Assembly (NCBI GenBank): GCA_964538685.1
Contig: CAZIFD010000001.1
Span: forward strand, 13,221 to 77,220
DNA: 64,000 nucleotides
Source of the DNA: an uncultured Bdellovibrionales bacterium
GTDB lineage: Bacteria; Patescibacteriota; Minisyncoccia; Moranbacterales; UBA2206
Reading direction: 5' to 3'
Shown here: piece by piece, positions 1 to 64,000 of the stretch
Layout: every line of letters begins with the position of its first letter
How positions within the stretch are numbered: the stretch's first letter is position 1
The notes under the pieces: generated by a model
The model's input: only the letters and a program-made list of their open reading frames with translations
Told to the model about the DNA's origin: nothing
Database searches by the model: none
Position numbers and translations under genes: made by a program

Positions 1-28
1 TACGCGGGAATGACAAAATAACAAAAAT

Positions 29-541
29 ATGACACAAAAAACAAAAATCATCACAGTCAATGACAAGATGCAAAGGGGATACAAATATGAACTGACCGAG
101 CCGATGGGGAAGAATTTTGATCCGGATTTTGGGCCGGAACTCACACCCAAAGAAATGCTTACGCTTGGAGTTTTTGGCGGAAAATATATGACCGATTGCC
201 AAAAGGAATTTCCCGCCGATTGGTTCCGGAAAGCCAAGCTCAATTCCAAGTTTCATGATCCGAAACTTAATTTTTTTGGCGTCAACGCTTCGCAGCCACT
301 TTCGGTCTGGAAAAAGAAAGGTTGGATTTGGGCAGACGATCCCAGAGGTTGGTTCCAATGGTATTGCCGTTATTATCTAGGAAGAAGATGCGAAGATGAC
401 GAGCGACAGATTAAAAGGTGGAAAGCCATCGTCCGGCATATCGCCCAGATAAAAAAGAATTGCCGAAAGGGCGACTTTTCTTGTCGGGCTCGTCAAAGAC
501 AAGCGGTTTTGCATTGGGCGTACGATTCCAGGAAGATGTAG
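29..541 (+). CDS. conserved hypothetical protein (170 aa; Trp/Arg-rich C-terminus)
   Basis: Long ORF with ATG start and no overlapping alternative. I do not recognise a family. Confidence 0.45.
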   Translation: MTQKTKIITVNDKMQRGYKYELTEPMGKNFDPDFGPELTPKEMLTLGVFGGKYMTDCQKEFPADWFRKAKLNSKFHDPKLNFFGVNASQPLSVWKKKGWIWADDPRGWFQWYCRYYLGRRCEDDERQIKRWKAIVRHIAQIKKNCRKGDFSCRARQRQAVLHWAYDSRKM

Positions 542-666
542 GGAGAATGAATATGCTGTTGTTGAACAACGAAATATCTTATTTTCCAATTTCTTCTTTC
601 TTTTGCCAAAAATCTATTTTTCCGCTATACTTAAGGAGTCAGAAAAAGGCAAAATAAAGATAAAAT

Positions 667-1038
667 ATGACACTTAGATCCTATATTTGGGGACTTCGGA
701 TTATTAATCTGATTTCCTTATCTGCTTTGGCTTTGGTAATTATTTTCATTGATCCGGAAAAATCGGGAGTTTTAGGAATAGCTATTTTTTATGCAGTTCT
801 TTTTTTTGCCCTAAGCGGACTTTTTAATTTAATACTTTTGTGGATCAGAAGGTCAACTCTGGGAAGCGAAGCGGCCTTTTCTAGTGTTAATCTAAGTTTT
901 CGCCAAGGAATTCTTTTGGCAATTTTTGTGGTTGGACTTTTGATTTTACAAAGTTTTAGGATTTTAGTCTGGTGGGACGGACTGTTGCTTTTGGGAGGAG
1001 TTTTTCTGGTTGAATTATATTTTTTGTCTAGAAAGTAA
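667..1038 (+). CDS. small integral membrane protein (3-4 predicted TM helices)
   Basis: Hydrophobic 123-aa ORF between two + strand genes. Confidence 0.4.
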   Translation: MTLRSYIWGLRIINLISLSALALVIIFIDPEKSGVLGIAIFYAVLFFALSGLFNLILLWIRRSTLGSEAAFSSVNLSFRQGILLAIFVVGLLILQSFRILVWWDGLLLLGGVFLVELYFLSRK

Positions 1039-1054
1039 TTTTTTTATTTGTTAA

Positions 1055-3079
<2,025 letters not shown>

Positions 3080-3133
3080 GTTTGCTTATTTTTCTCGGAA
3101 AAATTATAATTGAGGAAGATATAAATATAAAAT

Positions 3134-5728
3134 ATGAGCGGTATGGAAAACCAAAAAGAAGAGCGTTCTTTGTTTCGGGGTATGTCCCAAAATAATCTTA
3201 AAATTTCCAAAGAAGAAAAAGAGGGCGGTTTGTTGGTGAGAATGGCTGATTTTATTTTGCGTTTAAGTTTCTTTTTTCTTTTTCTTGGTATCCCGTTATT
3301 TTTTTTGGGAACTTCTTTTCAGGGAATAGCTTTTGAAAAACAATATTATTTCTTTTTCTGGTTTTTAGTAGCACTTATTTCTTGGGCATTTAAGAGTGGT
3401 TATTTGGGCGAGATGAAAATCAGAAAAACTCCGCTTGATTTCCCTTTGCTTGCTTTTTGGTTAGTTTATGTTTTGGCGACAATTTTTTCAGCTGATCGCT
3501 GGCACAGTTTGCTGGGCTTTTTTGGAGATCCTTCGCGCGGATTGATTGGTATCACAGCTCTCATAATGACCTACTATTTGATTTTAAGTAATTTTAACAA
3601 AAAAAATTTTCGCTGGATTTTGTCGGGAATATTAATGTCCGGAAGCATAGTAATAATTTGGACATTGGCGGTGGTTTTTAATTGGATAGGCTTTCTGCCG
3701 GATAAATGGCTGACATATTTTCCGATTAATACTATTGGTTCAATGGGAGGATTGACTTTGTTTTTGGGAGCTTTTATTCCGATTTTGATGATGGAAATAT
3801 TCAGAATTCAAGAAAAAGAGAATAGCAAATTTAAAAAACCACTCTCAATTTTTTGGACAATTTTTATTTTCTTGGACATTCTGGCTATTTTCTCTCTTTA
3901 TTCTTATGCGCCTTGGTTGGCAATTTTGGTGGGCGTAGTTTTGTTTTTGGTTTTTATTTTAGCTAAAATAGTCCGTCCCAGAGGACACTGGACTTTTGTT
4001 TCCATGGCATCTTTCTTTTTGATCTTAGTTGCATTGATGGTTGGACGAGTAAATATTGCCAAAGTCAATTTACCGATAAATGTGAGTGTTCCGTATGAAA
4101 CTTCCTTGAAAATTGCCAAAGAAAGCATTAAAGAAAAATTTTTCTTGGGTTATGGATCGGGAAATTATGGAATGGCTTTTTCCAAAAATTTTCCTGTTGA
4201 ATTTGACAATTCAGGAGTCAGATTTTTTCAGGATAACGGAATTGTTTTGGAGGCAGTTTCTTCTGTCGGAGTTTTGGGCGCAGTCGTTTTGATTGTCTTG
4301 ATACTTACTTTTTTAGGGGTGGTATTGTTTCTTCTGTCTAGGGATAAGGAAAAAAATAAGTTAATTTCTTTGGGTTTGGTTTCTTCAATGATTTGCCTCT
4401 TGGCAGGAGTTGTTTCTCAAAGAACAGAATCTTCAATATTAATTTACACCGTTCTTTTGGGAGCTTTTTCTATGGCGGTTCTTTATTTGGAAAGTAATGT
4501 GGAAAAAGAGTTTTTCACATTGTCGCTCAAGGCATCGCCAAAATTCGCTTTGACTCTGGCTTTTATTTATTTATTAATTCTTTCTTCGGTTATTTTCCTC
4601 TTTGTTTTTTTGGGAAAAATTTTTATTGCTGATATTCAAGCGGGAAGTGCTGTCAGGGAAAGTTCGGTTAGAGAAGACGGTTCTGTTGCCAAAATGTATC
4701 AAGCTGTCAAAAATAATCCTAGAGAAAGTCGCTATTATATGCGATTGGGGCAAGAATATATGTCTCTTACCAATCAAGAAATGCTTAAGCCGGAAAATGA
4801 ACAGGATGTTAATAAAATTCAGAACTATTTGTCTTTGGCGATTCAATTTGGAAAAGTTGGAGAAAGCTTAGCTCAAAAAGATGTTCAGTCTATAGAAGGA
4901 CTTGCCTCATTGTATGAAAACTCTGGTCTTTACATTAAAGATGCACTCAAATCGGCTGAAGATGAATATAGAAAAGCAAGTGAGTTGGAACCAAATAATC
5001 CCGACTTTTATATCAAATTAGGTCAAATAAAACTGAAAATGCTGGAGCAGGGAGATGACAAGCAGGAAGCTAATAAAAAATTAATTGAGGAATCAAAGGA
5101 GCTTTTTCAGAAAGCCATATCGGTTAGAAAAAATTATCCGGTTGCTTATTATAATTTAGCTATTGCTCAAGAAAATCTTGGACAATTGGATGAAGCTATT
5201 GAAAATATGCAAATAGCAATTAACTTGCAAAGAAATAACGCCAATTTCATTTTTAATTTAGCCAGACTTTATCAAACCAGAGGCAAGGAAAATGATGGCA
5301 AGATGGCAGAAAGCTTGTACAAGTTTAATTTAGCCAGACTTTATCAAACCAGAGGCAAGGAAAATGATGGCAAGATGGCAGAAAGCTTGTACAAGCAGAT
5401 TTTAAGTGCCGATCCGAAAGAAATTAATACTCACTTCGGATTAGCCACTCTTTATGAAAAAGAAAGCCGAAAAGAAGATGCAATCAGCGAACTGGAAGAA
5501 GTAAAAAAACTTTTGCCGGAAAATTCCGAAGAGGCAAAGCAGAGAATTGAAAAGATGATTCAAAATATCAAATCGGGAATTCCCAATACTGTAGAAAATT
5601 TAAGAACAGAAAATCCGGAACCGACATCTGAAAATGTTGTTGAAGAAAATGCTCCAACTTCTTCAGCTGAGCCTTTAAATGAAGGAGCAGTTGTTGCTAA
5701 TCCGGATGATTCAATCAATAACCAATAA
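3134..5728 (+). CDS. polytopic membrane protein with C-terminal TPR repeat domain (N-terminal part resembles O-antigen-ligase/Wzy-like multi-TM domain)
   Basis: About 10 hydrophobic helices in the first 500 aa. The C-terminal third contains repeated 34-aa TPR-like units (AYYNLAIAQENLGQLDEAIENMQIAINL...). It also contains a perfect 72-bp tandem duplication. Confidence 0.6.
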   Translation: MSGMENQKEERSLFRGMSQNNLKISKEEKEGGLLVRMADFILRLSFFFLFLGIPLFFLGTSFQGIAFEKQYYFFFWFLVALISWAFKSGYLGEMKIRKTPLDFPLLAFWLVYVLATIFSADRWHSLLGFFGDPSRGLIGITALIMTYYLILSNFNKKNFRWILSGILMSGSIVIIWTLAVVFNWIGFLPDKWLTYFPINTIGSMGGLTLFLGAFIPILMMEIFRIQEKENSKFKKPLSIFWTIFIFLDILAIFSLYSYAPWLAILVGVVLFLVFILAKIVRPRGHWTFVSMASFFLILVALMVGRVNIAKVNLPINVSVPYETSLKIAKESIKEKFFLGYGSGNYGMAFSKNFPVEFDNSGVRFFQDNGIVLEAVSSVGVLGAVVLIVLILTFLGVVLFLLSRDKEKNKLISLGLVSSMICLLAGVVSQRTESSILIYTVLLGAFSMAVLYLESNVEKEFFTLSLKASPKFALTLAFIYLLILSSVIFLFVFLGKIFIADIQAGSAVRESSVREDGSVAKMYQAVKNNPRESRYYMRLGQEYMSLTNQEMLKPENEQDVNKIQNYLSLAIQFGKVGESLAQKDVQSIEGLASLYENSGLYIKDALKSAEDEYRKASELEPNNPDFYIKLGQIKLKMLEQGDDKQEANKKLIEESKELFQKAISVRKNYPVAYYNLAIAQENLGQLDEAIENMQIAINLQRNNANFIFNLARLYQTRGKENDGKMAESLYKFNLARLYQTRGKENDGKMAESLYKQILSADPKEINTHFGLATLYEKESRKEDAISELEEVKKLLPENSEEAKQRIEKMIQNIKSGIPNTVENLRTENPEPTSENVVEENAPTSSAEPLNEGAVVANPDDSINNQ

Positions 5729-5744
5729 ACGAACAAGCGGGCCC

Positions 5745-5773
5745 TTGACAGATTTTCAGGGCCTTGCTAAGAT
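5745..5773 (+). promoter_or_regulatory. candidate sigma70-type promoter (TTGACA-17-TAAGAT) upstream of the rRNA leader
   Basis: TTGACA at 5745-5750, a 17-nt spacer, TAAGAT at 5768-5773. A T-tract hairpin region follows at 5860-5890, so its assignment to the rRNA operon is uncertain. Confidence 0.3.
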
Positions 5774-6341
5774 GATTTTGCGTGCTAAAGAACACTTGAT
5801 GATAAGATTTGTTGAACAATTCAATAGGAAAAAAAGCGGGTGAATTTTAGGTTTTGTCTCTTGACAAAGACCCCGCTCCTGGCGCGGTTTTTTTATTTCT
5901 CAAATTTTGGCTCTGAAACAAATTTTTATTAAAGATTATTAATGAAAACTGTTTCCGCACCAAGCGAACTTTAAAAATTCAGAGGTCTTAATCAAAAGCT
6001 TTCTTTGCTTCTCGCGGAAAGAGAACAGGGTGGGCAAATTTTGATTAGTCTTAAATTAAGCAGTTGGTTTTCTTTGGTGATTACTAACTGCTAATCGAGT
6101 TTAATTTTATGAGCGGTAACACTAATGCATATGGTGGATGCCTTGACTCATGCAAGCGATGAAGGGCGTAGCTAGTTGCGATAAGCTTCGGGGAGTTGCT
6201 AAGCGAACTTTGATCCGGAGATTTCCGAATGGGATAACCCCTCCGACGTTATGTCGGAGATCCATGGCTGAATACATAGGCCATGGAAGCGCACCCTGGG
6301 AACTGAAACATCTTAGTACCAGGAGGAATAGAAATCAATAG

Positions 6342-6373
<32 letters not shown>

Positions 6374-8027
6374 ACAGCCTCGAGTCTTTAGCAATTGTGT
6401 TAATTGAACGGATTGGAAAGTCCGGCCAAAGAGGGTGAAAGCCCCGTAAATGAAAACACTTTTGTGGAACTAAGTCTCGGATAAGTAGGGCGGGACCGGA
6501 GAAATCCCGTTTGAAGATGGGAGCACTATCTTCCAAGGCTAAATATTGCATGAGATCGATAGCGAACCAGTACCGTGAGGGAAAGGTGAAAAGTATCCCG
6601 ATGAGGGAGATGAAATAGTATCTGAAACCATATGCTAACGAAGAGTCAGAGCGGCAGCTTGCTGCCGTAATGGCGTGCTTTTTGTAGAACGATCCAACGA
6701 GTTAGCTCTGTGTCGTTGGCTAAGCAACTTTGTTGCGGAGCCACAGTGAAAGCGAGCCTGAAAGGGCGAACATAATGGCACAGACTAGACCCGAAGCCAG
6801 GCGAGCTATTTATGAGCAGGGTGAATTTCGAGTAAAATCGAAAGGAGGCCCGAACCCACTGACCGTGCAACATCAGGGGATGACTTGTGAATAGAGGAGA
6901 AATTCCAATCGAGCTTGGCGATAGCTGGTTCTTCCCGAAATAGCTTGAGGGCTAGCGTCCTTTAAATGAGCACAAGAGGTAGAGCTACTGAATGAGATTG
7001 GCGCGGGCAACCGTAGCCGTTTCAACCAAACTCCGAATGCTTGTGTTTCTTATCTGGACAGTCAGAAATCCGGGGCTAAGCTCGGATTTCAAAAGGGTAA
7101 CAGCCCAGATCGCAATCTAAGGTCCCTAAATCTATGTTAAGTGGAAAAGGAAGTGAAGTTTCTTATACACCTAGGAGGTTGGCTTAGAAGCAGCCATCCT
7201 TTAAAGAGTGCGTAATAGCTCACTAGTCTAGAGACTTTGCGCCGAAAATGTAACGGGGCTAAAACATAGTACCGAAGATGCGGGTTCAGTATTGCGCTTG
7301 CGCAATATTGTCCGGTAGGGAAGTGTTCCATGTGCGCTGAAGCGTAAGGCGTGAGCCACCGTGGAGTGCATGGAAGTAAGAATGTTGGAATTAGTAACCG
7401 CAATTGGGGTGAGAACCCCCAACACCGAAAGTCTAAGGTTTCCTGGGCAATGCTGATCATCCCAGGGTTAGTCGGGCCTAAGGCGAGGCCGAAAGGCGTA
7501 GTCGATGGACACAAGGTTAATATTCCTTGACTTAGGTATTGTTCGATGGAGTGACGTATTTCAGTATGTTTTGCGCCTTATTGGATTGGCGTAGGCGCAC
7601 TTAGGATGTTTCCCAGGCAAATCCGGGAAACACAAGTCCAAGGTGTGACTGGAAGCTTTGCTATGGCAAGGTTAACAAAACAAAGCGGAGTACCGAGAAA
7701 AACTTCTAAGGCTAGCAATATCTAATCCGTACTAAAACCGACACAGGTAGACTGGGCGAGTAGCCTAAGGTGAACGAGTGAACCTTCGTTAAGGAACTCG
7801 GCAAAATAGCTAGACGTAAGTTCGCAAGATGTCTTCCCTAATAGCAATATTAGGGCGCAGCGAAAGCTTTTCAAGCAACTGTTTACCAAAAACACAGGTC
7901 TCTGCAAACTCTCAAGAGGAGGTATAGGGGCTGACGCCTGACCAGTGCTGGAACGTTAACGGGAGCGGTTCACGCCAATCCCCGAAGCGCCAGTGAACGT
8001 CGGCGATAACTATAATCGTCCTAAGGT

Positions 8028-8841
8028 TTCGAAGCTTTTTTAGGAAGGCTTCGGAAGGACTGGGACGATTGTAGGAAAAGGTAAATAGAAAGTAAATCTA
8101 GATACGCAACAAGGAGAAAGTAACTGCTTATCTCGCATAAGCGAGATGTCCAAAAACATTCAGCTATATGCTGGAAGATCTGGTGAATCTGTAGCTACTA
8201 TGGTATAATTGTTCCATAGATTATTATCAAACGGATCCTCGTTTCCGCGAGGACAAGATTATGCCAAGTAAAAATGCTAACAGTGCAGAAAATCAGCAGG
8301 AAAGACTAAAAACAATTGGTTGGATAATTGGTTTCGTTGACGGAGAAGGATGTTTTTCAGTCAGTCTTTTTAGAAATAAAACTACGAAATTTGGATGGCA
8401 AGTGTTTCCAGAGTTTGTAGTGACGCAAGGAGAGAAAAGTAAAAATTCTCTCAAAATTCTTGATGAATTTTTCAAGTGTGGAAAGATTTATGTCAATAAA
8501 AGACATGATAACCACAAAGAGAATATTTATCGGTATTGTGTTAGGTCTAAGAAGGAACTGACAGAAATAATCATTCCATTCTTCCAAAACAATCAATTAA
8601 GAACAACCAAAAAAGAAGACTTTAGGATTTTCTCAAAAATTATTAAAATGATGAATAGAAATGTTCATTTAGAAATAAAAGGAATTAGAAAAATTGCAAA
8701 AATGATTGAGAAAATGAATCATAAAAAATCTTCCCAGTTTTTAGAATCCTCAGAGACTAAATGCTGAATCCAGTCCTTTGTTATGAAAGAGCTGGAAAAA
8801 TATAGTCCGATCTCTTGGGCGACCAAGAGCTAACACGAATG
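8028..8841 (+). mobile_element. group I intron inserted in the 23S rRNA cctaaggt|agcgaaattcc site (E. coli ~1917 region), carrying a homing endonuclease ORF
   Basis: The conserved 23S sequence cctaaggt (ends ~8027) resumes as agcgaaattccttgtcgggtaagttccgacc at 8842. About 814 nt intervene and contain the LAGLIDADG ORF. The boundaries are approximate. Confidence 0.7.
8261..8767 (+). CDS. LAGLIDADG-family homing endonuclease (intron-encoded)
   Basis: Motif IGWIIGFVDGEGCFSV (a LAGLIDADG block). The 168-aa ORF lies wholly inside the rRNA insertion. Confidence 0.8.
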   Translation: MPSKNANSAENQQERLKTIGWIIGFVDGEGCFSVSLFRNKTTKFGWQVFPEFVVTQGEKSKNSLKILDEFFKCGKIYVNKRHDNHKENIYRYCVRSKKELTEIIIPFFQNNQLRTTKKEDFRIFSKIIKMMNRNVHLEIKGIRKIAKMIEKMNHKKSSQFLESSETKC

Positions 8842-8876
<35 letters not shown>

Positions 8877-9250
8877 TCAATGGCGTAATGACTTGAAAAC
8901 TGTCTTAACGAAGAGCTCGGTGAAATTGCAATGACGGTAAAGATGCCGTCGACCTGCAGCAAGACGAAAAGACCCCGTGGAGCTTTACTACAACTTGGTA
9001 TTGATTTAGAGTTTGAGTTGTCTAGAATAGGTGGGAGACTTTGAAGTTCCGACGCTAGTCGGAATGGAGTCGCAATGTGTAATACCACTCTGTTTAAGTT
9101 TTAAATCTAACCCTGGTCTGTTATGAGTCAAGAAAGACGCATAAATGATGAACCAGAAAACTATACTCAATTTGTTTAGTGGTATTTTTCATGGTTCAAA
9201 AAATTTATGACGACTTGGTGATTCATACCAGACCGGGGACAGTGCCTGGT

Positions 9251-9296
<46 letters not shown>

Positions 9297-9444
9297 TTTA
9301 CAAAGGTTGGCTAACTTCGGATGGAAATCGAAGTGATAGTGCAAAAGCATAAGCCAGCTTTACTGCAAGACTTATTAGTCAATCAGTCACGAAAGTGGAA
9401 TTTAGTGAACCGACCATCCCATATAGGAGGATGGAAGATCATCA

Positions 9445-9477
<33 letters not shown>

Positions 9478-9503
9478 CCTCCCAAGAGTCCACATCGACG
9501 GAG

Positions 9504-9563
<60 letters not shown>

Positions 9564-10100
9564 TGGCTGTTCGCCAATTAAAGCGGTACGCGAGCTGGGT
9601 TCAAACCGTCGTGAGACAGGTTGGTCTCCTATCTGCTGTGGGCGCAAATTGCTTGCGAGGATTCTTTCCTAGTACGAGAGGACCGGAAAGAACGAACCTC
9701 TGGTGTGCCAGCTGTTCCGCCAGGAGCACCGCTGGGTAGCTAGGTTCGGTAAGGATAACCGCTGAAAGCATATAAGCGGGAAGCCCCCCTCTAGATTAGG
9801 CAATGCACAAGCTTGCTTGTGCCAATTTCCTGGAAGATGACCAGGTTGATAGGTCTCAGGTGTAAGCCGAGTGATCGGTTAAGCCAAGAGATACTAATGA
9901 ATTGAGCGTTATTCTCATAAAATTAAACACATAGCCCATAAAATTGAGTGCGTAAGGTGCCTTCCCGGTATTTTGCGAACCAACTTTATGCGTTATGCTT
10001 TCGGTTAGCGGTTAATAATTACCAAATTGATTTTTTTGTCAGTTTGTTGTATAATTATAAACAGGAAGAAATAAGATTAAAGACCTTAAAATTAGAAAAA

Positions 10101-10211
10101 ATGGCTAAGAAATACAAAGAAAGCCTGCGATTTATTTTGATAATATTTTCCGTAGTAGCTATTTCCGTGTTTTCGTTTTTGTTTTTTTCACCAGTCATAA
10201 AAGCATTTTAA
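10101..10211 (+). CDS. possible 36-aa single-TM micro-protein in the 23S-5S spacer (MAKKYKESLRFILIIFSVVAISVFSFLFFSPVIKAF)
   Basis: ATG with a hydrophobic helix. No clear Shine-Dalgarno. The tool's longer ORF (9948-10211) overlaps the 23S 3' end and is not credible. Confidence 0.2.
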   Translation: MAKKYKESLRFILIIFSVVAISVFSFLFFSPVIKAF

Positions 10212-10221
10212 TTTTTTGAAG

Positions 10222-10351
10222 GCATAGTATCCGGTGCTTCTAGCGAAGTGGGTACACCCGATCCCTTTCCGAACTCGGTCGTTAAGCACTTCAGCGCTGA
10301 TGGTATTCTTGAGCAATCAAGATAAGAGTAAGCCAGTGCCGGGTACTATGC
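10222..10351 (+). rRNA. rrf: 5S ribosomal RNA
   Basis: cacccgatccctttccgaactcggtcgttaagc...gcgctgatggta core. The ends ggcatagtatccgg and ccgggtactatgc pair as helix I. Confidence 0.8.
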
Positions 10352-10369
10352 TTTTAAATTTTTCTAAGA

Positions 10370-10400
10370 TAATAGGCGCCCAGAAATAGGCGCTCTTTTT
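10370..10400 (+). terminator. intrinsic terminator after 5S rRNA (GGCGCC-based hairpin + T6)
   Basis: taggcgcccagaaataggcgctctttttta. Confidence 0.5.
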
Positions 10401-10430
10401 TATTTAAGAAAATATGCTAAAATTAAGACT

Positions 10431-11276
10431 ATGGATAAAAATCAAAGAATTAAAAAAAGAATCATCATAATCGGAGTTTATTGTTTTATTTTATTTTTCG
10501 TTTTAGGAACTTTGTATTGGATTTTTAAAACCAAAGAAACTTGTTTTGATGGCATTAAAAATCAAGATGAAACGGAAATTGATTGTGGTGGATCAATGTG
10601 CCAAATATGCCGTCCTGAAGAGGTGATTGCTGAAACTTTGGCAATTGAAAAAGCTTTTTTTCTAAAAAGCGACAAGTTGGACAATATTGAAACCTTGGCT
10701 TTGATAAAAAATTCCAATGCCGATTTTGGTTCCGGAAGTTTTTCTTATCGTTTTGATCTCAAAAATTCCAAAGGAGAAGTCATTGCTTCCAGGAGCGGTA
10801 AAAGTTTTATTTTGCCGGGAGAAAATAAATATTTAGTTGAAAATGATATTGCTGTTTCTGAATATCCTTCCGAAGTGAAATTGGAAATTTTTGATGTGAG
10901 TTGGACAAAATCCAATGACTTGTATGAAAAGCCTCAACTTAAGATAGTTAACAAGCGTTACGACGAAACCAAAAACGGAGTTATTTTTGGAGAGGCGGTG
11001 GGCGTGCTTAGAAATGACAGTCCTTTTGATTTTAGTTTAATAAATGTGAGAGTGATTCTTTTTGATAGCAATGATATGATTTTGGCGGTCAACTCAACAG
11101 AAATGAGGACGGTAAAGTCCGGTGAAGAAAGAGAGTTTAGAGTTATTTGGCCGAACAAATTTTTGGGTTCAGAGTCAGTGAGCAGAATGGAAGTTCAAAG
11201 TGAGGTTAATGTTTTTGATTCGCAGATCTTTTTTGAAAGATACTTTGAGACGCAAAAATTCCAAGAGAATTTTTAG
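10431..11276 (+). CDS. hypothetical membrane-anchored/secreted protein (N-terminal TM, Cys-rich CxxC..CxxC stretch)
   Basis: 281-aa ORF with N-terminal hydrophobic helix IIIIGVYCFILFFVLGTLYWIF and the stretch CFDGIKNQDETEIDCGGSMCQIC. Confidence 0.5.
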   Translation: MDKNQRIKKRIIIIGVYCFILFFVLGTLYWIFKTKETCFDGIKNQDETEIDCGGSMCQICRPEEVIAETLAIEKAFFLKSDKLDNIETLALIKNSNADFGSGSFSYRFDLKNSKGEVIASRSGKSFILPGENKYLVENDIAVSEYPSEVKLEIFDVSWTKSNDLYEKPQLKIVNKRYDETKNGVIFGEAVGVLRNDSPFDFSLINVRVILFDSNDMILAVNSTEMRTVKSGEEREFRVIWPNKFLGSESVSRMEVQSEVNVFDSQIFFERYFETQKFQENF

Positions 11277-11288
11277 TCGGGAGCTTTT

Positions 11289-12392
11289 ATGTCAAAATTT
11301 GCAAAACTGGATTGGGTTATTGTGGTAGTGGTTTTTTTGCTGTTGCTTATTGGTAGCATAGTTATTTTCACTATTTCTTCCAATCCCGAAAGCCAAGCCT
11401 CTTTTTGGCAATTTAATAATTTTCACAAGCAGTTAGTCGCTGTGTTTTTGGGTTTGGTTTTGATGTTTTTATTTTCTTTCTATGATTATAGAATTCTCAA
11501 TTCTATGAGTACTAAGTTATATTTTTTGATGCTTATTCTTCTTGTTTGGGTTATTATTGGTGGAACGAACATCAGAGGAACTACCGGATGGATTCAATTG
11601 GGAGTATTTAATTTTCAGCCGGTTGAAGTGGCTAAATTGATTATGATAATCTTTCTGGCTAGTTTTTTGTCCAAAAAAAGAACCGAATTAAGTATTTTTG
11701 TTAGGATTGTTTCTTCTGTTGTTTTGGTAGGGCTTCCAATAGTGTTGATTATGCGCCAGCCGGATTTGGGTTCATCTTTGATTATTCTTGGCACTTGGGC
11801 GAGCATGTTGCTTTTTTCCGGAATTGGTAAAAAAAATATATTAATCTTGGGAGTTTTGGGTTTGGGAATTATTATTTCCAGCTGGTTTTTTTTGGAAAAT
11901 TATCAAATAGAACGGCTGACTAATTTTGTTAATCCTTACAGCGATCCAAAAGGCAGTGGCTATAATGTTATTCAGTCAATGGTGGCGGTGGGGTCAGGCG
12001 GAATTTGGGGAAAGGGCTTGGGACACGGATCACAGTCGCAACTCAATTTTTTGCCGGAAAAACACACTGATTTTATATTTGCGGTTATTTCAGAAGAGCT
12101 GGGATTTGTGGGAGCGTTGGTTGTTATCGTTCTTTTTGCCATTTTGTTTTTTAGAATCAAAGAGACGGCCAGATTGTCTCGGGACAATTTAGGTTATTTA
12201 ATTTGCGTCGGTTTTTTAACAATGCTTTTTCTTCAGACTTTTGTGAACATTGGAATGAATATCGGCTTGGCTCCGGTTACCGGAGTACCTTTGCCATTTT
12301 TGAGTTATGGAGGATCGGCAGTGATGGCTAATCTTTTGGGAATCGGAATTATTCTCAATATCGGGCGAAGAAAGATAAAATCTCTTGACTAA
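11289..12392 (+). CDS. ftsW: SEDS-family peptidoglycan glycosyltransferase (FtsW/RodA)
   Basis: Motifs GLGHGSQSQLNFLPEKHTDFIFAVISEELGFVGA and PLPFLSYGGSAV; 10-TM profile. Confidence 0.85.
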   Translation: MSKFAKLDWVIVVVVFLLLLIGSIVIFTISSNPESQASFWQFNNFHKQLVAVFLGLVLMFLFSFYDYRILNSMSTKLYFLMLILLVWVIIGGTNIRGTTGWIQLGVFNFQPVEVAKLIMIIFLASFLSKKRTELSIFVRIVSSVVLVGLPIVLIMRQPDLGSSLIILGTWASMLLFSGIGKKNILILGVLGLGIIISSWFFLENYQIERLTNFVNPYSDPKGSGYNVIQSMVAVGSGGIWGKGLGHGSQSQLNFLPEKHTDFIFAVISEELGFVGALVVIVLFAILFFRIKETARLSRDNLGYLICVGFLTMLFLQTFVNIGMNIGLAPVTGVPLPFLSYGGSAVMANLLGIGIILNIGRRKIKSLD

Positions 12393-12490
12393 AGCTTATT
12401 TTGTGCTAAAATGAGAAGACTTGTTTAATTTAATTCTAATTCGTTTGAGAGGTCTATATTTTAATATTAGACAGGTAGAACGGTAAAAAA

Positions 12491-13153
12491 ATGGATAAAA
12501 TATTATTGGAAGCCCAGAAACGGGAAGTTTTTGGAAAAAAAGTTAACAAAGAAAGACGAGCCGGACTTATTCCCGGAGTAGTGTACGGAAAAGGAATTGA
12601 TTCAAGAAGTCTTTGGGTGGATGCCAAAAATTTGAAAAAGCTTTTGAAAGTTTCCGGAGAAAGCTCGGTTATTGAACTTTCTTTAGAGGGAAAAAAATAT
12701 AATGTTATTATTAATGAAATTCAGAAAAGTCCAGTAAGGGGAGTGTTATCGCACATAGATTTTTTTAATGTTAATATGGACGAAAAGATTAAAAAAGAAG
12801 TGGAATTGGAATTTGTTGGAGAATCTTCAGCCATTAAGGAAATGGGAGGAATGTTGGTTAAAAGTATTGATGCTGTTGAGGTGGAATGTTTGCCAGCTGA
12901 TTTGCCGAGCGAAATTACAGTGGATATTTCCGTTCTCAAAACTTTTGAAGACAGAATTTGCATTAGTGATTTGAAAATAAGCGACAAAGTGACTATTGAT
13001 TTGGATGGAGAAACAGTGGTTGCAACCATAGCTGCTCCCAGAACTCAAGAGGAGTTGGAAGGCTTGGAGGAAAAAGTAGAAGAAGATATTTCCAAAGTTG
13101 AAGGAGTAATCAAGGAAGATCCGAAAGAAGAAGAAAAATCAGATAAAAAATAA
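12491..13153 (+). CDS. rplY: 50S ribosomal protein L25 / general stress protein Ctc form with acidic C-terminal tail
   Basis: N-terminus MDKILLEAQKREVFGKKVNKERRAGLIPGVVYGKG; 220 aa with a Glu/Lys-rich tail. Confidence 0.85.
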   Translation: MDKILLEAQKREVFGKKVNKERRAGLIPGVVYGKGIDSRSLWVDAKNLKKLLKVSGESSVIELSLEGKKYNVIINEIQKSPVRGVLSHIDFFNVNMDEKIKKEVELEFVGESSAIKEMGGMLVKSIDAVEVECLPADLPSEITVDISVLKTFEDRICISDLKISDKVTIDLDGETVVATIAAPRTQEELEGLEEKVEEDISKVEGVIKEDPKEEEKSDKK

Positions 13154-13176
13154 GTTTTTCTAAAATATGCAAAAAA

Positions 13177-13210
13177 CCGCCAAGGGCGGTTTTTTGTTGT
13201 ATGGTATAAT
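13177..13210 (+). promoter_or_regulatory. terminator hairpin (ccgccaagggcgg + T-run) immediately followed by an extended -10 promoter TGgTATAAT
   Basis: ccgccaagggcggttttttgttgtatggtataat. The same hairpin + TGnTATAAT architecture recurs at 18561-18597, 19661-19697, 20507-20542 and 41678-41695. Confidence 0.55.
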
Positions 13211-13216
13211 AAAGCA

Positions 13217-14509
13217 ATGAAAATAAACACAAAAACAGGCAAAAAATTGAACTTGTTTATTTTGTTGATTGTTTTTCTTTGGTTTTTTTCTTTGGAATTT
13301 CTTACAAATGTTTCGGCTTCTGATGAAGCGGAAGAAATTGAGGGTGATATAAAAAGTATTCAAAAAAAGATTGATGCCAAGGAAAAGATTTTAGAAGAAA
13401 ATCAATCCAATTTGCAAGTGACTGAAAATCAAATATATAAAACAGCCGATCTGATTAAAAAAACCGCGACTGAAATTGAAAGAAAAGAAACGGAAATAAA
13501 AAGTCTGGAACAAAGAATTGAGCTTAACAAACAAATTCTTTCTTCCTATATTCAAGAAATGTATTATAACGACCAAGAAGCGGTTTCCGCTCTGATTCTC
13601 CGAGAGGAAAATTTTAACCAATATTTTGGAAATTTTGATCAAATATTAAACGCCAAAGAAAAAGTTTTGGCAATTGTTTCCGAGATTGAAGAGGATCACA
13701 ATAAACTTCGGGGAGCCAAAGAGGAATTGGCTGAGAAAAAAGAGGAACACGAGGATCTGTTGGCCAAAAAGGAAGAAGAAAAGGATGAGATAGAAGAAAA
13801 TATTATTGAAACGCAAGCCAGTCTTTCCGAATTGAATGAAAAAATGAACACTTTGCGATCTGATTTAAGTCGGATTTTGGGAAAGGCTTATGATACCGGA
13901 GAAATTAAAGATGCTATCAAATTTGCCAACAAAATAACCGGTGTCAGAAAAGGTTTTCTCTTTGGAGTATTATCAATGGAATCAGGCGGAAATCCCGAAG
14001 CGGGAAAATGTACCTACAAAAATAGCGGGATGAGTAGTGCTAGGCAAAAATATTTCAAGGCTATTTGTGAGGAATTAGATTATGACTACAAAAAGCGTCC
14101 AGTTTCTTGTTCTCCGGCCGGTTATTCGGGAAGCGGAGGAGCGATGGGGGCGGCTCAGTTTATGCCTGATACTTGGGCGGGCTACAAAAGTAAGATTGCC
14201 AAGGCGACTGGTCACAATCCGCCTGATCCGTGGGATTTAACTGACGGAGTGATGGCAATGGCGCTCAAATTGGAAGCAGATGGAGCGACTGGAAGTAAGG
14301 TGAGAATAACAGTTCCAAGAGCTGTCAATGCGGAACAATTTAAAAAATATCCCCAATGTAGCAGTTATAAATCTTCAGTTGCTCAAAAAAAAATAAAAGT
14401 GAAGGGTGAGATTTATGCTTCTATGCGATACCTTGGTTGGAATTGTTATGGATATGCCAACTATGCTCCAGGCATTCAAAATTTAGCCAATGGATATGAC
14501 AAACTATAA
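13217..14509 (+). CDS. PcsB-like secreted coiled-coil protein with C-terminal MltB/Slt35-type lytic transglycosylase domain
   Basis: Signal/TM segment, then ~200 aa of heptad-rich coiled coil. The C-terminal block is MESGGNPEAG...GGAMGAAQFMPDTWAGY, matching the catalytic E-S and GAxGxxQFMPxT motifs of MltB-family transglycosylases. Confidence 0.6.
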   Translation: MKINTKTGKKLNLFILLIVFLWFFSLEFLTNVSASDEAEEIEGDIKSIQKKIDAKEKILEENQSNLQVTENQIYKTADLIKKTATEIERKETEIKSLEQRIELNKQILSSYIQEMYYNDQEAVSALILREENFNQYFGNFDQILNAKEKVLAIVSEIEEDHNKLRGAKEELAEKKEEHEDLLAKKEEEKDEIEENIIETQASLSELNEKMNTLRSDLSRILGKAYDTGEIKDAIKFANKITGVRKGFLFGVLSMESGGNPEAGKCTYKNSGMSSARQKYFKAICEELDYDYKKRPVSCSPAGYSGSGGAMGAAQFMPDTWAGYKSKIAKATGHNPPDPWDLTDGVMAMALKLEADGATGSKVRITVPRAVNAEQFKKYPQCSSYKSSVAQKKIKVKGEIYASMRYLGWNCYGYANYAPGIQNLANGYDKL

Positions 14510-14527
14510 ATTTATTAGGAATAAAAA

Positions 14528-15477
14528 ATGACTTTAAATTTGATTATTTATTTAATTTCTTTTTTTGGAGTTTGGGTTGGATCTGGAATAGCCATTCGTT
14601 CAGTTGAACGCTTGTCTAAAATTTTAGGGATATCTTCTTTTCTAATTTCTTTTTTAGTGTTGGGAACATTAAGTTCCACTTCTGAATTATCCGTCGGAGT
14701 CAACTCAATTTTAGAAGATAATCCCAAAATTTATATTGGAAATCTTATTGGAGCTTCTATTGTGATTTTTATGCTCATTATTCCATTATTAACTGTTTTT
14801 GGAAAAAAAATTCCTGTTCATTCCCGATTTCAAGGTTTTAATCTGCCAGCCTCTTTGGTGGTTGTTTTTTTGCCAGTCTTCCTTGTTCTTGATGGAAAAA
14901 TTGATAGAATTGACGGAGATTGATTGCCTTGGGTGTATTTCTATTTTTCTTGATTGGAGTTCAAATGAAAAGAAGCTCATTCATTAGAAAGAGAAAATAT
15001 AAAAAACAAGAATTGATTTTGGCCATAAAAGAATTATTGAGAATTATATTTGGAGCAGTAATTATTTTTGTTGCTAGTAAGTTTATAGTCAATCAAACTG
15101 AATATTTTTCTCAAATTTTCGGTTTCCCTCAGTTTATTATTAGTCTTTTGCTTATTTCTTTGGGAACCAATGTGCCTGAATTATCCTTAGCTTTTCGTTC
15201 TATTTCAATGAAAAACAATAAAGTGGCTTTTGGTGGTTATATTGGTTCTGCGGTTATCAACACTTTACTTTTTGGAGTTTTAACTATAATTTACGGAAAA
15301 GATATTATTTTGGACAGGGAATATATGATAAGCTTGGCATTTTTTATGTTGGCTTTGTTTCTTTTTTATCGCTTTTCCAGAAGTAATAATTCCATTTCCA
15401 GAAAAGAAGGGCTTGTACTCATTTTCCTTTATGTGATTTTAGTTGTAGCGGAAATAACCATTCCTTTAATATTTTAA
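14528..15477 (+). CDS. CaCA-family Na+/Ca2+ antiporter (YrbG-like), split into two ORFs (14528-14923, 14920-15477) by an apparent 1-nt frameshift
   Basis: alpha-1 repeat GTLSSTSELSVGV...GNLIGASIVIFML in part 1 and alpha-2 repeat GTNVPELSLAFRSI...GGYIGSAVINTLL in part 2. Parts 1 and 2 are contiguous in protein order, with frames offset by -1 at 14914-14922. Confidence 0.7.
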
Positions 15478-15487
15478 TATTTAAAAA

Positions 15488-17946
15488 ATGATTTCTAATT
15501 TTAAGGGTCTTTCAGCAAAAGAAGTTTTTTCTAAACAGAAAAAATTCGGACTCAATATTTTGCCGGAAGAAAAAAAAGCGTCTTCTCTAAAAATATTTTT
15601 ATCTCAATTTGCTAACCCGTTGGTGTATATTCTGGTTTTGGCGGGATTGATTTCTCTTTTTTCCGGAAAATATGTTGATATTGCTATTATTTTTTCAGTA
15701 GTTTTTTTGAATGCTATTATGGGGTTTTTTCAGGAATATAAAACTCAAAAAACTCTTTTAGCTCTCAAAAAATTAATTCGTCCCAGTGCTAAAGTTTCCC
15801 GAGATGGAAAACACAAAGAAGTTCCAGTTTCCGATTTAGTTCCTGGGGATATAGTAATTCTTTCCGCCGGCGACAGAGTGAGTGCTGACGGACGGATTTT
15901 AGAAGCAGTATCTTTTTTGTTAAATGAAGCTGTTTTGACCGGAGAAAGTGAAGCAGTAGAAAAAAAGATTGATCAAGAAGTTTTTATGGGTACGGTTGTT
16001 GTTTCCGGTAGAGCGATTTTTAGAGTTGAGAAAATTGGCAAGAAAACTAAAATTGGCGAAATTGCCGAAACATTAAGAGAAACCAAAGAGCCGGAAACCA
16101 CTTTGCAACTTCGTCTAAAAAGATTAACCCGCTTTCTCATAGGAATTTCAATCGGACTTTCTTTTTTAGTTTTTCTTTTTGGTTTTTTCGTTGGTAGGGA
16201 TTTTTGGGAGATGGCGGAAATTTCGTCGGTTCTTTTGGTGGCGGTTATTCCTGAGGCGCTTCTTATTGTTATTACTTTGGTATTGGTTTTGGCAATGCGA
16301 GACAGTCTCAAAAGGAAAGCGCTTATTAGAAAGATTTTGGCGATTGAAACTCTGGGTTCAGTAACTACTATTTGTACTGACAAAACGGGAACGCTGACTG
16401 AAGGAAAAATGCGGATTACCGAATCCCAGTTCGTTGACAAGGAGAATGGATTGCTTTCAATGTGTCTTTGTAATGACCGAAGCGATACGGTGGAAATTGC
16501 TTTGTGGGAATACCTAGAGAAACAAAAAAATTTTGATGCAGAAAAAAATTTGAAGAATATGAGCGGATTTTTGAAATTCCCTTTAATAGTCAACATAAGT
16601 TTATGGCAACCGTCAATGTTTTTGGTGAAGATTGCATTCTGACGGTCAAAGGAGCGCCGGAAGTGGTTTTAGAAATGGCGAATATTTCCAAAGAGGAAAA
16701 ACAAGAAATAATGAAAGCAGTCAACGCTTGGGCTCGCCAAGGACTCAAAGTTTTAGCATTAGCTTCAAAAAACATTTCCCGAAAAGAAGCGGATCAATTA
16801 AGCATAAAATCTTTTCCCAAAGTTTCTTTTGTTGGTCTTCTGGGTCTTTGGGATCCGCCCAGGAAGGAGGCCAAAGAGACTTTGGAAGTAGCCCGTTCAT
16901 CCGGACTGAAAATAAAAGTCGTTACTGGAGACTATCACGAAACGGCAGTTAAAGTGATGAATTATTTGGGCTTGGAAGTTTTGCCAAAAGAAATTTTGAT
17001 TGGAGAAGAAATGGCCTCCTTGAAAGGAGAAAAATTAAGAAAAAGAATTCTTGAAAGCGTTCTTTTTGCCAGAGTGACTCCTCAACAAAAACTTGAAATT
17101 GTTACTGCTTTTCAAGAAGTGGGCGAAATTGTAGCTATGACTGGGGATGGCGTGAATGATGCTCCGGCACTCAAAAAATCCAATATTGGAATTGTAGTGG
17201 GAGACGCTTCGGAAGTATCCAAAGAAACAGCCGATCTGATTCTTCTTGATAATAATTTTAAAACTATTGTGGCAGCAATTGAATCAGGAAGATTGGTTTT
17301 TGAAAATATTAAAAAAATTCTTCTGTTTATCCTTTCCAATTCTTTTGCCGAAATTGTGGTGATTTTGGGTGCTTTAGTTTTAGGGTGGCCTTTTCCATTG
17401 AGTGTGATTCAGATTCTCTGGTTGCATCTTTTAAGTGATGGACCGGAAGATTTTGTTTTGGGATTTGAACCAAGAGAGAAAGAAACAATGCTTGATGGTC
17501 CGAAAAAAATGGACGAGCCTCTTTTGGGAAAGGTGAGTATTGTTTTAATTTTTATTATTTCATTTCTTTCCGGATTTATTTCGCTTGGGTTTTATTGGTT
17601 TTTCGGAATTCGGGGCGGGGATCCGGTCTTGGGAAGTACTATGACCTTTATGTCCTTAGCCTTCACCTCCATAATTTATATTTTTTCTTGTCGGACTCTC
17701 AGAAAACCATTTTGGAAATATGAAAATTTTTGGAAAAATAAGTGGCTTTTCACAGTCGTGTTTTTTAGCTTGATTTTGGCGGTCGTTATTACTTATTTGC
17801 CATTTACTCAAAAAATTTTAGGATTATCTCCTCTCCATCCGCTTCAGTGGTTATTGTTATTTTTCAACGCAGTTATTCTGGTGATGGTCATTGAGCTGGC
17901 TAAATTTAAATTTTATGGTAATGGAAAAATAGAAAACAAAATTTAA
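15488..17946 (+). CDS. P-type cation-transporting ATPase (P2-type, Ca2+/cation ATPase-like), split into two ORFs (15488-16642, 16603-17946) by a frameshift in an A7 homopolymer
   Basis: Part 1 carries the phosphorylation motif ICTDKTGTLTEGKM. The part-2 frame, read upstream, gives EYERIFEIPFNSQHKFMATV then KGAPE, MTGDGVNDAPALKKSNIGI and C-terminal TM helices. The frames switch at 16542-16548. Confidence 0.8.
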
Positions 17947-18030
17947 TTTTTAGCTTTTTCTTTTTTGTCGTAAAATAATAGTATAAAAAAATTGGCGTTT
18001 ATTTATGAGGGAGAGTTTTTGTTCTAATAA

Positions 18031-18345
18031 TTGAAATATTGCAAACATATGATTAAAAAATACATCGCTTATTTTAAAAACAATCCAGAAGGTTATTGGT
18101 TTAAGGCTAAAATTTTTGGTTGGGGTTGGACTCCGGTCACTTGGCAAGGCTGGTTAATAACCATTATTTTTGTTTTAATGATTTATATTATTTCAGTGAT
18201 TAACAAGGCATTTCCTAGTTTCAATAATGATTGGCCTTTCGTTTTAGCAGTAATTGTTTTGGCGGGAGCCTTTATTTTTATTGCTTACAAAAAAGGAGAA
18301 AAGCCAAGTTGGCGTTGGGGCATACCCAAAGATAAAAATAAATAA
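18031..18345 (+). CDS. small hypothetical membrane protein
   Basis: 104-aa ORF with two hydrophobic helices; ATG start. Confidence 0.35.
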   Translation: MKYCKHMIKKYIAYFKNNPEGYWFKAKIFGWGWTPVTWQGWLITIIFVLMIYIISVINKAFPSFNNDWPFVLAVIVLAGAFIFIAYKKGEKPSWRWGIPKDKNK

Positions 18346-18546
18346 TTTTTTAATAAAAAATATGCAAAAAATAAAAATAGAACAACACGGATTTACGGCC
18401 TTTTCTTGGTTTGCCGGCTGGCTTTTTACCGTTGGCTTTTTGCATCTTTCTTTTTGGAAAGGTGTCTTGGCTATTTTGCTCTGGCCGTATTTTATCGGAC
18501 TCACCTTGAGTGCTATGTGAGAAGTAAGTATCAGAGATTTTATTGT

Positions 18547-18597
18547 TTATCCACAACCTTGCAACTGGCAAGGTTTTCTTTTGGTGATATAATAACA
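18547..18597 (+). repeat. 51-bp direct repeat copy 1: DnaA-box consensus (TTATCCACA) + hairpin (ccttgcaactggcaagg) + extended -10 (TGaTATAAT)
   Basis: ttatccacaaccttgcaactggcaaggttttcttttggtgatataataaca. Identical except for 1 nt to the copy at 19647-19697. Confidence 0.8.
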
Positions 18598-18656
18598 CTA
18601 TAACAATTTCAAAAGTTGATTCTGGCTTGGGAGCTGGAATGGTGCAATAAAATCTT

Positions 18657-19637
18657 ATGAGGAGGGAAGATAAAAAAGAGGTGATAATTTATCAAGCGAA
18701 AAATGGAGCTATTGAATTTCAACATGATACTAAGAAAGAAACTATCTGGGCCAATATTAATCAAATAGCCGATCTTTTTGGTGTGCAAAAGTCAGCTATC
18801 TCTAAGCATCTTAAAAATATCTTTGATTCTCGAGAGCTTTCTAAAAAAGTAACTGTTTCCAAAATGGAAACAGTTCAATTGGAGGGTCAAAGGAAGGTGC
18901 GTCGTTTTATAGAAAAATATAATCTAGATGTTATTGTCGCTGTTGGTTATCGTGTAAATTCTAAAAAAGCAACCCAGTTTCGTATTTGGGCGACCAAGGT
19001 TTTGCGTCAATATATCACCAAAGGCTTTGTTATAGACAAGAAAATTATTGCTAAAAATTATTCCGAGTTTCAAAAAGCGATTCAGGATGTTAAAGAAATT
19101 TTGCCGGCTGGGACAAAAATAGACAATAAAAGTATTATTGAGTTAATTTCGGCTTTTGCTGAAACATGGCTTTCTCTGGATGCCTATGACAAAGACATAT
19201 TGACTGTCAGGGGTTTTACCAAAAAATCAGTAAAATTTTCGGCTGAAGATTTAAATAAGGCTCTTTTGGATTTTCGGGAAATTCTTATTAAGAAAAAAGA
19301 AGCGACGGAAATTTTTGGAAGAGAGAGGGAATCAGATGCGGTTGGAGGAATATTTGGAAATGTTATGCAGTCATTTTCTGGACGAGAACTTTATCCGACA
19401 GTAGAAGAAAAGGCGGCTCATCTTTTATATTTTATGGTCAAAAATCATTCTTTTATTGATGGCAACAAGCGAAACGGAGCTTATGCTTTTGTTTGGTTTT
19501 TGAAAAAAGCCGGAATTTTAGATTTTTCAAAAATTAACCCAGCTTCATTGACAGCTATTACTCTTTTGTTGGCGGAAAGTAATCCTAGGCATAAAGATAA
19601 AATGGTTCGTTTAGTTCTTCAATTTCTCAAGAAATAA
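18657..19637 (+). CDS. RhuM-family virulence/defence-associated protein fused to a C-terminal Fic/Doc (death-on-curing) domain
   Basis: N-terminal RhuM-like block IEFQHD...WANINQIADLFGVQKSAISKHLKNIF...VAVGYRVNSKKATQFRIWATKVLRQYITKGFVIDK. C-terminal Doc motif HLLYFMVKNHSFIDGNKRNGAYAF (HxFx(D/N)GNKR). Confidence 0.75.
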   Translation: MRREDKKEVIIYQAKNGAIEFQHDTKKETIWANINQIADLFGVQKSAISKHLKNIFDSRELSKKVTVSKMETVQLEGQRKVRRFIEKYNLDVIVAVGYRVNSKKATQFRIWATKVLRQYITKGFVIDKKIIAKNYSEFQKAIQDVKEILPAGTKIDNKSIIELISAFAETWLSLDAYDKDILTVRGFTKKSVKFSAEDLNKALLDFREILIKKKEATEIFGRERESDAVGGIFGNVMQSFSGRELYPTVEEKAAHLLYFMVKNHSFIDGNKRNGAYAFVWFLKKAGILDFSKINPASLTAITLLLAESNPRHKDKMVRLVLQFLKK

Positions 19638-19646
19638 TTTTCAAAC

Positions 19647-19697
19647 TTATCCACAACCTTGCAACTTGCAAGGTTTTCTTTTGGTGATATAATAACA
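19647..19697 (+). repeat. 51-bp direct repeat copy 2 (DnaA-box + hairpin + extended -10), exactly 1100 bp from copy 1
   Basis: ttatccacaaccttgcaacttgcaaggttttcttttggtgatataataaca. Confidence 0.8.
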
Positions 19698-19768
19698 TTG
19701 CAATATAACACTAATTCTTAGCTGTCATTCTTGCAAAAGCAAGGATTCGGTGTGAGAGATAAAAAATT

Positions 19769-20434
19769 ATGGAAAAATTAACTTCCAAACAAAATATGGT
19801 TTTGGATTGTATCCGAGAATTGATTGATCAAGAAAAAGTCAATCCCACTACTTACAAAGTTCACAAATGTCTTAAGGGACAAGGAATTGAAGTTGGCAGT
19901 CTCAAGGGGACGGTACAAGTGATTGAGGCTTTGGAAAAAAAGGATCTAATCAAAAGAGACAAGGATAAAAAAATTTATTTAGTGGAAAACAAAAGCTTTG
20001 CCAATCTTCGCAATATTTTTTCTATTCCGATGTACGGTTTGGCTTCTTGCGGAGAGGCTTTGGCTTATGCTGAAGACAATGTGGATGGATATCTTCAAAT
20101 TTCCAAAAGTCTTTTCCGGCAGGATGATCCGGCCAAACTTTTTGCGGTTAAGTCGCTGGGAGACTCAATGGACAAGGATCAAATTTCCGATGGTGATTAT
20201 GTGGTTTTTGAAAAGAAAGATGCAGATTTTGATTTTGAGAACAAAATTGTCGTGGCGGTTATCAATGGGATGGCAACCATCAAACGCTACCGGAAACTTA
20301 AGGGAGGACTGATTGGACTTTTTCCAAATTCCACCAACAAAGTTCATCAACCGATCTACTTGGATGAATCCGACTCAATTTTGATTGCCGGAATTTTCAG
20401 AAAAGTATTGCCAGTGAGTTTTGTGAGTTTGTAA
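19769..20434 (+). CDS. lexA: LexA-family repressor (wHTH + S24 peptidase domain)
   Basis: C-terminal VKSLGDSMDKDQISDGDYVVF...NGMATIKRY (Ser/Lys dyad); 221 aa. Confidence 0.8.
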   Translation: MEKLTSKQNMVLDCIRELIDQEKVNPTTYKVHKCLKGQGIEVGSLKGTVQVIEALEKKDLIKRDKDKKIYLVENKSFANLRNIFSIPMYGLASCGEALAYAEDNVDGYLQISKSLFRQDDPAKLFAVKSLGDSMDKDQISDGDYVVFEKKDADFDFENKIVVAVINGMATIKRYRKLKGGLIGLFPNSTNKVHQPIYLDESDSILIAGIFRKVLPVSFVSL

Positions 20435-20553
20435 GTTTTTTAAAAACCGCATCTTATTTTGATTAATCCGAGAGCGGTGTGGATAAGTTCAATTCTTGGC
20501 TTAAAACCTGCTACTTGGCAGGTTTTTATCTTGTGGTATAATAAGCATTACCT

Positions 20554-20569
20554 ACACAATATATAGTGT
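20554..20569 (+). promoter_or_regulatory. NrdR-box-like 16-bp palindrome ACACAATATATAGTGT between the extended -10 (20534-20542) and the nrdR start codon
   Basis: Matches the published NrdR operator consensus acaCwAtATaTwGtgt, as recalled from memory. Positioned to overlap the transcription start. Confidence 0.5.
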
Positions 20570-20591
20570 AAAAAATCCTAAACTTAAATAA

Positions 20592-21044
20592 ATGCTTTGT
20601 CCATTTTGCAATCATAAAGAAACGAAAGTAGTTGACTCCAGGGAAACCAATGAAGGCAAAATTACCCGAAGAAGAAGAGAATGCCTTAAATGTCAGGCCA
20701 GATTCAGCACTTATGAAGAAGTGGAACTTTTACACTTGACCGTTATCAAAAAAAATGGAGAGAAAAAAGAATATGATAAAAATAAAATTGAAGACGGAAT
20801 CAGAAGAGCGTTGGTCAAGAGACCGGTTGGTGAGGAAAAAATTGCCAAGTTGATGGGAGATATTGAATATGCCATTCGGGCTTTGGAAAAATCAGAAGTA
20901 ACCACACGGGAAATCGGAAAAATTGTTCTCAAAAAATTAAAAGAATTGGATGAAGTGGCTTATGTTCGTTTCGCCAGTGTGTACAAATCATTTGCCAGTA
21001 TTGAAAGTTTCAAAAAAGAACTTGATCGTTTGGAAAATGAGTAA
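20592..21044 (+). CDS. nrdR: transcriptional repressor NrdR (Zn-ribbon + ATP-cone)
   Basis: MLCPFCNHKETKVVDSRE... CLKCQARFSTYE; 150 aa. Confidence 0.9.
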   Translation: MLCPFCNHKETKVVDSRETNEGKITRRRRECLKCQARFSTYEEVELLHLTVIKKNGEKKEYDKNKIEDGIRRALVKRPVGEEKIAKLMGDIEYAIRALEKSEVTTREIGKIVLKKLKELDEVAYVRFASVYKSFASIESFKKELDRLENE

Positions 21045-21120
21045 TTTTTATAAATATTTTTTAATTAATTTCAAAAAAGGTACAGTTTGAAGGGGAAACT
21101 GTTAAGACCTAAAAAGAAAA

Positions 21121-23367
21121 ATGGCCAAAACAAAAATCGGGGGAAAGAAAAAAAAGACTCAAAAAAAAGTTGTAAAGGCGGGCGGAAAAGGGATAGTTAA
21201 AAAAGCGATTAAAAAAAAGGGTTTTCAAAATAAGATTAAAAAAATTATCAAAAGAAGTGGCGACACGGTAGCTTTTGAAAAAGGAAAAATTGAAAAGGCG
21301 ATCCAGAAAGCTTTTCAAGCAACTGGTGAAGGTAGTCAAAAAGATGCTAGGGAGGTGGCGGACAAAGTAGTGCGTTTGCTGAACAAGAATTACAAGCTGG
21401 GATACATTCCTCAAATTGAGGAGCTTCAAGATATGACAGAAAAGGTTTTGATGACTTTGGATTTTGATGAAACCGCCAAAGCTTATATTCTGTATCGCGA
21501 ACAGCATCGAAAAATGCGGGAAGCCGAAGAGTCGCTTGATGAAGCTGTGTCTTTGGTAGACAAATATATTGAAGAAATTGATTGGAAAGTTAAGGAAAAT
21601 GCCAATATGGCTTATTCTTTGCAAGGACTTAACAACTATATTTCATCTATTGTCAGTTCAAAATATTGGATGAATCGGGTTTATACTCCGGAAATAAAAA
21701 AGGCTCACGAAAACGGAGATTTTCATATTCATGACCTTCAGCTTGTGGCGGCTTATTGTTGCGGTTGGGATCTTCAGGATTTATTAAGAAGAGGTTTTAC
21801 TGGAGTGGCGGGAAAGGTGTCATGTAAGCCGGCTAAGCATTTCGGTTCAGCTTTGGGACAAATGGTCAATTTCATCTACACGCTTCAAGGAGAGGTGGCC
21901 GGAGCGCAAGCCTTTTCCAATTTTGACACTCTGCTTGCTCCATTGGTCAGATATGATCAATTGTCTTACGAAAAAGTAAAGCAAGAAATTCAATCTTTTG
22001 TTTTTAATATGAATGTTTCCACCCGAGTTGGTTTTCAAACGCCCTTTTCCAATATTACGATGGATATTGTGGCTCCCAAAACATTGGCCAAAGAAGCGGT
22101 GGTTGTTGGTGGCGTTCCTCAAAAAGAAACTTACGGTGATTTTCAAGAAGAAATGAATATGATCAATAAGGCTTTTGCGGAAGTAATGAGTGAGGGAGAT
22201 GCCAATGGAAGAATTTTCACTTTTCCCATTCCAACCTACAATATTGGAAAAGATTTTGATTGGAAAGATGATCGTTTTGATCCGATTTGGGAAATGACTG
22301 CTAAATACGGCATTCCTTATTTTGCTAATTTTGTGAATTCGGATATGGATCCGGAAGACGCTCGTTCAATGTGTTGTCGGTTGAGGTTGGATAACCGAGA
22401 GCTTCATAAGCGAGGAGGCGGACTTTTTGGAGCTAATCCGCTAACCGGTTCTATTGGGGTTGTGACTATTAATCTTCCGCGTTTAGGGCACACTTCCAAA
22501 GACAAGAAAGAATTTTTGAAAAAGCTGAATCATCTGATGGATTTGGCTAAGGAAAGTTTGGAAACGAAAAGAAAAATGGTGGAAGGGCTTACTGATAAAG
22601 GGCTTTATCCTTACACTAAATTTTATTTAGATGCAATCAAAATGAGGCGAGGAGAATATTGGGCGAATCATTTTTCCACTATTGGTTTGGTTGGAATGAA
22701 TGAGGCTTTGCTTAATTTGATTGGGAAGGATATTACCACGAAAGTTGGACAAAAATTAGCTGAAGAAATCTTGACTCATATGCGAGAAAGAATCATTGGC
22801 TATCAAGAAGAAACCGGAAATTTATTTAATCTAGAAGCAACACCCGCTGAAGGAACGGCTTATCGTTTAGCTAAAGCGGATAGAGAAAAATATCCTAAGA
22901 TTATTTTTGCCAACAATGAATCAGTGCTTGAAGGAGCAGAACCATATTATACCAATTCTTCGCAACTCCCGGTTTCTTTTACTGAAGATATTTTTGAAGC
23001 GCTGGATCTTCAAGATAAATTGCAAACCAAATATACCGGAGGAACAGTTCTTCATGGATTTTTGGGGGAAAGAATTTGGGACACGGAAACTACCAAAAAA
23101 TTAATAAGAAAAATTGCCGAAAATTATGCGCTTCCGTATTTTACTCTCACACCAACTTTTAGTATTTGTCCGGTGCATGGTTATTTAGTAGGAGAGCATA
23201 TCACTTGCCCCAAGTGTGTTGTTGAACAAAAAACCGAAGTTTATTCTCGCGTAGTTGGATATATTCGTCCAGTAGAACAATGGAACAAAGGAAAGAAAAC
23301 GGAATTTGGCGATAGAAAGACCTTTTTAGTCAAAGAAGGAGTAAAAGCAACTAAGGGCAAAAAATAA
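21121..23367 (+). CDS. nrdD: anaerobic ribonucleoside-triphosphate reductase (class III RNR) NrdD, with N-terminal ATP-cone, C-terminal Zn-ribbon and glycyl-radical loop
   Basis: ATP-cone IIKRSGDTVAFEKGKIEKAIQKAF. C-terminus CPVHGYLVGEHITCPKC...TEVYSRVVGYIRPV (glycyl radical motif RVxGY). Confidence 0.9.
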   Translation: MAKTKIGGKKKKTQKKVVKAGGKGIVKKAIKKKGFQNKIKKIIKRSGDTVAFEKGKIEKAIQKAFQATGEGSQKDAREVADKVVRLLNKNYKLGYIPQIEELQDMTEKVLMTLDFDETAKAYILYREQHRKMREAEESLDEAVSLVDKYIEEIDWKVKENANMAYSLQGLNNYISSIVSSKYWMNRVYTPEIKKAHENGDFHIHDLQLVAAYCCGWDLQDLLRRGFTGVAGKVSCKPAKHFGSALGQMVNFIYTLQGEVAGAQAFSNFDTLLAPLVRYDQLSYEKVKQEIQSFVFNMNVSTRVGFQTPFSNITMDIVAPKTLAKEAVVVGGVPQKETYGDFQEEMNMINKAFAEVMSEGDANGRIFTFPIPTYNIGKDFDWKDDRFDPIWEMTAKYGIPYFANFVNSDMDPEDARSMCCRLRLDNRELHKRGGGLFGANPLTGSIGVVTINLPRLGHTSKDKKEFLKKLNHLMDLAKESLETKRKMVEGLTDKGLYPYTKFYLDAIKMRRGEYWANHFSTIGLVGMNEALLNLIGKDITTKVGQKLAEEILTHMRERIIGYQEETGNLFNLEATPAEGTAYRLAKADREKYPKIIFANNESVLEGAEPYYTNSSQLPVSFTEDIFEALDLQDKLQTKYTGGTVLHGFLGERIWDTETTKKLIRKIAENYALPYFTLTPTFSICPVHGYLVGEHITCPKCVVEQKTEVYSRVVGYIRPVEQWNKGKKTEFGDRKTFLVKEGVKATKGKK

Positions 23368-23416
23368 ATTTTTTTCTGTCATTCACATATTATTAATAAA
23401 AAACTAACACAAAAAA

Positions 23417-23683
23417 ATGAAAAATGAAAAAATAGTTTGTCATGATTGCGGAAAAGTTTTGAAACACAATGAAGAGTTTATGGCCTATGAATTTGAAGGA
23501 AGAAGTTATGCCAAATGCAAAGCTTGTCATCAAACTGATCCAATGCTTCGAAATGTCAGAAAAACCGAAGTTTATTCTCGCGTAGTCGGCTATATTCGTC
23601 CAGTAGAACAATGGAACAAAGGAAAGAAAACGGAATTTGGCGATAGACAAGTTTTTTCTCTTGGTGAGCCGGCTTGTTGCTAG
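23417..23683 (+). CDS. autonomous mini glycyl-radical protein: Zn-ribbon (CHDC...CKAC) + exact copy of the NrdD glycyl-radical C-terminus (GrcA/YfiD-like spare part for NrdD)
   Basis: 88 aa. Residues ~57-85, TEVYSRVVGYIRPVEQWNKGKKTEFGDR, are identical to the NrdD C-terminus. The underlying ~87-bp DNA (23561-23647) is near-identical to 23230-23326. Confidence 0.6.
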   Translation: MKNEKIVCHDCGKVLKHNEEFMAYEFEGRSYAKCKACHQTDPMLRNVRKTEVYSRVVGYIRPVEQWNKGKKTEFGDRQVFSLGEPACC

Positions 23684-23745
23684 AAAAATTTGAAAAAGAT
23701 GGTGGGGCAATCTTATTTCTGATAAGATTGCCCTGATTTAAAGCT

Positions 23746-24438
23746 ATGAATATTGGAGGTTTTCAAAAATTAACACTGATTGATTATCCGGGAAGATTGG
23801 CCACAACCGTTTTTACGATTGGTTGCAGTTTTCGTTGTCCTTTTTGCCATAATCCGGAATTAATTGGTTTTAATCCGAATCACAACAATCAAGCGGAAGA
23901 AAATTTTTTTAAATTTCTGAAATCCAGAAAAGGAAAAATAGAAGGAGTGTGCATCACTGGCGGAGAACCAACCGTGCAAAACGATTTGATTGAATTTATT
24001 AGAAAAATTAGAAAATTGGGATTTTTTGTGAAACTGGATACCAACGGAACGCGTCCGGATGTTCTCAGAAAACTTTTTCAAGAAAATTTATTGGATTTTG
24101 TGGCGATGGATATTAAAAATTATCTTGAAAAATACGAAAAAACCGTGGGAACTAAGGTTGATTTGGGAAGAATAAAGCTTAGCGTTGAATTGATTAGAAA
24201 TAGTGGGGTAAATTATGAATTTAGAACCACGGTCGTTCCGGGACTGCACACTATCTCTGATTTTACGCGAATTGCGGAGTGGATCGGTGGTTCCAAAGCT
24301 TATTATCTTCAGGAATATCGGGAGGGAAAAATTCTTGACCAAAATCTCAAGAAAAAAACTCGGGGAAAATCAATTGATTTGGAAGAAATAAAAGCAAAAA
24401 TTGAGAAAAATTTTGATAAAATGGGTATTAGAAAATAA
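23746..24438 (+). CDS. nrdG: anaerobic RNR activating enzyme (radical SAM)
   Basis: CSFRCPFCHN (CxxxCxxC) radical-SAM motif, GGEPT; 230 aa. Confidence 0.85.
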   Translation: MNIGGFQKLTLIDYPGRLATTVFTIGCSFRCPFCHNPELIGFNPNHNNQAEENFFKFLKSRKGKIEGVCITGGEPTVQNDLIEFIRKIRKLGFFVKLDTNGTRPDVLRKLFQENLLDFVAMDIKNYLEKYEKTVGTKVDLGRIKLSVELIRNSGVNYEFRTTVVPGLHTISDFTRIAEWIGGSKAYYLQEYREGKILDQNLKKKTRGKSIDLEEIKAKIEKNFDKMGIRK

Positions 24439-24443
24439 GAATA

Positions 24444-24665
24444 ATGCGAATTTATATTAAAGTCATTCCTCGTTCTTCAGAAATAAAAGTGGAAAAATTT
24501 TCCGAGGGAGAATATCGGATAAAACTCACAGCTCCGCCGGTTGAAGGAGAGGCAAACAAACAATTGATGGATGTTTTAGCCAAGCATTTTGGTGTTTCTA
24601 AATCGCAAATTGCGATTGTCGGCGGGAAAAGCACTCGGACAAAAATAGTGGACATATTAAAATAA
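24444..24665 (+). CDS. DUF167/YggU-family small protein
   Basis: IKVIPRSSEIKVEKFSEGEYRIKLTAPPVEGEANKQL...FGVSKSQIAIVGGKSTRTKIV, typical of UPF0235. Confidence 0.65.
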   Translation: MRIYIKVIPRSSEIKVEKFSEGEYRIKLTAPPVEGEANKQLMDVLAKHFGVSKSQIAIVGGKSTRTKIVDILK

Positions 24666-24693
24666 TTTTTTAGCTTAAATTTTTCCAAGGAGG

Positions 24694-26160
24694 GTGGAAA
24701 CTTTGACTAAATCCAAAATTTTTATTTGGTGGGTTTTATTTTTTCTGGGAGGAGTTTCTCTGGTGTCTTTTTGCTATCCGAAAAAAATCAGTTCTATTTT
24801 TTTGGGAATTATTTTTATTTTCAGCTTAATTCTGATTTGTGTTTTTTGGGATAAAAAAAGAATAGTTTTTGGAGGTCTTGGATTTTGGTTTTTTTTGATT
24901 GGAATTATTATTTTCAATCAATCAGTTTCTGAGATCCAAAAATTCAACCAAGAAAAAGAGTTTTCCGGAGAAGTTAGAATTGTTAGAGAACCGGAAAACA
25001 AAAACGAAAAAAAGAGAATTGTGGCGGAAAGCGAAGACAATTTTCGGATTTTTATTTTTGAAAATCAATATTCCAATTATTCCTATGGTCAAATTTTGAA
25101 ATTGGATTGTCAATTGGAAATTCCTGAAAATCAAAAGGATAGTCGGTTTGATTACCGGATGTATTTAGCTAAAGATAAAATTTTTTATCTTTGTCAAAAA
25201 CCGAAAATAGAAATCATTTCCCAGGGGCAAGGAAAATTTTTGTATGCGACCTTAATAAAAATTAAAAATAAATTAGGAGAAAAAATTGAAAAAAGCCTTC
25301 CTTATCCTGAATCCGGATTGCTTTTTGGCCTTCTTTTGGGAGGTGATTCAAAAGTTTCCAAAAATCTTAAAGAGGATTTTTCTCGGACAGGACTGAGTCA
25401 TATTGTGGCTGTCTCCGGTTATAATGTGGCGATTATTGCTGATTATTTGATGGTAGTGGGAATATTTTTTGGGCTTTGGAGACAACAAGCTTTTTGGCTT
25501 GCAATTTTGGGGATAACGCTTTTTGTTTTGCTGATTGGCTTTCCGTCCAGTGCTGTCCGGGCTGGAGTGATGGGTGGGCTGTTGCTTTTGGCGATGAAAG
25601 AGGGGCGAATAGCCAATTCAAAAAACGCTATTCTTTTTTCGGCCGCTGTTATGTTGGCTTTCAATCCATTGCTTCTTCGCTACGATGTTGGTTTTCAACT
25701 TTCATTTTTAGCGACTTTGGGAATCGTTTACTTTTATCCGATTTTGGATGAATATCTCATCAAAAAACAGAAGCATTGGAATTTTGTCGGAGAACTGTTG
25801 GGCTTGACTTTGGCGGCTCAAATTTTTGTTTTTCCAATAATTTTCTATAATTTTGAAAGTTTATCTTTGGTTTCTCCGCTGGCTAATTTATTAATTTTAC
25901 CCATCATTCCGCTCACGATGCTTTTTGGATTTTTCTTGATTGTTTTTGGTTTGGTTTTTCCTCCGCTGGCAACCGTTTTTTCTTGGTTGGCATTTTTGCC
26001 ACTAAAATATGAAACTTTAATCATTCGCTGGCTTTCCGGTTTTCAGTGGGCTTCAGTCAAAGTATCCTTTTCCTTTTGGGGAATTATTATTTGGTACTTG
26101 GTTCTAAGCGTTTTCTTTTTTATAATTAACAAAAAAACAAAATGGTTAAAAGAAAAATAA
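24694..26160 (+). CDS. comEC: ComEC/Rec2 competence channel, membrane domain (DUF4131 + Competence); GTG start with AAGGAGG RBS
   Basis: LSHIVAVSGYNVAIIADYLM, multiple TM helices. Ends 3 bp after an A7 run where a +1 nt change fuses it to the following MBL-domain ORF. Confidence 0.8.
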   Translation: METLTKSKIFIWWVLFFLGGVSLVSFCYPKKISSIFLGIIFIFSLILICVFWDKKRIVFGGLGFWFFLIGIIIFNQSVSEIQKFNQEKEFSGEVRIVREPENKNEKKRIVAESEDNFRIFIFENQYSNYSYGQILKLDCQLEIPENQKDSRFDYRMYLAKDKIFYLCQKPKIEIISQGQGKFLYATLIKIKNKLGEKIEKSLPYPESGLLFGLLLGGDSKVSKNLKEDFSRTGLSHIVAVSGYNVAIIADYLMVVGIFFGLWRQQAFWLAILGITLFVLLIGFPSSAVRAGVMGGLLLLAMKEGRIANSKNAILFSAAVMLAFNPLLLRYDVGFQLSFLATLGIVYFYPILDEYLIKKQKHWNFVGELLGLTLAAQIFVFPIIFYNFESLSLVSPLANLLILPIIPLTMLFGFFLIVFGLVFPPLATVFSWLAFLPLKYETLIIRWLSGFQWASVKVSFSFWGIIIWYLVLSVFFFIINKKTKWLKEK

Positions 26161-27002
26161 TTTATGTAATCGTGGCAAGTCTTCTGATATTTGCCTCAAT
26201 TTTGGGGGCGAGGATAATTTTTGAAAAAAATCAAAAACTTGAAATAAATTTTCTGGATGTGGGGCAGGGTGATGCTATCTTGATCTCTCGGGGGGACAAT
26301 CAAATTTTGATTGATGGCGGACCAAGTGGCGAAGTGGTTTTGGAAAAGCTGGGAAAAATAATTCCCTTTTGGGACCGGAAAATAGAAGTGGTCATAGCCA
26401 CTCATCCGGACGCCGATCACATTAGCGGATTAGTAGATGTGCTTGAGCGATACGAAACTGATTTGATTTTGGAGTCGGGCATTGAAAGTGACAGTCAAGT
26501 TTTTCAAAAGTTGAAAGAAATAATTTCTCACAACAATTTTCGCCGAGAATTAGGAAGAGAAGGAATGAAAGTGCGAATTGGCGAAGAAGCGGAATTAGAA
26601 ATTCTGAGTCCCTTTGTTGATTTTCAAGGAGGGAAAAGCAAGGACACCAATTCCAACGGAATCGTTTCCAAATTAACCTTTGGAAAAAACAAATTTCTTC
26701 TGATGGCGGATGTTCCGGAAGAAAAAGAAAGGGAAATTATGGAAAAAGGAAAAAATATTGAAGCTCAAATTTTGAAAGTCGGTCATCATGGATCAAAAAA
26801 TTCCAGTGGGCAAGATTTTTTGAAAAAAGTCGGCGCCAAAGACGCTGTTATTTCGGTGGGTAAAACTAATCGTTATGGACATCCCAGTCAAGAAGCGTTA
26901 GATCGTTTGCAAGCGGAAAAAATGAATATTTTTCGGACAGATGAAATGGGAGATATTGTTTTTGTCTGTCAAAATTCCGAAGAAGATTGCGAATTGCAAT
27001 AG
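26142..27002 (+). CDS. ComEC C-terminal metallo-beta-lactamase-fold domain protein (separate ORF or frameshifted continuation of comEC)
   Basis: LDVGQGDAILI, ATHPDADHISGL, KVGHHGSKNSS; N-terminal hydrophobic anchor. Confidence 0.8.
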   Translation: MVKRKIIYVIVASLLIFASILGARIIFEKNQKLEINFLDVGQGDAILISRGDNQILIDGGPSGEVVLEKLGKIIPFWDRKIEVVIATHPDADHISGLVDVLERYETDLILESGIESDSQVFQKLKEIISHNNFRRELGREGMKVRIGEEAELEILSPFVDFQGGKSKDTNSNGIVSKLTFGKNKFLLMADVPEEKEREIMEKGKNIEAQILKVGHHGSKNSSGQDFLKKVGAKDAVISVGKTNRYGHPSQEALDRLQAEKMNIFRTDEMGDIVFVCQNSEEDCELQ

Positions 27003-27065
27003 AAATTTGCCCGGAAAAAAAGTTTGTGCTAGTTTTGAATAGTAAACAATAAATACATCAAAATA

Positions 27066-27668
27066 ATGGAAAATTCCAAAAGAGAAAGATCGTTTGTGTT
27101 AGTGAAGCCGGACGGAGTGCAGAGATCACTTGTCGGAGAAATTATCAAAAGAATTGAAAGAACCGGACTCAAGCTTTCGGCTGTTAAAATGTTAGTTCCC
27201 AATGAAGATCAATGCTGGAAGCATTACAACAAAGACGACGCTTGGTTTTTGGAAAAAGGAACCAAAACATTGGAGACAAGAAAGGCCAAAGGATTGGCGA
27301 TTGAAAAAGAGGCGATTGAATATGGAAAAGATATTATGCGAGGAAATGTTAGTTTTTTAACTGCCGGTCCGATTGTAGCAATGGTTTGGGAAGGTAATCA
27401 GGCTGTTGGTGTGATTAAAAAAATTGTTGGAGGAACTGAACCCCTAACCTCTGATGTTGGAACTATCCGAGGAGATCTAACCATTGATTCTTATGAGCTT
27501 TCCAATATTGACGGTCGTGCGGTCCGCAATCTAATTCATTGCTCGGATGAACCAAGTGAAGCAGAAAGAGAAATTAATTTGTGGTTTGATAAGAGTGAGA
27601 TTATTGATTATCGCTTGATTGGAGAAGCTATTCTCTACGATGTAAACTTGGACGGAATTTTGGAATAG
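27066..27668 (+). CDS. ndk: nucleoside diphosphate kinase (long form with ~40-aa insertion)
   Basis: VLVKPDGVQRSLVGEIIKRIERTGLKL ... NLIHCSD. Confidence 0.8.
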   Translation: MENSKRERSFVLVKPDGVQRSLVGEIIKRIERTGLKLSAVKMLVPNEDQCWKHYNKDDAWFLEKGTKTLETRKAKGLAIEKEAIEYGKDIMRGNVSFLTAGPIVAMVWEGNQAVGVIKKIVGGTEPLTSDVGTIRGDLTIDSYELSNIDGRAVRNLIHCSDEPSEAEREINLWFDKSEIIDYRLIGEAILYDVNLDGILE

Positions 27669-27931
27669 CAAATTTTATTTCACAAAAAGCCTTGCCGGAA
27701 CGCGAGGCTTTTTTTGTGGATAACTTTTCCTTGACGGGATTTCTTTTTCAATTAGAATGTAAATGTTATGCAAAATAATTCAATGAAAAACTTGCTAGAG
27801 ATTATTCTAGTCCTCATTATCAAGGACGGTTTTTCGCTGGGCAAGTCTAGAGCATAACAAATAACTTTAGAGAGGCCACCCCGGCGAAAGCCGAGGGTTT
27901 TTTGTTTTTTGACAATTTAAAGGAGAAAAAA

Positions 27932-28132
27932 ATGAATAAATTTGGAGTATTTATTTTCGGCTGGGGGACGCTAAGGCCAAATGGCGTTATATTAACCGAA
28001 AAGGATTTGGAAAGAGAATTAAAAGAAATAGGAAGGGTTATTCATCTTCCAGGGAAAATGGAAGATGAACAAAGCGGGAAAATACAATTGAAAGGAGGCA
28101 ATACTGTTCATTATATGATTTTCAGGTTATAA
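27932..28132 (+). CDS. small ORF (66 aa) behind leader-terminator + AAAGGAG RBS module (cassette 1)
   Basis: MNKFGVFIFGWGTLRPNG...KIQLKGGNTVHYMIFRL. RBS aaaggag, followed by the terminator ggcggggagccaaaaatggtcccgcc+T. Confidence 0.3.
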   Translation: MNKFGVFIFGWGTLRPNGVILTEKDLERELKEIGRVIHLPGKMEDEQSGKIQLKGGNTVHYMIFRL

Positions 28133-28399
28133 AAAGGCGGGGAGCCAAAAATGGTCCCGCCTTTTTTCCTGTCTGAAAATTTTCTTTTCTGTCAGCAAGT
28201 CTTGACATATTTTTATTGATCATTTATAGTTCCAATATGCAAAACAAACAACTAACAACTCGCTTTTGGTTTTATTTTACCAACAAAGAGTCGGTTGATT
28301 TGCGCGCAGTCTAAAAAGGACCAAAAAAGAAGCAAAACACCCGACTCAAGTCAAAGAGTCGGTTTTTTGTTTTTTGACAACTTAAAGGAGGAAAAAATA

Positions 28400-28588
28400 A
28401 TGAGAAAAAAAGGGTGTTTTTTCGTTTCAAGTCCTGCACCTCGTCGAGGTGCAGAGGTGGACGCAAAATCAGAAAAAAATAAAGAAGCGAACAATAATAA
28501 AAAGGGAGGGGAGAATGACACTCCCCCCATGAGTCCTTTGAGTCCTTATTGGAGCAACTCAGAGGGGGAGCCTCCCCCTCGGCAGTAG
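28400..28588 (+). CDS. small ORF (62 aa, low complexity, Pro-rich) behind the duplicated module (cassette 2); region may instead be a structured RNA
   Basis: RBS aaaggagg, ATG at 28400. The coding region contains four perfect GC-rich hairpins, which argues for RNA structure. Confidence 0.2.
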   Translation: MRKKGCFFVSSPAPRRGAEVDAKSEKNKEANNNKKGGENDTPPMSPLSPYWSNSEGEPPPRQ

Positions 28589-28680
28589 CTCAAAGCCCGG
28601 ATTCCCAGCGTGGAATCCGGGCGAAATTTTTTTCTGACGACAAAAAACCGCCCCAAGGGCGGATTTTTTTGAAAGTTTTT

Positions 28681-28857
28681 TTATTCTTTCACTTTGGAAA
28701 TAGTTTTGAGGCACTTGGTGCAGATCTTTTTCTTTTCTCCCTCAACTTTTTTCACTTGAAGATTGATCTGAAATTTTCTAAGGGTGGCAACATTGGAATG
28801 ACTTCTTTTGTTTCCGGTTTGAGATCCGCGTCCGCACATATCACATACTCTGCTCAT
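28681..28857 (-). CDS. rpmB: 50S ribosomal protein L28
   Basis: MSRVCDMCGRGSQTGNKRSHSNVATLRKFQINLQ. The true start is the internal Met of the tool ORF 28681-28944. Confidence 0.8.
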   Translation of the reverse strand: MSRVCDMCGRGSQTGNKRSHSNVATLRKFQINLQVKKVEGEKKKICTKCLKTISKVKE

Positions 28858-28936
28858 ATTTTTATAAAGTTTAAAATATTGCTTATTAACGAAATTTAGT
28901 GTATCATAGTTCCATAAATAAAGCAAGTATTCGTTT

Positions 28937-29626
28937 ATGCTCAATGAAATAATTCTTATTGTTTTTTATTTCACCATTTTTTTGTATTCGGTGATTATTC
29001 ACGAAGTAGCACATGGAGTTTCAGCTTTTTGGCAAGGTGATCCAACTGCCAAATATGCCGGTCGGCTCAATCTCAATCCTTGGAAACATATTGATCTTTG
29101 GGGATCAATTATTGTGCCGATTTTGATGTTTGTATCTTTGGGTTTTGCTTTTGGTTGGGCTAAACCGGTGCCGTACAATCCTTATAATCTTAAAAATCAA
29201 AAATGGGGTCCGGCCTTGGTGGCTTTGTCCGGTCCGGGATCAAATATTATCTTAGCTTTGATTTCTGCCATAATTGCCGGACTCATCAATATTCCTTTGG
29301 CAATGAAACAATCAATTATTGCTAATTTTTCCGATATGGAAGCGGTAGCTTCATTGATTCACGGCTCAGTCGGAGCGATTTTTTTTGAATTACTTATAGT
29401 GATTATTTTTTGGAATGTTCTTTTGGCTTTTTTTAATTTAATTCCTATTCCGCCACTTGACGGTTCCAAATTAATTTTTGCTCTTCTTCCAATTAAAAAC
29501 GAAACAGTGGCGATGATGGAACAATTTGGATTTATCTTCCTTTTGATTTTTATTATGTTTTTTTCCGGACCATTGAGTTATTTTCTAAATTTGATGTTGG
29601 GAATATTTTTAGGAATGACCTACTGA
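28937..29626 (+). CDS. M50-family (site-2 protease-like) membrane metalloprotease
   Basis: HEVAHG (HExxH) in the first TM; NLIPIPPLDGSKL (LDG motif). Confidence 0.7.
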   Translation: MLNEIILIVFYFTIFLYSVIIHEVAHGVSAFWQGDPTAKYAGRLNLNPWKHIDLWGSIIVPILMFVSLGFAFGWAKPVPYNPYNLKNQKWGPALVALSGPGSNIILALISAIIAGLINIPLAMKQSIIANFSDMEAVASLIHGSVGAIFFELLIVIIFWNVLLAFFNLIPIPPLDGSKLIFALLPIKNETVAMMEQFGFIFLLIFIMFFSGPLSYFLNLMLGIFLGMTY

Positions 29627-29848
29627 AAATACGAGCCTGATTTTTGTTCGGAGCGATTAGTTGACAATTATGTCTATTTCCCTTATGATTGTTTTACTGG
29701 CTAAAAAAGTCCAGTTTTAGTTTATTTGCGAATTTGAGCCTGATTTCGTACCGATTCCGAAAATTTTTATGAGTTGCTCGGAGTGGTTTTCCATGGCTGG
29801 CGAATCAAGGTTTGGAGTCCGAATTTTAAATTATTTTTTTTATTTTCT

Positions 29849-30265
29849 ATGCCTACAATAAATCAGCTTAAGAGAAAACCAAGAAAAACTGTCAAAAAGA
29901 AGACGAAGACGCCGGCTTTTAAACATGTTTTCAATACCATTCAAAATAAACCGATTGATACTGACGGTCCTTTCAAGCGAGGAGTTTGCGTGAAAGTGGG
30001 AACCACTACTCCGAAAAAACCAAACTCGGCTCTTAGAAAAATTGCTAGAGTCAAACTTACTAATGGAATGGAAGTTACTGCTTACATTCCGGGAGTAGGA
30101 CACAATTTACAAGAACATTCCATTGTTATGATTCGCGGAGGAAGAGTGAAAGATCTCCCGGGTGTGAGATATCACATTGTCCGAGGAGTTTTGGACACAG
30201 CCGGAACAGCTAATAGGAAACAAGGAAGAAGCAAATATGGAGCCAAAAAAGACAAGGCTAAATAA
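29849..30265 (+). CDS. rpsL: 30S ribosomal protein S12
   Basis: [13 protein letters not shown]...[59 protein letters not shown]. Confidence 0.9.
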
Positions 30266-30373
30266 ATAGGCTTTTATCCGAATAATACTTAAAAAATTAA
30301 AAATTTTTACGAATCAAAAGTTGAAAAAATAAACTGTACTGAATTTTGACTTTTGCATTTTTGTTTAATTTAT

Positions 30374-30841
30374 ATGCCAAGAAGAAAAAGAGTTTTTGAC
30401 AAGCACATCAAACCGGATCCTCGTTATGGTAATTTGTTGGTGGGAAAATTTGTCGGCAACATTATGCTTAACGGGAAAAGAACTGTAGCTGAAAATATAG
30501 TTTATGAAGCTTTTGATATTATTCACGAAAGAACTAAAAAGGGCGGATTGAATATTTTTGAACAAGCAATTAAAAATGTTTCTCCATTAGTAGAGCTTAA
30601 ATCCAAGCGAGTGGGTGGAGCTAATTATCAAGTTCCGGTTCCGGTAGCAGGAGAAAGAAGAATCACTTTAGCTATTCGTTGGATAAAATCAGCTTCCAAA
30701 TCCAAAAAAGGGAAAAAGATGGCAGAAAAATTGGCCGATGAGTTGATTGATGCGTCTAATAAAATTGGGGTTGCGATGAAAAAACGGGATGATGTTCACC
30801 GAATGGCCGAGGCTAACAAAGCTTTTGCTCATTTTGCGTAA
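30374..30841 (+). CDS. rpsG: 30S ribosomal protein S7
   Basis: MPRRKRVFDKHIKPDPRYGNLLVGKFVGNIMLNGKRTVAENIVYEAF. Confidence 0.9.
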   Translation: MPRRKRVFDKHIKPDPRYGNLLVGKFVGNIMLNGKRTVAENIVYEAFDIIHERTKKGGLNIFEQAIKNVSPLVELKSKRVGGANYQVPVPVAGERRITLAIRWIKSASKSKKGKKMAEKLADELIDASNKIGVAMKKRDDVHRMAEANKAFAHFA

Positions 30842-30870
30842 TTGATTTATAAATTATAAATATTCACTTT

Positions 30871-30973
30871 TGTCATCCCTGCGAATCTGCCGGTCGGCGG
30901 AGGGGATCTAGTGTAAAAACTTTAGAATATACAACTAGATTCCCGATCGGATCGGGAATGACACCTATAAATT
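30871..30973 (+). repeat. two copies (opposite orientation) of a dispersed GC-rich palindromic element family (tgtcat(t)ccc... / ...gggaatgaca) in the rpsG-fusA spacer
   Basis: tgtcatccctgcgaatctgccggtcggcggaggggatc (30871-30910) and gattcccgatcggatcgggaatgaca (30948-30973). Related copies are at 28596-28621, 53916-53942 and 54329-54354. Confidence 0.6.
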
Positions 30974-30975
30974 AT

Positions 30976-33066
30976 ATGCCCAGACAAACTCCTATTGAAA
31001 AATTAAGAAACATCGGAATTATTGCTCATATTGATGCCGGAAAAACCACAACTACCGAGCGCATTTTGTTTTATACCGGAATTACTCACAAAATCGGGGA
31101 AGTACACGAAGGAGAAGCAACAATGGACTGGATGGAGCAAGAACGGGAACGGGGAATTACCATTACTTCAGCGGCGACAACTTGCTATTGGAAAGATCAT
31201 CAAATTAATATTATTGATACTCCGGGACATGTTGATTTTACGGTTGAAGTGGAAAGATCTCTCCGAGTTCTTGATGGCGGAGTGGTTGTTTTTGATGGAA
31301 AAGAAGGAGTAGAACCACAATCAGAAACTGTTTGGAGACAAGCGGACAAATATAATGTTCCAAGAATTTGTTTTATTAATAAAATTGATAAAGAAGGAGC
31401 AGATTTTTTCAATGCGCTTTCTACTATTTGGAACAGATTGACTCCTAATGCGGTAGCTTTGCAAATTCCAATTGGAGAAAGAGGTGATTTTGAAGGAGTG
31501 GTAGATTTGATGACAATGAAAGCCTATACTTTTGACGGAAAAATGGGAGAAATTGTTATTGAGGGAGAAATTCCAGCGGAACTTATGGACAAAGCCAAAG
31601 AATATCGGGATAAAATGGTAGAAAAAATTGCCGAGAATGATGATTCTTTGGTGGAAAAATATTTGAACGGTGAGGAAATCAGCGTTTCGGAACTGAAAGA
31701 TGCTCTTCGCAGAGAAGTCTTGGCGGTTTCAGTCATCCCGGTTTTTACTGGAACAGCTCTCAGAAATAAAGGAGTTCAATTAGTGCTGGATGCTGTGGTG
31801 GACTATTTGCCATCGCCTTTGGATGTTCCTGCTATCAAGGCTACCGATCCAAAAGACGAGTCCAAAGAAATACCGATTATTCCCAATGACGAAGCTCCTT
31901 TTTCTGCTTTGGCGTTCAAGGTGGCAACAGATCCTTTTGTGGGACAATTGACTTTTTTTAGAGTTTACAGTGGAGTATTGAAAGCCGGTTCTTATGTTCT
32001 CAATTCAAGTAAAGGTGAAAAAGAAAGAATTGGTAGAATTCTCAGAATGCATTCAAATCACAGAGAGGAAATTGACGAAATTTATTCCGGAGGAATTGGC
32101 GCCTTGGTTGGACTCAAAGGAACTTCAACCGGAGACACTCTTTGTGATCAAGAACATCCAATACTTTTGGAGTCAATCACTTTTCCTGAGCCGGTTATTT
32201 CTATTGCTATTGAACCCAAAACTAAAGCCGATCAGGAGAAAATGGGCTTGGCACTTCGCAAGTTGGCTGAAGAAGATCCGACTTTTAGAGTGCACACTGA
32301 CGAAGAAAGCGGTCAAACCATTATTGAAGGAATGGGAGAACTCCATTTGGATATTATTGTTGACCGAATGAAAAGAGAATTTAAGGTTGAAGCTAATATT
32401 GGTCAGCCACAAGTAGCTTATCGGGAGACAATTAAAACCGAAGCTCAGGCGGAAGGTAAATACATTAAACAATCCGGAGGTCGGGGACAATACGGACACT
32501 GTTGGGTTAAAATTGAGCCACAGGAACCAGGGAAAGGTTTTGAATTTGTGGATGAAATTAAAGGTGGGGTCATTCCTCAGGAATATATTCAACCGATTCA
32601 CAAAGGTATTAAGGATGCGATGGACAACGGAGTTTTGGCTGGGTATCCTTTGGTTGATATCAAAGCGACAGTTTATGATGGGTCATTTCATGATGTTGAC
32701 TCTTCAGAAGCCGCTTTCCGAATTGCCGGATCAATGGCGCTCAAAGAAGCAGTGAGACGCGCTAATCCAATAATTCTTGAGCCAGTTATGAAAGTTAGTG
32801 TAACCACACCAGAACAATTTATGGGTGATATTGTGGGAGATTTGAATTCCAAACGAGGAATTATCAAAGAAATGAATGATCGTGGTGAAGGTAATGCGGT
32901 GGTTAAAGAAATTGATGCTGAGGTGCCACTGTCTTCAATGTTTGGTTATGCTACCGAGCTTCGTTCAATGTCGCAAGGTCGTGCCAATTATTCCATGGAA
33001 TTTGATCACTATGCCGAAGTTCCGAAGAATGTGGCGGAAGAAATAGTTAGTGGAGGCAAGAAATAG
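30976..33066 (+). CDS. fusA: elongation factor G
   Basis: [43 protein letters not shown], full five-domain length. Confidence 0.9.
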
Positions 33067-33210
33067 GTTTTAAATAATGAATTGATTAGGGGTAAAGTTA
33101 GATTTTGCTTGAAGTATTGCTATTTGTTTTTTTGACAATTTTTTAGTTTTATGATTGAATAGCGAGTTCTCGGATCTCTAAAATATCCAACTGGCAACTG
33201 GAGGATTGAA

Positions 33211-33702
33211 ATGAGGATAATTAGGCCGAATGGTTTTGTTGTGTCCAGTCCTACACTGGTGCAACTTTGTTACATTGGGGAAGATGGGCGACTCAAATAT
33301 AACTACATGGGAAATAGTGAATTTGAGTGGGGGGTTATTCCAGAAACTCTCAAACAAATATTTAACCTTGGCCTGGACAAGGCAGAAATAAGGATAGATA
33401 TTGATGAAAAAGAATTAACGGTATACTTAGTTTTTTGGAAGGGTTTCCCTTTCAATGGCTATATCGGGCATATTAAAGATATGGCTACTGGAAAGAGCAG
33501 GCATGTTGAGCCAATCTTTTTCAACAGAGCGGTGCAAAACATGCTCTATCCAAATCAATCTCAACAAATAATACCAGATAAAATAGACATCTGGTTTGAC
33601 ATAAAGAATGGAGTCATGTTTATGCTTTCTAAATTAAATCAAAGGAATTGCATAAAAAACTTATATGCGATTCAGAAAGCGTGGGAAACACAAAAAAAAT
33701 AA
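33211..33702 (+). CDS. hypothetical protein (163 aa)
   Basis: ORF followed by the strong terminator tccccggggcgttaaaacgcttccgggga + T-run. No family recognised. Confidence 0.45.
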   Translation: MRIIRPNGFVVSSPTLVQLCYIGEDGRLKYNYMGNSEFEWGVIPETLKQIFNLGLDKAEIRIDIDEKELTVYLVFWKGFPFNGYIGHIKDMATGKSRHVEPIFFNRAVQNMLYPNQSQQIIPDKIDIWFDIKNGVMFMLSKLNQRNCIKNLYAIQKAWETQKK

Positions 33703-33770
33703 AATTAGCAACAAAAGTCCCCGGGGCGTTAAAACGCTTCCGGGGATTTAATTTTTTTCAAAACCATTTA

Positions 33771-34055
33771 TTATTTCTTGTCTTTCTTTTTGGCCTTCAC
33801 TGCTTTTTTCTTTTCCGTCTTGGATTTAATCTTGGTAATTTTTTTCTTCTCTTTAGCTTTTTCAGCCAATTTTTTGAATCGGTCAACTCTTCCTGTTGTG
33901 TCAATAACTTTCTTTTTTCCGGTAAAAAATGGATGGCAAGCACTGCAAATTTCAATTTTCATATCTTCCACAGTGGATCCGGTTTCAATTACATTGCCAC
34001 AAGCGCAAGTTATTTTAGCCTTGTTGAAATACTTTGGGTGGATGTCTTTTTTCAT
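33771..34055 (-). CDS. rpmE: 50S ribosomal protein L31 with Lys-rich C-terminal extension
   Basis: MKKDIHPKY...CACG...[11 protein letters not shown]. Confidence 0.85.
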
Positions 34056-34288
34056 ACAAATTAATTAAATTCTAAAAATGTTAAATTTTGGATGGAAATC
34101 TTTTAACCTAACCAATCTAGCACAAAGGCGACAAATTGACAAGGGGAGAGCTAACTGCTATATTGTCTAGGTAATAAAACACATACTTTTTGGGTTTTGT
34201 CCTGTCCCGAACCTCGGGATTTATAAGCCAAATAAACAAAAAGTAGCGGTCTGCCCGAAAGGCGGAATAATTAAATTAAGGAAAAAAT

Positions 34289-35089
34289 ATGCAAGACAGT
34301 CAGAAGGTTGTCAAAAAACAGCCGGATCAAAAAATTGCTCCCAAAAAATCGGAAAAAGATGTTTTCGCCGATTTTGATTTTGGGGGATTGGAAGTGGACA
34401 TAAATGCTATGTTCAAAAGCGGAGTCTATTTTGGACATCAAAAATCCAGAAAGAATCCCAAAATGAACGAGTATATTTATGGAACCAGAAACGGAATTAA
34501 TATTATTGATCTCCAAAAAACAGCTGAGAAAATTAAGGAAGCGCAAGAATTTGTAAAAAAAATAGTTTCTGAAGGTCAGAATATTGTTTTTGTAGGAACG
34601 AAAAAACAAGCTAAAAATATTATCAAATCCGCTGCCCAAATTTGCGAAATGCCTTATGTTGTTGACAGATGGCTGGGCGGAACTTTTACTAATTTTTCTT
34701 CCATTTCCAAAAGAACTCGTTATCTCAAGGAAACTTGGGAAAAAATAGAAAAAGGGGAAATGGGAAAATATACCAAATTTGAGCAGATGAAAAAAAGAGA
34801 AGAGTTGGAGAAGTTGGAAGAAAAAATGGGAGGCATCAAAAATGTATCCAAACTTCCGGGAGCAATTTTTGTAACCGGAGTGATGGAAGATAGGTTGGCT
34901 ATTAAGGAAGCAATAAAAATGAAAGTTCCAATTATCGGATTAGTGGACACTAATGTTAATCCGGAAAATATTGACTATCCGATTCCGGCCAATGAAGACG
35001 CAGTTTCTTCTTTGAAACTTTTAGTAGCCTATATCACCAAAGCTGTTTTGGAAGGCAAAAAAACAGCTTCGGTTGTCGTAAAAAAATAA
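34289..35089 (+). CDS. rpsB: 30S ribosomal protein S2 (with ~40-aa N-terminal extension)
   Basis: SGVYFGHQKSRKNPKMNEYIYGTRNGINIIDLQKT ... VDTNVNPENIDYPIPANEDAVSS. Confidence 0.85.
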   Translation: MQDSQKVVKKQPDQKIAPKKSEKDVFADFDFGGLEVDINAMFKSGVYFGHQKSRKNPKMNEYIYGTRNGINIIDLQKTAEKIKEAQEFVKKIVSEGQNIVFVGTKKQAKNIIKSAAQICEMPYVVDRWLGGTFTNFSSISKRTRYLKETWEKIEKGEMGKYTKFEQMKKREELEKLEEKMGGIKNVSKLPGAIFVTGVMEDRLAIKEAIKMKVPIIGLVDTNVNPENIDYPIPANEDAVSSLKLLVAYITKAVLEGKKTASVVVKK

Positions 35090-35110
35090 ATAAGTAATAA
35101 GTTCAGAAAA

Positions 35111-35695
35111 ATGAGCAACTTAGAGCAAATAAAAAAATTAAGAGAAAGAACCGGTGCTGGAATTGTTGATGTCAAGAAGGCGTTGGAAGAAGCGTCCGGA
35201 GATGAAAACAAGGCGATTGATCTTCTTAGAAAAAGAGGTCAAGAAAAGGCACTCAAAAAATCCGATCGCGAAGCCAAAGAAGGGATTGTTTCCGCCTATA
35301 TTCATTCCAACAACAAAGTGGGCGCTATGGTCAAGCTTTTTTGCGAAACTGATTTTGTAGCTAAGAATGATGAGTTTAGAGCTTTGGGTCAGGACATCGC
35401 TATGCACATAACGGCAATGAATCCTCAATATCTAAGTCCGGAAAATGTGCCGGAAGAAATAGTTGAAAAAGAAAAAGAATTTTGGCTGGAAGAATTCAAG
35501 GATGGAAAAAAACCGGAAGACATTGTAGCGAAGATTTTAGAAGGAAAAGAGAAAAAATTCAGAGAAGAAATTTCTCTTTTGACTCAGTCTTTTGTCAAAA
35601 ATCCAGAGCAAAAAATAGGTGAATTGATTGCGGAAAAAATCGGAAAAATAGGAGAAAATATTCAGGTCGGAGAATTTACTAGATTTGAGTTGTAA
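35111..35695 (+). CDS. tsf: elongation factor Ts
   Basis: IKKLRERTGAGIVDVKKALEEASGDENKAIDLLRKRG (UBA-like N-terminus). Confidence 0.85.
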   Translation: MSNLEQIKKLRERTGAGIVDVKKALEEASGDENKAIDLLRKRGQEKALKKSDREAKEGIVSAYIHSNNKVGAMVKLFCETDFVAKNDEFRALGQDIAMHITAMNPQYLSPENVPEEIVEKEKEFWLEEFKDGKKPEDIVAKILEGKEKKFREEISLLTQSFVKNPEQKIGELIAEKIGKIGENIQVGEFTRFEL

Positions 35696-35716
35696 TTTCA
35701 AAAGTAATCCCTCATT

Positions 35717-36496
35717 ATGCAAAAATTTTTAGTCAGCGTTTATTCTTGGGAAAATCCCAGAGTGTATGAGAGCGACGCGGAGATTTCTTCGGGGGAGAAA
35801 GTGGTGGTGGCTTCGGAATTTTCCAATGAAATTGGAACAGTGGAAAAAAAAATAGAGAAAGAAACAGATGTTTTGTCTCAAGGAAATATTCTCAGAGTCG
35901 CCACATCAAGAGACAAGGAAGTTTTTGATGATTATGAAATTCAAAAAGAGGAAGCATTGAATTCTTGCAGACAAAAAGCCAAGGATTTGGGGTTGGAAAT
36001 AAAGCTCATTGATTCTAGAATTAGTTTGGATGGCCGGCAGATTTTGTTTGCTTTTACAGCAGAAGGAAGAGTTGATTTTCGCGAACTGGTTCGTTCTCTT
36101 TCCCGTGATTTAAGAAAAACCGTACGGATGCAACAAATTGGTTCCAGAGATGAAGCCAGAAAATTGGGAGGATATGGAATTTGCGGACGGGAGTTGTGTT
36201 GTGTTAATTTTCCGGGAAGTATTCAGAGCATTACGACTGATATGGCTAGGATGCAACAGATATCTCACCGGGGAGCGGAAAGAATATCCGGACTTTGTGG
36301 CAGGTTGATGTGTTGTTTGAGTTATGAAGCCGAACAGTATAAAAAAATGCTTGAAGGAATGCCTGAAATTTACAGCATAGTCAAAACCAAAGACGGTTCG
36401 GGAACAGTTATTGAAATTAATGCTGTCAAGCAGGAAATTAAAGTTAAATTGGAAAGCGGAAAATATGTTAATATTAAAAAAGAAGATTTAAAATAG
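35717..36496 (+). CDS. PSP1 C-terminal domain protein (YaaT/RicT-like)
   Basis: ICGRELCCVNFPGSIQSITTDMARMQQI...GLCGRLMCCLSYE Cys-rich PSP1 signature. Confidence 0.7.
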   Translation: MQKFLVSVYSWENPRVYESDAEISSGEKVVVASEFSNEIGTVEKKIEKETDVLSQGNILRVATSRDKEVFDDYEIQKEEALNSCRQKAKDLGLEIKLIDSRISLDGRQILFAFTAEGRVDFRELVRSLSRDLRKTVRMQQIGSRDEARKLGGYGICGRELCCVNFPGSIQSITTDMARMQQISHRGAERISGLCGRLMCCLSYEAEQYKKMLEGMPEIYSIVKTKDGSGTVIEINAVKQEIKVKLESGKYVNIKKEDLK

Positions 36497-36499
36497 ACT

Positions 36500-37174
36500 A
36501 TGTTTTATTCAATCTTGCCTCCAATTTTAGTGGTTTTGAGCCTCGTCGGTGTGATCATTTTTCTTTTCAAGAGAGCTTCCAAGGTAGCTTCTTTGAGAGA
36601 AGAAAAAGGTTTCTCGCTAGAGAGTCAAAATCAAAAAAGCGGATTCTTCGGAAGAATAGTTTTGTTTTTCAAATGTTCGCTTTGTCCAAAGATTGGCAAA
36701 TGGTTTGGATTATTTTTGGAAAAAATAGCCGAAAAAACCAAAAAAGCCTCATCTAAGTTGAGTGGAAGAATAACTGATGTTAGAACAAAGCGGGGAGTTG
36801 AAGAAAAGGATGAAGTTTTGGATAAAGTAAAAAAATATGATCTGAAAATTTTTTCCAGAAGAAAAAGAAATAAAGAAGAACTGATTGAATTGGAAAAAGA
36901 AGAAAAAGAAATCCGGCCAATGATAAGTGAGACAGTAGTTTCTCCAAGAAGCAAATCGGAAATCAAAGATATGCTGGAAGATGTTTTAATTGAAAGAATA
37001 GCTGTCAATCCAAAGGATGTGGAAGCCTATGAACGACTGGGCGAATATTATATAGAAATTGGAAATTATGAGCATGCCAAGGAATGCGTGAAGCAAGTAA
37101 TAAAACTTAGCCCAAGAAATAAGGATGCCAAGAACAAATTACGGCGCTTGGAAAGAATTATTTATGGACAATAA
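36500..37174 (+). CDS. membrane-anchored protein with C-terminal TPR-like helix pair
   Basis: N-terminal TM ILPPILVVLSLVGVIIFLF. C-terminal AYERLGEYYIEIGNYEHAKECVKQVIKLSPRNKDAKNKL. Confidence 0.45.
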   Translation: MFYSILPPILVVLSLVGVIIFLFKRASKVASLREEKGFSLESQNQKSGFFGRIVLFFKCSLCPKIGKWFGLFLEKIAEKTKKASSKLSGRITDVRTKRGVEEKDEVLDKVKKYDLKIFSRRKRNKEELIELEKEEKEIRPMISETVVSPRSKSEIKDMLEDVLIERIAVNPKDVEAYERLGEYYIEIGNYEHAKECVKQVIKLSPRNKDAKNKLRRLERIIYGQ

Positions 37175-37230
37175 TTTCTGTTGCTCTGACTTTTGCTCAA
37201 GGCCAAAGCAATAAACAATAGTTCATTATT

Positions 37231-37302
37231 GCCGCCCTAGCTCAATGGCAGAGCAACTGTTTTGTAAACAGTAGGTTATCAGTTCAACTCTGATGGGCGG
37301 CT
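37231..37302 (+). tRNA. tRNA-Thr (anticodon TGT)
   Basis: Acceptor gccgccc/gggcggc, anticodon stem actgt/acagt, loop tttgtaa. CCA not encoded. Confidence 0.8.
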
Positions 37303-37367
37303 CAGGATTTTGGAATATAATAGAATACAAGTAGGGCGCGACAAAAAACAATTGAATAAAAAATTAT

Positions 37368-37450
37368 GGGTCGGTGGCAGAGTGGTCAATTGCACCTGAC
37401 TGTAAATCAGGCGACTTCGGTCTACGGCGGTTCAAATCCGTCCCGGCCCA
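37368..37450 (+). tRNA. tRNA-Tyr (anticodon GTA), long variable arm
   Basis: Anticodon loop ctgtaaa, long extra arm cgacttcggtct, T-loop ttcaaat. Confidence 0.75.
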
Positions 37451-37467
37451 CCCCATATTTTGGAACT

Positions 37468-37540
<73 letters not shown>

Positions 37541-37572
37541 CAGGAACGATAATTATAATTCAAATTAATTTT

Positions 37573-37728
37573 ATGACACGAGAAAATCTAGCCAAAATGA
37601 AATGCGAAGTTTGCAAGAGTATAAATTATTACTCAACTCGCAACAAGAAAAAAATCAAAGAAAAATTGGAGATGAAAAAACATTGTCCCAAATGTGGCAA
37701 GCACACCATTCACAAAGAAATGAAATAA
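37573..37728 (+). CDS. rpmG: 50S ribosomal protein L33
   Basis: MTRENLAKMKCEVCKSINYYSTRNKKKIKEKLEMKKHCPKCGKHTIHKEMK (CxxC...CxxC zinc ribbon). Confidence 0.8.
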   Translation: MTRENLAKMKCEVCKSINYYSTRNKKKIKEKLEMKKHCPKCGKHTIHKEMK

Positions 37729-37787
37729 ATTATTTTTTTGCCTCCCCTTTCTAAGGGGAGGATTTCGGATGAATTAAAAATAAAAAA

Positions 37788-37858
37788 GCGGGGTTCGTAC
37801 AGTGGTAGTACGGGAGTCTCCAAAACTTCTGACGTAGGTTCGATTCCTACACCCCGTG
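37788..37858 (+). tRNA. tRNA-Trp (anticodon CCA)
   Basis: D-arm gtac-agtggta-gtac, anticodon stem ggagt/acttc, loop ctccaaa, T-arm gtagg-ttcgatt-cctac. Confidence 0.75.
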
Positions 37859-37954
37859 CATTGTGGAAACGGCCACTTATTGAGAGGCTGTTTTTGTTTG
37901 GGAAAAAGTTGTTGGATTAATAAAAAAAGCTTTTTAAGCGCAGGATATATTAAA

Positions 37955-37986
37955 ATTCCATTTTGGCATATTACAAATTGGAATAT
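37955..37986 (+). promoter_or_regulatory. C-box-like inverted repeat ATTCCATTTTG-N9-CAAATTGGAAT immediately upstream of the controller-protein gene
   Basis: attccattttggcatattacaaattggaat; arms are 10/11 complementary. It ends 14 bp before the ATG at 38000. Confidence 0.55.
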
Positions 37987-37999
37987 ATCATATATACAT

Positions 38000-38221
38000 A
38001 TGAAAAAAGATATTTATTCCAGCGGTCATAAATTTTTAGCACAGCAATTAAAGATAGCGCGTGAAGCGTCGGGTTTTGATCAAAAAAAGGTTGCTGAACT
38101 TTTAGACAAAACGCAGTCTTATGTTTCAAAAATTGAGACAGGTCAGCGCCGAATTGATGTGATTCAGTTGCAGGGATTTGCGAAGATTTATAAAAAGAAG
38201 ATAGAATTTTTTATTAAATAA
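38000..38221 (+). CDS. XRE-family HTH protein, R-M controller (C) protein-like, 73 aa
   Basis: LAQQLKIAREASGFDQKKVAELLDKTQSYVSKIETGQRRIDVIQLQGFAKIY. It is the internal start of tool ORF 37856-38221, whose upstream part overlaps tRNA-Trp. Confidence 0.65.
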   Translation: MKKDIYSSGHKFLAQQLKIAREASGFDQKKVAELLDKTQSYVSKIETGQRRIDVIQLQGFAKIYKKKIEFFIK

Positions 38222-38231
38222 ATTAAAATTT

Positions 38232-38678
38232 ATGTGGGCAAAAAACTTAACAGGTATTAATGATGGAATTTTTAGAACTATTAATGGCAACTCCGATGAG
38301 ATGATTGGGGTGGGGAGATGTATGAAGGCGGGATTTCCTTGTTCACGTGCCGATGTAACCAATGGAAGATATGATGCTATTATTGATGTGGGAAATAATA
38401 AACTTCTCAGGGTGCAAATAAAAGGCACATCTGGCGGTAGTGTTAGTTTTACTGGAGGAGGCAGAAGTGGAAAGCAGATTAGCAGGGAAGTCAAACAAAG
38501 AACTTATAAATATTCTCCGAATGATTGTGATATAATTTTAGTTGTTGATGGCAGAAGCGGAGAGTGTTATATTATTCCAATTGAGGATGTTCAAAAAATG
38601 AGCGTTTCTAATTCGCTGGAAAAATTAAAAGCTTATAGGGAGAATTGGGATTTGCTTAAAAAATTGGCTGGAGTTTAA
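38232..38678 (+). CDS. candidate restriction endonuclease (small PD-(D/E)xK-like protein) convergent with the m5C methyltransferase
   Basis: 148 aa; RYDAIIDVGNNKLLRVQIKGTSGG...CDIILVVDGRSGECYIIP is compatible with a D...(E/Q)xK nuclease core. Placement C-gene -> this ORF -> <- MTase with a 4-bp 3' overlap. The assignment comes from context. Confidence 0.35.
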   Translation: MWAKNLTGINDGIFRTINGNSDEMIGVGRCMKAGFPCSRADVTNGRYDAIIDVGNNKLLRVQIKGTSGGSVSFTGGGRSGKQISREVKQRTYKYSPNDCDIILVVDGRSGECYIIPIEDVQKMSVSNSLEKLKAYRENWDLLKKLAGV

Positions 38679-40240
38679 TTCATTGCTTTCATCATTTTTC
38701 GTGCAACTGCTTCCAAAACAGTCACAGTCACGGAATTTCCAGCTTGCTTGTAAAGTGCAGAGTCGGCCAAGGCTGGAAGCTTGAAATTTTTTGGAAAACC
38801 TTGCAGTCTAAAACATTCAATTGGAGTCAGCTTTCTGATTCCTTTTTTGTCTTTAATAATTGGAACATTGTGACCTCCCATGCCCATATTGGCAGTGAGA
38901 GTGGGGCATACACCCTTTTTATTTTCCCGGACATATTGTCTTCTCCATTGATAAACCTTTCCTTCTTCTTTCACAAATCCTTTAAGTTTTGCGAAAAGAG
39001 GCTTACCATTATAATAGTATTTTTCAGGCACATTTTTCTCTAAAAGATCCGTGACTTTAACTTTTAATTTTTGTGGCTCAGGAAATTCAAATTTATCTAT
39101 ATAATTCTTATTTTTGAATCCCACAATATAAATTCTTTCCCGATTTTGTGGAATGTTTCCGTATTCCATGCTATTCAAAACTTTAGTTTTTACATGATAT
39201 CCCAAGTCTTCCAATGTTTTGAGAATTATTTTAAAGGTTTTTCCTCCATCGTGTCCTCTTAAATTTTTTACATTTTCCAAAAGGAATCCGGTAGGACTTC
39301 TTGTTTCTAAAATTCTCGCGATGTCAAAAAATAAATTGCCACGATCTTTTTCATCATTGAATCCCTTGCGGTATCCAGCTATGGAAAATGCCTGGCAGGG
39401 AAATCCGCCTAAAAGAAAATCAAATTCCGGCAAATCACCAATGCTGATTTTTCTTATGTCTTCTACGATGAGTTTGGATTTTTTGAAATTCAAATCATAG
39501 GTAGCTTTGCAATTTTTTTCAAAGTCATTTGCAAAAACTGTCTCAAAGCCTGCATTTTCAAATCCAAGCCTGATGCCTCCGACTCCAGCAAACAAATCAA
39601 GCGTTCTAAAAAGTTTTTGCTTGGTTGCATTGTTATTTTCAAGGCTTCTTTTTATCTCAATAACCACGCCTCTAATTTCAACCTCTTTTCTGTAAATCGG
39701 AAGCATTGTTTGGTTTGCCGGTTGTAACCGGAACTTGTTTTTTTCTCGGTAAATTTTTTTTAATGTAGCCTCGTTGTCGTCAATTATTGCAACAACAGTC
39801 TGACCATTTTCCGCCACAGATTGTTTTTTAATGACTACAATGTCCCCGTCAAATATTCCATCATCAATCATACTATCTCCTTGCACTCTTAGGGCATAAT
39901 ATTTTCCAGATTTGTTTATGGTGCTAGTAGCAATCATTATATTTTCATCTCTTGTTTCAATAGCTTTAATCGGCTGTCCAGCTGCGATTGTTCCGACAAA
40001 TGGTATTTTGACTAAGTTATATGGGCTTTTCTTTTTCAATTCAATCCCTCTGGCCGAGCTTCCGTTTTTTTCTATAAATCCTTTTTTCTCTAATGTTTCA
40101 ATATGTTGGTGTACGGTTGATAGTGCAGATAGTTTAAAATGTTTCCGTATTTCTTCAATGGTGGGGGATAATCCTTTTTTGTTGATATAGGATGTTATAA
40201 AGTCCAGTATTTTTTTTTGCTTTTTTGTTAGTGTGGGCAT
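38675..40240 (-). CDS. LexA-like repressor (wHTH + intact S24 autopeptidase domain) fused to a C5-cytosine DNA methyltransferase
   Basis: N-terminal 200 aa: LexA DBD, cleavage-site-like AAGQP, RVQGDSMIDDGIFDGDIVVIKK...ATLKKIY (Ser/Lys dyad). C-terminal 320 aa: m5C-MTase motifs DLFAGVGGIRLGFENAG (I), GGFPCQAFSIAG (IV), ENVKNL (VI), QAGNSV (X). Confidence 0.8.
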   Translation of the reverse strand: MPTLTKKQKKILDFITSYINKKGLSPTIEEIRKHFKLSALSTVHQHIETLEKKGFIEKNGSSARGIELKKKSPYNLVKIPFVGTIAAGQPIKAIETRDENIMIATSTINKSGKYYALRVQGDSMIDDGIFDGDIVVIKKQSVAENGQTVVAIIDDNEATLKKIYREKNKFRLQPANQTMLPIYRKEVEIRGVVIEIKRSLENNNATKQKLFRTLDLFAGVGGIRLGFENAGFETVFANDFEKNCKATYDLNFKKSKLIVEDIRKISIGDLPEFDFLLGGFPCQAFSIAGYRKGFNDEKDRGNLFFDIARILETRSPTGFLLENVKNLRGHDGGKTFKIILKTLEDLGYHVKTKVLNSMEYGNIPQNRERIYIVGFKNKNYIDKFEFPEPQKLKVKVTDLLEKNVPEKYYYNGKPLFAKLKGFVKEEGKVYQWRRQYVRENKKGVCPTLTANMGMGGHNVPIIKDKKGIRKLTPIECFRLQGFPKNFKLPALADSALYKQAGNSVTVTVLEAVARKMMKAMN

Positions 40241-40541
40241 ATAATTAGCCTAATATAAGTTTATTATATTAGTATTATATACCGAAAATTTACCGAAGTA
40301 CAAATACATCCAATTACGGCTTAAAATAACCCAATAATATATTGAGTCGAGACCGTCATCGACCGGGATTTTCCTTAAAGCTTACCTAAAACTAGGTGCT
40401 AGACCGGAACGGTGTGCATAGTAAAATCAAACCAAATAGAGTCTTATTTAGGGCCTCTTTTTTGGTTCTAACTTTTTGCTAAGCGTGTATGATGTTAGAG
40501 CTTTGTGTGGCAAAAGAGAAATATAAATTTTAACTAATCCT

Positions 40542-41528
40542 ATGATTCCACAAAAACTAAGATGGGGAGATGAAATAAGAGTTGTCGCTCCCTCAAGCAG
40601 TCTTTCAATTATTTCTAAAGAAAATAGGGAATTGGCGATAAAAAAATTAAGCGAATTGGGTTTTAAAATATCATTTTCTAAAAATGTGGAAGAAATTGAC
40701 GACTTTAAATCTTCGTCAATTGAGTCAAGAATATCCGATTTGCATGAAGCATTTTCAGATAAAAATGTAAAAGGAATTTTAACAGCAGTTGGTGGTTTTA
40801 ATGTTAACCAGATATTAAAATATCTTGATTATGAATTGATAAAAAATAATCCCAAGATTTTATGTGGTTATTCAGATATCACCGCTCTATCTAATGCAAT
40901 CTATACAAAAACAGGACTGGTTAACTATTCAGGTCCTGTTTTTTCGACCTTTGGTATGATGAAAGGAAACGACTATACAGTTGAATATTTCAAGAAATGT
41001 CTATCAGAAGAAAAAGCATTTGAAATTGGGCCATCTAGAGAATGGAGTGATGATAAATGGTATTTGGATCAAGAGAAAAGAGAATTTATTAAAAATAATG
41101 GTGAAATGATAATAAATGAAGGAGAAGCAGAAAGTAAGATAATCGGAGGTAATTTATGTACATTTAACCTTTTGATTGGGACAGAATTTATGCCAAGTAT
41201 CAAGAATTCAATTTTATTTTTAGAAGATGATAATATGGTTGGAGAATTATTCATCAAAGAGTTTGATCGAAATTTGCAGTCATTGCTTCATCAGCCAGAA
41301 TTTTCTGCTGTAAAGGGGATTGTTCTGGGTCGTTTTCAAAAAAGTGGCAATATGAAAAAAGATAAGATTGTAAAAATGATTAAAAATAAAAGGGAGCTTG
41401 AGAATATCCCTATTGTGGCTAATTTAGATTTTGGGCATACTTCTCCGTTATTTACCTTTCCAATCGGTGGAATTGCCAAGCTTTCAGCTAATAAGGGTAA
41501 TGTGAAATTAGAAATTATTGAACATTAA
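40542..41528 (+). CDS. LD-carboxypeptidase (S66 family, LdcA/MccF-like)
   Basis: GDEIRVVAPSSS..., GILTAVGGFNVNQIL, CGYSDITAL (Ser nucleophile), C-terminal His/Glu region. Confidence 0.7.
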   Translation: MIPQKLRWGDEIRVVAPSSSLSIISKENRELAIKKLSELGFKISFSKNVEEIDDFKSSSIESRISDLHEAFSDKNVKGILTAVGGFNVNQILKYLDYELIKNNPKILCGYSDITALSNAIYTKTGLVNYSGPVFSTFGMMKGNDYTVEYFKKCLSEEKAFEIGPSREWSDDKWYLDQEKREFIKNNGEMIINEGEAESKIIGGNLCTFNLLIGTEFMPSIKNSILFLEDDNMVGELFIKEFDRNLQSLLHQPEFSAVKGIVLGRFQKSGNMKKDKIVKMIKNKRELENIPIVANLDFGHTSPLFTFPIGGIAKLSANKGNVKLEIIEH

Positions 41529-41812
41529 TAGAGGCAACCTAAGCTGGGAATGTAAAAATGCTCATTATTTAATTTCTAACATATTTCTAAAATCCTTCAC
41601 AATGCCTGCAAATCATCAATAAACGCCTGAAAGAGGGCGTTTTTTAGTGTTTTTGCACGACACAATATATATTGTGTCGTATCCGACTTGGTGATATAAT
41701 AAAGAAAATCATATGTGGTTAGATAGGGTTGTTTTCAGAAATTTAAATAAATATATTATAATTAACAAATTAATTTTTTGAGTAGAATTAATTATTAAAA
41801 AAATATAAACAT

Positions 41813-42205
41813 ATGTCAGAATTGGAAATGCCAAGTAGTATTGACGAGGGATTAAAATACAAAACAGAAAAAAATCAGGAATATATTCCCACGGCAGAAG
41901 AAGTGCTGTCTTTGTTTAAAGAATTGGTCGGAGAGAATGAATTTGTTGAAATAAGAAAATTGGAGGATGAGCAAGGACTGTATTTGTGGGAAATTGAAAT
42001 CACCCGAGAAGATGGAGGAATAACTAGGTATTCCTATATTAGAAAAGGTAATTATAGAGAGAAAGGTCTTCCTGGCGGTTCTGCGTCAGTAACGGCAATC
42101 CATGTTGCACATTTTAATAATGAAGGATTGCCAATCAGCGGACGTTCCGTATGTAAACTTATTGAAGGAGAATGGAAAAAAATTTCATATATTGGAAACA
42201 ATTAA
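41813..42205 (+). CDS. hypothetical protein (130 aa)
   Basis: ORF preceded by terminator + ACACAATATATATTGTGT palindrome + TGaTATAAT promoter. Confidence 0.45.
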   Translation: MSELEMPSSIDEGLKYKTEKNQEYIPTAEEVLSLFKELVGENEFVEIRKLEDEQGLYLWEIEITREDGGITRYSYIRKGNYREKGLPGGSASVTAIHVAHFNNEGLPISGRSVCKLIEGEWKKISYIGNN

Positions 42206-42485
42206 ATACAGAGATATCTCTTTTTTCAATAAGGTTAAAAAATTTCAATTATGTCATTATTTCCTTTATTCTTTTCACTTTGCTATTAATACTTTCTCAA
42301 ATTTCCAAAATATTGTTACGGGTCGTATCCATAAGTTCGTGCATAGTAATAAAGTGGGCTTAATTGCTCACTTTTTGCTTTTGTAGAATTATTTTTTGTT
42401 GATTCTAAATTTTTCTATCTTGGAATAGTTCTGAACGGTATTTTTTTTAATTCTTGACAACTTGAAAATTTTTTATAAAATATAA

Positions 42486-42512
42486 TTAGCAGTCTGGTGA
42501 TGTGAGTGCTAA
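42486..42512 (+). promoter_or_regulatory. CIRCE element (HrcA operator) TTAGCAGTC-N9-GAGTGCTAA upstream of hsp20
   Basis: ttagcagtctggtgatgtgagtgctaa: 8/9 + 9/9 match to TTAGCACTC-N9-GAGTGCTAA. Sits directly downstream of the TATAAT at 42481-42486. Confidence 0.65.
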
Positions 42513-42697
42513 TCGTTGATTTTGTTAGTTTCAGTTTGGTTTTGTTGGTGCTAAAAAAATAGAAAAAATATAAAGCTGAAATCTTTTTATGACAATATAT
42601 GCAACAAGAGATGTGCTGGAAACGATGTGATAATAAAAAGTTACTGTAATAATTATGAAAAATTTTGTTTAAATTTGGAAAGGAGGTGATAATAGTT

Positions 42698-43105
42698 ATG
42701 CCAAGAGGATTAATGCGATGGTCTCCAATGTGGGACATGGAAAAATTTTTCGATGATGGTTTATGGGAAAGAAGCGATTTCTCCCCGGCTATTGATGTTC
42801 GCCAAGACAAGGACAATGTGATTGTGGAAACATCTCTTCCTGGTATTGATCCTGATAAAGTTGAGATTTCAGTGGAAAATGATGTTCTTACTATTTCAGG
42901 ACACACCGAAGAAAGGAAGGAAACCAAAAGAGAAGATTATTATCGTAAAGAAATTAGAGAGGGAAGTTTTTCACGCTCCGTGATTCTTCCGATGGGCGTC
43001 AAAGCTGATCAGGCTGAGGCAAATTATGAGAAGGGTATACTTAGAATTTCTTTGCCTAAGGCCGAAGAAGCCAAGCCGAAAAAGATTGCTATTAAGGCAA
43101 AATAA
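42698..43105 (+). CDS. Hsp20/alpha-crystallin family small heat-shock protein
   Basis: Strong RBS aaaggaggtga. PAIDVRQDKDNVIVETSLPGIDPDKVEISVENDVLTISG...GSFSRSVILP. Confidence 0.85.
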   Translation: MPRGLMRWSPMWDMEKFFDDGLWERSDFSPAIDVRQDKDNVIVETSLPGIDPDKVEISVENDVLTISGHTEERKETKREDYYRKEIREGSFSRSVILPMGVKADQAEANYEKGILRISLPKAEEAKPKKIAIKAK

Positions 43106-43187
43106 TTTTTTCTTAGGTCGCTTGATTTTCAAGCGGCCAATAGAAAAAATTATTTTTTAAAATTTTAATTATTAAGATTGAAAAAAT

Positions 43188-44471
43188 ATGAATTGGAAAA
43201 AAAATTTTAACTTATCACTCAAGATTTTGATAATTATATTATTAGTAATTGCTTTTCTCGGTGGAGGTATGTTTTATATTGGAATTAGGTCAATAGGATG
43301 GAGTGTGGAAAAATATCAAGAATGGAAAACGGAAAAAACTGAAAATTTTTTTGTAGGAATAAAAGATATATTCAAGAAAAGAGAATTGAAAAATTTACAA
43401 CCAGTGAAGGTGGTCGATGAGCAATCGCAAGTGATTGAAGTTGTCAAAAAAGCTTCGCCAGCCGTAGTGAGCATAGTAGCAACTGCTGAAATTCCTACTT
43501 TTGAAAATTATTTCGATGTGCCGTTCGGCGTGCCTCAAGGCTTTGAGGAGTTTTTTGGTGTGCCGCGCCGCAGACAAAATGGAACACAAGAACAAAAGAT
43601 TGGAGCAGGCACTGGTTTTTTGGTTTCTTCTGATGGCTATATTATTACCAATAAACATGTGGTTAGCGATAAAGAAGCGGATTATACGGTCTATTTAAAT
43701 GATGAAAGCAACAAAGGAGAAAAAATCAAAGCCAAAGTGGTGGCGCGCGATCCCAAAAATGATTTGGCGGTTTTAAAAATTGATAAGAAAAACTTGCCAT
43801 TTTTGGAATTTTCCGATTCCGGCAAACTGCAAGTCGGCCAAACGGTTATTACCATAGGGTATGCTTTGGGAGAATTTGATAATACCGTTAGCAAGGGCGT
43901 GATTTCCGGACTTTCACGATCAATCACTGCTGGTGGTGGCTTTGCTCGTGCTGAAAATCTGAAAAATTTGATTCAAACAGATGCTGCTATCAATCCCGGT
44001 AATTCCGGCGGTCCGATGTTGGACATTGAAGGAAGTGTTATTGGCGTGAATGTGGCCATGGCTAGCGCCGAAAATATCGGTTTTGCTATCTTGGGTAACG
44101 AAGCCAAAGATGTTTTCGAACAAGTTAAAAATACTGGCAGTATTAAGGGCAAAGAAACCGCTTTTTTGGGTGTGCGCTATTTGCTGATAACTGAAGATAT
44201 AAAAACCAATAATAATCTGCCTTACAGTTATGGAGCTTTGGTTTCTCGCGGAGAAAGCCGATCAGATTTGGCGGTAACTCCAGGTTCTCCGGCCGATAAA
44301 GCTGGAATCATGGAAAACGATATTATTTTGGAAGTTGATGGAAAAAAAGTCAATGAAAGAAATCAATTGGCTGATTTGATTTCCGGATATAAGCCGGGTG
44401 ATGAAGTCAGTTTGAAAATTTATCACAAAGGTGATGAGAAGGAAATAAAAGTGACACTGGGTAAAAATTAA
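43188..44471 (+). CDS. htrA: HtrA/DegP-family serine protease (trypsin-like domain + PDZ)
   Basis: GTGFLVSSDGYIITNKHVV (His), TDAAINPGNSGGPM (Ser), C-terminal PDZ. Confidence 0.85.
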   Translation: MNWKKNFNLSLKILIIILLVIAFLGGGMFYIGIRSIGWSVEKYQEWKTEKTENFFVGIKDIFKKRELKNLQPVKVVDEQSQVIEVVKKASPAVVSIVATAEIPTFENYFDVPFGVPQGFEEFFGVPRRRQNGTQEQKIGAGTGFLVSSDGYIITNKHVVSDKEADYTVYLNDESNKGEKIKAKVVARDPKNDLAVLKIDKKNLPFLEFSDSGKLQVGQTVITIGYALGEFDNTVSKGVISGLSRSITAGGGFARAENLKNLIQTDAAINPGNSGGPMLDIEGSVIGVNVAMASAENIGFAILGNEAKDVFEQVKNTGSIKGKETAFLGVRYLLITEDIKTNNNLPYSYGALVSRGESRSDLAVTPGSPADKAGIMENDIILEVDGKKVNERNQLADLISGYKPGDEVSLKIYHKGDEKEIKVTLGKN

Positions 44472-44539
44472 AAGGCTAATAGTTCTATTGACAAATTAAT
44501 ATAATGGGTATATATTCATAATATAGGATATATATAAAA

Positions 44540-44812
44540 TTGCCTAAAGAAAATAAAATAGAAAGGCAGGTGATAAATATGCCCAAACAAGATAAAACAG
44601 GACCAACAGGAGCCGGACCGGGAACCGGAAGAGGAATGGGTGTTTGTGGAACCGGATTTGGGATCGGACGGAGTTGTGGAAGAGGATTTGGCAGAAGGAG
44701 CTTTAATGCTTTAAGCGGATATGAAAAAAAAGAATTATTAAAAGCGGAGATTGAAGAATTGAAACAAGAGCTTCATTTGGCGGAGGAAGAATTGAAAGAA
44801 TTGGAAAATTAA
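44540..44812 (+). CDS. DUF5320-like small protein (Gly-rich segment + coiled coil)
   Basis: GAGPGTGRGMGVCGTGFGIGRSCGRGFGRR, followed by LKAEIEELKQELHLAEEELKELE. Confidence 0.5.
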   Translation: MPKENKIERQVINMPKQDKTGPTGAGPGTGRGMGVCGTGFGIGRSCGRGFGRRSFNALSGYEKKELLKAEIEELKQELHLAEEELKELEN

Positions 44813-44909
44813 AAAAGTTCCGTTGAAAATAAAATTCCTTTTTCTTTGGTTGGCAAGGAAGAAGGATTTTATTTTTGATGATATAATAAAATAAACTAAG
44901 AAATATTTT

Positions 44910-45185
44910 ATGGTTAGACCAAGAATGTGTCGAAAAATCAGATTCAAACCAAAAGCTTACTATTTCAAGCCCCAAGGGATTCCAATGCATCAATTGGAAG
45001 AAGTTATTTTGGCAAAAGAAGAATTGGAAGCCATCAAGCTAAAAGATTTTGACGGTTTGGAACAAATTGAAGCGGCTAAAAAAATGAATACTTCGCAAAG
45101 CACTTTTCAACGGATTTTAACTTCTGCCAGAAAAAAGCTTGCCGAAGCGATTATAGCGGGAAAAGCCTTGAAAATAGAGGAATAA
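44910..45185 (+). CDS. DUF134/UPF0251-family putative DNA-binding protein (sigma-70 region-4-like HTH)
   Basis: RPRMCRKIRFKPKAYYFKPQGIP ... EELEAIKLKDFDGLEQIEAAKKMNTSQSTFQRIL. Confidence 0.55.
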   Translation: MVRPRMCRKIRFKPKAYYFKPQGIPMHQLEEVILAKEELEAIKLKDFDGLEQIEAAKKMNTSQSTFQRILTSARKKLAEAIIAGKALKIEE

Positions 45186-45319
45186 GCTTTGGGTAATAAT
45201 TGCAAGTAAGGAAGCTGTTTTTTTTGCTTCTCAAAATGTGCTAAAATCAAAAGACAATGGGTTGAATATGCTAATGAAAACTAGGAAAAAATTGTTTTAA
45301 ATCCAGATAAATATTTTTT

Positions 45320-45862
45320 ATGTCCAAACCGGAAAAAAAATTTGTGGATGATGATTTGCAAGGAGCTGTGGAGTTTCTGAATAGCACTTCAGAAAAAATC
45401 ATTGACACCACACGAAATGTTGACAGTCATGCCAATGTTCTTTTGGGATTGGGAATGGCGGTTTTTGCTTTGGCCATCAATGAAATGATGACCTCGGAGA
45501 AATTGCATATCACTTTTTCTCTGATTGCTTTTTTTTCGGGAGTAAGTTCTATTGTAGCGCTTCTTGCTATCCGTCCGCCACGATTTTTGATTAAAAAAGG
45601 CCAAAAAGAAAGTTTAATGTATACCCGAGAAATCGCTTCTTTTGAATCTTCTGAAAAATATGCCCAAGCGCTTAAAAAAACTGTTTCTTCGGACGACAGT
45701 CTTTTTAATGAATTTGCCACCGAGATTTACAATCTTTCTCGCTATTACTATTTGCCCAAAAGAAAATTATTTTCTCTTTCCAGAAATATTTTTCTTTTTG
45801 GAGTGGTTTTGAGTTTGTTTGTGCTTCTTTTGGAAGTCAAATTTAAATTAAATATTTTTTAA
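45320..45862 (+). CDS. hypothetical membrane protein (3 TM)
   Basis: 180 aa ORF with hydrophobic segments. Confidence 0.45.
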   Translation: MSKPEKKFVDDDLQGAVEFLNSTSEKIIDTTRNVDSHANVLLGLGMAVFALAINEMMTSEKLHITFSLIAFFSGVSSIVALLAIRPPRFLIKKGQKESLMYTREIASFESSEKYAQALKKTVSSDDSLFNEFATEIYNLSRYYYLPKRKLFSLSRNIFLFGVVLSLFVLLLEVKFKLNIF

Positions 45863-45867
45863 TCCGT

Positions 45868-46632
45868 ATGAATAAATTAGTAGTTGGTAATTTGAAGATG
45901 AATTTGGTTTCTCCGGAAGAAAGAGAAAAATATATTGAACTTTGCAAAAGGGAAATAAAGGGGAAAAAACTGGAAAAAATAGAAATGGTTCTTTGTCCGC
46001 CTTTCGTTCATTTGGAAAATTTTTCTAAAAAATTACCCAAAAAAATTTTTTTGGGCGCCCAAGATTGTTTTTCTGAAGAAAAGGGATCCTACACCGGGGA
46101 AATTTCTCCTTCAATGCTTAAAAATTTGGGTTGCGAATTTGTCATTTTGGGACATAGCGAGCGAAGGCGCTTTCAAGGAGAAACCGAAGAAGAAATTGGA
46201 CTCAAAGTTTCCGCTTCGCTCAAGGCCGGACTCTCTCCGATCATTTGTATAGGAGAAAATATTCAAGAAAGAGAGTCGGGCGAATTTGCGAAGATAATTG
46301 CGGAAGAACTTCTAAGTGCCCTAAGCAATCTCAAGCCGGTTCAGTTGGAAAAAATAGTTGTTGCCTATGAACCAATTTGGTCGGTTGGAACAGATGTTGT
46401 TCCGGCTTCCAATGACATAATGGGTGCCAAGTTGCTTATTCGCAAAGTATTGATTGATAATTTTGGAAAAAAATATGGAAATTTACCTCGGATAATTTAT
46501 GGTGGAAGCGTGAGCTCAAAAACAGTTGAAGCGGTTTGCATCAAATCGGATATGGACGGAGTGCTTGTTGGAAGAGAAAGTCTTTTTCCTGGTGAGTTTA
46601 TGCGTATTGCAGAAATAATTGATAAAAATTAA
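45868..46632 (+). CDS. tpiA: triosephosphate isomerase
   Basis: LVVGNLKMN, ILGHSERR, IYGGSV. Confidence 0.85.
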   Translation: MNKLVVGNLKMNLVSPEEREKYIELCKREIKGKKLEKIEMVLCPPFVHLENFSKKLPKKIFLGAQDCFSEEKGSYTGEISPSMLKNLGCEFVILGHSERRRFQGETEEEIGLKVSASLKAGLSPIICIGENIQERESGEFAKIIAEELLSALSNLKPVQLEKIVVAYEPIWSVGTDVVPASNDIMGAKLLIRKVLIDNFGKKYGNLPRIIYGGSVSSKTVEAVCIKSDMDGVLVGRESLFPGEFMRIAEIIDKN

Positions 46633-46637
46633 AAAAT

Positions 46638-47501
46638 ATGATTGTCAAAGTCAAAGATATTTTGGAAAAAGCAAAAACTGAAGGATACGCAGTTGGAGCT
46701 TTTAACACAACCAACTTGGAAATCACCCAAGGAATAGTTGAGGCGGCTAGTGAGATGAAATCGCCTATCATTATTCAAATCACTGAAAAGACCATGGATT
46801 ATGCCGGAGGACGGATGATTTTTGAAATTATCAGAAAGTTAGCCGAAGACTATTGTCCAAACACTCAGATTGGAATTCATTTGGATCACGGAAAAAGTAT
46901 GGAAATAGTGCAACGGGCGGTGGAAATCGGTTTTTCTTCAGTGATGTATGACGGATCCAGAAAGGATTATGCTGACAATGTTCGCATTACCAAGTCAGTT
47001 GTAGATTATTGTCACGGAAAAGAAGTCTTTGTTCAGGGAGAGTTGGGAAATGTGCCATATCTTAGCGAACAACAATCCGGAGAAGTGGATTGGGATAAAT
47101 ATATGACTGTTCCCGAGGAGGCAAAAAAATTTGTTGAAGAAACCGGAATTGACGCTTTGGCGGTGGCCATTGGGAACGCTCATGATTTTTTCAAAGAAAG
47201 AGAGGTTCCAGATTGGGATAGATTGGCTAAAATTAAATCACTAATTAATATCCCGATAATTTTGCATGGAGCTTCGGATTGGGAAGACGGAAAAGCTGCA
47301 GAAGCCGTGAGGCAAGGAATAAATTGTTTTAATGTGGATACTAACACTCGGTTGGCGTTCACTAACACGCTTAGTCGGCTTTTCAAAAACAATGGTGATG
47401 CTGGATTTGATCCGCGAAAATATTTGGGTCAAGCTCGCGAAGCGGTCAAGGATAGTGTCAGAAAAAAGATAGAGCTTTTTGGCAGTGCGGGAAAAATATA
47501 A
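46638..47501 (+). CDS. fba: class II fructose-bisphosphate aldolase
   Basis: AVGAFNTTNLE, IHLDHG, ILHGASD. Confidence 0.85.
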   Translation: MIVKVKDILEKAKTEGYAVGAFNTTNLEITQGIVEAASEMKSPIIIQITEKTMDYAGGRMIFEIIRKLAEDYCPNTQIGIHLDHGKSMEIVQRAVEIGFSSVMYDGSRKDYADNVRITKSVVDYCHGKEVFVQGELGNVPYLSEQQSGEVDWDKYMTVPEEAKKFVEETGIDALAVAIGNAHDFFKEREVPDWDRLAKIKSLINIPIILHGASDWEDGKAAEAVRQGINCFNVDTNTRLAFTNTLSRLFKNNGDAGFDPRKYLGQAREAVKDSVRKKIELFGSAGKI

Positions 47502-47509
47502 AAACAAAA

Positions 47510-47959
47510 ATGAAAACCGTTCAAAAAATTCTTTTGGAATATGAACCGGAAAAAAGAAACTTACTTTCAGTTCTTCGGGAAATAAATTCCGAGTTCGGAT
47601 ATATTTCGGAAAAATCAGCGAAAGTGGTGGCGGACTATTTTGAATTGCCGATGTCTCAAGTTTTTGAAACAGCTTCTTTTTATGATCTTTTGGAAACAAG
47701 AGAGGTTTCCGGAATTGACATAGAAGTTTGTTTCGGCGGGGGATGTTGCATTTCCGGTTCCGGAAAAATAATTAAAGAAATTGAAAAAATTTTCGGAATC
47801 AAAGAGGGGGATATGGCAAGCAAAAAAATAAGACTGCGAAAAATGAGTTGTGTCGGAATGTGTGATGAAGGACCAGTCGTCAAAATTAACGGAAAAATTT
47901 ATACCAAAGTGGATAAAAATAAATTGGAAAAAATTATTGCCGAAGTCGCAATTTTGTAG
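47510..47959 (+). CDS. NuoE/HoxE/HydC-like [2Fe-2S] thioredoxin-fold subunit
   Basis: CFGGGCCISGSGKI ... MSCVGMCDEGPVVKI. Confidence 0.8.
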   Translation: MKTVQKILLEYEPEKRNLLSVLREINSEFGYISEKSAKVVADYFELPMSQVFETASFYDLLETREVSGIDIEVCFGGGCCISGSGKIIKEIEKIFGIKEGDMASKKIRLRKMSCVGMCDEGPVVKINGKIYTKVDKNKLEKIIAEVAIL

Positions 47960-47961
47960 CA

Positions 47962-49203
47962 ATGATTCAAACAAAAAAAGAAATAAAAATATTAACCAAT
48001 CATTGGGATCAAATAAATCCGAGGAGCATCAAGGATTATTTGACAATGGGCGGATACGAGTCTTTGAAAAAGTTTCTTTTTGAGATGACAAGTGAAGAAG
48101 CTCTTTTTGAAATTGAAAAATCCGGTTTGGTTGGTAGGGGCGGGGCTGGATTTTCAACTGGCAAAAAAATGCGAATGGCAATTGAAAGTTTGGAAAAAAT
48201 CAAATATTTCATTTGCAATTTGGATGAATCAGAACCGGGAAACTGGAAAGATCGTTTGCTTGCCGGAAAAAATCCCCATTTGCTTTTGGAGGGAATAATT
48301 TTAGAAGCTTTGATAATCGGCGCCAAAAAGGCCATTATTTATATCAACGGCAACTTTGAAAAACAAAAAGAACTTTTAGAGTTTGCTGTTTCTGAAGCGA
48401 TCCAACATAATTTTCTGGGAAAAAAGATTTTGGGTTCAAAGTATTCTTTGGAAGTGGATATTTTTTCCGGTGCTGGTGCCTATATTTGCGGGGAAGAAAC
48501 CGCTCTTATTAATTCTTTGGAAGGAAACCGTGGGGAACCAAAAGCGCGTCCGCCTTATCCAACCGAAAAAGGATTTCTGGGAAAACCGACTGTAATTAAT
48601 AATGCTGAAACAGTTTCCAATTTACCTTGGATTATTCAAAATGATGGCGAAGCTTTTTCTCAAATTGGTTCCCAAAAATCTCCCGGAACCAAATTATTTT
48701 GTTTAAGCGGAAGATTTGAAAAACCTGGAGTTTACGAAGTACCAACTGGAATAACTTTGGAAGAATTGGTGGAAAAATATGGTGGCGGAATTGAATTGGG
48801 AAAAAAATTATGGTTTTTACAATTAGGCGGAGCTTCGGGGAGATTGGTTTTGCCGAAAGAAATGAAAACCAAATTGGAATATGATCCGGAAGCGGAATTT
48901 CCTCTTGGAGCGGGATCGGTTTTGGCGGTAACCAAAGAGGATGATATCAAGGAATTGCTTTTGTCTTGGACGGATTTTTTTCGCCGAGAATCTTGCGGAA
49001 AGTGTATTCCGTGTCGGGAAGGAACCTTTCGCCTTTGGGAAATTATGAAACGCTTTCAAGACGGAAAGATATCCGAAGCTGACCAGAAAGCGATACCGGA
49101 AATTATTTGGACTCTGGAAAATACTTCGTTTTGTCCGTTGGGAAAGTTTTCCGCTCAAGGAATAAAAGACGCCGTAGAAAAATTAAAAATTTTATGCAAA
49201 TAA
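47962..49203 (+). CDS. NuoF/HoxF/HydB-like NAD(P)H- and FMN-binding subunit
   Basis: GRGGAGFSTGKKM, CNLDESEPGNWKDR, soluble-ligand-binding domain, ESCGKCIPCREGT [4Fe-4S] site. Confidence 0.85.
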   Translation: MIQTKKEIKILTNHWDQINPRSIKDYLTMGGYESLKKFLFEMTSEEALFEIEKSGLVGRGGAGFSTGKKMRMAIESLEKIKYFICNLDESEPGNWKDRLLAGKNPHLLLEGIILEALIIGAKKAIIYINGNFEKQKELLEFAVSEAIQHNFLGKKILGSKYSLEVDIFSGAGAYICGEETALINSLEGNRGEPKARPPYPTEKGFLGKPTVINNAETVSNLPWIIQNDGEAFSQIGSQKSPGTKLFCLSGRFEKPGVYEVPTGITLEELVEKYGGGIELGKKLWFLQLGGASGRLVLPKEMKTKLEYDPEAEFPLGAGSVLAVTKEDDIKELLLSWTDFFRRESCGKCIPCREGTFRLWEIMKRFQDGKISEADQKAIPEIIWTLENTSFCPLGKFSAQGIKDAVEKLKILCK

Positions 49204-50630
49204 AAATAAACGGAAAAAAATACGAAGTTAATGAAGGCGAAACAGTTTTGGAAGTTTGTCGCCGAAACGGAATCAGAATTCCGACGCTTTGTCATTTTCC
49301 CGGTTTGTCCAAAGAGCAAGTCTGTCGGCTTTGTTTGGTTGAAACCAATCGGAGCGAAAAATTGGTAACCTCGTGCGGATTTAGAGTTTGTGAAGGTTTG
49401 GAAGTTAAAACGGAAAGCGAGCGAATTGAAAAAGCCAGAAAAATAAATTTGGAATTACTTTGGGCTGATCATGCTGGTCGTTGCGCCACTTGCAAAAAAA
49501 ATCGTCGTTGCGAGCTCCAAAATTTGGCCGAAGAATACAAGATTGAAAATTTTCATTTTGTTCCGAGGAGAGGCGATATTACTTCTGAAGAAGAGCTGGA
49601 TTTGCTTGAGGACAATTTGAAAAGAGATTTGGAGGATAACAATAATCCTTGTTTGGAAAAGAAGGGCGAGCTTTGTGTGGAATGTCGGCGGTGTATTCAG
49701 GTTTGTCCGACTCGGGAATTCGGATTCAATTATCGCTCGGGCGATGTCAAAGTGGAAACTCCTTATGGAAAACATTTGGATTGCATATTTTGCGGACAAT
49801 GTGTCAAAATTTGTCCGACTGCTTCTCTCAGTGACAAAAATGATTTGAATAAAATAGTTAATTTGTTGGATGATGTCAAAAAACAAGCTGTGGCAATTGT
49901 TGATCCGACTATTCTAGATTCCGTTTCCAATGAATTTGAAAAAATTGAAAAGAAAGAAGAGTTTATTGGTCTTCTTCGCGAAATCGGATTTGAAAAAGTT
50001 TTTGATTTGAGTTGGGGATTTCACGAATCAGCCAAAAGACAGTCCTTGGAAATTGAAAGAAACAATCATTCTAATTTGATTCTCAGCCATTGTTCAGCGC
50101 TTATTTTTTATATTGAAAAATATTTTCCGGAAATGAAAAAAAATATATTGGAAACCGAAATTCCCGATGAACTTATGGCCAAGAGCATTAAAAGTGAATA
50201 TGTCAAAGAGCGCAAAATAAATTCGGAAGACTTGGTTGTTATTTCCATTTCCTCTTGCGTAGCTAAGAAAAAGATGATTTCTGATAATCTGGATTTTGTT
50301 TTGACGATGCGTGAAGTCGGGCGGATTGCCAGAATAAAAAAAATAAATGAAGAAAAAATCAAAAAATCAGATTTTGACAAGGAAAAGTATTCTTTGGCGG
50401 AAAATCCAAGCGGTCTTTTGAATTCCGGTCAATTGAGCGAGTTGATTGAAGAACAACTTTCCAAAGAAAAGAAACAAAAAATAGCCAAGACTTGGAGTGT
50501 AAAAAATATCAAAACAATTTTGGAAAAAATAAAAACGAAAGAAAAAAATTACAATTTTTGTGAATTGATGATTTGTCCTGGCGCTTGTCAGGGTGGTGGA
50601 GGAAAATCCATAAAAATTAAGGAAAAATAG
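49194..50630 (+). CDS. [FeFe]-hydrogenase-like protein (CpI-type ferredoxin-like N-terminus + compact H-cluster domain with non-canonical L1/L2 motifs)
   Basis: N-terminus: 2Fe-2S (CHFPG..C..C), HAGRCATCKKNRRCE, CVECRRCIQVCP, CIFCGQCVKICP. H-domain: GFEKVFDLSWGFHES..., LSHCSAL (vs TSCCPGW), SSCVAKKKM (vs MPCxxKxxE), MICPGACQGGGG (vs MACxGGCxxGGGQP). The tool ORF start at 49107 overlaps nuoF; the ATG at 49194 is preferred. Confidence 0.7.
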   Translation: MQIKINGKKYEVNEGETVLEVCRRNGIRIPTLCHFPGLSKEQVCRLCLVETNRSEKLVTSCGFRVCEGLEVKTESERIEKARKINLELLWADHAGRCATCKKNRRCELQNLAEEYKIENFHFVPRRGDITSEEELDLLEDNLKRDLEDNNNPCLEKKGELCVECRRCIQVCPTREFGFNYRSGDVKVETPYGKHLDCIFCGQCVKICPTASLSDKNDLNKIVNLLDDVKKQAVAIVDPTILDSVSNEFEKIEKKEEFIGLLREIGFEKVFDLSWGFHESAKRQSLEIERNNHSNLILSHCSALIFYIEKYFPEMKKNILETEIPDELMAKSIKSEYVKERKINSEDLVVISISSCVAKKKMISDNLDFVLTMREVGRIARIKKINEEKIKKSDFDKEKYSLAENPSGLLNSGQLSELIEEQLSKEKKQKIAKTWSVKNIKTILEKIKTKEKNYNFCELMICPGACQGGGGKSIKIKEK

Positions 50631-50834
50631 ATGTGTTTGGCAATTCCGGGAAAAATTAAAAAATTGAAAGGCGAATTGGCAACGGTTGATTTTGACGGAC
50701 TTCAAAAAGAAATCAATGTTTCTTTGGTAGATGCGAAAAACGGAGACTGGGTGGTGGTTCATGCTGGCTTTGCCATTCAAAAACTGGAAGAAAAAGAAGC
50801 GGAAGAAATCAAGGTTTTATTCAAAAAACAATAA
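50631..50834 (+). CDS. hypC: hydrogenase maturation factor HypC
   Basis: MCLAIPGKI N-terminus, 67 aa. Confidence 0.8.
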   Translation: MCLAIPGKIKKLKGELATVDFDGLQKEINVSLVDAKNGDWVVVHAGFAIQKLEEKEAEEIKVLFKKQ

Positions 50835-50851
50835 TTTTTTAAAAATTTTTT

Positions 50852-51265
50852 ATGAAAATAGGAATAATCGGCTCAATGCAGTTTACTGATAAAATGCTTG
50901 AGTATCGTGAAAAACTTCGGGAGTTGGGGCATGATGCATTCGTTACGGATTTGCATAAAGCAATGGTAGGAAAAACCGATACCGAAATTGAAGAAATTAA
51001 GCTTCATCAAAAATATAACATGGACGCCATTCGTGAATTTTGGCGTATGATGCAAGGAGCGGATGCTGTGCTTGTTCTGAATCTTGATAAAAATGGTGTC
51101 CAAAATTATGTTGGTGGAAACACTCTAATGGAAATTGGTTTTGCCCATGTGCTGAATCAAAAAATATTTATGCTGAACCCAATTCCGGAAATGCCGTATT
51201 GCAAAACCGAAATTGAAGCGGTTAAGCCGATTATTATTAATGGCGATTTGAAAAAAATTATTTAA
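50852..51265 (+). CDS. nucleoside 2-deoxyribosyltransferase-like (Rcl/NDT-fold) protein embedded in the hyp cluster
   Basis: MKIGIIGSM...ADAVLVLNLDKNGVQNYVGGNTLMEIGFA (catalytic-Glu motif E-I/L-G-F/Y-A of the NDT family). Confidence 0.45.
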   Translation: MKIGIIGSMQFTDKMLEYREKLRELGHDAFVTDLHKAMVGKTDTEIEEIKLHQKYNMDAIREFWRMMQGADAVLVLNLDKNGVQNYVGGNTLMEIGFAHVLNQKIFMLNPIPEMPYCKTEIEAVKPIIINGDLKKII

Positions 51266-51325
51266 TCTTTCGTATTTGCGCTTTGTAGAAATATCAAAAT
51301 CTTTTTTACCAAGAACCATAGCTGA

Positions 51326-52363
51326 ATGAGAGAAACTAAAAACATAATTGAAAGCATTAATGAAAAAGCGAGACTTATCAGAAAGCCTGTTATTTTTATG
51401 GAGCTTTGCGGGACTCATTCGGAATCAGTGGCGGAAAATGGGCTCAAAAATATTTTGCCGGAAAATGTGAAACTGGTTTCTGGTCCGGGGTGTCCGATTT
51501 GTGTAACCGATCAAGCGGATGTGGATGTGATGGTGGGTTTGGCAAAAAAAGGAATTCCGATCGCTAGTTATGGTGATGCGGTTTCAGTTCCTGGAAGCAA
51601 GGGAAGTCTTGAAACTGCCAGGCAAAACGGAGCCAAAGTTTTTGTGGTTTACGACACAGCAGAGGCGCTTAGACTTCAAAAAAAAGAACCGAATTTGATT
51701 TTTTGGGGAGTTGGCTTTGAAACTACCGCTCCGGCAACTGCTTGGGCAATTAAAAAAGGACTTCGGGTTTTTTCCAGTCATAAAATTTTTCCACCGGCGA
51801 TGAAAGCGCTTCTTTCCGAAAAAGAAACAAAAATTGACGGTTTTTTGAATCCCGGACATGTGAGTGCAATTATCGGAACAGAGGTTTATCAAAATTTTTC
51901 CATTCCTCAAGTGATAGCCGGATTTGAGGCTCAAGATATTCTTTTGGCGATTGAAATGCTTCTTGCTCAAATTCTCAAAAAAGAAAAAAAAGTGGAGAAT
52001 GAATATGAAAGATTGGTGAAGAAAAATGGAAATGAGAAAGCGCAAAAGTTTGTCAGGGAAGTTTTTGAGACGCGAGACAGTTCTTGGCGGGGGCTGGGAG
52101 AAATCAAAAAATCGGGACTCAAAATCAAAGAAAAATATAGGAATCAAGATGCGGAATTTGTTTATCAAAAAGAAATTGAAGAGATTAAAAAAAATAGCCA
52201 AACCAAAAAATCGGCATGTCGTTGTGGAGAAGTTTTGCGGGGAAAAATCAAGCCCCAAAGTTGTCCGCTTTTCGGAAAAGCTTGCTCGCCGGATAATCCT
52301 CAGGGAGCCTGCATGGTTTCCAGAGAAGGGAGTTGCAATATAGAATATAGGTATGAAAAATAA
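51326..52363 (+). CDS. hypD: hydrogenase maturation factor HypD
   Basis: MELCGTHSE, GPGCPICV, C-terminal CxxC motifs. Confidence 0.85.
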   Translation: MRETKNIIESINEKARLIRKPVIFMELCGTHSESVAENGLKNILPENVKLVSGPGCPICVTDQADVDVMVGLAKKGIPIASYGDAVSVPGSKGSLETARQNGAKVFVVYDTAEALRLQKKEPNLIFWGVGFETTAPATAWAIKKGLRVFSSHKIFPPAMKALLSEKETKIDGFLNPGHVSAIIGTEVYQNFSIPQVIAGFEAQDILLAIEMLLAQILKKEKKVENEYERLVKKNGNEKAQKFVREVFETRDSSWRGLGEIKKSGLKIKEKYRNQDAEFVYQKEIEEIKKNSQTKKSACRCGEVLRGKIKPQSCPLFGKACSPDNPQGACMVSREGSCNIEYRYEK

Positions 52364-52402
52364 AAATACCCCTGGCGCGAATGCACCAGGGGTGAGTGAA
52401 TT

Positions 52403-52681
52403 TTAGTGAATAGTCATAGTCGCTGATGCTATTATCACTGATGCTAGAAGGATAATTATTCCAATGAGACCGATTGCTCTTATTAGCTTTGACTCAGCTG
52501 AAATCATGCTCGTTGTGATTGGTCCAATCATGCAGAGTGTATACACTCCGCATGCGAAGAACATTGTTAGACCATCAAGCAACTTGAATTGGCGCAAATA
52601 TGCCATTCCAAGTACAATAGCGAAAAAAGCCGTCAATATTAGTAATATCCCAGCAAGAAGCTCTATCATACTGTTTTTCAT
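52403..52681 (-). CDS. small membrane protein (92 aa, 3 TM) between hypD and hypE
   Basis: The only minus-strand ORF filling the 420-bp gap. The bidirectional hairpin cccctggcgcgaatgcaccagggg lies between it and hypD. Confidence 0.35.
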   Translation of the reverse strand: MKNSMIELLAGILLILTAFFAIVLGMAYLRQFKLLDGLTMFFACGVYTLCMIGPITTSMISAESKLIRAIGLIGIIILLASVIIASATMTIH

Positions 52682-52781
52682 TTTGTCTTCTCCTTCTTGC
52701 TATTACATTGTTTTTAACTCTCTCAGATTCGCTTTGAATTATACTTATTTTTAAAATATTGTCAAGAACAATTAGCCTTAT

Positions 52782-53771
52782 ATGAAGCAAAACCAATCAA
52801 AAAATATTTCTCTGGAAGAAGGAGCGGGAGGCAAAAAATCGGAAGATTTGATTTCTGAAATCCGGCAGGCTTTTGGAACAGGAAAAAAATGGCAGAATAT
52901 TGAAGACGACGGAGCGACTTTCAAGCTCGGAAAAGAAAATTTGGTTTTCACAGCCGACGGTTTTATTGTGGACCCGATTTTTTTTCCTGGAGGCGACATT
53001 GGAAAAATTGCTGTTTGCGGAACACTCAACGATTTGGCGGTGATGGGAGCGTGCCCTGTTGGATTGTCGCTTAGTCTCATCATTGAAGAAGGTTTTTCCC
53101 GAGAGGATCTCAAAAAAATTATTCAATCAATTGCCAAAATTTCCAAAGAAACCGGAGTGCCGATTGTGACCGGTGATACCAAGGTGACGGAAAAAGGCAA
53201 GTTGGACAAAATTGAAATCACAACTTCCGGAGTGGGCTTGGCTAAAAAAATTATTACCAACTCCGGAGCGCGAGCAGGAGATCAGGTGATTGTTTCGGGT
53301 GACCTTGGGGAACACGGCGTGGCCCTGCTTTCCAAAAGGTTTAATTATAAAACTAAAATCAAGAGCGATTGTCAGCCATTGGTTCAAGAAATTCAAAAAG
53401 TAGGCAAATATCTGTCGGCTTGCAAGGATCCGACCCGAGGTGGATTGGGAGCAATTCTTAATGAAATTGGGGAGAAATCAAAAGTAAAAATTATTATTGA
53501 TGAAAAAAACTTGCCATTCAAAAAAGAAACGGAAGCCCTTTCCGGACTTTTGGGAATAGACAAATTTTCTTTTCCTTCGGAAGGTCGGTTTGTAGCGACG
53601 GTTCCTGAAAAAGATTCCAAAAAAGTTTTGAGCGTTCTTAGGAAATTTAATCCTGAAGCCAAGATCATTGGAAAAGTGGAGAGAGGACAAGGGGTTTATC
53701 TTGAAACTAAATTGGGAAGTCTCAAAAAAATTGAAACTCCGAGAGGAAAACTAATCCCGCGGATCTGTTGA
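52782..53771 (+). CDS. hypE: hydrogenase maturation factor HypE (AIR-synthase-related)
   Basis: VCGTLNDLAVMGACPVGLSLSLIIEEGF, GDQVIVSGDLGEHG. Confidence 0.85.
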   Translation: MKQNQSKNISLEEGAGGKKSEDLISEIRQAFGTGKKWQNIEDDGATFKLGKENLVFTADGFIVDPIFFPGGDIGKIAVCGTLNDLAVMGACPVGLSLSLIIEEGFSREDLKKIIQSIAKISKETGVPIVTGDTKVTEKGKLDKIEITTSGVGLAKKIITNSGARAGDQVIVSGDLGEHGVALLSKRFNYKTKIKSDCQPLVQEIQKVGKYLSACKDPTRGGLGAILNEIGEKSKVKIIIDEKNLPFKKETEALSGLLGIDKFSFPSEGRFVATVPEKDSKKVLSVLRKFNPEAKIIGKVERGQGVYLETKLGSLKKIETPRGKLIPRIC

Positions 53772-54965
53772 CAAATAAAAAACAATTTGTCCGAAAGAAA
53801 TTCCGGCGTCGCCAGCGGGAATTTTTTTATTTAAATAAACATTTTGCGATTTCAGATATTCGCTGATTATTTTGTTGGTGGAAAGACCGCCGGAGGCGAA
53901 GATATTGGGAAGACTGGATTCCCGATCAAGTCGGGAATGACAATTGGAAACAATTTTAAACAAACCTTCAACAATATAATTTTGAACTGTGGCAGCCAAT
54001 CTTTTTTTGTCTCTTTTTCGTACATACGCTAGTACATACGAGAGTAAGTATGTTGTGTTAAGAATATTTTTCTTGATTATTTTTGGTTTCAAATCGGAAA
54101 AAGGTTGAGTAGAATTTTTTTCCAAGAGGATGGTTGGTTCGTGCTTAAAGTTTCTTTCGTTCTGGCAAAAGCCTAAAAGAATTGAAACAGTATCCAGAAT
54201 CCGTCCGGCAGAAGAAGTTTCCGGGCAATTGAATTTTTGTTCTAATTGATTCCAAAGAAGTTCAAATTCGTTTTGGGAATAATATTTTTTTAGAAATTTA
54301 TAGATGGATTTTTTTTGTATCTCTTTCTTGTCATTCCCGCGGAAGCGGAAATCCAGTGCGGAAGCTTTGAGTTTTGAGACAGGATCCCCGTTTTCACGAG
54401 GATAACATTTTTTCAATATGCCAATAAGCATACGAGCCGGCTCTTTGATAGCCAGTTCTCCGCCAAGCAAAAACTGATTTTCCAGATGTCCAATTCGTTC
54501 AATTTTTTTGTTTTTTAAATCTATTTTGAAAACTTCTCCTCCCCAAATTTTTCCGTCAGTTCCCAGTCCGGTGCCATCCATAACGATGGAGTAATTGATA
54601 TCAATAAGTTTGTGATTGGAATTGCTTATTAATTTGTCTCCAATTGAAGAAAAAGTGTGAGCCAAATGATGCTGGACTTGAATATGTTTAGCTTTGAATT
54701 TTTTGGCTAATTTTTCTCCCCAAAGAGTGGTTCTGAAATCAGGATGAAGATCAGTCAAAATAAAGTTTGGTTTGAGCTTATTGTTTTTAAGGAATTTCAA
54801 AACTTCTTGTTGGAAATTTTGCCAATTTTTTTCTTCCAAAAGATCGCCAAAATTTTGGGAAAAAAATATTTTTCCATCCCTAAAAACCGAAAAATTTCCG
54901 GCTGATTCGGCGCCAAGCGCCAAAAGGATTGAATTATTTTTAAATTTCGTATCAAATTCAAGCAT
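53751..54965 (-). CDS. HypF-like carbamoyltransferase consisting only of the Kae1/TsaD-like domain (no acylphosphatase, Zn-finger or YrdC domains); contains two in-frame palindromic-element insertions
   Basis: ILLALGAESAGNFSV...SQNFGDL, VQHHLAHTFSSIGD, IVMDGTGLGTDGKIWGGEVF, NIFASGGLSTN. The palindromes at 53916-53942 and 54329-54354 encode CHSRLDRES and LDFRFRGND. Confidence 0.65.
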   Translation of the reverse strand: MLEFDTKFKNNSILLALGAESAGNFSVFRDGKIFFSQNFGDLLEEKNWQNFQQEVLKFLKNNKLKPNFILTDLHPDFRTTLWGEKLAKKFKAKHIQVQHHLAHTFSSIGDKLISNSNHKLIDINYSIVMDGTGLGTDGKIWGGEVFKIDLKNKKIERIGHLENQFLLGGELAIKEPARMLIGILKKCYPRENGDPVSKLKASALDFRFRGNDKKEIQKKSIYKFLKKYYSQNEFELLWNQLEQKFNCPETSSAGRILDTVSILLGFCQNERNFKHEPTILLEKNSTQPFSDLKPKIIKKNILNTTYLLSYVLAYVRKRDKKRLAATVQNYIVEGLFKIVSNCHSRLDRESSLPNIFASGGLSTNKIISEYLKSQNVYLNKKIPAGDAGISFGQIVFYLSTDPRD

Positions 54966-55102
54966 AGTCTGATTATATCATCATATCATCTGAAGAAATA
55001 TATATAATTTTTGAAAGAATAAATTTTTTTTATTGATAATAACAAGAAGAGGATATAAAATAAAATATGTTAGACCAAATTTAATTTTTTTAAGCCAAAT
55101 TT

Positions 55103-55774
55103 GTGCGTATTTTGATTGTTGAAGATGATGAACGAATAGCCAATTCTTTAAAAAAAAGTCTGGAAGAGGCTTGTTTTTCAGTTGATATTTCCGGGGACGG
55201 CGAGGAGGGTTCTTTTTTGGGGAGAACCAATAATTATGATTTAATCGTTTTGGACAATATGTTGCCCAAAAAGAATGGGCTAAGAGTTTGTCAGGAGATT
55301 AGAAAGAAAAATAAAGCAACAAAAATATTGATGCTTTCGGTCAAAAAGGAAATCCAAGAAAAAGTAGCACTTCTTGATGGCGGAGCGGATGATTATATGA
55401 CCAAGCCATTTTCTTTTTCGGAACTTCTTTCCAGAATAAAAGCTCTCTTGCGTCGGTCGGACATATTTGCAGATGACTCTTTGAATGTTCAAGACCTGAC
55501 TCTTGATCTGAAAACTTTTGAAGTGAGACAAGGAAAAAGAATTATTAACCTTACCAGAAAAGAATTTATGTTGCTGGAATTTTTAATTAGAAACATTAAT
55601 AGAGTAGTGACGCCGGAAGAGATTATGGAACATGTTTGGGATGGAAATCTGGATGTTTTTTCCAACACACTCCGTTCTCATATGGGTAATTTGAGACGCA
55701 AAATTGAAAAAGAAGGAAACAAAAAATTAATTGAAACAATTTGTGGCCGAGGTTATATTATAAGAGCGGATTGA
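55103..55774 (+). CDS. OmpR-family response regulator (receiver + winged-helix), GTG start
   Basis: RILIVEDDERIANSLKK, LDNMLPKKNG, C-terminal winged helix RKEFMLLEFLIRN...GYII. Confidence 0.85.
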   Translation: MRILIVEDDERIANSLKKSLEEACFSVDISGDGEEGSFLGRTNNYDLIVLDNMLPKKNGLRVCQEIRKKNKATKILMLSVKKEIQEKVALLDGGADDYMTKPFSFSELLSRIKALLRRSDIFADDSLNVQDLTLDLKTFEVRQGKRIINLTRKEFMLLEFLIRNINRVVTPEEIMEHVWDGNLDVFSNTLRSHMGNLRRKIEKEGNKKLIETICGRGYIIRAD

Positions 55775-56045
55775 GTTTATTCTTTTTTTATATTTTCTTT
55801 ATTTTGATTTTAGTATAATAGGAATATCAATCCGAGGTCGGGGATTGATATTCAATTAAAACAACAATAAAAAAATGAAAAAAGAAGTTATTAAAAAACT
55901 TTTAACTAGCAAAGTTGCCAGAAAGACTTCCACTCTCAGCGCTTTTGTTCTGAGCGTAGCCAGTGTAGCCACTCCCTGGGAGGGCGCAGCTTAAATTTTC
56001 AAAAATTTTTATACAAGCGGGCAATTAATATTTTTTATAAAAACA

Positions 56046-57464
56046 ATGTTTCAAAAATTTTATAAATCACTTATTTTAGTTGCTCGTTTTTTTTATGATA
56101 AATTTTTGAAACCAAAATCAAGAAACGATGATTTGAAACGCAAAGAATTTATTTTAAACATATTATTGGGATCAATAATTTTTTTATTGGGAATATTTTC
56201 TTTTTTTATTGTTGGCAGATATTTAGAAGAAAAGGGGAATTTTAACGGAATTCCCTTGGTTTATTTTTTCTCCATACTCGGATTTTTTATTATTTTATAC
56301 TTGCTCTCAAGGTGCAGACTTTTCGTTTTGAGCTCCTATTTTTTTATCGGGGTGCTTTTTTTGTCAATTACCGGCGGTGTTTATTATTGGGGAATAGATC
56401 TTCCTCAAGTTTTATTGTCATACGCTCTTGTTATTGTAATGTCGGGAGTGCTTGTTGATACGGCTTTCGCTTTTTTTATAACACTAGCAATAAGCGTCAG
56501 TTTGATTGTTATTGGTTATTTGCAAATAAATAATATAATTTTTGTTAATTCTTATTGGAGATATGAATTTGCTACGATGAGCAATGCTATAGAATTTTCC
56601 ATTACACTGTTAGTTATTGCCGTCGTTTCTTGGCTTTCTAATCGGGAAATTGAGAAATCTCTGAAAAGAGCTAAGCGGTCGGAAAAAGAGCTCAAAGAGG
56701 AGCGAGATTCTTTGGAAATAAAAGTGGAAAAAAGAACGAAAGAATTGCAGAAAGCTCAGATTGAAAAAGTGCGTCAACTTTATCGTTTTGCCGAGTTTGG
56801 AAGACTTTCATCGGGACTTTTTCATGATCTTTCCAATCACTTGACGGCCTTGTTTTTAAATTTGGAAATGGCCGATCCTAAAAAACAAAAAGAGGCTGGC
56901 AAAACTAAAGAATATTTGGAAGAAGCTAGAATAATAATGAATCAAACAGAGGATTTTATTGAAGCTATGCAGAAACAGCTTCGCAGAGAAGGAAATTTAA
57001 AAGTGTTCTCTCTCAATAAAGAAATAGAACATGTAATTCAAATTTTTGGCTATAAAATGAATCAGGAAAAAATCCGCTTGGAATTTGTGGCGGAAAGCGA
57101 AGTAATAATGTTTGGAAGTTTAATTGGATTTAATCAAATTGTCACCAATTTGCTTTCCAACGCTGTGGATGCTTGTTCTCGGGTAGATGAGGCGAGGGAG
57201 AGTAGATTTATTGAAATTAGAATTGGACAAACTAAAGAAAAAGCCATTTTGATTGTCAAAGATTCAGGTTGCGGAATTAAGAAAGAACTAAATGAAAAGA
57301 TATTTGATCCCTTTTTTACTACCAAAGAAATAGGCAAGGGAACAGGAATTGGACTTTCTTCCACCAAGAAAATTGTAGAAAAGGATTTTGGCGGAGTTAT
57401 TCATTTCAAGAGTCAAGTGGGCGAAGGAACTGTTTTCACGGTGGAACTACCAATAAAAAAATAA
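56046..57464 (+). CDS. sensor histidine kinase (5-6 TM sensor domain, HisKA, HATPase_c)
   Basis: H-box LSSGLFHDLSNHLTAL; N/G boxes NLLSNAVDA, KDSGCGIKKELNEKIFDPFFTTK, GTGIGLSSTKKI. Confidence 0.8.
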   Translation: MFQKFYKSLILVARFFYDKFLKPKSRNDDLKRKEFILNILLGSIIFLLGIFSFFIVGRYLEEKGNFNGIPLVYFFSILGFFIILYLLSRCRLFVLSSYFFIGVLFLSITGGVYYWGIDLPQVLLSYALVIVMSGVLVDTAFAFFITLAISVSLIVIGYLQINNIIFVNSYWRYEFATMSNAIEFSITLLVIAVVSWLSNREIEKSLKRAKRSEKELKEERDSLEIKVEKRTKELQKAQIEKVRQLYRFAEFGRLSSGLFHDLSNHLTALFLNLEMADPKKQKEAGKTKEYLEEARIIMNQTEDFIEAMQKQLRREGNLKVFSLNKEIEHVIQIFGYKMNQEKIRLEFVAESEVIMFGSLIGFNQIVTNLLSNAVDACSRVDEARESRFIEIRIGQTKEKAILIVKDSGCGIKKELNEKIFDPFFTTKEIGKGTGIGLSSTKKIVEKDFGGVIHFKSQVGEGTVFTVELPIKK

Positions 57465-59435
57465 ATGGAAGAAAAAATTAAAAAAACAATCAAAGAAAGC
57501 ATCAACTTTATTTTCCAAAAACAACAAAAAGACGGAAGTTTTTTCAGTTTATCATCGGAAAAACAGAACCTTTCTTCAGGCGAAAAATACACAACTTCTC
57601 TTGGCGCTTCTTTTATTTTGAGTTGCTTGTCGGGATTTTCCGATTTTACTTCGGAAAAAATCAAGAAAAAAATTGTCAGATTTTTGCTCAAAGAAAAAAG
57701 TGATATGAATTCATTTAATTATTGGAGTCGTTCATCCAAGGAAGCTCGTGAGCTTCCTTATCCAGATGATTTAGACGATACTTTTTGCGTTTTAGCGTCC
57801 TTGTTTTCGTATGATAAAAAAATAATTAATGCAGAGATATTGACTAGTGTAATCTCTCTTTTGTCTCATTCTGAGATCCAAGAGGGCGGTCCGTATCAAA
57901 CTTGGTTAGTCGGAGAGAATGCCGGCAAGGAATGGCGAGACATTGACTTGGCCGTTAATTCCAATGTGGCTTATTTTTTATTTCTCCAAGAAATTGAACT
58001 TCCTAATCTTGGATCCTTGATTGAAACTGCCATAAAAAAAGAAAAATATTTTTCTCCCTATTATGCTTCTCCTTTTTCAGTTATTTATTTCATCTCCCGT
58101 TTTTATCAAGGAAAAAATAAAGACAAAATAATAGGATATCTTTGGAAAGAAAAAAATGAAAATCATTCTTGGGGCAATTCTTTGGATAGTGCTTTAGCAA
58201 TTTCCGCTCTTTTGAATTTGGGTTTTTCGGCCAAAAAATTGGAAAAAAGTATAAATAATTTGATCGCAGAAAAAGGCGAGGCGGAGAATTGGAAGGCGTA
58301 TTCTTTGGTGGTGGAAAAAATCAATGGCAAGACCAAAACTTATTCCGGTTCCAATGAGCTTACAACAGCTTTTTGTCTTGAAGCTATCGGAAAATATTCA
58401 AAAAAAATTAAAACTGAAAAAAACAAAAACGGAGGAAAGGAGAAAATTTCTAAAAAAGAGCAAAAAATTTATGAAAGAGTAATTCGTCTTTTTGAGTCCA
58501 GAAAAATAAAATGTTTTGGAAATTCAGCTAAGGAACCGGAATTAGATTTGAAAAAAATTCTCAGGAAAAAAAATAGTCAATCAGTGGTTCTTTTGCCTTT
58601 CCATTTTCAAAAATCACTAGGTAAAAAAGGCGAGAAAATTCCGACGGAAATGGTAGTGCAATTAGGTCTGGCTAATTTGTTGGGTTGGATAGCCTATACT
58701 ATTTATGATGATTTTTTGGATGAAGAAGGTGAAGCAAAAAAAATAGCTTTAGCCAATTTGTGTCTTCGGGAATTGACCAAAATATTTTACCTTATTTTGC
58801 CGGACAAAGGAGATTTCTTATCTATTTTTGAAAGGATCATGGATGAAACCGAATCGGCTAATTTTTGGGAGATCAAAAATTGCCGAATAGAAATTTCTGA
58901 GGATAATCTTTCACTGCCGGCAAAATTGCCGGATTATCAAAAAAATATTTTTTTGACCAAGCGTTCAATGGGACACGCTCTTCCGGCTTTGGTCTGTTTG
59001 TCATTTCTCGGTGAAAAAAATGATTCTCCGGATATGAAAAATTTAATTATTTTTTTTCAAAATTACTTACTTGCCCGTCAACTTAACGATGATATGCATG
59101 ACTGGGAAGATGATTTGAAGAGGGGACAATTAAGTCCTGTTGTAAGCGCTATTTTAGAAACTTGGAAGAATAAAATAAGCCGTAAAAAAATAAATCTAAA
59201 AAAAGATTGGGAAAAATTGCAAGAAATATTTTGGTATGAAACAGTTTTGGCAATTTGCCGGGAGATTTTGTATTCAGTTAAAAAGGCTAGACGAGTAGCA
59301 AAAAAAATTTCCTTGGCAGAAAGCCAAAATTTTTTTGAGGAGTTGATTTTGCCAATGGAAAGATTGGCGCAAAATACTATTTCTGAACAAAAAGAGATGA
59401 GTGATTTTTTGGAAATTTACAAAAGAAAAAAATAA
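57465..59435 (+). CDS. two-domain terpene-synthase-like protein: N-terminal class II cyclase-like alpha/alpha-toroid (DxDDT-like motif) + C-terminal class I-like domain (DDxxD/E and NDxxHxxxE-like motifs)
   Basis: N-domain: QKDGSF, YPDDLDDTFCVLASL, ENHSWGNSLDSALAISALLNLG. C-domain: WIAYTIYDDFLDEEGE and LARQLNDDMHDWEDDLKRGQ. Motif-level inference only. Confidence 0.45.
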   Translation: MEEKIKKTIKESINFIFQKQQKDGSFFSLSSEKQNLSSGEKYTTSLGASFILSCLSGFSDFTSEKIKKKIVRFLLKEKSDMNSFNYWSRSSKEARELPYPDDLDDTFCVLASLFSYDKKIINAEILTSVISLLSHSEIQEGGPYQTWLVGENAGKEWRDIDLAVNSNVAYFLFLQEIELPNLGSLIETAIKKEKYFSPYYASPFSVIYFISRFYQGKNKDKIIGYLWKEKNENHSWGNSLDSALAISALLNLGFSAKKLEKSINNLIAEKGEAENWKAYSLVVEKINGKTKTYSGSNELTTAFCLEAIGKYSKKIKTEKNKNGGKEKISKKEQKIYERVIRLFESRKIKCFGNSAKEPELDLKKILRKKNSQSVVLLPFHFQKSLGKKGEKIPTEMVVQLGLANLLGWIAYTIYDDFLDEEGEAKKIALANLCLRELTKIFYLILPDKGDFLSIFERIMDETESANFWEIKNCRIEISEDNLSLPAKLPDYQKNIFLTKRSMGHALPALVCLSFLGEKNDSPDMKNLIIFFQNYLLARQLNDDMHDWEDDLKRGQLSPVVSAILETWKNKISRKKINLKKDWEKLQEIFWYETVLAICREILYSVKKARRVAKKISLAESQNFFEELILPMERLAQNTISEQKEMSDFLEIYKRKK

Positions 59436-59487
59436 CGATTGTTTGACGCAGGTGGAATTTAATTAATTTTTTTGCTAAAATGATTTT

Positions 59488-60294
59488 ATGGGAAATGAAA
59501 ATAAAAAAATATCAGTTCAAATTACAGACGATTCAAAGTTAAAAAAACAAAAACCGAAAGTCGCCATCATATCTCTCACTTCTTGCGAGGGTTGCCAATT
59601 TGCTCTTTTGGATTTGGGGGAAAGGTTTTTGAATTTTTTGGAGGGTGTTGATTTGGTGGATTTTCGCTTAATTGAAGATGAAGAAGATTCTGGCGAACAA
59701 CTGGATGTTGTTTTTGTGGAAGGAAATCCTGTAGATGATGACAATGAAAAAACGCTTCTTGAAGCAAGAAAAAGAAGCAAAATCTTGGTGGCTCTCGGGA
59801 ATTGCGCCGCAATGGGAGGAATTCCGGAAATCAAAAATTATCAAGAAGGGCAAAATACCATCAAGCATGTTTACAAATATATTCAAGGAATCAACAATCC
59901 GGAAATTAAGGAAATTGATAATTTAGTCAAAGTAGATTTTGTTTTGCCGGGTTGTCCGATTAATGCTGAGGAATTTTTAAAATATGCTCCCGAGCTTTTG
60001 GAAGGGCGTATTCCGGAAATTCCCGACAATCCGGTTTGTGTGGAATGTCGAGCGAAAGGTAATCGCTGTTTTCTTTTGGATGGCAAACCATGTTTTGGGC
60101 CGATGATTTTGGGCGGTTGTGAAGCGGTTTGTCCGAGTGCCGGTATGATGTGCCAAGGTTGTCGGGGGCTTCGCAAAAAAGCTGATGTGAAAGCAATGAA
60201 AAAAGCTCTCAAAAACAAAATGACTGATGAAGAATTTGAAAATGTGAGTGAAATCTACGGACTGCGAGATGATATTGAAGCAAGAAGCAAATAA
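59488..60294 (+). CDS. [NiFe]-hydrogenase small subunit, cytoplasmic group-3 type (no Tat signal)
   Basis: VAIISLTSCEGCQ, GNCAAMGGIPE, PGCPINAEEF, C-terminal CxxC cluster motifs. Confidence 0.8.
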   Translation: MGNENKKISVQITDDSKLKKQKPKVAIISLTSCEGCQFALLDLGERFLNFLEGVDLVDFRLIEDEEDSGEQLDVVFVEGNPVDDDNEKTLLEARKRSKILVALGNCAAMGGIPEIKNYQEGQNTIKHVYKYIQGINNPEIKEIDNLVKVDFVLPGCPINAEEFLKYAPELLEGRIPEIPDNPVCVECRAKGNRCFLLDGKPCFGPMILGGCEAVCPSAGMMCQGCRGLRKKADVKAMKKALKNKMTDEEFENVSEIYGLRDDIEARSK

Positions 60295-60311
60295 TTTAGT
60301 ATTAAATCTTT

Positions 60312-61571
60312 ATGCAAATCAAAATCAATCATGTTGCCAAAATGGAAGGACATACCGGTTTTATGGCTAGCGTTCTAAAAGGCGATGTCAAATCGGCTAA
60401 AATGGAAGTTCAAGAAGGAATTCGTTTGATTGAAGGAATTTTAATTGGACGACACTTTGTTGATATGCCGGTTGTGGCGCAAAGAATTTGCGGGATTTGT
60501 CCGGTAGTGCATAATCTGACCTCAATTAAATCAATTGAGAACGCTTTTGGAATTCAGGTGAGCGAAGAAACTGAAAAAATCAGAAAACTTTTGGAGTATG
60601 GACAAATTATTCATTCTCACGCTCTACATCTTTTCTTTTTGTCTTTGGCAGATTTTTTGGATATGGATAACGATATTGAACTAATCACTAAATATCCGGA
60701 AGAAACTAAAAAGGCAATTGGAATTAGAGAATTTGGAATGGAAATCGTCAAGATTTTGGGAGGAAGAGTGGTGCATCCTCTAACCAATGAAGTGGGGGGA
60801 TTCAAAAAAGTTCCGACTCCGGAAATGCTTCGTGGAATTTTGGAAAAAAGCCAATATGCTCTGAAAGATGCTCTTGAATTAGGAGAATTTTTCCGAGGAA
60901 TAAAGGTTCCTGATTTTGAAAGAAAAACTGAATTTGTGGCACTTTCCAAAAAGGGAGAATATGCCGTTTATGACGGTGATATCATTTCTTCCGAGGGCTT
61001 GCATATTCCGGTTTCCAAATTTGAAAACAATTTCAGTGAACTTCAAAAGCAAAATGAAGTAGTGAAGAGAGTGGAGCACAACGGAAAAAGCTATATGAAC
61101 GGAGCTATTGCCAGAATTAATCTAAATAGGGATAAGTTAAATCCGGAAGCTCAAAAATATTTAAACAGTTTGCGTTGGAAGTTTCCCGACTATAATCCTT
61201 TCCATAATATTCTGTCGCAGATGGCAGAAGTCATTCATTCCATTGAAGAATCAATCCGGATTATGCGGAGTCTTATTAATTCTGATTTGAATCTGGCTTT
61301 GACCGGAAAATATAAAATCAAAGAAGGAATCGGGGTGGCAGCGGTTGAGGCTCCGCGCGGGACACTTTATTATCACACCGAGATAGATGGCAGGGGCTAC
61401 ATTAAAAACGCCAATATCATTACTCCAACCGCTCAATGTCTGGCTAATTTGGAAGATGATATTACTGAATACATTCCCAGTATTTTGGATCTGAATGAAG
61501 CGACCCGAGAAAAAAAATTACGAGGTTTTATTCGGGCTTATGATCCTTGTATCAGCTGTGCCGTTCATTAA
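60312..61571 (+). CDS. [NiFe]-hydrogenase large subunit (group 3 L1/L2 motifs)
   Basis: L1 RICGICPVVH (RxCGxCxxxH). C-terminal L2 DPCISCAVH (DPCxxCxxH) followed by stop. Confidence 0.85.
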   Translation: MQIKINHVAKMEGHTGFMASVLKGDVKSAKMEVQEGIRLIEGILIGRHFVDMPVVAQRICGICPVVHNLTSIKSIENAFGIQVSEETEKIRKLLEYGQIIHSHALHLFFLSLADFLDMDNDIELITKYPEETKKAIGIREFGMEIVKILGGRVVHPLTNEVGGFKKVPTPEMLRGILEKSQYALKDALELGEFFRGIKVPDFERKTEFVALSKKGEYAVYDGDIISSEGLHIPVSKFENNFSELQKQNEVVKRVEHNGKSYMNGAIARINLNRDKLNPEAQKYLNSLRWKFPDYNPFHNILSQMAEVIHSIEESIRIMRSLINSDLNLALTGKYKIKEGIGVAAVEAPRGTLYYHTEIDGRGYIKNANIITPTAQCLANLEDDITEYIPSILDLNEATREKKLRGFIRAYDPCISCAVH

Positions 61572-61591
61572 CCAAAATTAACACTAAAATT

Positions 61592-61867
61592 ATGCATGAT
61601 TTTATGCTAGCCAAAGAAATAGTGGATGAAGTTATTCGCATTGCCAAAGAAAAAAATTTAAAAAACATTAAAAAAATATCACTGGAAATCGGAATTGTTT
61701 CCTTGGCTCACGATGGACATGAGGAACACACAGAGGACATTTCAATTGAAAATCTGGAATTTGGAATTAAAAACATTATCAAAAACACTGAGCTTTCAGA
61801 AGCTGTTTTTGAAATAAGAAAAACGACGGAAAAACATTGGAAAATAACTGATATTGAGGTAGAATAG
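61592..61867 (+). CDS. HypA-like nickel-insertion protein lacking the Cys4 zinc site (His-rich loop instead)
   Basis: N-terminus MHDFMLAKEIVDEV and C-terminus ITDIEVE resemble HypA (MHE...IEVE). No cysteines. HDGHEEHTED loop. Confidence 0.45.
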   Translation: MHDFMLAKEIVDEVIRIAKEKNLKNIKKISLEIGIVSLAHDGHEEHTEDISIENLEFGIKNIIKNTELSEAVFEIRKTTEKHWKITDIEVE

Positions 61868-61894
61868 GGATATATAAACATAAAACATAAATAT

Positions 61895-62887
61895 ATGCTA
61901 AGAATTGCTATTAATGGCTTTGGACGGATTGGACGGCCGAGCTTTAAAATCGCTTTTGAAAGTGATGATGTTGAAATCGTGGCCATAAATGATTTAACCG
62001 ATGCTTCAACTTCGGCTCATCTTCTTAAATATGATTCTTCTTTTGGAATTTGGAACAAAGAAATAGTGGTGGACGAAGAAAATTCGGAAATCGTGGTTTC
62101 CGGAACCAGAATTAAATATTTTCAAGAAACTGATCCGGAAAAACTTCCTTGGAAAGAATTGGAGGTAGATGTAGTTTTGGAATGCACCGGAGTTTTTAAC
62201 AACCAAGAATCAGCCGGCAAACATTTGAAAGCTGGTGCTAAAAAAGTAATTCTTTCTGCTCCGGCCAAAGATGAAATACCGGTTTATCTTTTAGGAGTGA
62301 ATGATCAGGAATATTCGGGAGAAGCCATAATTTCCAATGGTTCTTGCACAACTAATTGTTTGGCGCCGATGATAAAAGTTTTAGATGAAAATTTTGGAGT
62401 GAAAAAAGGATTTATGACAACTACTCATTCTTACACCAATGACCAGCGTCTTCAGGACTTGCCTCACAAAGATTTGCGTCGAGCTCGGGCGGCCGCGCTT
62501 AATATTATTCCAACTACAACCGGAGCAGCTAAAACAGTCGGAAAGGTTTTAAAAAAGTTTTCCGGTCAATTGGATGGAATCGCACTTCGGGTTCCGACGC
62601 CAGTGGTTTCAATTACTGATTTTGTTTGTATTTTGGAAAAAGAAGTGAGAGCCGAAGATATTAATGAAGCAATGAAACAATCGGAACAAAATGGGCTCAA
62701 GAAAATTTTAGCCACAACCGATGAACCTTTGGTTTCTATGGATTTTAAGGGAAATCCGCACAGTGTAATTGTTGATTTGGGACTTACAATGGCTAACGGC
62801 AATTTGGCCAAGGTGGTTGGTTGGTATGATAATGAATGGGGATATTCTTGTCGCTTGGTGGATATGGCAAAATATATTGGAAAATAA
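61895..62887 (+). CDS. gap: glyceraldehyde-3-phosphate dehydrogenase
   Basis: MLRIAINGFGRIGR, SNGSCTTNCLAP, WYDNEWGYS. Confidence 0.9.
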   Translation: MLRIAINGFGRIGRPSFKIAFESDDVEIVAINDLTDASTSAHLLKYDSSFGIWNKEIVVDEENSEIVVSGTRIKYFQETDPEKLPWKELEVDVVLECTGVFNNQESAGKHLKAGAKKVILSAPAKDEIPVYLLGVNDQEYSGEAIISNGSCTTNCLAPMIKVLDENFGVKKGFMTTTHSYTNDQRLQDLPHKDLRRARAAALNIIPTTTGAAKTVGKVLKKFSGQLDGIALRVPTPVVSITDFVCILEKEVRAEDINEAMKQSEQNGLKKILATTDEPLVSMDFKGNPHSVIVDLGLTMANGNLAKVVGWYDNEWGYSCRLVDMAKYIGK

Positions 62888-62922
62888 AAATAAAAATAAA
62901 AATAATAATTGCCAATTAAATT

Positions 62923-64000
62923 ATGTATGATGTTTTAATTAAAAATGGTTTTGTCATTGACGGAACCGGCAAGCCGATGTACCGAGCCGACATTGGTATT
63001 AAGGATGAGGAAATTGTCAAAATTGGCGAGCTTCAAAATGACAAAGGCGAGGTGGAAATTGATGCTGAAGACAAAGTCGTTTGTCCTGGTTTTATTGATG
63101 TTAATAATCACAGCGATACTTTTTGGAGGTTATTTCTGAATCCCGATTTGGAGAGTTTAGTTTATCAAGGCATTACGACTATTGTTGGTGGAAATTGCGG
63201 ATCTTCTTTGGCGCCACTTTTTGATTTTGAGACAATAACTTCCATTCAAAAATGGATTGATCTTCAAAAAATTAATATTAGTTGGCTTACGATGGAAGAA
63301 TTTTTTCAAGTTCTTTCCAAAAATAAGTTGGCAGTAAATTTTGCCACTCTTACCGGACACGCCACCCTAAGAAGAGGGATTCTCAAAGACGAGATGCGCA
63401 GTATGAATCCGAATGAATTGGTGGCTATTGAAAAATTGCTCAAGGGAGCGCTCAAGGACGGAGCAATCGGAATGTCAACCGGACTTATTTACACTCATGC
63501 CAAACTGGCTTCAACCGAAGAACTGACTGAATTAGCCAAAGTAGTTAGAAAATATGACGGAGTGTATGCGACTCATATCAGGGGAGAGGAAAACGAATTG
63601 ATTGAAGCGGTCAATGAAGCTTTGACAGTGGCGAAGAATTCCGGAGTCAAGTTGCATATTTCTCATCTCAAAGCAATGGGTGAAAAAAACTGGAATCTTT
63701 TTGATCAAGCTCTCCATTTGATTGAAAGGGAAAAAGAAACCGGCGCAGATGTGTCTTTTGATGTTTATCCTTACACCAATACCGGTTCAGTTCTTTATGT
63801 GCTTCTTCCTGATTGGGTTTCTGATGGAGGAAGAAAGGTGATGCTATCACGACTTAGAAATCCTTCCATTCGGAATAAGGTTATTCAGGAAATGAGAGAG
63901 AGCGGATTTGATTATTCCAAAGTGGAAATTGCCATTTCTCCTCTGGATAAAACTTTGGCCAGAAAGAAAATTTCCGAAATTGCTGTTTCTCAAGGCAAAG
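62923..64000 (+). CDS. amidohydrolase, N-acyl-D-amino-acid deacylase (D-aminoacylase) family; 3' partial (runs off window)
   Basis: MYDVLIKNGFVIDGTGKP...VVCPGFIDVNNH...GAIGMSTGLIYT...YATHIRGE...KLHISHLKA. Not in the ORF table because there is no stop before the window end. Confidence 0.65.
   Translation, partial: MYDVLIKNGFVIDGTGKPMYRADIGIKDEEIVKIGELQNDKGEVEIDAEDKVVCPGFIDVNNHSDTFWRLFLNPDLESLVYQGITTIVGGNCGSSLAPLFDFETITSIQKWIDLQKINISWLTMEEFFQVLSKNKLAVNFATLTGHATLRRGILKDEMRSMNPNELVAIEKLLKGALKDGAIGMSTGLIYTHAKLASTEELTELAKVVRKYDGVYATHIRGEENELIEAVNEALTVAKNSGVKLHISHLKAMGEKNWNLFDQALHLIEREKETGADVSFDVYPYTNTGSVLYVLLPDWVSDGGRKVMLSRLRNPSIRNKVIQEMRESGFDYSKVEIAISPLDKTLARKKISEIAVSQGK

Follow-up and report, generated by a model that had tools for sequence, protein, structure and literature searches.

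The NuoE-, NuoF- and HydA-like proteins encoded in a gene string of a tiny-genome bacterium (Patescibacteria) are best explained, with a probability that we put at about 60%, as the NADH-oxidising and relay half of a cytoplasmic, NADH-linked [NiFe] hydrogenase with five subunits, in which the relic HydA (HydA') no longer makes or splits H2. On the best reading, the system would resemble Hox and the NiFe-HydABCSL enzyme of A. mobile, the equivalent of HoxU being a decaying HydA with just a [4Fe-4S] remnant left. The genes lie in a 64,000-nt stretch of DNA, called the window below (Table 1).

Table 1. Features of the hydrogenase locus (positions in the window)
Feature	Positions	Strand	Evidence
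Triose-phosphate isomerase (TIM)	45868-46632	+	Pfam TIM on record for identical contig
Class II fructose-bisphosphate aldolase (FBA)	46638-47501	+	Pfam F_bP_aldolase on record for identical contig
NuoE/HoxE/HydC-like thioredoxin-fold [2Fe-2S] subunit, 149 aa	47510-47959	+	PF01257 5e-34, full length
NuoF/HoxF/HydB-like FMN-/NADH-binding subunit, 413 aa	47962-49203	+	Complex1_51K, SLBB, NADH_4Fe-4S
HydA-like protein, CpI architecture, 478 aa	49194-50630	+	Fer2_4, NADH-G_4Fe-4S_3, 2x[4Fe-4S], Fe_hyd_lg_C
HydA-like F-domain, aa 1-215	49194-49838	+	Fer2_4, NADH-G_4Fe-4S_3, Fer4_7
HydA-like relic H-domain, aa 216-478	49839-50630	+	PF02906 positions 2-245 of 245
Cluster Cys codons C300, C355, C461, C465	50091-93, 50256-58, 50574-76, 50586-88
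Replaced 2Fe-pocket/proton-path codons H299, D237 (= CpI A230), S353	50088-90, 49902-04, 50250-52
hypC, [NiFe] maturation chaperone, 67 aa	50631-50834	+	TIGR00074 1.6e-20, above cutoff
hypD	51326-52363	+	PF01924 1e-126
hypE	52782-53771	+	AIRS, AIRS_C
hypF, C-terminal half only, 404 aa	53751-54965	-	HypF_C, HypF_C_2; TIGR00143 positions 387-739 of 741
OmpR-type response regulator	55103-55774	+	Pfam, NCBIfam
Histidine kinase	56046-57464	+	Pfam, NCBIfam
656-aa ORF without family match	57465-59435	+	Pfam, NCBIfam
[NiFe] small subunit, 268 aa	59488-60294	+	PF01058
[NiFe] large subunit, 419 aa	60312-61571	+	Best solved relative P. furiosus sulfhydrogenase I alpha, 1e-62
hypA-like, about 91 aa from MHD...	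61592-61867	+	PF01155 4e-6, just below cutoff
Glyceraldehyde-3-phosphate dehydrogenase (GAPDH)	61895-62887	+	Gp_dh_N, Gp_dh_C

The HydA-like gene as probable part of a [NiFe] hydrogenase operon

The TIM and FBA genes open a tightly packed gene string, in which 5 and 8 nt, respectively, separate them from the gene that follows. The NuoE-, NuoF- and HydA-like genes follow as a tightly packed operon, in which the latter two overlap by 10 nt. The Pfam matches bear out the order and the coordinates (47510-50630) given for these genes in an earlier, sequence-only reading, which had made the HydA-like protein one residue too long (479 aa). The distance between the HydA-like stop codon and the hypC start is 0 nt, and the genes for the [NiFe] small and large subunits come directly downstream in relatives; a more fitting description of the locus is therefore as part of a [NiFe] hydrogenase operon. 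In the window, the [NiFe] genes (59488-61571) are found 8.9 kb downstream of the HydA-like gene, as had been estimated (9 kb), and a genome-specific insert on the forward strand (55103-59435) parts them from the hyp genes. Whether this insert belongs to the hydrogenase system is uncertain. GAPDH, which generates NADH in glycolysis, is a conserved downstream flank; in many of the related loci its gene lies 3' of the [NiFe] pair. The identical HydA-like protein is recorded on five contigs, and the three listed come from three different sequencing runs. Because the gene is identical in independent assemblies and its pattern recurs in more than 100 relatives, it is not an artefact.

The hyp set, previously described as complete, is not. 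hypC, hypD and hypE are accompanied in the window by the C-terminal half of hypF and a hypA-like gene, and hypB is absent from it. The truncated hypF corresponds to the Kae1-like carbamoyltransferase half, without the acylphosphatase or zinc-finger part, and has a counterpart of matching size and orientation in related loci. The hypA-like protein has no cysteines and thus lacks the usual zinc site; a homologue of 90-91 aa sits 3' of the large subunit gene in related loci. No hydE, hydF or hydG is present in the 64,000 nt, as already stated in the sequence-only reading, and the only radical-SAM ORF in the window (23746-24438) adjoins nrdD. The window has no HydF-like ORF. A motif scan of the Patescibacterial loci likewise detected none and returned only one CxxxCxxC-bearing ORF (331 aa), in a canonical locus (L034).

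The [NiFe] small subunit contains 12 cysteines, sufficient for three [4Fe-4S] clusters, the number found in group 3b delta subunits but not in Hox or the A. mobile enzyme. Among NCBIfam models, those for the sulfhydrogenase delta subunits HydD and ShyD match it best, though below cutoff. The large subunit has intact RICGICPVVH and DPCISCAVH motifs and ends at His, without a C-terminal extension. A. mobile HydL (1.5e-46) and HoxH (1e-34) match it less well than the P. furiosus alpha subunit (Table 1), and the NCBIfam ShyA/HydA alpha models match below cutoff. The earlier assignment of the pair to group 3 can thus be narrowed, as both subunits appear most like group 3b. No 3b beta or gamma subunits were found in the window, and compact related gene strings leave no space for them; the recurrent extra ORFs tested in these strings encode a metalloprotease-like protein, a desulfoferrodoxin and a Cys-poor protein. 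A desulfoferrodoxin gene is frequently close by in the relatives.

A conserved F-domain and an altered H-domain

The NuoE-like subunit has Cys 74, 79, 114 and 118, and the NCBIfam models closest to it, those for NuoE and HoxE, all score below cutoff. The NuoF-like subunit is matched by nuoF_fam at 9e-126; of its 8 cysteines, C345/C348/C351/C391 form the sole cluster-type motif, assigned to N3, and no N- or C-terminal Fe-S domains were found on its 413 residues. Bifurcating HydB/BfuB subunits are defined by the clusters B2-B5 (PMC9304861; on non-bifurcating flavoproteins see also Losey 2020, PMC7311640). Since the NuoF-like subunit has N3 only and lacks B2-B5, it is of the minimal, non-bifurcating type, and the framing of the locus as an electron-bifurcating HydABC falls away.

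The F-domain of the HydA-like protein has sites for a [2Fe-2S] cluster, a His-ligated [4Fe-4S] cluster (H93, C97, C100, C106) and two ferredoxin-type [4Fe-4S] clusters, all with ligands that are invariant across the family. The HoxU model NF005745 matches it over 206 positions (6-211 of 238; 6e-39), making it the equivalent of a whole HoxU or of the NuoG N-terminus.

The H-domain was compared via HMMER alignments to solved HydA structures and via a MAFFT alignment with reconstructed CpI numbering. Both agree that all four [4Fe-4S]H cysteines are retained and that the non-canonical motifs, initially read from a gapless alignment, are real, with no TSCCP or MPCxxKxxE. L1 is LSHCS (C299 replaced by His, C300 retained), L2 is SSCVAKK (M353 and P354 both replaced by Ser, C355 and K358 retained), and L3 is ELMICPGACQGGGG (M497, C499 and C503 retained). 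Further substitutions relative to CpI, not listed in the earlier reading, are A230D, E279Q, S319L, R286N, Q325D and F417L. E361, earlier taken to be replaced by Met, falls instead in a 9-aa deletion (CpI 360-368). Together with a second deletion (CpI 433-461), this makes the L2-L3 stretch 38 aa shorter, so the shortening was correctly noticed but not its size (about 30 aa); the C-terminal tail (CpI 517-573, PF02256) is indeed absent. Fe_hyd_lg_C matches over its full length (138 bits), and in an AF2 model pLDDT exceeds 90 over residues 220-470. In Foldseek, this model comes closest to the HydA proteins of T. kivui and A. woodii and to CpI; the best solved relatives are the bifurcating HydA1 proteins of the former two species. 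All [FeFe]-hydrogenase NCBIfam models remain far below cutoff (303 vs 765, 156 vs 406), and the Pfam domains include neither a PAS domain nor a C-terminal cluster. Because the fold and the four cysteines are kept, the H-domain most likely holds only a [4Fe-4S] cluster, without the 2Fe subcluster.

Relic and truncated HydA proteins accompany [NiFe] genes across Patescibacteria

Patescibacterial relatives were sorted into 101 proteins with the relic pattern (class I), 38 shorter ones (class II) and 33 canonical HydA proteins at the same TIM-FBA-NuoE-NuoF position (class III). The TIM-FBA flank is present in most loci of all three classes that reach far enough upstream. In class I, C300, C355 and C499 are each kept in 100/101 proteins, C503 in 98 and K358, as K or R, in 100; P231 and P324 are also kept, and M497 mostly. 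Cys never occurs at position 299 (His 49, Phe 25, Tyr 15, Asn 8). Asp replaces A230 in all 101 proteins, Asp or Glu replaces Q325 in 98 and Ser replaces M353 in 98; E279 has given way to hydrophobic residues, and E361 lies in a deletion. The 33 class III proteins all retain every one of the residues listed, whether kept or altered in class I, or nearly so. In 34 of the 38 class II proteins L1, L3 and C355 are lost, still in the NuoEF-Hyp-[NiFe] context, and the truncated forms retain a conserved remnant of about 120 aa.

Pairwise identities of the F- and H-domains are 0.68 vs 0.43 in class I and 0.72 vs 0.69 in class III (F-domain identity within classes, 68-73%). The class I H-domain is under relaxed constraint and evolves much faster than the F-domain. 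Comparison of the classes revealed almost no class-specific substitutions in the F-domain and no new class-specific surface. In a neighbor-joining tree of F-domains, which carries no support values, relic and truncated forms make up one clade inside canonical Patescibacterial HydA, with the truncated forms nested within the relic ones. Apparently, the HydA-like protein descends from a canonical Patescibacterial group-A [FeFe] hydrogenase. Relic (L028) and canonical (L041) HydA occur together in one MAG (JAUXSI01).

In species-representative genomes, from which the synteny counts were drawn, the recurring string is TIM-FBA-NuoE-NuoF-HydA'-HypC-(HypDEF)-NiFeS-NiFeL-HypA-GAPDH. hypC/D lie downstream in 37 of 43 class I/II loci vs 0 of 19 class III loci (Fisher, 4e-11), and 3b-like [NiFe] small and large subunit genes occur within 10 kb in 19 of 29 vs 0 of 15 (1.5e-5). 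The response regulator/histidine kinase pair is not conserved beside HydA-like genes in related loci. Some class II loci are devoid of Hyp and [NiFe] genes within 10 kb, namely, L063, where NuoEF-HydA' lies beside GAPDH, and the orphans L040, L044 and L046, which lack NuoEF; hence, the NuoEF-HydA' unit may work without Hyp and [NiFe] proteins in some genomes.

A putative path from NADH to the Ni-Fe site

In the enzyme proposed here, the 3b-like pair would be the catalytic half. NADH, which the GAPDH encoded last in the cluster could supply, would reduce the FMN of the NuoF-like subunit, and electrons would traverse the N3-type [4Fe-4S] cluster, cross the HoxU-equivalent F-domain through its [2Fe-2S], [4Fe-4S] and His-ligated [4Fe-4S] sites and pass via the three small-subunit clusters to the Ni-Fe site, where protons would be reduced to H2 in a reversible reaction. 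Bifurcation would not be involved, as the flavoprotein lacks the extra clusters needed for ferredoxin coupling. This path, the physical complex of the two modules and the docking of the small subunit on the HydA-like protein are predictions. There is a precedent in the NiFe-HydABCSL enzyme of A. mobile, in which HydA has no H-cluster and a [4Fe-4S] cluster, A5, takes its place; electrons follow the route FMN-B1-A1-A2-A3-S1-[NiFe], and the A2-A4-A5 branch was called a non-functional remnant (PMC8880783). The putative [4Fe-4S] cluster of the relic H-domain would be equivalent to A5 and could form a side branch or else play a part in structure or docking. In relatives the cluster is dispensable, as class II proteins have deleted it and the operon is still kept.

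Discussion

The case for a five-subunit [NiFe] hydrogenase is built on synteny, operon packing, the HoxU match, the residue states, the relaxed H-domain and the nesting in the tree, along with the A. mobile precedent, the non-bifurcating flavoprotein and a 3b-like dimer that needs a partner where no beta or gamma subunit is encoded in the window. Thus, the evidence favours the earlier suggestion of a HoxU-like electron-transfer partner over a conventional catalyst. A conventional group A3 electron-bifurcating HydABC with unusual motifs is scarcely credible: the gene order, the M3 domain architecture and the bifurcating closest relatives fit, but B2-B5 are missing, the proton relay (C299, E279, S319, R286) is gone, the [FeFe] model scores fall far short, and hyp rather than hyd genes come after the HydA-like gene. 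It is also very improbable that the H-domain, or the whole gene, is a functionless leftover being lost. Relaxed constraint and the series of progressively shorter forms would suit such decay, but independent assemblies carry the same intact ORF, F-domain conservation matches that of canonical enzymes (0.68-0.73), the four cysteines persist in 98-100 of 101 proteins despite 43% average domain identity, and even the truncated forms hold their remnant.

NuoE-NuoF-HydA' could alternatively be a stand-alone NADH oxidoreductase that hands electrons through the relic cluster to an acceptor such as ferredoxin or rubredoxin, with the [NiFe] dimer served by another partner. We consider this unlikely. 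The 8.9 kb between the modules, with a two-component system and the 656-aa ORF, and the class II loci without Hyp or [NiFe] genes speak for it and against a five-subunit enzyme, as does the lack of a new class-specific surface on the F-domain; a desulfoferrodoxin gene, often nearby in relatives, would also fit, and the three-cluster small subunit further weakens the analogy on which the five-subunit enzyme draws. However, relic and truncated HydA are strongly associated with hypC/D and [NiFe] genes throughout the lineage, and canonical HydA is not; hypC and HydA' are translationally adjacent, no other candidate diaphorase for the dimer was found in the window or the related loci examined, and the loss of H-cluster residues coincides with the presence of [NiFe] genes.

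More doubtful still is a hybrid in which the class I H-domain would continue to bind a [2Fe] subcluster and work as a slow or H2-sensing [FeFe] site, either inside the [NiFe] complex or next to it, with group C/D sensory enzymes and archaeal group F/G hybrids as analogues. The group D enzyme TamHydS, with C299A, M353S, M497L, E279F, S319L and R286K, binds the H-cluster and turns over H2 slowly (PMC11803613), and M353S, a hydrophobic E279, S319L, a kept E282 and a changed R286 recur in relic HydA, so the likeness to sensory or slow enzymes that had been pointed out is genuine. Archaeal [FeFe] hydrogenases associated with [NiFe] subunits were active after artificial maturation although their hosts seemingly lack HydEFG (PMC11216029). 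The confidently predicted fold, the retained cysteines including the bridging C503, K358, P231, P324 and mostly M497, and the coexistence of relic and canonical HydA in at least one MAG likewise weigh against a loss of catalysis. Yet position 299 is bulky and variable in class I rather than the small Ala of TamHydS, and A230D (101/101) and Q325D/E (98/101) fix two carboxylates beside K358 that would be expected to repel the anionic CN-ligated diiron site. H-domain identity is far below that of canonical relatives (0.43 vs 0.69), sister proteins delete the entire site while the operon stays, and neither a maturase of the radical-SAM kind nor a HydF-like ORF was found in the window, nor a HydF-like ORF in the Patescibacterial loci. 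The regulatory role envisaged earlier lacks specific support: a response regulator and a histidine kinase do lie 4.5 kb downstream in the window, but that pair is not conserved, and the protein has no PAS domain or C-terminal cluster.

As part of a five-subunit [NiFe] hydrogenase, the HydA-like protein has probably survived as an electron-wiring subunit after losing its catalytic-site residues, and the locus looks like a case of one hydrogen catalyst replacing another in place.

Gene string and diaphorase module

The hydrogenase-like genes belong to a co-directional, tightly packed gene string at 45868-50834 that encodes triose-phosphate isomerase (TIM), fructose-bisphosphate aldolase (FBA), a NuoE-like protein, a NuoF-like protein, a HydA-like protein (denoted HydA' below) and HypC. 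The intergenic gaps from TIM through hypC are 5, 8, 2, -10 and 0 nt. According to Pfam, HydA' has the full M3 architecture, with a Fer2_4 domain, a His-ligated NADH-G_4Fe-4S_3 domain, two ferredoxin-type clusters and an Fe_hyd_lg_C domain (PF02906; 138 bits, 5.9e-40, model positions 2-245 of 245). Neither a PAS domain nor any other additional domain was found with Pfam, and there is no C-terminal [4Fe-4S] motif.

All scores of HydA' against the curated [FeFe]-hydrogenase models of NCBIfam were far under the respective cutoffs. The best of these models was NF040763 ('group A6, NADH-dependent'; 303 versus a cutoff of 765, 3.9e-90), and the scores for TIGR02512 and NF040762 were 156 (cutoff 406) and 200 (cutoff 900), respectively. 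The HoxU model matched the N-terminal 215 residues, the F-domain, nearly end to end (6.4e-39), and the HoxE model matched the NuoE-like protein (3.6e-24), in both cases far below the curated cutoff. The architecture of the diaphorase module corresponds to the HoxE/HoxF/HoxU type except for the additional H-domain of HydA', and its assignment to this type is tentative.

In the sequence-only reading, the three genes had been compared to electron-bifurcating HydCBA enzymes. The HydB/BfuB subunits of such enzymes harbor four further clusters, B2-B5, around the FMN and have N-terminal [2Fe-2S] and C-terminal 2x[4Fe-4S] domains (PMC9304861). These clusters are missing in Hox, complex I and S. wolfei Hyd1ABC, which do not use ferredoxin (PMC9304861; PMC7311640). 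The sole cluster motif of the 413-aa NuoF-like protein is C345/C348/C351/C391, the N3 quartet, and Pfam revealed no additional Fe-S domain. On the basis of this architecture, a conventional electron-bifurcating HydABC was rejected, and the bifurcating framing had to be given up because B2-B5 are not represented. The same minimal flavoprotein is encoded in the operons of the canonical Patescibacterial HydA proteins (class III, see below); therefore, the ancestor was probably an NADH-dependent, non-bifurcating [FeFe] hydrogenase.

Features of the window, in order of position
Feature	Position	Strand	Remark
23S rRNA gene	6111-9918		3808 nt
LAGLIDADG homing-endonuclease ORF	8261-8767		within 23S rRNA gene
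5S rRNA gene	10230-10344		after 23S rRNA gene
P-type cation ATPase, first ORF	15488-16642		N-terminal/E1-E2
P-type cation ATPase, second ORF	16603-17946		hydrolase/C-terminal
RhuM/Fic-domain protein	18657-19637
S24 peptidase-like repressor	19769-20434
NrdR-NrdD-NrdG-like cluster	20592-24438
LexA/S24/methyltransferase fusion	38675-40240	-	521 aa
PycTM membrane protein	45320-45862		180 aa
TIM, then FBA	from 45868	+	first genes of the string
NuoE-like [2Fe-2S] protein	47510-47959
NuoF-like flavoprotein	47962-49203		413 aa
HydA-like protein (HydA')	49194-50630	+	478 aa; start ATG MQIKING
Asp at CpI position 230 (D237 of HydA')	49902-49904
hypC	50631-50834
hypF, C-terminal half	53751-54965	-
Insert between hypF and [NiFe] genes	55103-59435
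[NiFe] large subunit	60312-61571		419 aa
hypA-like protein	61592-61867	+	MHD start
GAPDH			end of the conserved gene string of classes I and II, after the hypA-like gene (ORF mapping of related loci)

H-domain motifs

The motifs of the H-domain were checked with HMMER alignments to solved HydA structures and with a MAFFT alignment of 173 sequences including CpI, the sequence of which was rebuilt from PDB alignments and the numbering of which was verified at 20 landmark residues. In CpI numbering, HydA' retains C300, C355, C499, C503, K358 and M497; in the numbering of HydA' itself, the four Cys are C300, C355, C461 and C465. At the motif loops, C299 is replaced by His (LSHCS), and M353 and P354 are both replaced by Ser (SSCVAKK); further replacements are A230D, E279Q, S319L, R286N, Q325D and F417L. 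Thus, only E282 remains of the proton path E279/S319/E282/R286, and only C355 and K358 remain of the L2 motif together with the pocket residues A230, Q325 and F417. Two deletions were found, one of CpI residues 360-368 (9 residues, including E361) and one of residues 433-461, and the protein stops 13 aa past C465 (C503 of CpI); the C-terminal 57 residues are missing.

The earlier gapless alignment was essentially right in its main points, namely the retention of the four Cys, the His at 299 and the Ser at 353, and the canonical motifs TSCCP and MPCxxKxxE, which would have spoken against it, are not present in the aligned protein. The proposed replacement of the L2 Glu by Met must be corrected, as E361 falls into the 9-residue deletion. 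The region between L2 and L3 is indeed shortened, by 38 aa rather than about 30 aa (both deletions combined), and the C-terminal tail is indeed absent, at a protein length of 478 rather than 479 aa.

In an AlphaFold2 model based on 36 family members, the pLDDT of the H-domain was above 90, and the best Foldseek matches of the model were HydA of T. kivui, HydA of A. woodii and CpI. The fold is therefore predicted to be intact.

A family with canonical, relic and truncated members

Five contigs on record encode the identical protein, and the three contigs shown each stem from a different sequencing run. When 5.8 billion proteins were searched, about 95 clusters of 450-500 aa with 45-68% identity were retrieved, the named ones from Moranbacteria and Parcubacteria, as well as canonical proteins of about 585 aa with an identity of about 40% and shorter proteins, about 340 aa in length, without a Pfam H-domain. 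In addition, a scan of species-representative genomes yielded 80 loci with 10-kb flanks. Altogether, 172 non-identical Patescibacterial proteins were sorted by length into three classes: relic HydA proteins of the type found in the window (class I, n=101), truncated proteins (class II, n=38) and canonical proteins (class III, n=33).

Class III is canonical at all 22 positions examined. In class I, C300, C355 and C499 are present in 100 proteins each, C503 in 98 and K/R358 in 100. Residue 299, by contrast, is Cys in 0/101 and is occupied by His (49), Phe (25), Tyr (15) or Asn (8). Asp230 was found in 101/101, Asp/Glu325 in 98/101 and Ser353 in 98/101 class I proteins; residue 279 is hydrophobic and E361 is deleted. 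As this pattern is shared across more than 100 proteins, it characterizes a family and is not an accident of a single sequence. In class II, 34 proteins are entirely devoid of L1 and L3, and in these 34 residue 355 is Lys, Asn or Arg. Class II proteins devoid of the cluster Cys still hold Asp230 (33/38) and Ser353 (36/38), so that the constraint on these two residues seems to be unrelated to the cluster.

The pairwise identity of the F-domain is 0.72 in class III, 0.68 in class I and 0.73 in class II; the corresponding values of the H-domain are 0.69, 0.43 and 0.52. This drop relative to the F-domain indicates that the H-domain has been released from most constraint; nonetheless, its four Cys are nearly invariant. 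In a neighbor-joining tree of 218 F-domain columns, computed without support values, ten outgroup HydA proteins and CpI are separated from a single clade of Patescibacterial proteins. In the same tree without support values, classes I and II together are monophyletic and nested in class III, and class II is nested in class I. NuoF, NuoE, FBA and TIM split the genomes in the same way into I/II versus III, which is compatible with one switch and vertical descent thereafter. One metagenome-assembled genome, JAUXSI01, contains a relic class I gene (locus L028) and a canonical class III gene (L041) on different contigs, which represents either real co-occurrence or mixed binning.

Conserved linkage to hyp and [NiFe] genes

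The homologues of the window genes were mapped onto the ORFs of all loci. In classes I, II and III alike, HydA is positioned after TIM-FBA-NuoE-NuoF. Class I/II genes are followed by hypC, in many cases together with hypD-hypE and a truncated hypF in inverted orientation, and, beyond the hyp genes, by the [NiFe] small subunit, the [NiFe] large subunit, the hypA-like gene and GAPDH. None of these neighbors accompanies the class III genes: hypC/D are found downstream in 37/43 class I/II loci versus 0/19 class III loci (Fisher 4e-11), and [NiFe] subunits are located within 10 kb in 19/29 versus 0/15 loci (1.5e-5). The closest well-assembled relative has the order NuoE-NuoF-HydA'-HypC-(233 aa)-NiFeS-(M10-like)-NiFeL-desulfoferrodoxin-HypA...GAPDH. 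The genes for HydA' and the [NiFe] small subunit are 8.9 kb apart in the window and are adjacent but unfused in relatives.

The window departs from the conserved order only by an insert between hypF and the [NiFe] genes, in which genes for a response regulator of the OmpR type and a histidine kinase are accompanied by an ORF of 656 aa without a Pfam or NCBIfam match. A similar insert was not detected at that position in the related loci examined. The two regulatory genes were considered as evidence for a sensory role and rejected, as they are not conserved near HydA-like genes elsewhere. The ORF of about 233 aa after hypC in some loci was likewise rejected as an extra Fe-S subunit; it contains no Cys motifs, is poorly conserved and does not match any family.

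In many related genomes, the genes for the small and large [NiFe] subunits flank the gene for a coiled-coil protein of about 315 aa, the C-terminus of which is metzincin-like (M10, HExxH), and a desulfoferrodoxin is encoded after the large subunit gene (for example, 13378-14322 and 15670-16047 in locus L004; similarly in L009, L013-L015, L019, L025, L031, L042 and others). Both genes are absent from the window. Within 10 kb of some class II genes (L063, L040, L044, L046), neither Hyp nor [NiFe] genes are present; the order in L063 is NuoE-NuoF-HydA'-124aa-GAPDH, and the other three also lack the upstream NuoEF. These loci hint at further decay or a separate role.

The [NiFe] subunits and maturation genes

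The motifs RICGICPVVH and DPCISCAVH of the [NiFe] large subunit are intact. The protein terminates exactly at the His of DPCISCAVH, without a C-terminal extension, and no gene for a maturation endopeptidase was seen in the window; the length of the subunit is nearly constant across the related loci. Its nearest solved relative is the alpha subunit of P. furiosus sulfhydrogenase I (1e-62), compared with 1.5e-46 for A. mobile HydL and 1e-34 for HoxH. With its 12 Cys, the small subunit could ligate three clusters; its best models are those for 3b delta. The best matches of the two subunits were below cutoff, at 247 versus 700 for ShyA/HydA alpha and 147 versus 500 for HydD/ShyD delta.

Genes for the 3b beta (Fe-S) and gamma (FAD/NAD(P)-binding) subunits were found neither in the window nor in the compact related gene strings, in which the recurrent extra ORFs encode the metalloprotease-like protein, desulfoferrodoxin and a Cys-poor unknown protein. 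Hydrogenases of the 3b-like type without detected beta and gamma subunits have been described before for CPR bacteria (Jaffe 2020; PMC7304191). Because the 3b-like dimer, devoid of its own diaphorase, is invariably accompanied by a NuoEF-HoxU-like module, the simplest reading is that both form one enzyme.

The Hyp machinery, previously taken to be complete, turned out to be reduced. HypF is represented by its C-terminal carbamoyltransferase half alone (model positions 387-739 of 741). No Cys, and thus no zinc site, is present in the hypA-like protein, and hypB was not found in the window. The reported absence of hydE, hydF and hydG was borne out for the 64-kb window. A scan of the Patescibacterial loci for radical-SAM and HydF motifs detected none, apart from one candidate, a 331-aa ORF with a CxxxCxxC motif at the canonical locus L034; a HydF-like ORF was found only in the Ignavibacteria outgroup. 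Downstream ORFs of 478-482 aa, 365 aa and 395 aa beside canonical hydA, considered as hydE/F/G candidates, were rejected as glutamine synthetase, a mannobiose-phosphorylase-like protein and a glycosyltransferase. Maturase genes are thus unlinked even to canonical hydA, and linkage says nothing about their presence.

Other features of the window

The 23S rRNA gene exceeds the 2925-nt model by about 0.9 kb of inserted sequence, which includes the homing-endonuclease ORF. No 16S rRNA gene is present upstream of it in the window, and a TPR/O-antigen-ligase protein is encoded in that place. From this arrangement, the rRNA operon appears to be unlinked and to carry an intron-like insertion, as has often been reported for CPR bacteria. 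The division of the P-type cation ATPase between two overlapping ORFs points to a frameshift or a sequencing error, unless the gene is truly split. In an unusual fusion, a complete C-5 cytosine DNA methyltransferase is joined in one ORF to a LexA DNA-binding domain and an S24 autopeptidase domain. The RhuM/Fic-domain protein and the repressor are encoded upstream of the Nrd cluster, the NrdG-like activase of which is the sole radical-SAM gene in the window. Directly upstream of TIM, a membrane protein with a Pycsar effector transmembrane domain (PycTM, 2e-9) is encoded, and no cyclase gene was noted beside it.

Discussion

We favor the view that the NuoE-like protein, the NuoF-like protein and HydA' form the NADH/electron-relay half of a [NiFe] hydrogenase, in which HydA' would be the equivalent of HoxU. 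The FMN of the NuoF-like subunit would be reduced by NADH, and the electrons would pass via N3 to the [2Fe-2S] and [4Fe-4S] clusters of the HydA' F-domain and on to the three clusters of the small subunit and the Ni-Fe site, in a reversible reaction. The small subunit might dock at the His-ligated cluster, as in Hox and the A. mobile enzyme, or at the exposed relic [4Fe-4S]H cluster, that is, the ancestral HydA path. A class-specific surface was sought as positions fixed differently in the relic/truncated and the canonical proteins, and none was found around the F-domain clusters. All five such positions (E207D, A230D, D263E, 268L, M353S) are at or past the F/H boundary, so that neither docking model is supported. 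The deletion of the cluster in class II indicates that the relic cluster is dispensable.

The closest precedent is NiFe-HydABCSL (NiFe-Bfu) of Acetomicrobium mobile (PDB 7T2R; PMC8880783), in which HydC/NuoE-, HydB/NuoF- and HydA-like subunits are likewise combined with a group-3 [NiFe] pair; in the Patescibacterial loci, the co-location of HydA' with NuoEF, Hyp and the [NiFe] subunits is conserved. HydA of A. mobile has no H-cluster and a plain [4Fe-4S] cluster, A5, in that position; the A2-A4-A5 branch is regarded as a non-functional evolutionary remnant, and the electron path is FMN-B1-A1-A2-A3-S1-[NiFe] (PMC8880783). The degenerate pocket of HydA' points to a similar loss of the catalytic H-cluster, the place of which would be taken by a plain [4Fe-4S] cluster here as well. 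In contrast to A. mobile, the flavoprotein of the window is minimal, non-bifurcating and devoid of B2-B5, the small subunit has 12 Cys for three clusters instead of one cluster, and the large subunit is closest to 3b. Moreover, the C-terminal domain is still a recognizable [FeFe] H-domain with the original four Cys and a full-length PF02906 match, whereas A. mobile HydA aligns over the F-domain alone (residues 3-213), and canonical, relic and truncated stages exist side by side in one lineage.

HoxEFUYH (group 3d; PDB 5XF9) also combines a NuoE/NuoF-type NADH module and a HoxU-type relay with a [NiFe] dimer and is non-bifurcating and reversible. However, HoxU lacks the additional 260-aa relic H-domain, the large subunit of the window is nearer to 3b than to HoxH, HoxY has a single cluster instead of three, and all Hox NCBIfam models scored below cutoff. 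The class III relatives resemble the non-bifurcating, NADH-dependent enzymes of group A6, such as S. wolfei Hyd1ABC and S. aciditrophicus HydAB, which share the closest HydA model and the minimal flavoprotein with the window. Unlike these, HydA' has lost the proton relay and the pocket residues and does not stand alone, but is followed by hyp and [NiFe] genes. The H-domain fold with the [4Fe-4S] Cys, devoid of a diiron subcluster and of hydrogenase activity, is also found in eukaryotic Nar1/NARFL, which is unrelated to HydA' by lineage, by domain architecture and by its role in cytosolic Fe-S protein assembly and is not associated with NuoEF/[NiFe].

In archaea, group F/G [FeFe] and 3f/3g [NiFe] hydrogenases are likewise encoded together with NuoE/F-like proteins and predicted to form one complex (PMC11216029). 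In these hybrids, the fusion of HydA with the small subunit is accompanied by a separate NuoG-like HydD, HydB has bifurcation-type extra domains, and the H-cluster residues are conserved (PMC11216029). The proteins described here are unfused, bacterial (Patescibacteria) and group A-derived, their pocket residues are degenerate, and the NuoG-like part is the N-terminus of HydA'.

One of the archaeal [NiFe]-associated [FeFe] enzymes was active after artificial maturation (PMC11216029), which raises the question of whether the relic H-domain still binds a diiron site and thus forms a true [FeFe]/[NiFe] hybrid. The likeness to putative sensory or slow [FeFe] hydrogenases, already seen in the sequence-only reading, was borne out and argues in the same direction: group D TamHydS binds the H-cluster in spite of C299A, M353S, M497L, E279F, S319L and R286K, with E282 kept, a pattern close to that of class I (PMC11803613). 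Group C TmHydS and TamHydS share with HydA' the loss of the proton-relay Cys and of most of the proton path, the M353 to Ser replacement and the retained E282. However, residue 299 is bulky and variable in class I (His, Phe or Tyr, not a small residue such as Ala), and two fixed carboxylates, D230 and D/E325, lie beside K358, where they would disfavor an anionic, cyanide-ligated cofactor; they could instead neutralize K358 in an empty pocket. HydA' also differs from groups C/D in its group A-derived lineage, its NuoEF and Hyp/[NiFe] operon partners and the absence of both the PAS domain and the C-terminal cluster. Together with the relaxed constraint on the H-domain and the deletion of the site in sister proteins, this makes a retained diiron site unlikely. 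The more specific idea, in which a diiron site or another small cofactor sits between the bridging Cys and K358, so that the enzyme would have two H2-reactive centers and the degenerate one would serve as an H2 sensor or redox gate, appears slightly less probable still. If true, 'hybrid hydrogenases', known only from archaea, would extend to the Candidate Phyla Radiation.

Both the components and the working principle of the NADH-linked [NiFe] enzyme that we favor are already known from Hox, NiFe-HydABCSL and the archaeal hybrids. In the literature searched (open-access papers), no description of this Patescibacterial arrangement was found. What appears to be undescribed there is a bacterial, non-bifurcating version whose HoxU equivalent can still be recognized as an [FeFe] H-domain protein, the combination of this version with a 3b-like dimer of three clusters, and a single locus at which a CPR lineage shows canonical, relic and truncated stages side by side.

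The finding carries a warning, as '[FeFe] hydrogenase' calls of the Pfam or HydDB type in Patescibacterial genomes can be false positives for the H2 metabolism of that enzyme. The small proteins of this family are suited to testing what an H-domain requires for acceptance of the [2Fe] cofactor. The arrangement could also explain the NADH coupling of CPR '3b-like' [NiFe] hydrogenases that lack beta and gamma (cf. PMC7304191). [FeFe] and [NiFe] hydrogenases are unrelated catalysts, and their exchange on a reused NuoEFG-like chassis is known from few cases, namely the A. mobile enzyme and the archaeal hybrids. Here, in one bacterial lineage and at one chromosomal position between glycolytic genes, three stages of such a swap are found: an intact NADH-linked [FeFe] hydrogenase, an H-domain with only the [4Fe-4S] Cys accompanied by hyp and [NiFe] genes, and a protein from which the H-domain has been cut away. 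This series represents a dated, testable record of the swap of a catalytic module.
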